From contig JBAXOY010000024.1 of assembly GCA_037133055.1 (NCBI GenBank), positions 1 to 29,874 of the forward strand: 29,874 nucleotides of DNA. The letters run 5' to 3'. The position numbers were made by a program, and so were the translations under genes. This DNA comes from Chlamydiota bacterium. Its GTDB lineage: Bacteria > Auribacterota > Tritonobacteria > UBA1439. The notes beneath the pieces were generated by a model that was not told where the DNA came from, made no database searches, and was given only the letters and a program-made list of their open reading frames with translations. Shown piece after piece: positions 1 to 29,874 of this stretch (position 1 is the first letter of the stretch; each line of letters opens with the position of its first letter).

Positions 1-922
1 TCCTGAACGTGTACGTGGCGCCGTTCGTGACGATGACGATCTGGCCGTTCGCCACCTGGACATTGGAGGCGGTTCCCCCGGCCCCCGCCTCGGTCTGCAG
101 GATCTTCTGCACCCGCACGGTCGGGTCGTTCAAACGGTCGATCGTCTCCTGCGTGGGGTGGCCGAATGAGTTTTGCCCCACCATGATCACGGCGAATTCG
201 GGCAGGACATTCTGGAGAAAGGTGATCGGGGAGCTGTACTTGCTCCCGTGGTGATCGACTTTCAACACGTCGATCTTCCACCCCCTGGCGGCAAGCTGCC
301 CGCCCAGAATCTGTTCCGCACTCGACTCGAGGTCGCCGCAGGACAGGTAGTCGAACCCCCGGAATCTCACCACCACGCCTACGGAGGTCCCGTTCGTGGT
401 CGAGCCGGGATCCTTGTAGGCGCCGTCGATGATATAGCCGTTCGACGTCACGCAGGTGACCGTTGCGTCGCCCCCGGAGTAAAAAACCTGTCCCGGTGTG
501 GTGTTGGTCCAGTCGTACCTCGTGGTCGAACCGTCTATCACGCCGGAAGACTGGAGTTTCGGGTAGCCGCCGTCGTGGTCGCCGTCGGTGTGGGTGACCA
601 CCACCTTGTCGAGGTGCGTGATCCCCAGCCTCGCGAGGAGATCGGATACGTTGGACACCTCCGAGCTCTTCCCCGTGTCTATCAGCATGGTGCTGCGGTC
701 GGGGAAGACGACGAGCGCGGAATCCCCCTGTCCGACGTCTATCGCGTAGATGGTCAGGGTCGAGACAGCGGACCTCAACCCCTCTTCGGCCGGCGTGAAC
801 CCGGCATCGCCGACCCCGGATTGGGCGGGCAGCGCCCGGGCGAAGAGAAGAACCGCCAGCACCGTGAGGGAACCCGCTTTTATGAATGACCATCTGCTGT
901 CATGCATAAGTCTTGGCCTCAT
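1..922 (-). CDS. Secreted ComEC/Rec2-like metallo-beta-lactamase-fold hydrolase (3' end runs off the window; absent from the ORF track)
   Basis: Manual translation from ATG 922 (alternative 907): signal-like LTVLAVLLFARALPA, then TIYAIDVGQGDSALV, MLIDTG, VVTHTDGDHDGG, YLSCGDLE, IDVLKVDHHGSKYSS, GQNSFGHPTQETIDRL. Open to the window edge. Confidence 0.9.
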   Translation of the reverse strand, partial: MRPRLMHDSRWSFIKAGSLTVLAVLLFARALPAQSGVGDAGFTPAEEGLRSAVSTLTIYAIDVGQGDSALVVFPDRSTMLIDTGKSSEVSNVSDLLARLGITHLDKVVVTHTDGDHDGGYPKLQSSGVIDGSTTRYDWTNTTPGQVFYSGGDATVTCVTSNGYIIDGAYKDPGSTTNGTSVGVVVRFRGFDYLSCGDLESSAEQILGGQLAARGWKIDVLKVDHHGSKYSSPITFLQNVLPEFAVIMVGQNSFGHPTQETIDRLNDPTVRVQKILQTEAGAGGTASNVQVANGQIVIVTNGATYTFR

Positions 923-1028
923 GCGAATAGTATAGTGTCCCGTGAATAACTATACAGTTGCCGTCTGCTTCGTTTTTTCGCTGTCCCGACTGTATACATC
1001 CCGGCTCGATCGTCCCAAAGAAGGATAT

Positions 1029-1044
1029 AGCAATTAGTGTGCCA
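1029..1044 (-). promoter_or_regulatory. sigma54 -24/-12 promoter of the ComEC-like gene
   Basis: Minus strand TGGCACACTAATTGCT matches TGGCAC-N5-TTGCW, about 110 nt upstream of the ATG. Confidence 0.75.
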
Positions 1045-1068
1045 GCATTGCCGACTATCTCAGTTGCG

Positions 1069-1187
1069 TAACAGATTGATACTGATGTAGTTAGGGATAT
1101 GAAATGCACTACGGTTTTAAACTGTGCCAAAGATGGCCTTTTCGTGCTGAATTGGAAGGCAAAACAATGCCATAATGGCATTGTTTT
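1069..1187. promoter_or_regulatory. IHF-like site and palindromic enhancer (UAS) candidate
   Basis: Minus-strand TATCAATCTGTTA (1069-1081) fits WATCAA-N4-TTR. Perfect palindrome AAAACAATGCCAT-A-ATGGCATTGTTTT at 1161-1187. Confidence 0.55.
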
Positions 1188-1256
1188 GTCGGCATTACAA
1201 AAGTCGTGAATTCTATGCGGGAAACGAATTGTTCCGCCTCCCAAATACAGCGCCAA

Positions 1257-1391
1257 TTACAAGTTGTAGGGCGAGGCGGGGGACGGAGTGAGGCCGGTGT
1301 CTATCAGGCCGATGACGATCTTGTGCGTCCCCTCGTACCCGAGGGGGATGCCCGGCACCGATACGAGCGTGCCCGCATATCCGTCGGGCAT
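1257..1391 (-). pseudogene. Fragment (copy 1) of the C-terminal domain of the giant and 177-aa proteins
   Basis: Translates MPDGYAGTLVSVPGIPLGYEGTHKIVIGLIDTGLTPSPASPYNL*, clearly homologous to LPDGYRGAVVSVPSIPLGYEGTHKIVIGLID in 3268..3801. Confidence 0.85.
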
Positions 1392-1433
1392 CAGCCAAGC
1401 GCCATTGGGCGGCGGCTGGATGCCCTTGTCGGC
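1382..1433 (-). mobile_element. Degenerate attC-like site downstream of hicA
   Basis: Minus strand GCCGACAAGGGCATCCAGCCG-CCGCCCAATGGCGC-TTGGCTGATGCCCGACG. Arms GGGCATC(C)AGCC / GGCTGATGCCC have one extrahelical base; the AAC/GTT cores are eroded. Confidence 0.6.
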
Positions 1434-1491
1434 ATCGGTTTACGTGGTTCAAGGCGCACAACCACATGGCATGAGGATTGTTCAGTGGTTT

Positions 1492-1707
1492 TCACAAGTC
1501 TTCAGGGGTAAGACCTGTATGTTTTGAAATCCGAACCAACATCTTCGGACCGATCTCTTCACGATCATGAAATGCGAAAACATAACTGGGCCATCCCGGC
1601 CGAGCAAGAATGCGATGAGAGGTACCTGACTGTCTTTTGATTACCCAGCCAATACGAAGAAGAGCGGCGAGGACTTGTTGGGATCTGGTTGATGGCCACC
1701 GGCTCAT
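1492..1707 (-). CDS. hicA: HicA-family toxin (mRNA interferase)
   Basis: 71 aa, LLRIGWVIKRQSGTSHRIL...FAFHDREEIGPKMLVRISKHTGL; start overlaps the upstream stop (ATGA). Confidence 0.88.
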   Translation of the reverse strand: MSRWPSTRSQQVLAALLRIGWVIKRQSGTSHRILARPGWPSYVFAFHDREEIGPKMLVRISKHTGLTPEDL

Positions 1708-1904
1708 GCAGAAACCGCGAACACTTCCTTGAGCTCTGGAATCTCTTCATCATGTTCAAGACGGTCAGCCATGACTCGCAATGCCAATGCTTCTGCCCTT
1801 GCAATGGCTTGCTTGCGAGTATCTCCGTAGACTACGACTCCGGGAAGCTCCGGGATTTCAGCTATCCAGCGGCCGTCATCTTCTCTTTCGATTTCGATCT
1901 TCAT
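1704..1904 (-). CDS. hicB: HicB-family antitoxin (short form)
   Basis: MKIEIEREDDGRWIAEIPELPGVVVYGDTRKQAIARAEAL; ATG 1904 follows AAGGTG. Confidence 0.88.
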   Translation of the reverse strand: MKIEIEREDDGRWIAEIPELPGVVVYGDTRKQAIARAEALALRVMADRLEHDEEIPELKEVFAVSA

Positions 1905-1922
1905 GCAGTCACCTTGGGAAAT

Positions 1923-1952
1923 AGGATACCTCATTCAGAGGGAGGTATGCAA
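1923..1952 (-). promoter_or_regulatory. sigma70-like promoter with an overlapping palindrome for hicBA
   Basis: TTGCAT-N18-TATCCT overlapped by the inverted repeat ATACCTC-N9-GAGGTAT (1926-1948). Confidence 0.5.
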
Positions 1953-2025
1953 TCCTTGTTTTCTTCGTAACCGGGCAAATAAGACCGGAACATGCTGCAG
2001 TAGATGGCATTGAATACAACGTCTG

Positions 2026-2144
2026 CTATGGCGTGGCTACGGTGACAAACTCCTCGTCCCACTAGCGGGGCGAATCGATGAAGTTGTAGGGCGAGGCGGG
2101 GTACGGGAAAGACTAAGGATGGTGTGGTCGATCAGGCCGACAAC
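2026..2144 (-). pseudogene. Fragment (copy 2) of the same C-terminal domain, with frameshift and premature stop
   Basis: 2016-2140 aligns to 3258-3383 with a 1-nt deletion and TAC>TAG at 2062-2064; reads VVGLIDHTI..SFPYPASPYNFIDSPR*WDEEFVTVATP*. Confidence 0.9.
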
Positions 2145-2178
2145 GTCTGGCGGGATCGCCTCCACCTGCTGGCTCGGC
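2136..2178 (-). mobile_element. Truncated attC-like remnant after the DUF2283 gene
   Basis: Minus strand GCCGAGCCAGCAGGTGGAGGCGATCCCGCCAGAC-GTTGTCGGC: complementary ends GCCGA.../...TCGGC and a GTT core right after the stop codon; the central arm appears deleted. Confidence 0.35.
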
Positions 2179-2181
2179 GCT

Positions 2182-2394
2182 CTATCCCGCACTGCGCACG
2201 AGTGGCAATGCATTTGCCTCGATTCGGCTGAGGTCAAGCACATTCTTGGCGTGTTCGATGTCAATGCCAACCGGTTTCCCGTCCTTGTCGAAGTCAAAGA
2301 CGATGCCTGGCGCGACCTCTTTCGCCGTGACACCTGGTCGCTCAATCAGATGGATGTACAACGAATCGGTGTCTGAATGGTAGCTCAGTCTCAT
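2182..2394 (-). CDS. DUF2283-family antitoxin-like protein
   Basis: MRLSYHSDTDSLYIHL...EVAPGIVFDFDKDGKPVGIDIEHA is the typical DUF2283 pattern; coupled (ATGA) to the upstream toxin remnant. Confidence 0.85.
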   Translation of the reverse strand: MRLSYHSDTDSLYIHLIERPGVTAKEVAPGIVFDFDKDGKPVGIDIEHAKNVLDLSRIEANALPLVRSAG

Positions 2395-2545
2395 TGATCT
2401 GCCCTCCGCTGGAAGCTCCGGTCAAAGAATGCGTTAAGAATGGTGACATGGTCGTCTAATGTGACGACGCGCAGATATCGGTTGCCATATTCCGGCACGC
2501 GCCCCCGGAACCGACATCTGCCGTCCGCTTGCTCTTCAACGCGTT
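2391..2545 (-). pseudogene. 3' remnant of the small toxin partner of DUF2283
   Basis: VEEQADGRCRFRGRVPEYGNRYLRVVTLDDHVTILNAFFDRSF resembles the DGR..RYLRVV.L.D..T.HNAFFDR proteins found before DUF2283. No plausible N-terminus or start. Confidence 0.65.
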
Positions 2546-2645
2546 CCTCTTTTGAAATATTTCCGTGTAGCCTTTCGACTCGGAATGACAGTCTTCCATT
2601 GAAGCTCCTTCTTTGATTCGTCGAAGGGAACCATGTGGATCTTCG
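2536..2645 (-). pseudogene. 3' remnant of a BrnT-like toxin
   Basis: IHMVPFDESKKELQWKTVIPSRKATRKYF* resembles the YLVPFVE....FLKTIIPSRKATK.YL C-terminus of BrnT-type toxins; different frame from the adjacent remnant. Confidence 0.55.
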
Positions 2646-2727
2646 GGCGAGCAGATTTCGGGTCACACGTAATCCGAATTCCCGACAATCTGCCTGACCA
2701 TCGTTCGCAAGCGGCGCCAGTTTCCGC

Positions 2728-2787
2728 CACGAACGTTACGGTTTAGCGACGGCGCGTAGCGCCGTCCGCTGCAACCGGTTGTTGGCC
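2728..2787 (-). mobile_element. Integron attC site (60 bp)
   Basis: Minus strand GGCCAAC-AACCGGTTGCAGCGGACGGCGC-TAC-GCGCCGTCGCTAAACCGTAAC-GTTCGTG: AAC and GTT cores around an imperfect hairpin with extrahelical bases. The ORF reads through it as ANNRLQRTALRAVAKP, the classic attC read-through. Confidence 0.8.
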
Positions 2788-2939
2788 ATTATTCTTCTTG
2801 GCTTCAATCGAACCATCGCGAGCGAGTATCTCTTTTGATGTTGGCGAATGTCCGCAAGGATTACGTCCAGATCGAACCCGCATTGCCGTTCGTGTTCATG
2901 CCGGATGCGGCGAACTTCTTCTACGATAGGGTCTTTCAT
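2736..2939 (-). CDS. Small putative antitoxin partner of a PIN-domain toxin
   Basis: MKDPIVEEVRRIRHEHERQCGFDLDVILADIR resembles the family that follows YIETT-type PIN genes; ATGA-coupled to the PIN remnant. Confidence 0.75.
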   Translation of the reverse strand: MKDPIVEEVRRIRHEHERQCGFDLDVILADIRQHQKRYSLAMVRLKPRRIMANNRLQRTALRAVAKP

Positions 2940-3108
2940 GTCACACCTCGTATCAGTTCTTCAGGCGAGCACATCTCCGGGGAAACGTATCCAGCGTTTT
3001 CCACCACAAGCGCCGCGTGGTGTCCTGATGCCCGGCGATCACGCGATTCGAAGACGTTCGCCCAGTAAGGTAACTTACCACGGTCGTTTCGATGTACACC
3101 TTCTTCAC
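2936..3108 (-). pseudogene. PIN-domain (VapC-like) toxin gene with a large internal deletion and frameshift
   Basis: GTG 3108 gives MKKVYIETTVVSYLTGRTSSNRVIAGHQDTTRRLW (PIN N-terminus). Near 3000-3008 it joins out of frame to VENAGYVSPEMCSPEELIRGVT* (PIN C-terminal P.ICTPEEL-like motif). Confidence 0.8.
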
Positions 3109-3114
3109 GCAGCC

Positions 3115-3143
3115 ATTGTACCATTTTTGCCTTCATCGCGCAA
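3115..3143 (-). promoter_or_regulatory. sigma70 promoter for a probably leaderless PIN TA transcript
   Basis: TTGCGC-N17-TACAAT with an extended TG; 6 nt separate the -10 box from the GTG and there is no RBS. Confidence 0.6.
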
Positions 3144-3267
3144 ACAGGCGAGAGGTGAGACCCTACTATTACCTGGATTCGGCGGGACGATCACGGGAAT
3201 CACGTCCACGATGGGGACGAATAAGATTGGAACATCCTGCAGAAGATGGAATTGTACACAACGTCTG

Positions 3268-3801
3268 CTATGGCGTGGCGACAGTAACGAACTCCTCGTC
3301 CCAGTAGCGGGGCGAATCGATGAAGTTGTAGGGAGAGGAGGGGGACGGGAAAGACTGTGGGATGGTGTGGTCGATCAGGCCGATGACGATCTTGTGCGTG
3401 CCCTCGTAGCCGAGGGGGATGCTCGGCACGGAGACCACAGCCCCCCGGTAGCCGTCGGGGAGCGTCACGCTTCGCGCGATCGGGGCTGGTTCCGCGCTCA
3501 GGGAACACGGAGGCGGTCCCGTCAGATACCGGACGCCCCCGCCGGAGAGAAAGATCGCGCCCCAGGCGTCCACCGCTTTGCTTCCATCCAGGGCTTCGAT
3601 ATCCACATCGATCCTGATCGGCCCGAAGAGCTTCGGGCCCGCGGGGCTCACGTTGACGCGGAGTAATGGCTCCGGGGTGGGTGCCGGTGAACTAACCGGT
3701 GTCGGCGACGCCGTCACATCACCACCTGCGTCGCCGTGGATCGGGACCGCAGCTATCGCAATGCAAAGCGCCGCTCCCGCGGCATGTCGAAGGATCTTCA
3801 T
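3268..3801 (-). CDS. Secreted 177-aa protein: signal peptide, P/T/S linker and stand-alone CTD
   Basis: MKILRHAAGAALCIAIAAVPIHG signal; the rest aligns with the last ~125 aa of the giant protein (PKLFGPIRIDVDI..VDAWGAI..YL.GPPPC.LSA..APIAR.VTL..PRYWDE.FVTV). Confidence 0.85.
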   Translation of the reverse strand: MKILRHAAGAALCIAIAAVPIHGDAGGDVTASPTPVSSPAPTPEPLLRVNVSPAGPKLFGPIRIDVDIEALDGSKAVDAWGAIFLSGGGVRYLTGPPPCSLSAEPAPIARSVTLPDGYRGAVVSVPSIPLGYEGTHKIVIGLIDHTIPQSFPSPSSPYNFIDSPRYWDEEFVTVATP

Positions 3802-3825
3802 AATGACACGGGGTCACCGGGCCCC

Positions 3826-6800
3826 TCACGGTAGCGTGACCGTCACGAAGTCCTCGTCCCAGTAGCGCGGGATAAAATGATAATCGGGCGCCGCGGGATC
3901 GGGGGTGACCCCGGTGCCTATCAGCCCGACGACCACCTTGTGCGTCCCTTCGTTCCCAAGCGGGATGCTCGCCACGGACAGCAGGGTGCCGCTGTATCCG
4001 CCGGTGAGCGTCACCCCGCGCGCGATCGGCGCGGCGGTTGCGCTCAACCGGCAAGGCGGCGGCCCTACGAGGTACTGCACACCGCCGGCGGCGGTATAAA
4101 TCGCGCCCCACGCGTCCACCCTCGTGCTCCCGAGAACGCTGGCATCGATATTCACATCTATCCTGAGCGGCCCGAATACCTTGGGATTCGAGGGGCTGGT
4201 GTTGATGATCAACAGTGACGGCAGCGGGGTTAGCGTGGGCGTAAACGTCGGTGTTATGGTGGGCGTGCGTGTCGGTGTTATGGTGGGCGTGGGGGTCGGA
4301 GCCGTCGGGGTGGGCGTGGCGGTCGGGGTGGGTGTGGCGGTCGGGATGGCTGTCGGGGGGGTGACGATCGGCATCATGACAAAATCTTTCCCATTGAGGT
4401 CCGTGTCAAGCAGCGTGACCGATATGGAGACCGGCAAAAATGCGTATCCCTGCTTCGCCGGGGTAATGGTATAGGTGTAGCCGGGGGGGATGCTGGGGAC
4501 CACCAGCCCGTAAATCGTGTAATCCCCATTCTGGTCGGTCATCCCGATCCGGTCGTTGTCTGTGTACGGGGTGGCGTAGCGCGCGTAGAGCTGCACCCTG
4601 TCGGCCGGGGTCGGGATCGGGGTCACTCCCGGGGTCGGGGTCACCGCCATTGTGATGCGTCCGGAAACGGAGTGCGTCCGTGGGCTCGTGAGGTAGTTCG
4701 AGTAATCGATGTTTCCCAGCGCGGGGACGTCGGACTCATCGTAAAGGAACTTTTCGATCAGCGTGGTGTCCGTCGTCAGCCACCAGTTGAACCGGGCGTT
4801 CATGTCCTCCGGGCAGTTATTTTTCACGTTGAAGGTCGCCGAGGGGTTCAATACCCCGAGGAATTCGTTCCCGCCCGTGGGGGCGCTGTTGCCGAGCTTG
4901 ACCGTGCCACACCCGTCTTCCCGCGTGAGCCCCACCCCCCAGTTCTCGAAGACGGTGTTGCTGATGGCGCAGTTTCCCGAGCTCTTCCAATCGACACCCA
5001 TCCCCGACGCGTTCCCCTGGACGATATTGGAGTAGTTCCACGCGAGGCTCGCCGCGCTCTCGCCGAGGATTCCCGCATCAATGCTCGTGCCCGGGAAAAG
5101 CAGGTGCGTCACCATCCGGGCGTTCAGCATCGCCGAGTCGGATATTCCGATCGTGCCGTTCCCCAGCACGGAAAAAACGAGATTCAGGATTGAGGCGTTC
5201 GTCGCCTCGCCCAGCCCGGCGACCGGACAAGACACCGCTGCCGGGGCATCCATGACCGACGATCCCTGCACGGTCAGGATGGCGCTGCCCTTGCCCTCTA
5301 TACCCGTCGCGGTAATGTTGCGGCAGAGGGTTGCCGTGAAAATCGGCGCCGAAGTCCCGTCCGCCGTGATCCCCGTTGTTACCGTGTCGATCGTGCACAT
5401 GTCGAACGCCGGGCAGGTGAACGCCGTGGAGCTGTTCACCGAGATGCCTGTGGCGCAGTTCTCGATATCAGCGTTACGGACCCAGGGGCGCGGGTTGTTC
5501 GCCGCCGTGGCGTCGAGGTTCGACTCGATATCGAGGCCGTATACCGCATACCGTAAGTAGACGCCGTCGATCCAGGAGCTCGCGGTCGTATCGGAAAGGA
5601 CGATTCCGAGCCAGTCGGACACGGCGCTGCCGTTCGAGGTAAGGATTGGGACCGACCCGCCCGCCTCCCCGAGAATATTGATGCGGCCATAGACATCGAT
5701 CTCGCCGCGCTCGCCATCCCATCCGCCGCTCGTATCGTCGCTCAGGGCGTTGAATACAAGAGAGGCGGCCGGCTCCAGTGTCAGGGTGAACCCGGCCGGC
5801 ACCACGAGGTCGCCCGTCATCGTGGCGCTCCCTGCGATAGTCGTGTCGGCGGCGAGCGTCCCCGACCCGCCCACCGTGAACCCGTGCGTCAGCGTCCCCG
5901 ACCCGGCGCTCGTCATCGTCAGGTCATAACTCCCAACCCTCAATCCCGCCGGCACTCGCGCCGAGACCTGCGTCGGGCTCACCACCGCCACGTTCGTGCA
6001 GAGCGTCACTCCGACCGTCACGCCCGTTGTCCCAGTAAAGTTCGTCCCCGTGATGGTGATGTTAGTCGTACCGTTGTTGGGCCCCCCTGTCGGGCTCACG
6101 GATGAAACCACCGGCTCTCCCACGGGCGCCGCGCTTACCGTGTACGCTCCCGCGAGCGTCCCGGCCTGCGCGAGCGGGTTTGTCACGCGAATCGCGTACG
6201 TCCCCGCCGCGATCCCCGACGGCACGTTCGCCGTGAACTGCAACGCCGTTATGAACCGCACGTCCGTGCACCGCGTCGGGTTCGGCGTGGTCATGATCTC
6301 GACTTTCGGGATGTAAACGAATCCCGTCCCGTATACGGTGATCGAGGTCGTCTTGTTCGCGTTGCCGTTGTTCGGGACTATCGGGGAAGTGATCGTCGGC
6401 GTCCCCACCACGGTGTACGCGTTCGCGAGGCCGGCAATGTCCACTGTGAGCGGGTAAAGGCCCGGCGTCATGCCGGAGGGGACCGTCGCCAGAATGCAGG
6501 TCGAGCTGATCAGGCGCACGTTCGTGCACGCCGTGGCGCCGATGGCCACGGTCGGGGACATGACGGAATCGAAGCTCTCTCCCACGACGATGATATCCGT
6601 CGCCGCCGCGGCGAGGCCCATCGGGGGGCTGACGCCGATGACGTTAATCGGCGGGTAGAGCACTTCGTAGCCCGACGCAAGTTCGCCGCACTTCACAGGC
6701 GCCCCCTCGCTGCACGGGGGGTTGCAGACCCGCACGGTGTAGATTCCCCGGTCGATGCCGATCGGGACCTGGGCGGTGATTTCCGTGCTGCTCACGAAAC

Positions 6801-9800
6801 TCTCGTTGAGGCAGGCGGTCGTATCGCCCGTGATGGAATGGATGAGCGTCACGGCGGGCGTGGCGATGAACGCGGTCCCCGTGATGGTAATCTCGACCAC
6901 CCCGTTGTTCGCTCCCGAGGAGGGGCTGACGTTGATCACTGATGGCGCGGGCGGCCCGTTCACCGTCAGCGTCACGTCGTCGTTGGAGCCCTGGCCGTCC
7001 GGGTTGAACACCTGGACCGCCTGCGCGCCCTGGTCGCAGAGGCTCACGAGGTCGGCGGCAGAGATGCGAAAATAGATCGTGGTGGCTGTGGGGCGCGGGT
7101 CGAAATACGGGGAGTCGAAGTTGTAGTACCCCTTGATATCCCCTACGTGGATCTCGGGCGCCCCGAAGAAGTTCCTGCCGCTGATCACGAACGCATCCAC
7201 GTAGTCCTTGTACACCTCCGCGGGCGAGATGCTGTAGACGACCGGAGGCGGCGGGTTGATGATCGTGAACGCCGGGTTCGCGATGTCCGCGCCCCATGTC
7301 GAGGCCTGCGTGTCGGTGTTCGTCACCCGGATCCCGTACCCGCCGAGCGCGAAGCCCGCGGGCACCGTCGCCGTGATCGTTGTCGAGCTCAGGGTCTGCA
7401 CGGTCAACGCATTAAGGTTCACCACGGGCAGCGGGCCGATGAGCGCCGCTGTGGCCCCGGGCCGGAAGTTCAGCCCCGTGATCACCACCTCCGTCGCCAT
7501 CGGCCGATACGCCCAGTGCGTTCCGTAAGGCGGGTTCACCACCCCGTCCGCGCGCCTGATCCCGTACACCGTCGGCGGCGCGAGGTTCGCCAGGTAGTCC
7601 TGCCCGTTTATGTCCGTGTCCGTCACCGTGACCGTGAGCGATGCGGGACTGAACGTGTAGCCCTGCTTTTCCAGCGACAGCGTGTACGTCCCTGGGATGA
7701 GCCCGAACACCGTGTAGTCGCCGTTGTCGTCCGTCATCGCCATCCGATCGTTGTCCGTGTGCGGCGTCGAGTATTTCGCCGTCACCTGCACCCGGTCCGC
7801 GCCCGTGTCTGAGCCGTCGGCGATGCGGCCCGAAACGGAGAATGTCCTCGGGCCCGCGAGGAAGTTCGTGTAGTCGATGTTTCCGAGAGCCGGGTCGTCG
7901 AGCTGGTCGTACAGGTAGTTGTCGATGACCGAGGTGTCCGTCGTGAGCCACCAGTTTGACCGCGCGCTCATGTCCGTCGCGCAGTCGTTCCATACGTTGA
8001 ACGTCGCCGAAGGGTTCATCACCCCCAGAAACTCGTTCCACCCCGTCGTCACCCCGTCGCCTAGATCCACCGCGCCGCACCCGCCCTCGCGCTTCACCCC
8101 CACGCCCCAGCTCTCGATCACCGTGTAGCCGACCGTGCAGTCGCCCGCGCTCTTCCAGTCGATCCCTATCCCCGCGGCACTGCCCTGCACGACGTTGGAG
8201 TAGCCGCACCGCAGAACCGCCGCCTTGTCCCCGACTATCCCCGTCGCAACCTGCTCGTTCGGGAAGAGAAGGTGCGTCACCATCCGCGCCGTCAGGCGGG
8301 CCGAGTCGGAGAGCTCCACCGCGCCGTTCCCGAAGACCGAAAAGATGACGTTCAGGATGGACGCGTTCGCCGCCTCCCCCACCCCCTTCGCCGGGCACGA
8401 GACCGCCTTCGGCGCGTCCACGATCGAGGAGTCGTAGAGCGTGACGATCGCGTTCTCCTTCCCCTGGAGGCCCACCCCGGTCACGTTCCTGAAAAGCACC
8501 TTCGTGAATATCGGCGCCGAGGTGCTCTTCGCAGTGATGCCTGTCACCACCGTGTCGATCGAGCAGGTGTCGATCGCAGGGCAGGTGAACGCGAGCGAGC
8601 TGTTCAACGCGACGCCCGTCGCGCAGTTCGCCACGTAGATGTTGTGGATCCACGGACGCGGGTTCGCGGCTAAGGGCGCGTTGAGGTTCGACTCGAACGA
8701 GAGACCGTAGACCGCGCTCGTGATGTCCGAGTACTCGATCCACGCGGATGCCGTCGTGGCTGAGAACACCACCCCAAGCCAGTCCGACGCCGCGCCCCCA
8801 TTCGAGGTCATCGCCACGCGGTTCGTCGCCTCGCCGAGAAGATCCAGCCTACCATAGAGGCGTATCTCGCCCCGCTCGTTGTCCCAGCCCCCGCTCGAAT
8901 CGTCGGAAAGGGCGTCGAAGACGAGCATCGAGCCTGGCTCAACCGTCAGCGTCACGCCCGCGGGCACCACGAGGTCGCCGGTGAGGGATACCGTGCCCGC
9001 AAGAGTCGTGTTCGCATTCAGAGTTCCCGAACCGCCCGCCGTAAAGGCGTGTGTCAGCGTCCCCGACCCGACTCCGTTCGTCACCTTCAGGTCATGGCTT
9101 CCGACCCTCAGTCCCGCGGGCACCGTCGCCGTGATGCTCGTCGCGGTCACCGTGCCCACCGCGCACGACGTGCCGCCCACCGTCACGGTCGCTCCAGTGA
9201 AGTTCAATCCCGTGATCGTGATGTCCGTCGCCCCGTCGTTCGTCCCGCCCGATGGACTGACGGAGGTCACCACCGGCTCGCCGCCGGGGGGAACATTCAC
9301 CGTGTACGCTGCCGCGAGCGTCCCCGCCTGCGCGAGCGGGTTCGTCACCCTGACATCATACGTCCCCGCCGCAATCCCCGACGGCACGTTCGCCGTGAGC
9401 TGCAACGCCGTGACAAACCGCACATCCGTGCAGCGGGTCGGGTTCGGCGCGGTCATGATCTCCACCTTCGGGATGTAGACGAAGCCGGAGCCGTTCACCG
9501 TGATCGAGGTCGTGTTATTCGCATCTCCGTTGTTCGGCACTATCGGCGAACTGATCGTCGGGACACCCACCACCGTGTAGGCGTTGGTCATCGTCCCCGG
9601 GCCGGCCGGATCCACGTTGTCGACCCTGAAGTCGTAGAGCCCCGCCGCGATCGCCGACGGCACCGTCGCCATCAGGCAGGTCGAACTCACCACGCGCACG
9701 TTCGTGCAGGCGGTCCATGTCGGGGCTTTCCCGACCTGCACCAGGGGCACGCCCGCGCTCGACTTGATGTTGTCGCCGACGACGATGATGTCCGTCTCCG

Positions 9801-12800
9801 CCGTCGCGAGCCCCATCGGCGGGCTCACCCCGTACACGGTTACGAGCGGCTCGAGCACCGTGAACCCTCCCGCAAGCGCGCCGGACCCGCTGTCCGGGTT
9901 GGTGACGACGACATCGTAGGTGCCCGGCGTGATGCCTGTCGGGACCTGCGCCGTGAGAGTCGTGGAATTCGTGTACACGACGTTCATGCAGTACGTCGTG
10001 CCGATCCGCACTGTAGGGGTCGCGATGAAATTGAGCCCCTTGATCGTCACGTCGGTGACCCGGTTATTGGGCCCGCTGTTCGGCACGATTGTGCTGACGA
10101 CCGGGGGCGGCGGGCCGAGCACCGTCAGGGTCACGTCGAAATTAGAGGTCTGGCCGTCAGGGTTGGTGACACTGACAGGCCAGATGCCCGCGGCGAGCGT
10201 TCCCGGGGTATAGCCTATCGACAGGCTGGTGCCGCCTCCGCCGGGGACGAGCGAGGCCCATGTATGCCCTCCTATCGTCGCGTTGCAGCCGGTGATAAAG
10301 TTCTGCCCGGTGATCGTCAGGGAGACACTGTCGTTGTAGTTTATCGGGTTGGGGTCGATGGTGGAGAGCACCGGGGCCGGAGGCGGGACGATCGTAAAGC
10401 CGGGGGCGGCATAGACGGTGTAGGAGTCTCCGGGGGTGTTCACCGCCCCGCCGCTCATCCCGGCGGAGATCAAGAGCGTCTCATAACTCGCCCCCGTGAC
10501 GCCGGTGACGATACCGGTCGATCCGTCCGTCGTGTTGGTGAGATGCGCATAGGGACCGACCTGCCGCGCCTTGAAATCCGTTGCGGTATCGGTGAGCGTG
10601 ACGGCGCTCCCGCCGGTGCAGGTCCCCGAGATGGTGTTGATGCCCCAGATCACCTCCGCGCCGTCGGGGTTCACCACGCGCACCGCGTAGTTTCCTCCGG
10701 CCAGCCCCGCGGGCAGAGTCGCGGTGAGGCGCGTCGAGGTGACCCAGACGACGTTCGAGCAGACGGTGTCCGCGGACGACCCCGGGATCGGCCCCCGGAT
10801 ATACACGGAGGGCGTATCCCTGAAATTGAGGCCGGTGATCACAATATTCGTCGTCTCGCTGATGAGACCCCAGTTCGTCCTGTCCGGGAGGCCGTGCGCC
10901 GCGCCATCCAACCCGTCCGCGCGGCTTACACCCGTGATAAAGGGCACAGGGAGGGTCGCGGTGAAGTCCCGGCCGACGACATCGGAGGGTGTAAAGACCG
11001 GTATGGCGACCGTGATCGTAGCGGGCGAGAATGTGTAGCCAAGCTTGCCCGGCACCACGACATACGATGTCGCGTGGGGGAGGAGACCGTAAATAGTGTA
11101 GTACCCTTCCGCGTCGGTGATGTCCGCCAGCACCGTGTGCCCGGGGAACTGGGCGCTGATGTCGACCTCGACGCGCACCCCCTCGACCGGCTCGTTGAGG
11201 CTGTCTACTATGATGCCGGAAACGGAGTAGGTCCGCTTCCTGTCGGGGCTGCGGTGCGGGATCCAATGTGCCGCTCCAAGGTTGGAATTTTCCGCATTGT
11301 CCCAGATGTAGCGGCTGATGGGACCGTCGTCCGTCGTCGCCCACCAGTTCCCCTCCGCCCAGACCTCGAGCTGGTAGAGGTCCGGGGCGACGGGGGCCGA
11401 CTGTTCCATGCGGATGTTGTACAGGCACAGCGGGTCCTGGACGCCGTAAAACTCGTTCTGCCCCACGCTCGTGACGTATCCGGGAGGCCAGTTTCTCAAG
11501 GTGGACGGGGTAACTGACCCACCACGGTCACCGAGATCTATGTTGTTGTAATCCATGCGTGGCGTGAACCGATAGCTGTCGTATAGGTTAAAGATAGCCC
11601 CGCCTCCAAGCCCGCTGGTCAGAAGAGCGTTATTGGTGCCGCCGGCGTAGTTCCCAATGCTCAGGATGGTGGCGGACACGCCATCGGTAAGGTTGACCAC
11701 GGTTATCCCCACATCCGCCCCGATCTCCAGAAAATCCACCGCATTGTCGACGAGAAGGCTATTGGTGCCTCCGGCAGTGCACATCCCCGTGTAGGGAACG
11801 GCGAACCGCGGTCCCACCATGTGGTAGATGCCGGCCTGGGCATCCACGGAGCCCCAGCGCGCCCAGACGTTGTTCGTGAAGCCGCCGATACGGGAATATT
11901 CAACTTTCAACATCTGCAGGTTGTCGTCCCACTCGATGCCGTTGCCCTGGTCGCCGATGCCGATGATGTTGCAGTTGCTCGCCTCGAGGGCGCACGAGGA
12001 GAGTATTTTCGCGCTCCCGACCGACCGGTACTCGCGGCCGATGATGCCGGAACTCGTCTGGGCGATGGTCGTGTCGGTCATCAGCACGCTGGCGTCCATG
12101 TCGAGGTCCACCAGCCCCGAGGAGAATGCGCACCCGGTGAAAACGGGACTGCAATATTCGGTCGCATAGACGGCCCTGCCGCCCGCGGCGAGGCCGGAGA
12201 TATTGCAGTTTGTGATCGCGGGCGTGCACGCGGCCCAGCACTCGAATCCGAAGCTCGCGTTGATGATCGTGCAGTCGTCCACCGAGGGAGCGGAAGCACC
12301 GTCGAAGAGCATACCCGTGGTGACGTCGTTGATCATACACTGGGAAATGACGGGAGAAACGCCGCCGTAGAGGGGACCGTCGCACGAGGTGAAGTTGATG
12401 CCATAGACGCCGCGGTCGATGTTGCAGTAGCTGATGGTGCCCGTGGCGGTGGTGTCGGAAAAAATAATGCCGAACCATCCGGCGGCGGCAGTGCCCGTGC
12501 TCGTGAGGATCACAATGTCATCTGACGTGCCGCTGATGTTCAGCGTGCCGTAGACGATGAGCTCACTCCGGAGGAGGTCCCATCCCCAGTGCGTGGAGTC
12601 ATAATTTTCCTGAAACCTCACCTCGGTGCCGGGGCCGATATTGAGGGTCGCGTCTTTATCGATCGTCACGTCGCCCGTAACAATGATGGGATTCATTGTC
12701 GAATCCCAGTTCTCCACCCCGTAAATGGTTCCCGCGGTGGTTTGCGCCCGGGAGAGAGAAGGGAAAAATGCGATCACCGCGACGAGGGGGATCAGATATC

Positions 12801-12810
12801 GAAAACGCAT
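3826..12810 (-). CDS. Giant (2994 aa) secreted surface protein/adhesin: parallel beta-helix regions, carboxypeptidase-regulatory-like Ig domains, many IPT/TIG domains, PT linker, CTD
   Basis: Signal MRFRYLIPLVAVIAFFPSLSRA; repeated P.V.SVSP..G.......ITITG.NF...Y.V.VTNP (IPT/TIG); NWW.TTD...I...YD and SVSG.I.D...TD.NG.YTIYGL motifs; PT-rich linker; RBS AAGGAG. Confidence 0.92.
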   Translation of the reverse strand: MRFRYLIPLVAVIAFFPSLSRAQTTAGTIYGVENWDSTMNPIIVTGDVTIDKDATLNIGPGTEVRFQENYDSTHWGWDLLRSELIVYGTLNISGTSDDIVILTSTGTAAAGWFGIIFSDTTATGTISYCNIDRGVYGINFTSCDGPLYGGVSPVISQCMINDVTTGMLFDGASAPSVDDCTIINASFGFECWAACTPAITNCNISGLAAGGRAVYATEYCSPVFTGCAFSSGLVDLDMDASVLMTDTTIAQTSSGIIGREYRSVGSAKILSSCALEASNCNIIGIGDQGNGIEWDDNLQMLKVEYSRIGGFTNNVWARWGSVDAQAGIYHMVGPRFAVPYTGMCTAGGTNSLLVDNAVDFLEIGADVGITVVNLTDGVSATILSIGNYAGGTNNALLTSGLGGGAIFNLYDSYRFTPRMDYNNIDLGDRGGSVTPSTLRNWPPGYVTSVGQNEFYGVQDPLCLYNIRMEQSAPVAPDLYQLEVWAEGNWWATTDDGPISRYIWDNAENSNLGAAHWIPHRSPDRKRTYSVSGIIVDSLNEPVEGVRVEVDISAQFPGHTVLADITDAEGYYTIYGLLPHATSYVVVPGKLGYTFSPATITVAIPVFTPSDVVGRDFTATLPVPFITGVSRADGLDGAAHGLPDRTNWGLISETTNIVITGLNFRDTPSVYIRGPIPGSSADTVCSNVVWVTSTRLTATLPAGLAGGNYAVRVVNPDGAEVIWGINTISGTCTGGSAVTLTDTATDFKARQVGPYAHLTNTTDGSTGIVTGVTGASYETLLISAGMSGGAVNTPGDSYTVYAAPGFTIVPPPAPVLSTIDPNPINYNDSVSLTITGQNFITGCNATIGGHTWASLVPGGGGTSLSIGYTPGTLAAGIWPVSVTNPDGQTSNFDVTLTVLGPPPPVVSTIVPNSGPNNRVTDVTIKGLNFIATPTVRIGTTYCMNVVYTNSTTLTAQVPTGITPGTYDVVVTNPDSGSGALAGGFTVLEPLVTVYGVSPPMGLATAETDIIVVGDNIKSSAGVPLVQVGKAPTWTACTNVRVVSSTCLMATVPSAIAAGLYDFRVDNVDPAGPGTMTNAYTVVGVPTISSPIVPNNGDANNTTSITVNGSGFVYIPKVEIMTAPNPTRCTDVRFVTALQLTANVPSGIAAGTYDVRVTNPLAQAGTLAAAYTVNVPPGGEPVVTSVSPSGGTNDGATDITITGLNFTGATVTVGGTSCAVGTVTATSITATVPAGLRVGSHDLKVTNGVGSGTLTHAFTAGGSGTLNANTTLAGTVSLTGDLVVPAGVTLTVEPGSMLVFDALSDDSSGGWDNERGEIRLYGRLDLLGEATNRVAMTSNGGAASDWLGVVFSATTASAWIEYSDITSAVYGLSFESNLNAPLAANPRPWIHNIYVANCATGVALNSSLAFTCPAIDTCSIDTVVTGITAKSTSAPIFTKVLFRNVTGVGLQGKENAIVTLYDSSIVDAPKAVSCPAKGVGEAANASILNVIFSVFGNGAVELSDSARLTARMVTHLLFPNEQVATGIVGDKAAVLRCGYSNVVQGSAAGIGIDWKSAGDCTVGYTVIESWGVGVKREGGCGAVDLGDGVTTGWNEFLGVMNPSATFNVWNDCATDMSARSNWWLTTDTSVIDNYLYDQLDDPALGNIDYTNFLAGPRTFSVSGRIADGSDTGADRVQVTAKYSTPHTDNDRMAMTDDNGDYTVFGLIPGTYTLSLEKQGYTFSPASLTVTVTDTDINGQDYLANLAPPTVYGIRRADGVVNPPYGTHWAYRPMATEVVITGLNFRPGATAALIGPLPVVNLNALTVQTLSSTTITATVPAGFALGGYGIRVTNTDTQASTWGADIANPAFTIINPPPPVVYSISPAEVYKDYVDAFVISGRNFFGAPEIHVGDIKGYYNFDSPYFDPRPTATTIYFRISAADLVSLCDQGAQAVQVFNPDGQGSNDDVTLTVNGPPAPSVINVSPSSGANNGVVEITITGTAFIATPAVTLIHSITGDTTACLNESFVSSTEITAQVPIGIDRGIYTVRVCNPPCSEGAPVKCGELASGYEVLYPPINVIGVSPPMGLAAAATDIIVVGESFDSVMSPTVAIGATACTNVRLISSTCILATVPSGMTPGLYPLTVDIAGLANAYTVVGTPTITSPIVPNNGNANKTTSITVYGTGFVYIPKVEIMTTPNPTRCTDVRFITALQFTANVPSGIAAGTYAIRVTNPLAQAGTLAGAYTVSAAPVGEPVVSSVSPTGGPNNGTTNITITGTNFTGTTGVTVGVTLCTNVAVVSPTQVSARVPAGLRVGSYDLTMTSAGSGTLTHGFTVGGSGTLAADTTIAGSATMTGDLVVPAGFTLTLEPAASLVFNALSDDTSGGWDGERGEIDVYGRINILGEAGGSVPILTSNGSAVSDWLGIVLSDTTASSWIDGVYLRYAVYGLDIESNLDATAANNPRPWVRNADIENCATGISVNSSTAFTCPAFDMCTIDTVTTGITADGTSAPIFTATLCRNITATGIEGKGSAILTVQGSSVMDAPAAVSCPVAGLGEATNASILNLVFSVLGNGTIGISDSAMLNARMVTHLLFPGTSIDAGILGESAASLAWNYSNIVQGNASGMGVDWKSSGNCAISNTVFENWGVGLTREDGCGTVKLGNSAPTGGNEFLGVLNPSATFNVKNNCPEDMNARFNWWLTTDTTLIEKFLYDESDVPALGNIDYSNYLTSPRTHSVSGRITMAVTPTPGVTPIPTPADRVQLYARYATPYTDNDRIGMTDQNGDYTIYGLVVPSIPPGYTYTITPAKQGYAFLPVSISVTLLDTDLNGKDFVMMPIVTPPTAIPTATPTPTATPTPTAPTPTPTITPTRTPTITPTFTPTLTPLPSLLIINTSPSNPKVFGPLRIDVNIDASVLGSTRVDAWGAIYTAAGGVQYLVGPPPCRLSATAAPIARGVTLTGGYSGTLLSVASIPLGNEGTHKVVVGLIGTGVTPDPAAPDYHFIPRYWDEDFVTVTLP
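4400..10130 (-). repeat. About 3.16-kb (~1050 aa) internal tandem duplication in the giant gene
   Basis: Matching anchors at offsets of about 3160-3170 nt (6151 vs 9313; 4771 vs 7939); e.g. FVYIPKVEIMT.PNPTRCTDVRF.TALQ.TANVPSGIAAGTY occurs twice. Boundaries approximate. Confidence 0.85.
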
Positions 12811-12863
12811 TTGGGCGCTCCTTATCTATGCCTCACCATATATCGGGAAAAATATCCTAGTAA

Positions 12864-12892
12864 AGGTTATCATAAATCATCTACCCCGTCAA
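12864..12892 (-). promoter_or_regulatory. sigma70-like promoter of the giant gene
   Basis: TTGACG-N17-TAACCT with an extended TG, about 55 nt upstream of the ATG. Confidence 0.55.
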
Positions 12893-12928
12893 GAAAAAGC
12901 GGACTGCAGCCGAAATGCCTCAATTATA

Positions 12929-13124
12929 GTAACTACTCAGGTAGTCAGAAGTCAGAAGCCAGAATCCAGAATGGATCACGCGAATAAGCTTCCAATAGCT
13001 TGCTGACATCTTCGAGTAACCGCATTAAACTCGGAAACATCGCCATATCCCAAGTCCTCAAATATCGCTGCAGGCGCTCTTATTCCAACTCCTGACTCCT
13101 GAATTCTGGCTCCTGTGCAGTTAC
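12929..13124. mobile_element. 196-bp MITE-like element with 12-bp TIRs and 8-bp target-site duplication
   Basis: Left end GTAACTACTCAG (12929-12940) vs right end CTGTGCAGTTAC (13113-13124), 10/12 complementary. CAATTATA flanks both sides (12921-12928, 13125-13132). Internal inverted heptamer arrays. Confidence 0.8.
12945..13083 (-). pseudogene. Internally deleted four-helix-bundle (23S rRNA IVP-like) gene
   Basis: RAPAAIFEDL (N-terminus) is fused at GACTTG (13051-13056) to DLGYGDVSE / LMRLLEDVSKLLEAYSR / ILASDF* (C-terminal helix), with frameshifts. Confidence 0.7.
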
Positions 13125-13139
13125 CAATTATAGTGGGTA

Positions 13140-13250
13140 TTTTCACCCCCCACCCTGCCCCTCCCCCTCAAGGGGGGAGGGGGAAAAAAGTACGAGCCCC
13201 CTACGTGCAACCCAGACCCGTGCTCCCCCTTCAGGAGGGGGAGGGGGACT
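13140..13250. repeat. C/G-tract hairpin repeat (CCCCCACCCT..CCTCCCCCTCAAGGGGGGAGGGG), second copy at 26480-26572
   Basis: Hairpin CCTCCCCC-TCAA-GGGGGGAGG; near-identical 40-mer and downstream GTACGAGCCC in both copies. Confidence 0.85.
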
Positions 13251-13308
13251 TTCGAGGTATCGGCACGAAAAGGATGAGAACCAAAATCAAAAAACGGGAA
13301 GATCCCGC

Positions 13309-14790
13309 TCACGGAAAGAAGAAAGTGGTGCTCGTCAGGTCGCTGCGCCAGTACCGCTCGTTAAACAAGGGCGCGCCCGGGGTATTGAGCAGGCCGTAGA
13401 TGACGTATTTGCCGCTGGGCAGGCCCGGCCCCATCAGGAACACGCCGAGCGTCCCCGAGAATTCAGAACCTATCGCAAAGTTGTGATATACAGCCTTTAC
13501 CTGGCTGTGCCAGCTTCCGTTGTTAAAAAAGTAGAGCTGCCCCGTCGGGAGCAGCACGGCGACATAGGGATCCACCACGTTCAAGGGGTTCCATTGCGCG
13601 GTGTTCTGGAGGGGGATGAGCGTGTAGTTTATCCCCCGGCGGATGCAGATAGCGCACAGCGGGTCCGGATAGGAATCCGTCTCGAGCAGGAGAATGGGCG
13701 TGGTCTGCATGGGGGGAGGATTGGTGATGATCATGTAGTCCACGACGCCGGCATAGGGGGGGAGCCCGGAGAGCGACGGGTCCACGGAAAACGTGTCGCG
13801 GGTGTTGTTCGTGACGGTGAAGAAGCTGCGCACGGTTTTCCCGTCCAGGTTCCCCTCCAGGTACACGTAGAGGCCCTTGAATGCGTCCGTCGCCCAGTCG
13901 GTGGCGCCGGTGATATCCTGGAGGGTGTTCGCGTCCGACGAGACGCACTGCCCGGACGCAACCTGGTCGGCGAGCAGGATTGCACATTGGACCCCCGTGC
14001 GGACACCCGCCATAAACACGCTCGTAGTATAATCGTTCAGGAGCCCGGCGTTGCAATACAGCGTCGTCGAAGTGAACGCGTCGATGAAAAAGCGCTTCCC
14101 CTTCTCGGGCCCGGAGATGACCTCGACCACGGAGTAGAGCACGCTCGCGTCGAACGAGGCGGAGTTCACCTCGATCCTGTTGCATGTCCTGGGGTCGGAG
14201 TCTTCCCAGCATGGCACGTTGCCCACGACGAACAGATAGCCTTCGGATGGGGGAGGCGACGGCACTGGGGTGGGGGTCGGCGTCGCGTCGGACCCCGTCC
14301 CCGTGACGCTGACGTCATCGATGTAGACGTTGAAGGCGTCCGTCGTCGAATTGAGCCTGAACTGAAGATAGATGTTCGTGTGCGCCGACAGGTCGGCGGA
14401 GGCGTTGGTCCAAGCGACGGCGCCGGCGGAGAAGGGACTGCCGGGGACGTTCGTCCACGGTCCGGATGCGGACGTCGAATATTCCACGGTCAGCGACCTT
14501 GTCACGTCTTCGATGAAAAAGTAAAAAGACAGCGCGCCGGGGTTGGGGAGCAGCGGCGTCTTCAGGGAGTCGTTTATCGCATTGACCAATACGCTGTGAG
14601 TCGGGCTTCGGGATGGGGATGGTGGGGTGGTTACCCGATCGCAGCCCTGGCTTATCCATCCGGCCGGAGGGAACCCCGCCCCCTCGAAATTCTCGTTGAT
14701 GAGGTAAGCCCCCGACACGGAAACGGGGTTCGCGGCCCAAAAAAGGAAGTACAGCGCGACCGCGTGCGCGAACAGCGGGATCCTTTTCAT
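13309..14790 (-). CDS. Secreted protein (~493 aa): MAM/cleaved-adhesin-like N-domain, P/T linker, beta-rich modules, divergent CTD
   Basis: MKRIPLFAHAVALYFLFWAANP signal (RBS GAGG); INENFEGAGFPPAGW...YIDDVSVT; C-terminal DPYVAVLLPTGQLYF..FSGTL..PSGKYVIYGLL..RYW. Confidence 0.85.
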   Translation of the reverse strand: MKRIPLFAHAVALYFLFWAANPVSVSGAYLINENFEGAGFPPAGWISQGCDRVTTPPSPSRSPTHSVLVNAINDSLKTPLLPNPGALSFYFFIEDVTRSLTVEYSTSASGPWTNVPGSPFSAGAVAWTNASADLSAHTNIYLQFRLNSTTDAFNVYIDDVSVTGTGSDATPTPTPVPSPPPSEGYLFVVGNVPCWEDSDPRTCNRIEVNSASFDASVLYSVVEVISGPEKGKRFFIDAFTSTTLYCNAGLLNDYTTSVFMAGVRTGVQCAILLADQVASGQCVSSDANTLQDITGATDWATDAFKGLYVYLEGNLDGKTVRSFFTVTNNTRDTFSVDPSLSGLPPYAGVVDYMIITNPPPMQTTPILLLETDSYPDPLCAICIRRGINYTLIPLQNTAQWNPLNVVDPYVAVLLPTGQLYFFNNGSWHSQVKAVYHNFAIGSEFSGTLGVFLMGPGLPSGKYVIYGLLNTPGAPLFNERYWRSDLTSTTFFFP

Positions 14791-14829
14791 GAGGATATCC
14801 TCAAGTCTCAAGACCACGAGTGCCTGTGC

Positions 14830-17076
14830 TCAATATCCCGGCACCGATCCGAGGCCGTGGCGGAGCTTCTTCGGCTCCCACCATTTCATCTTCGGGATAT
14901 TGAGCTGCCTGTTCTGCTCCTCACGCTGGCCGATCCAGAGCATGTCCTTGTTCTCCTCGGTCACCACGTTTGCGGTGACGAAAATAAGGATGTTGCTGTT
15001 TCGGAGTTTCTTGGAGGAGTACGCGAAAAGGTACGGGCCTACCAGGGGGATCTCGCCGAGAAGCGGAACCTTGTTCACGGTGTCCGATTCGTCCTCGCGC
15101 ATCAGCCCGCCGATTGCCAGGGTCTGGCCGTTCCGGATGAGCACGTCGGTCTCGGCGGTACGCGTGGAGATGATGGGAAGCTGCGCGCTTGTCGCGCCGC
15201 CGAAGGTGGTGAAGGAGAGGATGTTGCTCACCTCGGGGACGACCTTCAAGTTGATGTATTCGTCCTCATTGACGTGCGGCCTCACCTTCAGGATGATGCC
15301 GATGTCCTTGTACTGGAAATTCGAGATCTCCCATTGGCCGGTGTCGTTGTTGAACTGAAAATTCGGTATCGGCCACTGGTCGGCCACCTTCATGACCGAG
15401 TCCTTGTTGTCGGCGGTGACGATCTTGGGGTGGGAGATGAGGTTCGCGTCGGTCTGCTCCTGAAGGAAGTTCAGGGTGAGCTGGAAGTTGTCGGGGGTGA
15501 GAACCGCCTGCGTGAGCTCCGTGGTCACGACCTTGCTTCCCCCCTGGTTGACGCCGTAGGGATGCGAGGTGAGCGATCCGAGCGGGAGCAGCTTCCCCCC
15601 TTCCCCGCCGATGGTGCCGTCGATGCCGGTCACCCCGTCGGTCGTGTTCCTGGTCGTGCTGTTCTGGTCCACGGCCGTGTTGTCGTTCGTCGTCGAGATG
15701 GTAGTGCCGCCGGGAATCAAGGTGGACGACGTGTCCGTCGCCGTCTTTGTCTTGGTCTTGCTGTCCTGCTCGGTCAGTATGTTCTGGAAGATATCCGCGG
15801 AGGAGTCTTCCCTGGCGCGGGTTTCTTCCCGGGCGATCCCCCACAGCCCCTCTCCCTTCGGTGGCCCGATCGATACGTTGTAGCCCTTGAGGGCGACCCA
15901 GTTGATGCCGATGTTCTCGTCGAAGTCGTCCTTGAGCTCGAGAATCCGCGCCTCGATCAGGACCTGCGGGGTGCGCCGATCCAGCCGATAGATAACCTCC
16001 TCGATATCGCTCAGCTTCTTCGGGATGTCGGTGATCACAATAGTGTTGCTCCGGTCGTCCGGCTTGAGCTGGCCGCGCTGGGGGGTGAGGAGGTGCGTGA
16101 TGGAGTTCGCCACGTCCTTCGCCTGCGCGTAGCTCAGGGGGAAGACTTTTGTCTCCATCGGCTCCTTGTCGAGCTGGTCGCGGGACAGGATGCGGAACAC
16201 GTTTTGCTGCTTCACGTAGGAATAATTGTTTGAATCGAGGATGAGCTTCAGGGCCGTCTCCCAAGGCACATCCATGAGGCGGATGGTGACCTTGCCCTTT
16301 ACCTCGGGCCCGGCGATGATATTGATCCCGTAGCGCATGGAGAAAATGCGGAGGATATTCACGAGGTCGGCGTCTTTGAAGTCAAAGGTGACCTTGCCGG
16401 ACGCGGGGGTGCCGACGGGCGTGGCGACCGTCTTGACGCCGACGACGGCCAGCGGCGTCGGGGTGGCCGCTCCCGAAAGGGCCGGGGAGGAAGGCGGCGG
16501 GCCGGGGAGCTCTTCCCGTATCGCCCCCGCCGCGGGCGTTGTCGCGGCGGCTGCCTGCGCCGGGACCAAGGAGGGATTCGCCTCGAAGGGGACGGCTCCC
16601 ACCTGCACCGGAGCCGAGGAGGGCGCGACCTCTACGGGGACGGCTCCCACTTGCACCGGGGCCGAGGAGGGATTCGCCTCGGCGGGGACCGCCTGGGCGG
16701 CCTGCGCAGGCACGGGCGCCGCGCCGCCCTTCTTCACCACCCGGATGACATCCCCTTCCTCCACGTACGAGAGATTGCAGGCGTCGAGCACCTGGCCGAG
16801 GGCGGTTTCCCACGGCACGTCTGCGATCATGACGGTGACCCTGCCCTCTATCTCCGGGCCGGCGATGATGGGGATGTTGAAGCGCTTGGAAAACGTCGCG
16901 AGCACTTCGTGAATTTCAGCGTCCCTGACATTGAGCGAGATGAGGCCGCTCGTCTCCCCCCCCGCCTGGGGGGAAGGAGGGACGGGTGGGGCCGCTTCCT
17001 GGGCAATCGCCGACGACAACACAAGGGCGCCGGCGCAGAGCGCGCAGCAGAGCGTCGCCCATTTATTTGCGCTCAT
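14830..17076 (-). CDS. pilQ: PilQ/GspD-family secretin
   Basis: Two STN/N0-type domains (ISLNVRDAEI; VTFDFKDADL..GKVTIRL.DVPWETAL), N3 (FPLSYAQA..DDRSNTIVITD), secretin (PQVLIEARILE, PKIVTADN, DIGIILKVRPHV, GQTLAIGGL, KVPLLGEIPLVG). Likely start MSANKW at 17076. Confidence 0.93.
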   Translation of the reverse strand: MSANKWATLCCALCAGALVLSSAIAQEAAPPVPPSPQAGGETSGLISLNVRDAEIHEVLATFSKRFNIPIIAGPEIEGRVTVMIADVPWETALGQVLDACNLSYVEEGDVIRVVKKGGAAPVPAQAAQAVPAEANPSSAPVQVGAVPVEVAPSSAPVQVGAVPFEANPSLVPAQAAAATTPAAGAIREELPGPPPSSPALSGAATPTPLAVVGVKTVATPVGTPASGKVTFDFKDADLVNILRIFSMRYGINIIAGPEVKGKVTIRLMDVPWETALKLILDSNNYSYVKQQNVFRILSRDQLDKEPMETKVFPLSYAQAKDVANSITHLLTPQRGQLKPDDRSNTIVITDIPKKLSDIEEVIYRLDRRTPQVLIEARILELKDDFDENIGINWVALKGYNVSIGPPKGEGLWGIAREETRAREDSSADIFQNILTEQDSKTKTKTATDTSSTLIPGGTTISTTNDNTAVDQNSTTRNTTDGVTGIDGTIGGEGGKLLPLGSLTSHPYGVNQGGSKVVTTELTQAVLTPDNFQLTLNFLQEQTDANLISHPKIVTADNKDSVMKVADQWPIPNFQFNNDTGQWEISNFQYKDIGIILKVRPHVNEDEYINLKVVPEVSNILSFTTFGGATSAQLPIISTRTAETDVLIRNGQTLAIGGLMREDESDTVNKVPLLGEIPLVGPYLFAYSSKKLRNSNILIFVTANVVTEENKDMLWIGQREEQNRQLNIPKMKWWEPKKLRHGLGSVPGY
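16550..16695 (-). repeat. 48-bp (16-aa) tandem repeat, about 3 copies, in the PilQ linker
   Basis: AVPAEANPSSAPVQVG / AVPVEVAPSSAPVQVG / AVPFEANPSLVPAQAA. Confidence 0.85.
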
Positions 17077-17467
17077 CCTTTTTTTTCTCCTTTTCCACTT
17101 CCGGCCGCAGAGGCACCTCCACCCTTTGTTTCGCGTATTCGAAGACAATGCCTTCAGGCTTTATTTCGACGACGATGCATCCGTTGACCTCCTGCCCCAC
17201 CTCGACGATCTCGTCGCCTATGAGAACCCTCGGATTGACGGGGTCGTAGAGGATCCCGCTCAAATGGTCGCTGAACCACTTTTGGAACGGCGCGGTGTCC
17301 ACGGTGACGCCCACGCCGGCGTGGACCACCGAACCCTGCCCCTCCGCGGGGGGCAGAAACGGATTGCGCCGCCCGTGGCTGTCGTAGACGAACTGCTCTG
17401 CGGACAGTATACCCGCCGGAGCGAAAAATACAAATAATACTATTGCAATCTGAAAATGGCGCCGCAT
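17063..17467 (-). CDS. PilP/GspB-like periplasmic assembly protein
   Basis: MRRHFQIAIVLFVFFAPAGILSA signal, YDSHGRRNPFLP, LSGILYD..RVLIGDEIVEVGQEVNG..VVEIKPEGIVF; lies between pilO and pilQ. Confidence 0.8.
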   Translation of the reverse strand: MRRHFQIAIVLFVFFAPAGILSAEQFVYDSHGRRNPFLPPAEGQGSVVHAGVGVTVDTAPFQKWFSDHLSGILYDPVNPRVLIGDEIVEVGQEVNGCIVVEIKPEGIVFEYAKQRVEVPLRPEVEKEKKKDERK

Positions 17468-17507
17468 GTGAGTCCGGTCCCTTTTAGACGCCCGCAGCCT
17501 TAAGATT

Positions 17508-18113
17508 TCACTTCTTCGTTTCCGCCGCGACTGGCTTTGCCTCGAACCCCTTCCTGACAAGGTAGCGAACGAGGAGCACAACCTTCTGGCCAGTCGGCTC
17601 GTTGCCCTCGATGGAGACGTCCGTGATCTCGATGAACCTGTTCGTGCCCTCGATCCCGGCGAGAAATTTCCCAAGCTCGTGGTATCCGCACTGCATCTTG
17701 ATCTCCCACGTCTTCTCGGCGTACTTCGCCTTGAGGTCCGCGTCGAGGGAGGAAATCCCCGCCGCCACGGGGATAAAGCGCTGGCTTACGTCCCCCACCC
17801 CTGACTGCCTGGCTATCGCATTGATTTGCCGCGAAAGCCATGTTTGATCGGTTTCCATCGGTATGTCGTTCGCCGCCGTATCGATCTTCGACTGGAGGTC
17901 TACGACCTCCGCCCGCTGCTGGGGGAGGTGCAACACCATCATCTCGGCCTTGAGAAGCTGATCTCGATATGAGCCGGGAGACTCCTGCTTCTCCCTGCCT
18001 TTGGATCCTTTGGCGAAGGGGGAGGGCCACATCTGCCAGGCGACGATGACCGCCAGCAGGCTGAAGATCACGGCAACCGCGATGAGCTCGATCTTCTTCT
18101 TTTCGATTGGCAT
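17508..18113 (-). CDS. pilO: Type IV pilus assembly protein PilO
   Basis: N-terminal TM, coiled coil, IP.ETD..WL..INAIARQSGV, CGYHELGKFLAGIE..RFIEITDVSI. Confidence 0.88.
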   Translation of the reverse strand: MPIEKKKIELIAVAVIFSLLAVIVAWQMWPSPFAKGSKGREKQESPGSYRDQLLKAEMMVLHLPQQRAEVVDLQSKIDTAANDIPMETDQTWLSRQINAIARQSGVGDVSQRFIPVAAGISSLDADLKAKYAEKTWEIKMQCGYHELGKFLAGIEGTNRFIEITDVSIEGNEPTGQKVVLLVRYLVRKGFEAKPVAAETKK

Positions 18114-18124
18114 ACCTACCTAAA

Positions 18125-18400
18125 AAGGTTCAAACAGTTCAAGCGGTTCAAGCTGTAATCCGCGTTCATCCGCGCCGATCCGCGTCCCAATCGTCATTCC
18201 TTTTAGCCTCGAATCATTTTTGATCTGCGCTCATCTGCGTCCAATATCCTCTTGCCGTTTCCCATCACGCCCACACGCCGATACGCCCTCACGCCCACAC
18301 GGCTGTTCTCTCCGTGTCCTTCGTGCCTTCGTGGTGAGAAGCTTTTGTTCAAGCGGTTCAATCGGTAATCCGAGTTCTTTCGCGTCAATCCGCGGTAAAA
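18125..18400 (-). repeat. Modular periodic-repeat array (A-B-C-D-A-A-B) between pilN and pilO
   Basis: Modules read on the minus strand: A GGACGC(A/G)GATGAACGC(A/G)GAT; B GCTTGAACC/GTTTGAACT 9-mers; C CACCACGAAGGCACGAAGGACACGGAG; D GTGTGGGC 8-mers. Confidence 0.9.
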
Positions 18401-18423
18401 CATCCATCCCGACCGAAGAGCAA

Positions 18424-19011
18424 TCATTTCTTCTCTTCTTTCTTCGGCTGAACAGGTTGCACCGGCTGGGCGCACTTGATCTCGAACGATTTTCGCCCCT
18501 TGTCGAGGCTCTCGATGGAATAGTCCACCTGGGGGAACGCGTTGATGAACGCCGCGTTGCGGCGAAGGGTCTCGATGAACTCCACCACCTTCTCGTTCCC
18601 CTGTCCGGGGACGGCTTCGCCCTTGACGGTCAGCATCACGGGCTGCCGGGAGCTGTAGTTGATATTCATGAGGAAAAGCTCCTCGGGCATCGCGTCGCTT
18701 ATCACGTTGAGCTTCTGCCCCCAGAGCAGCCTCTTCGCGGTGAACCGGTCGAGTGTATCAAGCTCCTGCATAAGCTGGTTCTTCTTCTTGATGAGGGACT
18801 CCGCCTCTTCGCGCTGCGGCGTTATGGCCCGGAGACGGCTCCTTACCTCGCTGAGCTTTCGCACGCGCTGGCCCACGATGACGAAGATGATGACGATTAT
18901 GACCACCGCCACCGCCACCGCTCCGCCGGTGAGGATGGCGATGTTTATCTTGACCTTGCGCACACGCTCTATCTTGCGCAGTTCCTCCGGCAGCAGATTG
19001 ACATGTATCAT
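18424..19011 (-). CDS. pilN: Type IV pilus assembly protein PilN
   Basis: MIHVNLLPEE motif, TM, coiled coil, ISDAMPEELFL, TVKGEA. Confidence 0.92.
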   Translation of the reverse strand: MIHVNLLPEELRKIERVRKVKINIAILTGGAVAVAVVIIVIIFVIVGQRVRKLSEVRSRLRAITPQREEAESLIKKKNQLMQELDTLDRFTAKRLLWGQKLNVISDAMPEELFLMNINYSSRQPVMLTVKGEAVPGQGNEKVVEFIETLRRNAAFINAFPQVDYSIESLDKGRKSFEIKCAQPVQPVQPKKEEKK

Positions 19012-19024
19012 GGTAACGCCAAAA

Positions 19025-19225
19025 ACAAGGGTTCAGGGTGTAGTGAAAAACAATTGTTCAAACAGTTTAAACGGTTCAAGCGGTTCAAGCGGCTAGACGT
19101 TACTCCCCGGCTCCCCCCTTCCCCGGCTCCCCGGCTCATTTCTCCGTGTTCTCCGTGGTGAGAAGCTTTTGTTCAAGCGGTTCAAGCTGTAATCCGCGTT
19201 CATCCGCGGCAATCCGCGTCCCGAA
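19025..19225 (-). repeat. Modular periodic-repeat array (A-B-C-E-B-G) between pilM and pilN
   Basis: Same A, B, C modules plus E (GAGCCGGG 8-mers) and G (ACACCCTGAACCCT). Confidence 0.9.
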
Positions 19226-19236
19226 CAACGTTTCCG

Positions 19237-20274
19237 CTAATCGCAGACCGCGAGTCCCGCCGCGACCGCCAGCAGGGCCTCCTTGCCCCGCGTGCCCTCC
19301 CTGCCGACGCCGCCCTCGACCGAGATGCCCCTGAGCGGGTCCCAGAGGGTGACCGTGAACCCGAACTCGGCGGACAGGGTCTCCTTGAGCTTATGGCAGA
19401 GCGCGCATCCCCCGCTGAGGTAAATCGTGCTCACGCTTTTGCTCATCTTGGATGATATGTAGCCGAATGTCGAGCGGAGCTCGCGGGCGAGCACCATGGT
19501 CATCGGGTTCATAAACTCGCTCACCGCGGGGTCGGCCTCCTCCTTGCGCTGTTCGGCCTGGCGGAAATCGATGCCGAGCCCGCGCGCGATGGCGAGGGTG
19601 GCGTTGTTTCCGCCCACCTCGATATCTCTCGTAAGGTCGAGGTTCTTCGCGGTAACGACATTGAGGATGGTCCGGCCGGCCCCCATGTGCACCAGGGAGA
19701 CAGTCTCGTCCGGCTTGATGTCGGGCATGGCGGATTCGAACGCGTTGGTAAGGGCGATCGAGTCGATGCTGAGAACCTTCGGGACGAGGCCGATATCCTT
19801 GAGGAGGTCGAGCCGCTCGTTGACCACGCTTTTTCTCGCCGCCCCAAGGGCGACCCTCATCTTCGCATTTTCCTTCGCTTCCGGGTCTAGGATGGGGCAG
19901 TCGAAGATGCAGTCATCCAGACTGAAGGGAAGAAGCATCTCGGCCTCGTACTTGATGCTTGATTTGAGATCGGCGGGGGTCATCCGGGGCATTTCGGTGA
20001 GCCGGACGATCACCCCCTTGCCCGATACCGAAACGCGGAGATCGGAGAAATCGAGGCCGCTGCGACTCACCGTGTCGGATACCGCCTTCTTGACGGCGGT
20101 AGCGGGCGGGGGGTTCTCCGAGTCGCGCTCCAGGGAAACGATCGCGCTGTCGAAGAGGGCCCATGCTCCAGTGTTGCCGCTGACGGCGACCATCTTGACC
20201 GAGCTGAAACCTATGTCGAGGCCGATTGCCTGCCTGACCTTGCGGTTTTTCTTCGGCAGCAGATACGAGAACAT
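19237..20274 (-). CDS. pilM: Type IV pilus assembly protein PilM
   Basis: AIGLDIGFSSVKMV, VSVSGKGVIVR, EAEMLLPF, IEVGGNNATLAI, IYLSGGCA, LAVAAGLA (actin-like). Start at ATG 20274 or 20301. Confidence 0.93.
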   Translation of the reverse strand: MFSYLLPKKNRKVRQAIGLDIGFSSVKMVAVSGNTGAWALFDSAIVSLERDSENPPPATAVKKAVSDTVSRSGLDFSDLRVSVSGKGVIVRLTEMPRMTPADLKSSIKYEAEMLLPFSLDDCIFDCPILDPEAKENAKMRVALGAARKSVVNERLDLLKDIGLVPKVLSIDSIALTNAFESAMPDIKPDETVSLVHMGAGRTILNVVTAKNLDLTRDIEVGGNNATLAIARGLGIDFRQAEQRKEEADPAVSEFMNPMTMVLARELRSTFGYISSKMSKSVSTIYLSGGCALCHKLKETLSAEFGFTVTLWDPLRGISVEGGVGREGTRGKEALLAVAAGLAVCD

Positions 20275-20465
20275 GCCCCCGCGCCCCCCGGTTGCGCGCA
20301 ACGCCCGATGTATCCGGAAAGATGGTGAACTACTTGTATGTCAAGCGTATGGAGGGCAGTCTACCTGAGCGAGTTAACGCTGTCAATAAAATGAGACTCT
20401 CTCGTCATACCGGTCACTTTGCCGGAGCGGTTGCATGTGCTACAGTATCCGCCGGGGGGAGAACA

Positions 20466-22403
20466 ATGTCGCCCACAGGCATGCCGCTCCGCGCGCAGGT
20501 CATCATGCTGGCCCTTCTCGCGGGAATCATCTACTCCAACACGCTTGACAATGGGTTCGTCTGGGACGACGTGTATCTCATATCCCGGAACGTCAATGTT
20601 CACCACCTTCGCTATGTCCCCCGCCACTTCACCTCCCCGTTTTTCGGCGATACAAACGACCCCACCGCCGTGAATCGCGGTTCATACTGGCGGCCCCTGA
20701 CGATGCTTTCCTTCAACCTCGACTACGCCCTGTGGAGAAACAACCCGACCGGCTACCACCTGACCAATCTTCTGCTTCACTCGTTCAACGCCGTGATGGT
20801 GCTCCTCCTCTTCAGGGCCATTCCCCGCACGCGCCATGCCGCCTTCCCCGCGGCGTTAATCTTCACCTGCCATCCGCTTCAGACCAACATCGTGGCATAC
20901 ATATCCGGGAGGACCTACCTTCTCGCGGCGCTGTTTCTCCTCCTCGGTTGTTTTATCCTGGCGCGGCGGCTCGCGTGGCCGGGAGACGCGCGGGGCGTCG
21001 GATGTATCGTGACCGCATGCGCTGTCGGGGCGTGCGGCGTCCTGGCGATGTTGTCCGTCGAAGTCGCGCTCGCCGCGCCACTGCTCATCCTGATTGCCGG
21101 GGCGCTGGCGGGCCGTTTACTCGCGCGCCCCATGGTCCATTCAGTTCTCGCTTCCGCGGTCGCGCTCTGCGGCGCGCTGTATTGCCGCCATCGCATCGGC
21201 ATCCCCTCCCCCGCCGTGAACTCGCTGTCGCTCCGCACAGTTCTTGCCGCGGCCGATAGTCTGATGGTGTATATCCGACTCCTTCTCCTGCCCGTGGGCC
21301 TCCACATGGAGCGCTTCATCCCGGTGCCGGCCTTATCGGATCCGGGGGCGCTCATGGCAGCCGGCCTGTTGATCCTCCTGGCACTGATGACCGTGCGGGC
21401 CTTTCTCCGCCGCGATGGAGCGCCCGGCCCCCTACTCTGGTGCTGGGCATTCACGGCCTTTTTCCCCGCGAGCAACGTCATTCCGATCTATCCCGAGATC
21501 GCGAATCGGCAAATCTTTATCGGGGAACATTTCCTTTATGTCCCGCTTATCGGGATTTCTGGGGCGATTGCCTGTGCATGGGAGTCCCTCCGCGCCCGAT
21601 GGGGGGGGGCCTTAAGGCCCCCCTACGAGGGAGGGGAAAATCGGGGGGCCTTGACCCCATGCGAAGCGGGTGGGTTTCGGGCGGACTTGAGGCCGTCCTG
21701 CGGAATTGGTCGCACTCTTTCGATGGCGGGGGGGATTGCGGTGCTCGCATTATTCAGCGCCCTCACCTATGCGCACAACGAATACTGGCGGGATGAAGAT
21801 ACCTTCTACTCGATGACCCTGGCGAAATCCCCTGAAAGCGTGAGGATGAACACCAACCTCGGCATCTTGAAGGTGAGCGAGGGCGATTACGAGGAGAGCC
21901 TCCGTCTCCTGCACGCGGTAGCCGCGCAGAACCCGCGGTCCGCCGCCGCACATATCAACCTCGGGCAGACATACCGCGCGATGGAGCGCTTCGCTGATGC
22001 CCGGAAGGAATTTCTCGCGGCGCAACGCATCTCGCCCGGGTCACCGGATGTCCTGAACGCGCTCGGCGCGCTCTCCATGGCCGAGGGAAAACACGGGGAT
22101 GCCGTAGCCTACTTCGGCAAGGCGATCGCCGCCTCGCCGCTCAGCCCCGGCGCGCGCGTCAGTCTCGCCACGGCATATCTGTCTCAGAACAAGGCCGTTG
22201 ACGCGGAGCGGGTTCTCAGGGGGGCGCTCGGGGTCGATCCCGGATCATTCGAAGCGCGGATGCTGCTCGGGATGTGCTATGAAAAGCTGAGACGCCTGAA
22301 AGAGGCTTGCGAGATATACCGCGCAATCGCAAAGGAATATCCCGACTACAGCCCGGCAGTGGAGAAAGCGGATCGACTTTCCCGTAAGAGAAATGAGCTT
22401 TGA
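20466..22403 (+). CDS. TMTC/DUF1736-like GT-C membrane glycosyltransferase with C-terminal TPRs
   Basis: YSNTLDNGFVWDD, YWRPLT, GYHLTNLLLH, HPLQT..VAYISGR, GEHFLYVP, W.DE..FY, then TPRs; ATG 20466 follows GGGAGA. Confidence 0.88.
   Translation: MSPTGMPLRAQVIMLALLAGIIYSNTLDNGFVWDDVYLISRNVNVHHLRYVPRHFTSPFFGDTNDPTAVNRGSYWRPLTMLSFNLDYALWRNNPTGYHLTNLLLHSFNAVMVLLLFRAIPRTRHAAFPAALIFTCHPLQTNIVAYISGRTYLLAALFLLLGCFILARRLAWPGDARGVGCIVTACAVGACGVLAMLSVEVALAAPLLILIAGALAGRLLARPMVHSVLASAVALCGALYCRHRIGIPSPAVNSLSLRTVLAAADSLMVYIRLLLLPVGLHMERFIPVPALSDPGALMAAGLLILLALMTVRAFLRRDGAPGPLLWCWAFTAFFPASNVIPIYPEIANRQIFIGEHFLYVPLIGISGAIACAWESLRARWGGALRPPYEGGENRGALTPCEAGGFRADLRPSCGIGRTLSMAGGIAVLALFSALTYAHNEYWRDEDTFYSMTLAKSPESVRMNTNLGILKVSEGDYEESLRLLHAVAAQNPRSAAAHINLGQTYRAMERFADARKEFLAAQRISPGSPDVLNALGALSMAEGKHGDAVAYFGKAIAASPLSPGARVSLATAYLSQNKAVDAERVLRGALGVDPGSFEARMLLGMCYEKLRRLKEACEIYRAIAKEYPDYSPAVEKADRLSRKRNEL
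21598..21705 (+). repeat. REP-like GC hairpin triplet in frame inside the TMTC-like gene
   Basis: GGGGGGCCTTAAGGCCCCCC-TACG, GGGGGGCCTTGACCCCA-TGCG, GGGCGGACTTGAGGCCGTCC-TGCG. Confidence 0.65.
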
Positions 22404-22424
22404 TGTTTGACGCGGAGGTTTACG

Positions 22425-22557
22425 AAGAAACCGTCTAACCGCTTGAACTGTTTGAACTGTTTGAACCGCTTGAACAAAAGCTTTTGACCACGGAAGACAC
22501 GGAGAGAAACTGCAAGAGGCTATTGGACGCAGATGAACGCAGAGCACGCAGATTTAC
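22425..22557 (+). repeat. Modular periodic-repeat array (B-C-A)
   Basis: CCGCTTGAA/CTGTTTGAA x4, AAAAGCTT, ACCACGGAAGACACGGAGAGAA, GCAAGAGGCTATTGGACGCAGATGAACGCAG. Confidence 0.9.
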
Positions 22558-22619
22558 AATGTTTCCTGAACCCCCACGACATAGCTTATCACCCGATCAG
22601 AAGCATCGGTTTACATAAT

Positions 22620-22666
22620 TTGCATTTGTGCGAAATATGGGCATGACTAATTTGCAGAAATGCATA
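22620..22666. promoter_or_regulatory. Tandem enhancer (UAS) candidates for the pilin promoter
   Basis: TTGCA-TTTG-TGCGAA (22620) and TTGCA-GAAA-TGCATA (22652), 32 bp apart, about 95-140 bp upstream of the sigma54 site across an AT-rich spacer. Confidence 0.5.
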
Positions 22667-22759
22667 ATTAAGACTAATGAGGATAGGAATAACTATCAAG
22701 TATCATTATAATCTATCGAATAGCAACATGTTATAGATATATTATATTTTCTTAAATTG

Positions 22760-22775
22760 TGGAACGGACCTTGCT
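22760..22775 (+). promoter_or_regulatory. sigma54 promoter of the pilin
   Basis: TGGAACGGACCTTGCT (GG-N10-GC). Confidence 0.75.
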
Positions 22776-22839
22776 CCACTAGGTTCCGTTGGAAGAGGTG
22801 AAAACCATCCAACAACCCAATGAAAGGGGGTGCAGTAAG

Positions 22840-23190
22840 ATGAGAAAGCGCGGTTTTACACTGGTGGAGATCATGATCGTGGTCGCGATCATAGGTCTGC
22901 TCGCGGCGATCGCCATACCGAACTTTATGCGGGCGCGCTCGCAGACGCAGATGAATACCTGCCTGAACAACCTGCGACAGTTCGATTCGGCGATGGCCCA
23001 GTACGCTCTTGAAAACAACCTTACAACCGGCAATACGTTCCCCTCGACTAACCTTAACGGGTTCCTGTCGAACCTGCTCGTGACCGATACATGTCCCGGC
23101 GGCGGCACTTACAGCCAGCTCGGCTCGATTGGGTCGGGAGCGCTTTGCTCCAAGTCGACTGACACTACCTTCCCGCATAGGATTCCGTAA
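22840..23190 (+). CDS. pilA: Type IV pilin (likely the major pilin), 116 aa
   Basis: MRKRG|FTLVEIMIVVAIIGLLAAIAIPNF class III signal; C-terminal Cys pair (TCPGGGTY...LCS); own promoter and terminator. Confidence 0.9.
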   Translation: MRKRGFTLVEIMIVVAIIGLLAAIAIPNFMRARSQTQMNTCLNNLRQFDSAMAQYALENNLTTGNTFPSTNLNGFLSNLLVTDTCPGGGTYSQLGSIGSGALCSKSTDTTFPHRIP

Positions 23191-23219
23191 TCGGGCATAA
23201 GACGGATCGCGAGATCACG

Positions 23220-23251
23220 AGAGGGCGGCTTGCGAAAGCAAGCCGCCCTCT
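23220..23251 (+). terminator. Stable hairpin after the pilin
   Basis: AGAGGGCGGCTTGC-GAAA-GCAAGCCGCCCTCT, perfect 14-bp stem; weak U-tract. Confidence 0.75.
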
Positions 23252-23296
23252 ACGTTTGTGTGCAAACGCCTGAAGAATATGAATACATGGGGAGAA

Positions 23297-23490
23297 ATTG
23301 GACGCGGATCGACGCGGAACAACAGTAACGTGGGACGCAGATAAACGCGGATGAACGCAGCTTACGGCTTGAACCGCTTAAACCGCTTGAACTGTTTGAA
23401 CATCTGTTTGTCACCACGAAGGCACGGAGGACACGGAGAGAACAGCCGTGTGGGCGTGAGGGCGTGTCGGTGTGTGGGCGTAATGGGAAA
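23297..23490 (+). repeat. Modular periodic-repeat array (A-A-B-C-D)
   Basis: Same modules; 23411-23490 is the reverse complement of 18258-18337 with 4 mismatches by eye. Confidence 0.9.
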
Positions 23491-23516
23491 GACAGCATTG
23501 CCACGGATTCCCAACC

Positions 23517-25472
23517 TCATGCCTTTTTCGCCTTTTTGAAAATAACCAGCTCGATGACCATCTCGCCGTAGGCCTGGGCGGAAGAGACATCGGTGCGTCC
23601 ATAGGTGCGCTGGCCATCAAAAAAACAGTACGCTGAGGCGGGCCCCTCTCTCGCAATTGAAAGCTCCAGTTTCAGGGAGTCGCCCTGACGCAGCCGGATC
23701 CTCAACGGCTCGCTCTGTTCCGGGGGAAGCGGATATTCGATCCACTTCAGCCCCGGCTCAACCCTGATCCTGCAATGTTCCGCTGAACCGCTCCGCACGG
23801 CGATCAGGCAGCTCCGCTGGCTGAAGATGGGAAGCCGGACAGCGAGCGGTCCCTCTGCCAGAATACGACTCCCCGGGGCGAGGAGCTTGCGCACCCTCAA
23901 CGCCGGTTCTCCCGCGGGGAGCTCCACCGACTGCCAGCCGCCGAAGGGAAACGGCCCGCTGTCTTTGAGGGTGTAACGGTCGAGCAGCTCGACGCAGACA
24001 CCGTGGGGCCGGACATAACGCACTACCGCCGCCTCGCACCCGTAGCGATATGCGTCATAGCCGAATCCCACAAAGGCGACACAGGACATGAACATAATCA
24101 CGGCGCGAAGAAACGCCCGTTCCCTTTCGTGCTCGTGTTCTTTCACAGCGCGAACGAATCGCCGTACAATTACCGCGATGCCATAGCCCCCAAAGCCGCA
24201 AATGACCGGTAGAACGACAACGCGGTAGCGCGCCATTATCAGAAAAAAGAGCGACGTCATGCAATACAGCCAAAGCACCGCTTCGGCAAAAATGATGCCC
24301 GGTTTGCGATACGCCTGACGCAACGCAAGAAGCGCTCCGGCAAGCCCGAGGCCGCCGATGAGAGGAAAATCGAGCAAGAAGGGCATGTGCAGGAGGGGCG
24401 ATGGCACCGGCTCCAGACGCCCGGTTCGATGGTTCCAGTTCCTGATGGCGACGTTGTTGGGGATTTCCATCTTGTTCCAGAAGAGAAGCAACATACGGAA
24501 CTTGAGCTCCAGAAAGGCAAGGGGTTCGGCAATGAACCACCTCTGTATGCTTATGGAGATAGGGACGCGCCGGGAATTGGGGAGGGCATCGAGCCGTGTC
24601 CACTCCTCGTAGCACGGCGTGTACTCCATGGGCCCTGCCCCTGCCTCGGGATCCCTGCATCCCGGGGGCGACTCCGGCGTGTTTGCCAGAGCGAGGTTTC
24701 GTGAGGTCGATGTTACGGCTCCAACCCAGCGGCCTGCGCATCTATAGTTCACCACAGCGAATGGCAACTGCGGCAGGTAGGTGCAGAGGATGCAGAGGAG
24801 CACCCCCGTCGACATCTTTACCTTTTCATGCCTGAATTGCCACGCGACCATGGCGAGGACGGGCAACAGAAGAGTGACCATGCTGCCGCGGATCGTTACC
24901 GAAATGCCGAGTACAAGGCCGTCGAGCACCCATGGCCAGAGCCGTTTCCGATGATACGCCGCCACCCCGAGGTAAAGAAAGAGCGTGAGCCAGAAACTGA
25001 GCAGGATCTCGATCAGTGTGAATGGAGTGTAAAAAATGTGGAAGCGCGAAAGCGCGAGCAGCGCAGCGCCTGCGAGGCCCGCCGCACGCCCGAAGAGCCG
25101 CGCAGCACTCATGCCAATCAGGTACACACAGAGTGCTCCGAGCACGGATTGCACTAGTATCACCCCCGCGGGATCGGCGCCCAGAATCGCGTAGATCGCG
25201 GGGAGAAAAATTACGTAGTAGAAAGGCTGGTAGTAGAACCCCTGGCCGTACTTATAGCTCCCGTTGAGAACCTGCATGGCAAGCATCTGATAGACATGCA
25301 TATCTGTGGCCTGGCTCGGGCGGGCCACCTGCGGATAGGAATTTCGGAGCTGGCGACTTACTCCCACACGCAAGAGCAGGGAGACTGCCACAATTGCGAT
25401 CAGGAGAGGGGTAAACCCCTTTCGCAGTACGCGTGCCCTCCCGGTTTTTCTTCGATCGCTTGATTGCATCAT
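23517..25472 (-). CDS. ArnT/PMT-like (GT39/GT83-type) GT-C glycosyltransferase
   Basis: TDMHVYQMLA, FYYQPFY, multiple TMs, GLVLGISVTIRG, RYRVVVLPVI; C-terminal soluble domain. Confidence 0.82.
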   Translation of the reverse strand: MMQSSDRRKTGRARVLRKGFTPLLIAIVAVSLLLRVGVSRQLRNSYPQVARPSQATDMHVYQMLAMQVLNGSYKYGQGFYYQPFYYVIFLPAIYAILGADPAGVILVQSVLGALCVYLIGMSAARLFGRAAGLAGAALLALSRFHIFYTPFTLIEILLSFWLTLFLYLGVAAYHRKRLWPWVLDGLVLGISVTIRGSMVTLLLPVLAMVAWQFRHEKVKMSTGVLLCILCTYLPQLPFAVVNYRCAGRWVGAVTSTSRNLALANTPESPPGCRDPEAGAGPMEYTPCYEEWTRLDALPNSRRVPISISIQRWFIAEPLAFLELKFRMLLLFWNKMEIPNNVAIRNWNHRTGRLEPVPSPLLHMPFLLDFPLIGGLGLAGALLALRQAYRKPGIIFAEAVLWLYCMTSLFFLIMARYRVVVLPVICGFGGYGIAVIVRRFVRAVKEHEHERERAFLRAVIMFMSCVAFVGFGYDAYRYGCEAAVVRYVRPHGVCVELLDRYTLKDSGPFPFGGWQSVELPAGEPALRVRKLLAPGSRILAEGPLAVRLPIFSQRSCLIAVRSGSAEHCRIRVEPGLKWIEYPLPPEQSEPLRIRLRQGDSLKLELSIAREGPASAYCFFDGQRTYGRTDVSSAQAYGEMVIELVIFKKAKKA

Positions 25473-25584
25473 AGGAAATCAGGCGGTTACCACGTCGCGC
25501 TGGTTATCATGTGCGAGTGCGAGAGTAAATCTAACTTTCCCGACTTTTAATGATTTGTGTGATTCGGCCCTCTGTCAATAGGAT

Positions 25585-25830
25585 TTTACCACAATGAAGG
25601 AGACGGAGATATTGAGAGAGCAAAGGCACCCGGAAAGCAAAGGTACCGGAGAAAACGGTAAGGAGACTTTGGACGCGGATGAACGCGGATTCTCAGGATA
25701 GGGAGGATACAACAGAGCGAATAGCGAATGGGACGCAGATGAGCGCAGATTACGGCTTGAATCGCTTGAACGGTTTGAACTGTTTGAACCGCTTGAACAT
25801 CTGTTTGTCACCCTCCACCCCGAACCCTGA
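25585..25830 (+). repeat. Modular periodic-repeat array (C-like, A, H, A, B, G)
   Basis: GGACGCGGATGAACGCGGAT, AGCGAATAGCGAAT heptamers, TTGAA 9-mers x5, ATCTGTTTGTCACC junction, CACCCCGAACCCTG. Confidence 0.88.
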
Positions 25831-25870
25831 AAACTATCCTGTGCATCCCAGAGCTGATATAATCCCCCCC

Positions 25871-28168
25871 ATGAACGAAAGCCGATTCAACGCATGGAGA
25901 TCGCGGGTGCTTCTCATTTTTATCTTCCTCGTGCCGCTCTTCTACCTCGATCCCTATATCTTCGGCATCTTTTTTCCCGACCCGTTCAATCTGCCCAAGC
26001 GCTACCTCGTCGAGCTGGCCTCCCTCATCCTCCTGAGCCTCTTCGTTCTCGATCTCTCGACGGGAAGTGAACTGCGCATTCCCGTGAGGGGCGCCGCGAT
26101 CCCTTGGCTTCTCTTCTGCGCCTGGATGTGCGTGTCGCTCGCCTGGGCGCCGGGCCTCCACGATGCGTGGCAGGAGGTCATCCGTTGGGCCTGCTACGGG
26201 ATCATCTTTATATCCGCCGCGGAATCGCTGTCCTCCCCCGTCCGCGCGCGCGGCGTTGCGCGGTGCGTCCTCGCGTCCGCCTCGATCGTCTCCGCCATCG
26301 CGATCGCGCAGTTCTACGGCCTTGATCATCCCGCCTTCAGCGGCCAGGTGTTCCGGGTGTATTCCACGCTCGGCAACCCGAACTACATCGCCTCCTTCCT
26401 TGCCGTCACACTCCCCCTCGCCTACTGGGGGTGGCTCTGTCCCGGCACGGGGAGGGCAAGAGGGCACTTACGGTGGATGTTTTCACCCCCCACCCTGAAC
26501 CTCCCCCTCAAGGGGGGAGGGGAGTTAAAGGAGAGTCCCCTCAAGGGGGGAGGGCGAAAAGGGTACGAGCCCGCAATACATGAGACCGTACCGGGGAGGA
26601 GGGACACGATATGCCTCGTCGTCTCTCTCATCGGCACGGCCGCCCTCATGCTCACAGGGTCACGGGCCGGTGTCGCCGCGCTCTGCGTGGGCACGCTCGC
26701 GGGCCTCGCGTCCTCCCGCGCGAAGATCGCGCCGCGCCGCCTTGCGTGTTTGGCTCCCGCCGCCGCCGCGCTGGCGATCCTCCTCGCCCTCCCCTCCCCG
26801 ATCAACCGCTATGACACCGTGGCGATCAGGAAACTTTCCGAGCTGTCGGGCGCGCCGCGCGGCGGCGCCGGTTGGCGCATGATGGTGTGGGAAATCGGGC
26901 TCCGCATGGCCGCCGAGCGGCCTCTCCTGGGCTCCGGGGCAGGCTCGTTCAAGCTCCTCTATCTTCCACACCAGGCCGAATTCCTCAGCGAGACGGGCCA
27001 CGCCGGAGCCATTTCACTCGCCGAGGGCGGGATAGATTTTGCGCACAACGACTACCTCGAGATCCTGATCGAGACCGGGGCCGTGGGCCTCGCGCTCTTC
27101 CTCTGGGTGCTCCTGGCAATGGTGCGGCCGCTGAGGAAAGAGCAGATCAAGTCCCAAATCCCAAATCCCAAATCCCAAGCATTGGATATCGAATCTCAGC
27201 CCGCAATGAAGGCGGGCAAATCCCAAATCCCAAATCCAAAATCCCAAGCATTGGATATCGGCTGGATCCGCGCGGGCGCATACGCGGGCTGCGTCTCGAT
27301 GCTCGCGGACGCGATGGTCGGCTTCCCGTTCCGGCTATGGGCCCCCGCGGCGGTCTTCTTCGCGCTCTCCGGCTCACTTGGGGCAGGCGCCGTGTCCCCG
27401 CTCATTTTTCGAATAAAGGGCCCCATCGGGCGGATCGTCGCCGGCGTCGCGCTGGCGCCCGTCGCGCTCATCTCCCTCGGCTTCATCCTCTTTTCCCTTC
27501 TCGCGGAGATTCACTACGCGCGGGGCTTCAATCTCTTCCAGTACGGCGAGACCACACGGGCGTATGATGAGTTCACACTGGCGGCGTGGTGGCAACCCCA
27601 CCACGGGCGCGCGCGGTTCTTCCGGGGGCTTTGCCTCTCCGCGCGCGCGGAGTACGGAGACGCGCTCGACGAAATACGCGAGGCGCGACGCACCTACGCG
27701 CGCCAGGCGTTCCAGGTCCAGGAGGGGCGACTTCTCGGAAAATTGGGGCGCAGGAAGGAAGCCGTGCGGGAGCTCGATCTCGCACGCGCCATCGTCCCCC
27801 GCGACCCCGACGCGTGGGTGGAGAAGGGCGCGGTGCTGTTTGCGGGCGGCGACGCGCAGGGCGCGGCCGAGTGTTACCGCAGGGCCCTCTCGCTCAAACC
27901 CGACTCGCTCACGGCGGCCCGCAACCTGGCCGTGTCATACGACGCGCTCGGGAGGACAGATGTGGCCCTTCGGCTTTACACACGGGCGATGGAGATCGGG
28001 CCTGCCGACGCCGACGTGTACCTCAACGCGGGGACGCTGTGTGCCCAAAAGGGGGATACACGGCGCGCGCGGGAGCTCTGGGAAAAGGCGCTCGTGATAG
28101 ACCCGGGGAACACGCGCGCACGACTGAACCTGGAGAAGCTGGATAAATCCCCCCCGGCAAAGCGGTGA
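25871..28168 (+). CDS. O-antigen ligase (Wzy_C)/PglL-like oligosaccharyltransferase with TPRs
   Basis: YSTLGNPNYIA, LTGSRAG, WRMMVW, RPLLGSGAGSF, FAHNDYLEILIETG, C-terminal TPRs. The true start is probably ATG 25871; the upstream ORF extension is repeat read-through. Confidence 0.88.
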   Translation: MNESRFNAWRSRVLLIFIFLVPLFYLDPYIFGIFFPDPFNLPKRYLVELASLILLSLFVLDLSTGSELRIPVRGAAIPWLLFCAWMCVSLAWAPGLHDAWQEVIRWACYGIIFISAAESLSSPVRARGVARCVLASASIVSAIAIAQFYGLDHPAFSGQVFRVYSTLGNPNYIASFLAVTLPLAYWGWLCPGTGRARGHLRWMFSPPTLNLPLKGGGELKESPLKGGGRKGYEPAIHETVPGRRDTICLVVSLIGTAALMLTGSRAGVAALCVGTLAGLASSRAKIAPRRLACLAPAAAALAILLALPSPINRYDTVAIRKLSELSGAPRGGAGWRMMVWEIGLRMAAERPLLGSGAGSFKLLYLPHQAEFLSETGHAGAISLAEGGIDFAHNDYLEILIETGAVGLALFLWVLLAMVRPLRKEQIKSQIPNPKSQALDIESQPAMKAGKSQIPNPKSQALDIGWIRAGAYAGCVSMLADAMVGFPFRLWAPAAVFFALSGSLGAGAVSPLIFRIKGPIGRIVAGVALAPVALISLGFILFSLLAEIHYARGFNLFQYGETTRAYDEFTLAAWWQPHHGRARFFRGLCLSARAEYGDALDEIREARRTYARQAFQVQEGRLLGKLGRRKEAVRELDLARAIVPRDPDAWVEKGAVLFAGGDAQGAAECYRRALSLKPDSLTAARNLAVSYDALGRTDVALRLYTRAMEIGPADADVYLNAGTLCAQKGDTRRARELWEKALVIDPGNTRARLNLEKLDKSPPAKR
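26480..26572 (+). repeat. C/G hairpin repeat in frame in the ligase gene
   Basis: Copy of 13140-13200 with a duplicated CCCCTCAAGGGGGGAGGG; encodes FSPPTLNLPLKGGGELKESPLKGGGRKGYEP. Confidence 0.85.
27148..27260 (+). repeat. AAATCCC heptamer array duplicated at 69-bp spacing, in frame
   Basis: KSQIPNPKSQALDI x2, separated by the hairpin GCCCGC-AATGAAG-GCGGGC. Confidence 0.9.
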
Positions 28169-28177
28169 AAGAAGAGG

Positions 28178-28284
28178 AACCGCTAATGGACGCTAATGAA
28201 CGCGAATTGATTGAAGAGTTATTCGCGTCTATTGGCGTGCATTCGCGGTTGAAATCAAGAGGCGACGAGGGCCCGTCGCCCTCC
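28178..28284. repeat. Inverted 10-nt-periodic arms plus a REP-like hairpin between convergent genes
   Basis: AACCGCTAATGGACGCTAATGAACGCGAAT-N13-ATTCGCGTCTATTGGCGTGCATTCGCGGTT; then GGCGACGAGGGCCCGTCGCCCTCC (28261-28284). Confidence 0.8.
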
Positions 28285-28323
28285 AATCGTGTTCCGGCCA
28301 CGATAGCCTAATGGATGCTCTGA

Positions 28324-29676
28324 TCAAGTCGCCCGAGACCGGTCCATCTTCCGGTACAGCGTGGCCAGGTCGATGCCCATCAGCTTCGCGGCGGCCCTCT
28401 TGTCGCCGTTCGTCTCCTTGAGCACCTTCCGGATGTGCGCGCGCTCCTTCTCCTGGACGAACTCCTTGAGGTTCTTGGTCTGGCTGATCTCGAGGGCCTC
28501 ATCGGTCATCAGGATCTTCTCCGGCAGATGCTCCTGCATCACGAGGCCCCCGTCGCTCAGGGCGATGATGCGCTCGATCACGTTCTCGAGTTCCCGCACG
28601 TTCCCGGGCCAGTCGTAGCTCATGAGGAGGTTCAACACCTCGGTGCTCATCTTCATGTCGACCCCCCCCTCCCGCTTTGCCAGGGCCTTGCGCATGAAAT
28701 GCTCGACCAGCAGGGGAATGTCCTCCCGCCGCTCACGGAGAGGAGGGAGATCGATCGGGATCACGCTCAGGCGGTAGTAGAGGTCCTCGCGAAACGTCCC
28801 CCGGGTGATCATCTCTTCCAGGCGCTCGTTCGAGGCCGCGATCACCCTGACGTCCACCTTGAGGTTTTTCGTCGCGCCCACGGGCTTGACCTCGCGCTCC
28901 TGGAGGACGCGCAGGAGGCTCGCCTGGATCGCAGGGCTCGTCGTGTCGACCTCATCGAGGAAGATGGTGCCGCCGTCCGCGGCCTTGAAGAGGCCGTCCT
29001 TGTTGGCGATCGCCCCGGTGAACGACCCCTTCACGTGCCCGAAGAGCTCCGATTCGAGGAGCGACTCCGGAATCGCTCCGCAGCTCACCGCCACGAACGG
29101 CTTGTCGCGCCGGGAGCTGTTGAAGTGGAGGGCGCGGGCGACAAGCTCTTTCCCCGTCCCGCTCTCGCCGTAGATGAGGACGGTGCTGTCGGTGACCGCC
29201 ACCTTCTCCATCGTGCGGAACATCTTCTGGATCGGCTCGCTCGACCCCACGATGTTGTCGAAGCGGTAGATCTCCGCGAGTTCGCGCTTCAGGGTGACGT
29301 TCTCGCGCATGAGATTCCGGTGCGCGAGGGCGCGCCTGAGCGTCAGCCGGACCTCTTCCATGTGGAACGGCTTGATGAGATAGTCGTAGGCCCCTTTCTT
29401 CATCGCCTCGACAGCCGTCTCGACCGAGCCGAAGGCCGTGATCATGATCACCACGATATCCCGGTCGCGGTTCTTCGCCTCCGTCAGGACATCGATGCCG
29501 TCGACCGGCGACATCTTGAGGTCGGTGATGACGGCGTCCACCTCTTCCTCGCGGATGATGCGGACCGCCTCCTCGGCCTGCCGGGTGATCAGCACCTCGT
29601 ACCCCTCGCGCGCCAGGCCGGCCTGAATTACATCGAGGATGCTCTGCTCGTCGTCGACCACCAGAATCTTCGCCAT
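28324..29676 (-). CDS. sigma54-dependent response regulator (NtrC/PilR/AtoC family)
   Basis: REC (ILVVDDE, ITDLKM, MITAFGS, KPF), AAA+ (GESGTGKE, ESELFGHVKGSFTGA, FLDEV, FREDLYYRL, WPGNVRELEN), Fis HTH; ATG 29676 follows GAGGTG. Confidence 0.95.
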   Translation of the reverse strand: MAKILVVDDEQSILDVIQAGLAREGYEVLITRQAEEAVRIIREEEVDAVITDLKMSPVDGIDVLTEAKNRDRDIVVIMITAFGSVETAVEAMKKGAYDYLIKPFHMEEVRLTLRRALAHRNLMRENVTLKRELAEIYRFDNIVGSSEPIQKMFRTMEKVAVTDSTVLIYGESGTGKELVARALHFNSSRRDKPFVAVSCGAIPESLLESELFGHVKGSFTGAIANKDGLFKAADGGTIFLDEVDTTSPAIQASLLRVLQEREVKPVGATKNLKVDVRVIAASNERLEEMITRGTFREDLYYRLSVIPIDLPPLRERREDIPLLVEHFMRKALAKREGGVDMKMSTEVLNLLMSYDWPGNVRELENVIERIIALSDGGLVMQEHLPEKILMTDEALEISQTKNLKEFVQEKERAHIRKVLKETNGDKRAAAKLMGIDLATLYRKMDRSRAT

Positions 29677-29731
29677 CGAATGCACCTCACGCGCCTGCTA
29701 TTCCGAAATTCTTTAACGCTTTGAAGTCGGC

Positions 29732-29840
29732 ACGCAGATGAACGCGGATCGTCAGGATGAACGCAGATACAGACTGCCGTTTCTGGTTTCTGTTAAAAGA
29801 AAAAAGAATGTTCCGCTGTAATCTGCGTTCATCTGCGTCC
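29732..29840. repeat. Module-A arms in inverted orientation
   Basis: ACGCAGATGAACGCGGAT..GATGAACGCAGAT (29732-29768) and ATCTGCGTTCATCTGCGTCC (29821-29840) flank about 50 nt of non-coding spacer. Confidence 0.85.
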
Positions 29841-29874
29841 AAAACACCGCTTAATTTTTAGCTGCTTTTTCTCT

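Follow-up and report, generated by a model that had tools for sequence, protein, structure and literature searches.

The window, meaning the whole 29,874-nucleotide stretch of DNA analysed here, carries on its minus strand four homologous segments: the end of a giant gene, a stand-alone open reading frame (ORF) and two gene fragments. Read along the minus strand, the order is giant gene, stand-alone gene, PIN remnant with attC1, toxin remnants with a DUF2283 gene and attC2, fragment 2, hicBA with attC3, and fragment 1. The features are listed below.

3826..12810, minus strand: giant gene, encoding a 2994-aa predicted secreted protein
4215-3829 (homologous segment 4215-3826), minus strand: C-terminal domain of the family in the giant gene
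3268..3801, minus strand: stand-alone domain gene, intact, 177 aa
3214..3268, minus strand: left half of a REP/REPIN-like element, starting from the stand-alone stop codon; full palindrome about 106 nt
2936..3108, minus strand: PIN (VapC-type) toxin pseudogene that has lost about 100 codons
2736..2939, minus strand: antitoxin-like ORF cognate to PIN, 67 aa, open, running into attC1
2728..2787, minus strand: attC1, canonical 60-nt site with R''/L''/L'/R' spacing
2639..2714, minus strand: 3' remnant of a second, diverged PIN toxin, with an internal stop, directly after attC1
2535..2640, minus strand: BrnT-like toxin 3' remnant, 90% identical to an intact gene in the related genome L046
2391..2540, minus strand: DUF4258-like toxin 3' remnant (weak assignment)
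2182..2394, minus strand: DUF2283 gene, intact
2138..2178, minus strand: attC2, degenerate left half only, no L' box
2026..2144, minus strand: fragment 2, final ~39 codons of a domain of the stand-alone type
1957..2026, minus strand: second REP-like copy, truncated, 44/55 nt identical to the first
1492..1904, minus strand: hicBA block, hicB-like at 1904-1704 and hicA at 1707-1492
1382..1433, minus strand: attC3, L''/L' pair perfectly complementary, R'' short by one A, R' replaced by domain sequence
1257..1388, minus strand: fragment 1, 43 codons from the second half of the domain
927..1227, minus strand: AT-rich repeat of about 300 nt, ahead of the next gene
1..922, minus strand: 5' half of a metallo-beta-lactamase-fold gene

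The initial annotation had described four serial domain copies interspersed with toxin-antitoxin (TA) cassettes, and this holds, with the segments present and the layout bridged by independent contigs. Contigs with 0 differences, from runs X3–X7 of studies other than the likely source, bridge every junction tested (giant/stand-alone, stand-alone/PIN, attC1, attC2/fragment 2 and attC3/fragment 1, with at least 31 nt on either side), and thus the locus is not an assembly artefact. Two aberrant joints were set aside: a record of X4 in which 2140 runs on to 3026 across 20 unlike letters (depth 2, 88% likeness), probably from another organism, and a skip of 1569-1857 in X2 and X3 with a side of 21 nt, probably from other organisms. 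No rearranged joint at an attC was found in 8 runs, an absence that carries no weight because only contigs were searched. A search of genome contigs for related loci confirmed 0 of 599 candidates, and RNA runs X12 and X16 contained 5–7% of words.

The giant protein carries TIG/IPT repeats, a beta-helix and CarboxypepD_reg and closes with the family C-terminal domain behind a Pro/Thr linker, and its orthologues measure 3032 aa in G002 and 2922 aa in G004. It may be an adhesin. The stand-alone protein consists of a signal-peptide-like N-terminus (by eye), a PT linker and the domain, and was modelled as a beta-sandwich (pLDDT 87). Its gene clusters with P0002 (support 94/99), has variants of about 94% identity in two lake runs (X6 record 20 and X7 record 26), and belongs to a rare subtype: of 386 candidates in a near-length protein search, only 3 apart from the query were homologues. 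Judged by its substitutions (pN/pS 0.38 against the giant gene and 0.12 against L046), the stand-alone gene is under purifying selection.

The domain was found in all 8 genomes of the family and in 0 of 53 other genomes. It terminates dozens of unrelated predicted secreted proteins, and in this genome (G000) it lies, as an Ig-like module, near the frame end in 56 of 61 matching frames. None of 32 aligned domains had a Pfam match, and NCBIfam likewise gave none, while fold searches returned generic Ig-like matches only (best Z 8.9, rmsd 3.0 over 102 residues) and a structure atlas search returned unnamed clusters. On this sequence evidence, the domain is the conserved part of the proteins that carry it and not a variable adhesin tip.

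Fragment 2 is broken by a 1-nt deletion causing a frameshift and by an internal TAG. Fragment 1 keeps an open frame, is cut at both ends and lacks the 3' end that supplies the last strand of the fold. Both are 81–90% identical to the stand-alone gene and 72–74% to the giant gene, where the longest exact match is 11–12 nt; fragment 1 matches the stand-alone copy exactly over 26 nt. The duplicated block, consisting of the domain end plus the REP half, spans 164 nt at 89% identity. Fragment 1 had been regarded as intermediate between the intact copies. It proved not to be a chimera and belongs to the stand-alone lineage, sharing 14 sites with the stand-alone copy versus 7 with the giant gene and being closest to L046 (93% identity); a 9-nt insertion common to the stand-alone copy and fragment 2 is missing from it. 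Fragment 1 diverged from the stand-alone copy under purifying selection (pN/pS 0.18, P = 0.0015), the pattern expected if it came from a gene that once worked. The synonymous differences of fragment 2 from the intact gene had been taken to suggest a formerly functional paralog: 5 exist, of which 3 arose on the branch of the intact gene (polarised with L046), and the fragment's own changes in that stretch comprise 2 synonymous, 1 missense and 1 nonsense together with the 1-nt deletion. The suggested check for gene conversion and dN/dS showed no conversion tract between the two intact copies (P = 0.38), which speaks against the silent reservoir, and a signal of past purifying selection in fragment 1. 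The two fragments likely have no function.

Among the TA cassettes, the module annotated as PIN TA has a dead toxin: residues 1–37 and 137–157 of about 159 remain, in different frames. The cognate antitoxin-like ORF has homologues in 6 of 7 PIN loci compared. The segment 2714-2639 is the second PIN remnant and not DUF433, and the DUF4258-like remnant matches an annotated DUF4258 protein at E 0.08 and unannotated proteins at E 3e-4. DUF2283, called from sequence, was confirmed in Pfam (E 3.6e-15), as were HicA and HicB-like. hicBA is the sole intact TA pair of the block, the toxin having been lost in 3 of 4 modules.

The attC site reported after the PIN cassette, attC1, is indeed canonical; it folds better than shuffles (z -2.2), and in run X15 it is the end point of many diverse contigs. 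The one reported after DUF2283 fails: attC2 is a half site folding no better than shuffles (z -0.8), and it closes on AGACGTTGT, which matches the first 9 nt of the REP-like element exactly. The site beside hicBA, attC3, annotated as attC-like, is near-canonical (z -2.9), and its last 7 nt, CCCGACG, are shared with the Pro-Asp-Gly codons of the domain. Its arm sequences in other genomes had a GTTAGG end in 2 of 6 pattern matches, and a plasmid search with it gave chance matches only. As first noted, each fragment starts at an attC right-end position; fragment 2 starts G|TT, also matching the REP end, and fragment 1 starts G|GA or GG|AT, with the 7-nt microhomology. A 5'-truncated gene end (3' remnant) follows each of the three attC-like sites. 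Since attC1 precedes the 3' remnant of the second PIN toxin, this pattern is not specific to the domain. Five other attC candidates in the genome, chosen by eye from a permissive scan with roughly a hundred mostly chance hits, lie at least 6 kb from the nearest domain end or on contigs that have none; a general coupling of domain and attC was tested in this genome and not found, and the coupling is thus local rather than a system. No IntI (TIGR02249) exceeded the cut-off in G000 (92% complete; best 85 bits versus 265), on C24 or in two other genomes of the same genus, and IntI passed it in 2 of 8 family genomes. Taken as a whole, the initial observation holds for the four segments, DUF2283, HicA, HicB-like, attC1 and attC3, and is corrected for the PIN TA, attC2 and the ancestry of the fragments.

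Two of the domain stop codons are followed by a RAYT-associated REP-like half that had been overlooked. This identity was preferred to two others considered for the segment after the stop, a cassette 5' end and an attI. The element occurs in five places in this genome, two of them beside a transposase, and has matches in 8 of 8 family genomes. A Y1_Tnp ORF flanked by REP-like halves lies at C20:26243-27078, with the same arrangement in L115, L116 and L117. Of 63 elements, 32 lie at stop codons (a count without random control) and 5 within 60 nt of a domain end, 3 of these being model seeds and 1 the window's own, and the latter count does not support enrichment at domain genes. As in the REP/REPIN-RAYT systems covered by the consulted parts of PMC3333891, PMC6006769 and PMC3337134, the element is palindromic and extragenic, starts with G(T/C)AG, lies at gene ends, flanks a Y1 transposase gene with its halves and consists, when full, of two joined halves. 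It differs from the systems described there in its length of about 106 nt with terminal inverted repeats, nearer the "double-foot" or TIR type, and in its low copy number here, and its activity is putative.

Beyond fragment 1, the AT-rich repeat contains a sigma-54-type motif, TGGCAC-N5-TTGC, at 1044-1030 and has four further full or partial copies in the genome. The metallo-beta-lactamase-fold gene likely has its 3' half at the end of contig C72; that half ends in another subfamily of the same domain and is followed by a conserved glycosyltransferase-like gene. In G001, G002 and G004, the three relatives with the giant gene, this gene is followed by the glycosyltransferase-like gene with no TA match between, one domain copy is present and the fragments are absent. 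In the closer relative L046, a stand-alone-type domain end, a BrnT-like TA, an attC-like site (weakly so by folding, z 0.05) and HicBA-like genes lie upstream of the same glycosyltransferase-like gene. Its TA modules differ from those of the window, with the BrnT piece shared at 90%, and its fragment-1-like end is open and complete and belongs to a gene that the contig does not show. The comparison of related genomes suggested earlier therefore did reveal variation, with no cassettes in three relatives and other TA modules in L046. Two stand-alone-type copies were found in no relative examined.

With modest confidence, we read the locus as a decayed orphan attC/TA cluster at a variable hot spot, the fragments likely being scars of attC-ended recombination. 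The hot spot lies between the giant gene and the conserved glycosyltransferase-like gene, and this reading is favoured by the duplicated block, the 3' remnant behind each attC-like site, the relatives with no or different cassettes, the closeness of fragment 1 to L046 and its divergence under selection, the stand-alone variants in the two lake runs and the IntI matches in 2 of 8 family genomes. The lack of IntI over the cut-off in this genome and the others of its genus, and the weak folding of the L046 site, speak against it. A unit made of the domain 3' end, REP half, TA module and attC would have been joined by its attC right end to a site within a domain gene, whether through an integron integrase visiting the cell (attC × attG) or through slippage at the 7-nt match. 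Such a unit, coming from a sister chromosome or a related strain, would likely have used homology at the domain to enter again, and a truncated domain end would have stayed behind the attC. Two such events would have occurred, with subsequent deletions killing three of the four toxins. In this scheme the domain would likely provide a conserved anchor for landing while the TA modules form the cargo that varies, which turns the rhs arrangement around. The earlier suggestion of a recurrently amplified domain-plus-cassette unit is partly supported: the domain 3' end and REP half are duplicated, the cargo differs each time and relatives vary, and a recurrently re-made unit of domain end and cassette comes close to our preferred reading. 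One point against that reading is that decay does not follow a simple order with the oldest copy farthest out, since fragment 1 lies most distally and is better preserved than fragment 2.

A bolder version, tentative and rather unlikely, is that the integrase joined attC to sites inside the host gene, giving hybrid circles with a chromosomal coding piece that served as the homology anchor for TA-cassette re-entry, without attI or a resident integrase. Insertion by IntI at GWT sites and imprecise excision deleting chromosome pieces, both of which favour the preferred reading, are experimental findings in the part of 10.1101/2022.09.11.507474 consulted. Against attC × attG, in the preferred reading too, the attC3 junction is G|GA and not GWT, unless the spacer is 7 nt long, and attC2 lacks L', the REP end accounting for its junction no less well. 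Simple deletions from a tandem array would give the same junctions as re-entry. On this possible though doubtful route, three complete stand-alone genes would once have stood in tandem, separated by TA modules, until deletions starting at the attC hairpins (imprecise excision or slippage) took away the 5' portion of the second gene and of the third, and the fragments would be dead scars too. Domain genes do stand in tandem elsewhere (six on C53, four on C71), selection acted while fragment 1 diverged, the toxin remnants are all 3' ends as well, and isolated 3' pieces of the domain, beside which no attC was seen, occur in G000 (C153 and C188) and, by eye, in G002 C19 and G007 C18; yet a prior triplication of a rare subtype is required, and the lack of a second stand-alone-type copy in the relatives speaks against it.

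A further route, quite unlikely, is duplication by a Y1 transposase that recognised the REP half and copied it along with the adjacent gene end and cargo. Both duplicated ends have the REP half, the fragment 2 junction starts with its first 9 nt, REP-like halves flank the Y1_Tnp gene here and similar ORFs in three relatives, and in L127 and L126 genes of TA-like or Fic-like type (names by eye) lie between paired REPs; the E. coli TnpA-REP is described, in the portion of PMC3333891 considered, as cutting far from its own REP and is proposed to sequester gene fragments. Fragment 1, however, begins at an attC end and not at REP, neither junction lies at the C|T cut site reported in the consulted text for the E. 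coli enzyme, and the element is rare in this genome. Very improbable is the silent reservoir of the initial annotation, in which the fragments are spare C-terminal variants, like rhs/cdi orphans, recombining into the giant or stand-alone gene and kept by the TA modules. The layout resembles rhs loci as presented in the consulted part of PMC2935791, and the open frame and 26-nt match of fragment 1 would suit it, but fragment 2 is frameshifted and stopped, fragment 1 lacks its last strand, identity to the giant gene is 72–74%, no conversion signal was found, 0 of 3 relatives with the giant gene have fragments at the site, most toxins are destroyed and the domain ends dozens of unrelated proteins. 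Because the copies are homologous, there is also no new function to gain.

CALIN/SALIN are attC cassettes without integrase, inserted at attG sites, in the portion of 10.1101/2022.09.11.507474 considered. Compared with that description, the locus is alike in its TA cargo and its attC sites (two of them good, the third broken), the lack of IntI over the cut-off in the genome, its junctions at the attC right end and the further isolated attC candidates, and unlike in that host gene 3' ends and REP halves are mixed among the cassettes, one junction has no clean GWT and most cassettes are destroyed. With rhs C-terminal displacement, as far as the consulted part of PMC2935791 covers it, it shares an intact gene followed by 5'-truncated 3'-end copies in a lower-GC tract, and circle formation with homologous re-entry would account for the layout. 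Unlike rhs, the giant-gene anchor has the DNA identity given above versus 91.6% amino-acid identity in the rhs cores described there, and the repeated piece is the conserved part while the cargo varies; unlike rhs/cdi, all four segments are homologous, with no non-homologous tips or immunity genes and with TA remnants between. Judged from search entries, no description was found in the literature of domain ends coupled with attC/TA cassettes or REP.

A reservoir, had it held, would have been a new way of varying surface proteins, and the evidence is against it. The locus keeps a natural record, well preserved, of the mixing of host gene ends with REP elements and orphan integron cassettes at one site, and bears on the formation and decay of CALINs and on possible ways for host DNA to enter cassettes. 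The hybrid-circle reading, if true, would represent natural capture of host DNA into cassette-like units, with the displacement logic of rhs reversed.

The domain, a by-product of this analysis, may matter more than the cassette cluster. The T9SS CTD and similar domains are C-terminal sorting or anchoring domains. Like the T9SS CTD, the domain is an Ig-like beta-sandwich at the extreme C-terminus, after a linker, of many unrelated predicted secreted proteins; unlike it, the domain has no Pfam or NCBIfam match, comes with no sorting machinery identified and is limited, among the genomes searched, to one uncultured bacterial family. Por_Secre_tail and SprA had no match in G000, and control genomes gave none either. 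This undescribed Ig-like domain of about 120 aa, present in every searched genome of the family, is thus a candidate sorting or anchoring signal.

The initial annotation described four serial copies of the domain alternating with toxin-antitoxin (TA) cassettes, and four copies were indeed recovered, all on the minus strand:

Giant ORF, 2994 aa, end at 3826, minus strand: ends in the domain (3829-4215).
Stand-alone ORF, 177 aa, 3801-3268, minus strand: a signal-like N-terminus, then a PT linker, then the giant's last domain in a second copy.
Fragment 2, 2144-2026, minus strand: shorter piece homologous to the domain.
Fragment 1, 1388-1257, minus strand: shorter piece homologous to the domain.

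An assembly artefact was ruled out as the source of this layout, since, with 8 of the 18 listed runs examined, zero-difference contigs from studies other than that of the best-matching run span every junction tested (X5, 3601-3951 and 1947-2192; X3, 3035-3333; X4, 2532-3292 and 1159-1888; further ones were also found).

Within the block, hicBA is the only intact TA pair. Of about 159 residues the PIN toxin retains 1-37 and 137-157, which lie in different frames. Directly after attC1 comes the 3′ remnant of a second PIN toxin, followed by those of a BrnT-like gene (90% identical to L046, a locus of a closer relative) and a DUF4258-like gene (weak assignment), then by an intact DUF2283 gene. By the usual attC box rules, attC1 is a canonical site and attC3, with perfect L boxes, is of a type for which 2 of 6 pattern matches elsewhere end in GTTAGG; attC2 consists of a left half only. 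Both fragments begin right after attC-like sites, as first described, with their truncation points at attC right ends; a 5′-truncated gene end follows each of the three sites, one of them not the domain. No integron integrase (IntI) scored above the cut-off in this genome, and one is present in 2 of the 8 genomes of the family. Single attC-like sites are scattered elsewhere through the genome (contigs C1:20382, C7:11020, C11:62, C15:19799 and C52:1400); those on C1 and C11 adjoin TA genes (PIN, BrnT), and at none of the five does a domain end lie within 6 kb.

In both the stand-alone gene and fragment 2, the 55 nt that follow the stop codon, missed by the first reading, make up the left half of a palindromic element of ~106 nt. 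This REP/REPIN-like element occurs in 8 of 8 family genomes, and its halves lie on either side of a Y1 transposase gene at C20:26243-27078 (L078:1244-2079) and of similar ORFs in loci L115-L117. The genome has eight Y1_Tnp genes, and flanking repeats were looked at for the C20 gene. The element is often found at stop codons, and in G002, another family genome, the giant gene's stop codon falls within its GTAG. Element pairs bracket single accessory modules at L127:1482-3290 and L126:1112-2645 (AbiE-like TA pair, Fic-like gene; names by eye). Because the nine bases with which the element begins are also the junction ahead of fragment 2, this junction may be REP-derived instead of an integrase crossover.

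Fragment 2 contains an internal TAG and a 1-nt deletion, and fragment 1 has 43 open codons and ends short of the last strand. Fragments 2 and 1 are 72.5% and 74.4% identical to the giant (longest exact matches 11 and 12 nt), against 90% and 81% for the stand-alone gene. Fragment 1 had been regarded as intermediate between the intact copies, but its informative sites favour the stand-alone lineage (14 in common, versus 7 with the giant), and the L046 domain end is 93% identical to it. With a pN/pS of 0.18 against the stand-alone copy (p=0.0015, 30 codons), fragment 1 comes, on sequence comparison, from a stand-alone-type gene that once worked and is not a chimera. Fragment 2, whose synonymous differences were first taken to indicate a former functional paralog, has the same raw pN/pS of 0.18 (36 codons; frameshift codons excluded), but with L046 as the polarising reference 3 of the 5 synonymous changes fall on the branch of the intact gene. 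In the compared stretch the fragment itself has 2 synonymous changes, 1 missense and 1 nonsense. All these numbers are low. No conversion tract was evident between the giant and stand-alone copies (p=0.38). In the tree, the stand-alone gene pairs with the database homolog P0002 (94/99 support), and the giant copies are unresolved outside this pair.

Three relatives (G001, G002 and G004; L042-L045 duplicate two of these loci and were left out of the count) have a glycosyltransferase-like gene ~0.2-0.7 kb after the giant gene with no TA match in between; in the present genome this gene is on contig C72. A single C19 paralog is matched over residues 17-301 by the open ORF that begins C24, the contig studied here, and over residues 304-670 by the one that closes C72, so the two contigs, which share no terminal overlap, likely abut. 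The joining gene (window 1-922 plus the C72 end) is of metallo-beta-lactamase fold and ends in the domain. Given this join and the arrangement in relatives, all DNA between the giant and glycosyltransferase-like genes is likely a lineage-specific accretion. At L046, the stretch ahead of the same glycosyltransferase-like gene contains a stand-alone-type end and an attC-like site together with a BrnT-like TA pair and HicBA-like genes; the site is the same and the cargo different. A ~300-nt intergenic repeat (927-1227), with copies at C37:17684-17966, C120:5753-6051, C154:3510-3710 and C181:2251-2308 (82-86% identity), contains a 14-bp perfect inverted repeat (1160-1188) and a sigma-54-type motif. 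Of 7 relatives, G007 alone has matches to it, and these are partial; it may be a portable promoter.

We slightly favour a reading in which units composed of a domain end, a REP half, a TA module and an attC would have been joined by their attC end to a site within the domain gene, through a visiting IntI or slippage on CCCGACG, and would then have re-entered the locus by homology. The broken fragments, common REP half, truncation at attC right ends and varying cargo were observed directly; the joining and re-entry we infer. IntI insertion at GWT and excisions that delete DNA are documented (10.1101/2022.09.11.507474). Against unit joining stand the lack of a resident IntI, one junction that is not a clean GWT, and the lesser decay of the distal fragment 1. 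Deletion from an earlier tandem array, which would yield identical junctions, is a possible though less probable origin. RAYT-driven copying accounts for fragment 2 only and is unlikely; the behaviour of TnpA-REP is taken from PMC3333891 and PMC6006769.

A working reservoir fits little of the evidence and seems very improbable. The silent reservoir of C-terminal variants initially proposed, like those of rhs/cdi loci, is not upheld, because two defining features of such systems, as set out with the rhs displacement model (PMC2935791), fail here; the fragments are also broken, and the domain is not a variable tip. The locus works like a decaying CALIN bearing rhs-style displacement scars, a mix of known elements observed at one locus. 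A literature search at the level of paper listings found no description of such a cassette, REP and gene-end mix.

Iterating an HMM on matches from the genome itself gave 61 domain matches (48 at E<=1e-5), 56 of them <=15 residues from the frame end, many preceded by a Pro/Thr linker. A second, independent search based on a 32-row alignment gave 36 matches in this genome and 6-41 apiece in the 7 other family genomes; 53 genomes outside the family gave none. None of the 32 rows matched Pfam, and NCBIfam gave only three single-member matches, all at E>0.04. In a representative protein library, 247 clusters matched (E<=0.001), and in most of the 150 listed the domain is at the extreme end, several being short stand-alone proteins. 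The predicted structure is a nine-strand beta-sandwich (pLDDT 87) with generic Ig-like matches only (best Z 8.9). A weak additional match lies at 13333-13623. The pilMNO and secretin genes (13312-20301) immediately precede the giant gene and share its orientation. Contigs C153 and C188 carry orphan 3′ domain pieces with no attC seen alongside, as do G002 and G007 when inspected by eye. At L080:3964-4113 (G002 C19), the domain's 3′ half follows straight on from a signal peptide and a short N-terminus, apparently an internal deletion product. Between P0002 and the stand-alone protein (3268-3801) the domain is 85% identical and the signal-like N-termini are unrelated, which suggests swapping at the PT linker.

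This undescribed Ig-like domain of ~120 aa is found at the C-terminus of dozens of proteins predicted to be secreted (e.g. C53:3798-12927, C71:93-6142) and is a candidate sorting or anchoring signal. On these results the domain is a family-wide terminal module rather than the variable tip of one adhesin; it likely serves sorting or anchoring, and merits separate study.

Follow-up and report, generated by a model that had tools for sequence, protein, structure and literature searches.

Why do five intergenic gaps in and around one pil operon carry the same short tandem words, in a different order each time and always on a single strand within a gap? The stretch of DNA analysed here, called the window, measures 29,874 nucleotides (assembly GCA_037133055.1, contig JBAXOY010000024.1). 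The metagenome-assembled genome to which it belongs comprises 2.99 Mb in 191 contigs and is 92% complete. Features are listed in Table 1; gene calls come from a simple purpose-made caller.

Table 1. Arrays, mobile elements and genes in the window.
Feature	Position	Strand	Remarks
Family-J miniature element	12929..13124	.	Inverted ends of GTAAC type; arms of 7-mers; four-helix-bundle gene with internal deletion; flanked on either side by a perfect 8-bp target duplication
pilO	17508..18113	-	Pfam PilO, E 8e-9
Array, pilN-pilO gap (18125 array)	18114..18423	-	Order on mRNA strand: degenerate A, B, C, D, A, A, B; modules 18120-18398
pilN	18424..19011	-	Named by position; no Pfam or NCBIfam match; syntenic homologue in 7/7 relatives
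Array, pilM-pilN gap	19012..19236	-	Order on mRNA strand: A, B, C, E, B, then what is left of a short G; modules 19052-19223
pilM	19237..20274	-	Pfam PilM_2, E 6e-51
Membrane protein with TPR repeats	20466..22403	+	
Array directly 3' of TPR-protein gene	22404..22560	+	Eroded C, B, C, A; modules 22433-22547
Pilin-like gene	22840..23190	+	N-methylation motif
Terminator-like hairpin, 14 pairs, 3' of pilin gene	23220..23251	+	Pattern match only
Array A, A, B, C, D (23297 array)	23296..23482	+	Convergent gap between pilin gene and PMT_2-family gene, beyond pilin terminator-like hairpin
PMT_2-family glycosyltransferase gene	23517..25472	-	
Array, divergent gap (25585 array)	25585..25831	+	Eroded C-like start, A, single H doublet (25716-25729), A, B, G
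O-antigen-ligase (Wzy_C) and TPR gene	25871..28168	+	
Two-sided element of A-like 10-mers (family X)	28178..28250	.	Inward-facing arms
Two-sided A element	29728..29844	.	Cut near contig end

The arrays and their modules

The original prediction held that all five gaps are built from the same modules, each gap on one strand. Each module was found in its place, with three to four families per gap and all modules of a gap co-oriented; shuffled sequence gives 0.01 family hits per gap (200 shuffles of 5 gaps). Only H falls away as a family: its exact doublet occurs once in 2.99 Mb, with 2 instances at one mismatch, which makes it a single copy.

Within the pil operon the arrays are on the minus strand, as had been noted. 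The companion statement, that they are on the plus strand beside plus-strand genes, is too simple for the 23297 and 25585 arrays. The former lies past the pilin hairpin, 34 nt from the stop codon of a minus-strand gene. Co-directional genes border only three of the five arrays, and these three are all in sense. The idea that pilM, pilN and pilO are usually tightly coupled, and split here, does not survive comparison within this family: by hand count, the pilM-pilN gap measures 225 nt here, 70-113 nt in six of seven relatives and 298 nt in the remaining one.

The modules are by no means confined to the pil locus. Genome-wide there are 21 families of this kind, with 764 intergenic modules out of 987 (those outside long genes), while intergenic DNA is about 17% of the genome. 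Modules occur in about a quarter of co-directional gaps (269 vs 1069, gap length 30-700 nt) and lie near the stop codon of the upstream gene, at a median of 17 nt. No Rfam family reaches its gathering score in the window, in line with the expectation that no described ncRNA family would match. Two arrays were folded, and with z-scores of -0.59 and +1.02 they are no more structured than shuffles.

The recurring junctions have a fixed sequence and direction throughout the genome, as predicted. The common ones are C>B (13), A>B (12), C>A (12), B>C (6) and C>D (6), followed by A>C (5), B>G (3), C>E (2) and E>B (2); the reverse junctions B>A and D>C occur zero times. Junctions contain short shared words, at A>B and in a leader common to B>C and B>G. 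Leaders go with the downstream module. The B leader is there after C in 15/16 cases and after E in 2/2, and the C leader after A in 6/6, after B in 6/6 and on solo C modules in 25/60, against 10% by chance. Both junctions and multi-module blocks are common to several loci. The proposed gene-conversion-like spread fits as copying of such blocks, since the 18125 and 23297 arrays have 109 nt in common at 89% identity.

Contigs from four sequencing runs show no firm change inside arrays; an 8-nt deletion at 23415 may stem from another copy. The runs listed for this sequence include none of RNA. Two runs with relatives of roughly 90-93% have modules at the same gaps, and one contig from them (depth 5) diverges from the window within the B module that follows the TPR gene, which is a hint only. 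Separately, an open frame begins at an ATG in an A arm, crosses the 25585 array and continues into the Wzy_C gene; a translated leader and a start 3' of the array fit equally well.

Modules as arms of small cassettes

Modules A, B, C and E are cassette arms. They had been described beforehand as single arms of several element types, and they do flank cargo genes, here or in other genomes. Of the cargo that had been suggested, GxxExxY and four-helix-bundle genes are indeed enclosed. DUF559 was not found in this genome, at 92% completeness, and the inspected Y1 transposase genes lack flanking modules (4 of 8 matches have a gene call, and these 4 were inspected, with no module within 400 nt). One Y1 transposase was scanned and scored below the RAYT cut-off.

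Both GxxExxY genes of this genome lie inside inward-facing A arms. At one of them (C122), an in-frame ATG inside the A arm is followed by a tail identical to that of the A>B junction. Arms accompany 3/4 of its four-helix-bundle genes. C arms flank GxxExxY genes in two relatives (G007 and G008), and in a congener (G002) the window's E word precedes a four-helix-bundle gene on the 5' side and its reverse complement follows on the 3' side. The exact 27-nt B pattern has no GTDB match; a degenerate B pattern does. B forms direct repeats around an extended four-helix-bundle gene at 5/111 GTDB loci, in other phyla (4 distinct genes, 3 seen with B on both sides). Family K flanks such a gene in this genome (C91), as B does in the GTDB loci. 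No exact cassette was matched to D (similar 8-mers only), and none to G or H.

Family A also occurs two-sided, with arms facing inward in 34/34 two-orientation gaps, so not every copy shares the uniform polarity. Two-sided B, C and D number 0/35, 0/46 and 0/20 in this genome's co-directional gaps, and no mirror-image right half was found for any of the five arrays. The case for their two-sided ancestors therefore comes from other genomes. A REP-like hairpin adjoins the outer end of some A compounds (7/10 matches). It shows no link to Y1 transposase genes, and a looser pattern gives mostly noise. No target duplications around A compounds were seen by eye.

Family J transposes as a miniature element and leaves target duplications of 8 bp. 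Over 22 copies with both ends, flank identity is 0.85 at 8 nt and 0.26-0.33 at other lengths; flanks are perfect in 8/22, and 7-8 of the 8 letters match in 14/22. The copy in the window derives from the full cassette by internal deletion, and J copies retain pieces of the cargo gene. No IS66, IS4/5-type or DDE_Tnp_1 match that could supply the transposase was found, nor any long element with J ends, in a genome that is 92% complete in 191 contigs. We take the GTAA ends and the 8-bp duplication to be reminiscent of IS66.

Elements also nest. J lies inside A at two places (C8 and C103), and one relative (G004) has palindromes nested four deep, which recur in several copies around its pil locus; its pilM-pilN gap, too, contains an element that is complete and two-sided. 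Nested two-sided compounds, here and in one relative, have been copied as units. The five arrays themselves have no inverted ends. At the ends of four of them there is no direct repeat of at least 6 nt, and the fifth has one 6-mer, which is not a convincing target duplication.

Strand polarity and base composition

Of 37 co-directional gaps with several families, 30 are in sense, 2 antisense and 5 mixed. Orientation follows transcription between co-directional genes, but not between opposed genes. Both polarities occur within 3 kb of each other in the window, which rules out the replichore as an explanation.

Unpaired modules have more G than C on the mRNA strand, between co-directional genes only. 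By rising module length, the ratio of G>C to C>G gaps is 78:36, 32:9 and 25:2, against 20:18 for opposed genes; 48 near-zero-skew gaps were dropped from these counts. A motif-free repeat of the test yields 99:34 between co-directional and 15:16 between opposed genes, with 385:265 in module-free gaps (Fisher p 0.0009). Among families standing alone, the skew-free B is at 4:5, K at 10:2, and I is reversed at 8:26. Over 13 families, polarity tracks skew with a rho of 0.58 (p 0.037).

There are exceptions. Family M alone is at 1:7, against the rule, and A alone just 6:4. C-rich modules occupy 47/182 skewed co-directional gaps, in which hidden hairpins (partner arms) are no commoner than in G-rich gaps. 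A promoter-like site lies downstream in 3/47 C-rich and 9/135 G-rich gaps, so neither partner arms nor promoters gain support as an explanation of the exceptions. In five relatives (about 1.27 Mb) the ratio is 30:16 vs a background of 156:124, which is not significant (p 0.26).

Strand-specific spreading had been proposed as the cause. A polarity that grows with length, vanishes for B and between opposed genes, and flips for I favours selection instead. One-way polarity likely results from selection that removes C-rich RNA left unpaired over long stretches between genes transcribed together. The filter is likely Rho-dependent termination, which prefers C-rich unstructured RNA; Rho is present in this genome. 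In favour of it, a G-rich heptamer in Nostoc is commoner opposite the coding strand (34%) than on it (18%) (PMC4692102), and cyanobacteria lack Rho (PMC12258240). Against it, Xanthomonas has no strand bias (30% vs 35%), although many repeats there are paired (PMC4692102).

Origin of the arrays and related systems

The arrays are, with fair probability, strings of terminal arms matching small GxxExxY-nuclease and four-helix-bundle cassettes, stacked by nesting and later recombined, with polarity as a selective filter. Cassettes likely landed in or beside one another, so that their arms stacked; recombination would then have trimmed and reshuffled these. Each junction may have formed once, by insertion or microhomology deletion, and then been copied. 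Recombination between like modules could have chained junctions into new orders. The arrays would have no host function beyond being tolerated. A bolder version, which is unlikely, is that GxxExxY nucleases and Avd-like four-helix-bundle proteins form a class of mobile cassette that has so far gone undescribed: each would recognise its own arms of short words and target those of others, and in this lineage the arms would now be actively growing one-stranded modular repeats written into operons by an RNA-linked mechanism.

The position of modules near the upstream stop codon and the short words shared at junctions would also suit transcription-linked or RNA-templated copying of the 5' arms of cassette RNA, joined by template switching at those words, with polarity set at insertion. 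The four-helix-bundle protein is a distant relative of Avd (E 1e-5, below cut-off), and Avd works with a reverse transcriptase. However, the genome, at 92% completeness, has no RVT_1 match, family I has its 3' arm in sense, and neither B alone nor gaps between opposed genes show polarity; such copying is quite improbable. Recruitment as regulatory sites, for protein binding, mRNA stability or translation of pil and other operons, would make polarity a matter of function, for example through Shine-Dalgarno-like GGAG words. The share of co-directional gaps with modules speaks for this, as do worn remnants of these modules and junctions, visible by eye on the sense strand in both congeners, and C- and J-type repeats of Geobacter have been proposed as regulator sites in the text of one study (PMC2700814). 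It still appears unlikely: the same gaps in seven relatives hold different arrays or none, the B pattern matches 55 times here, at most once per congener and not at all in 74/79 genomes, and the two folded arrays look like their shuffles.

Copy number changes in unit steps, and exact blocks of at least 30 nt are commoner on the same contig (3/16 pairs vs 11/930 others, pairs which are not independent). Both would be expected of ordinary simple repeats born by slippage in place and homogenised by gene conversion, with no cassette ancestry. But other genera and phyla have cargo genes bordered by identical words with identical leaders, and J copies show target duplications and retain cargo-gene pieces. 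The cargo-bearing forms have largely refuted slippage, and its chances are very slim. Public-run contigs do break at arrays, as assembly artefacts or collapsed repeats would have it. This is scarcely credible here, as contigs from runs X1 and X2 equal the window without difference from an array through pilN into the next one (18332-19183 and 18332-19185). X1, possibly the source sample, also covers most of the 23297 and 25585 arrays.

Single modules have already been published as unexplained repeats, in Geobacter and Xanthomonas. The one-sided multi-family stacks, the map from module to cassette and a testable polarity rule are new. The 7-10-base intergenic repeats of Geobacter, Xanthomonas, cyanobacteria and Beggiatoa are so far unexplained and usually thought to be possible regulator sites. 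Here source cassettes, nested compounds, a transposing derivative and one-sided debris exist side by side, which suggests one origin for such repeats. The strand-bias rule concerns mRNA-strand composition, between co-directional genes only. If it holds, such repeats flag the gaps inside operons, and the pressure exerted by Rho, in uncultured bacteria. Most would be gained from learning how GxxExxY and four-helix-bundle genes, two very large families of tiny genes, move. No description of such cassettes was found in the mainly open-access literature covered, and GxxExxY has no solved structural relative by sequence.

The arrays are neither CRISPR nor simple REP, as stated from the outset. Their periods are 7-10 nt with mixed words, without an Rfam match in the window, where CRISPR has constant 23-50-nt repeats and unique spacers at a regular period; their units are non-palindromic tandem words, unlike the 20-40-nt palindromes of REP. 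BIMEs and REPINs are similarly intergenic mosaics of few motifs with recurring junctions, and passages on them read singlets as defunct remnants of two-armed units (PMC2817692, PMC3116915). Unlike those, the arrays are one-stranded rather than alternating, have no REP hairpins, and the inspected Y1 transposase genes are unflanked. A diversity-generating retroelement is not indicated: besides the missing RVT_1, the Avd model scores 25.5 bits vs a cut-off of 80.

Like MITEs, family J has terminal inverted repeats, target duplications of fixed length and an internal deletion of a longer element. Unlike MITEs, its parent carries a four-helix-bundle gene, not a transposase, and the five arrays lack such ends. 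The J and N cassettes, with inverted heptamer-repeat arms enclosing a four-helix-bundle gene, resemble the 23S rRNA intervening sequence, the ORF of which is described as S23p, a four-helix bundle (PF05635, TIGR02436; PMC4990558; structure 2GSC). Arrays and cassettes here, however, lie between protein genes, not in rRNA. An inverted stem enclosing the ORF exists only at the full cassette (C135) and a deleted one (C60). Without gene and partner arm, the five arrays cannot form the stem that RNase III cuts.

Among the Geobacter repeats, class 2 corresponds to module C read on the opposite strand (its reverse complement), and class 3 to family J (PMC2700814). The repeats are paired on opposite strands at variable distance, and some sites fall in two classes. 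They are described as regulator sites, mostly paired, and the text passages describe no cargo gene or one-sided multi-family stacks. Long repeats of 7-10 nt are known as GGGAATC/GGGGATT from Xanthomonas and Nostoc (PMC4692102) and as TAACTGA from Beggiatoaceae (PMC4679880); family I is a near-identical heptamer to the former. As portrayed in parts of these papers, such repeats are intergenic, 2-6 units long, near stop or start codons and biased in orientation. The modules here are likewise abundant 7-10-nt tandem arrays, mainly intergenic. Those studies each treat one word and leave its origin open, whereas this genome offers 21 words, fixed junctions and cargo-bearing source cassettes.

Module arrays and their junctions

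The module arrays are a real feature. Their modules, which are short tandem-word repeats, are present in all five intergenic gaps in which they had been described. Each gap holds 3 or 4 families, all on the same strand as had been claimed, versus 0.01 family hits in shuffled gaps. H did not hold up as a family; it is a single exact doublet in the whole genome. Pfam identifies the flanking genes as pilM, pilO, a secretin, a pilin, a TPR protein, a PMT_2-family protein and a Wzy_C protein, while pilN is assigned by synteny. There is no Rfam match in the window.

The window corresponds to contig C24 in a 92% complete genome of 2.99 Mb. This genome was scanned with 22 unit motifs drawn from de novo tandem-repeat clusters, yielding 987 non-overlapping modules. 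Outside long genes there are 764, in 398 gaps and from 21 families.

Adjacent modules on the same strand have, genome-wide, a preferred direction and a fixed sequence between them, which bears out the junction grammar of the original prediction. The counts are 12 for A>B, 13 for C>B, 12 for C>A, 6 each for B>C and C>D, and 5 for A>C; among such neighbours B>A and D>C are never seen. The junction sequence is mostly the leader of the downstream module, independent of the preceding one. For example, the B leader is present after C in 15/16 cases and after E in 2/2. The C leader is found after A in 6/6, after B in 6/6, and on 25/60 solo C modules versus 10% by chance.

Arrays also share longer blocks. 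One of 109 nt links the 18125 array to the 23297 array at 89% identity, and the 19025 array has 100 nt in common with contig C39, at 86%. Exact blocks of at least 30 nt are more frequent within a contig (3/16 pairs versus 11/930), though 10 of these 16 pairs lie in the window and are not independent.

Features of the window, with positions in nucleotides
Feature	Position	Observation
Arrays in pil operon	gaps at 18125, 19025	minus strand
Other arrays	gaps at 22425, 23297, 25585	plus strand
J-family miniature element	12929-13124	perfect 8-bp target duplication; internal deletion of full four-helix-bundle cassette
Run of small minus-strand ORFs	1200-3300	AT-rich, toxin-antitoxin-like in appearance; a ~20-nt sequence recurs between them (near 2019 and 3261); resembles an integron cassette array; no Pfam match for the small ORFs tested
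Long imperfect palindrome	~2715-2790	amid small minus-strand ORFs
2994-aa protein	3826-12810	beta-helix and six IPT/TIG domains; downstream of pil operon
Further tandem repeats	4235-4349, 12943-13115, 16554-16689	Pro/Thr-type in 2994-aa protein; 48-nt repeat in secretin gene
G/C-run palindromes	21590-21700 (TPR gene), 26480-26580 (Wzy_C gene)	apparently in-frame insertions
Two family-I heptamer runs	27146-27249	in frame within Wzy_C gene, part of short tandem duplication

Related to the G/C-run palindromes is a 12-mer, CCCCCCTTGAGG, which occurs 37 times across the genome.

Two-sided elements and armed cassettes

Where a gap holds one family in both orientations, the arms (module runs flanking a cassette) face inward, in 34/34 gaps for A and 25/26 for J. 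J is nested within A on contigs C8 and C103. In the relative G004, palindromes are nested four deep, with several copies close to the pil locus, and its pilM-pilN gap holds a two-sided element. The pilM genes of G007, G005 and G004 (L018, L019, L020) have an in-frame insertion of ~18-50 codons near residue 186, which in G007 overlaps a 10-mer tandem repeat.

Copies of family J, about 25 here, end in GTAAC-type sequences and are flanked by 8-bp target duplications. Flank identity averages 0.85 at 8 nt versus 0.26-0.33 at 4-7 and 9-11 nt, and the duplication is perfect in 8/22 copies. Three other genomes of the same taxonomic family have the J end, and neither congener does. A partner transposase was searched for and not found in this 92% complete genome. 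None of the five arrays has J-type ends.

The B pattern matches 55 times in this genome, once per congener, and not at all in 74/79 genomes of the phylum; its expansion or upkeep is therefore lineage-specific. Eroded remains of these junctions can nevertheless be made out by eye on the sense strand of both congeners.

Some A compounds have a REP-like hairpin as their outer end (C8:33989, C13:18418, C76:14026, C85:6808, and on C154 and C160). The one on C76 stands without an A arm, which suggests that A arms became joined to a small element of separate origin.

Of the cargo genes expected between arms, GxxExxY and four-helix-bundle genes are there. Both GxxExxY genes (2/2) lie between inward-facing A arms. 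Three of the four four-helix-bundle genes are armed: one by inverted J, an internally deleted copy by inverted N, and a third by direct K; the fourth has no clear arms. On C122 the GxxExxY gene has an in-frame ATG within the A arm, followed by the letters of the A>B junction, and for that reason this junction looks like a GxxExxY cassette start fused to a B run. At C111:1-330, upstream of a GxxExxY gene, a ~100-nt unit of one right and one left arm occurs three times.

In eight relatives, flanks were inspected by eye for 19/28 GxxExxY and 28/49 four-helix-bundle matches, and most of these genes have short-word arms. C and its leader flank GxxExxY genes in G007 and G008. A four-helix-bundle gene of the congener G002 has the window's E word on its 5' side and the reverse complement on its 3' side. 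For D, relatives offer only similar 8-mer arms. Across GTDB, the B pattern was found at 111 loci. Five of them (4 distinct genes) hold an extended four-helix-bundle gene, and in the 3 where both flanks are visible B stands on each side as a direct repeat. Another 24 are gene-less, with B in both orientations.

Strand polarity and its proposed cause

The counts that follow rest on the analysis's own gene calls. At least two of families A-G share a gap between same-strand (co-directional) genes in 37 cases; every module is sense in 30 of these and antisense in 2, while 5 gaps hold both orientations. Sense, meaning on the mRNA strand, is the orientation with G>C. Once 48 near-zero-skew gaps are dropped, G>C:C>G rises with module length: 78:36 for gaps with less than 35 nt of module, 32:9 for those with 35-60 nt, and 25:2 for those with more. 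Opposed genes give 20:18. A motif-free repeat with a tandem-repeat finder gave 99:34 (26 dropped) for co-directional gaps. Module-free gaps stand at 385:265 (p 0.0009 versus 99:34).

The replichore is ruled out as the source, because the window arrays switch strand within 3 kb. A strand-specific insertion mechanism fits worse than selection on the transcript: in the motif-free analysis opposed genes show 15:16, skew-free B alone is 4:5 sense:antisense, and C-rich I alone is reversed at 8:26, its 3' arm being the one kept in sense. K alone is 10:2. Rho is present in this genome; E. coli Rho favours C-rich unstructured RNA (PMC12258240). The same paper describes cyanobacteria as lacking Rho, and the Nostoc G-rich heptamer is given as 18% on the coding strand versus 34% opposite (PMC4692102).

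Transcript selection has evidence against it, however. Five relatives give 30:16 versus a background of 156:124 (p 0.26), family M runs the opposite way, A alone is 6:4, and Xanthomonas repeats are described as free of strand bias. Neither hidden hairpins nor downstream promoters account for the 47 C-rich exceptions in co-directional gaps. Shine-Dalgarno-like words in G-rich arms are a candidate alternative filter.

Probable assembly of the arrays, and known systems

The arrays most likely began when small repeat-armed cassettes entered gaps immediately 3' of stop codons and landed within or beside one another; nesting is observed, mobility for J only. Cargo genes and partner arms would then have been lost by deletion, as seen in J and presumed for the other families. 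From the shared blocks we infer that recombination between like modules copied and chained existing junctions into new orders. Within operons, only stacks leaving G-rich RNA unpaired probably persisted, which would be the cause of the observed bias. Processing of one-sided arrays by an RNase III-type enzyme is unlikely, since the two arrays folded are predicted to be no more structured than shuffles. The J element differs from them in this, folding with a z of -3.5.

A literature search found no paper on repeat-armed GxxExxY or four-helix-bundle cassettes. REP identity of the arrays was rejected, as REP tests failed; the arrays do work like BIMEs and REPIN singlets (PMC2817692, PMC3116915). 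The rRNA intervening sequences (PMC4990558) have the same design as the full cassettes. For Geobacter metallireducens, PMC2700814 lists 'putative global regulator binding sites' whose class 2 matches module C and class 3 family J, and its supplements may contain compounds. The heptamers of Xanthomonas and Nostoc (PMC4692102) correspond to family I, and oriented intergenic heptamers are reported from Beggiatoaceae too (PMC4679880). The arrays belong to a repeat class already known but unexplained, in a new form.
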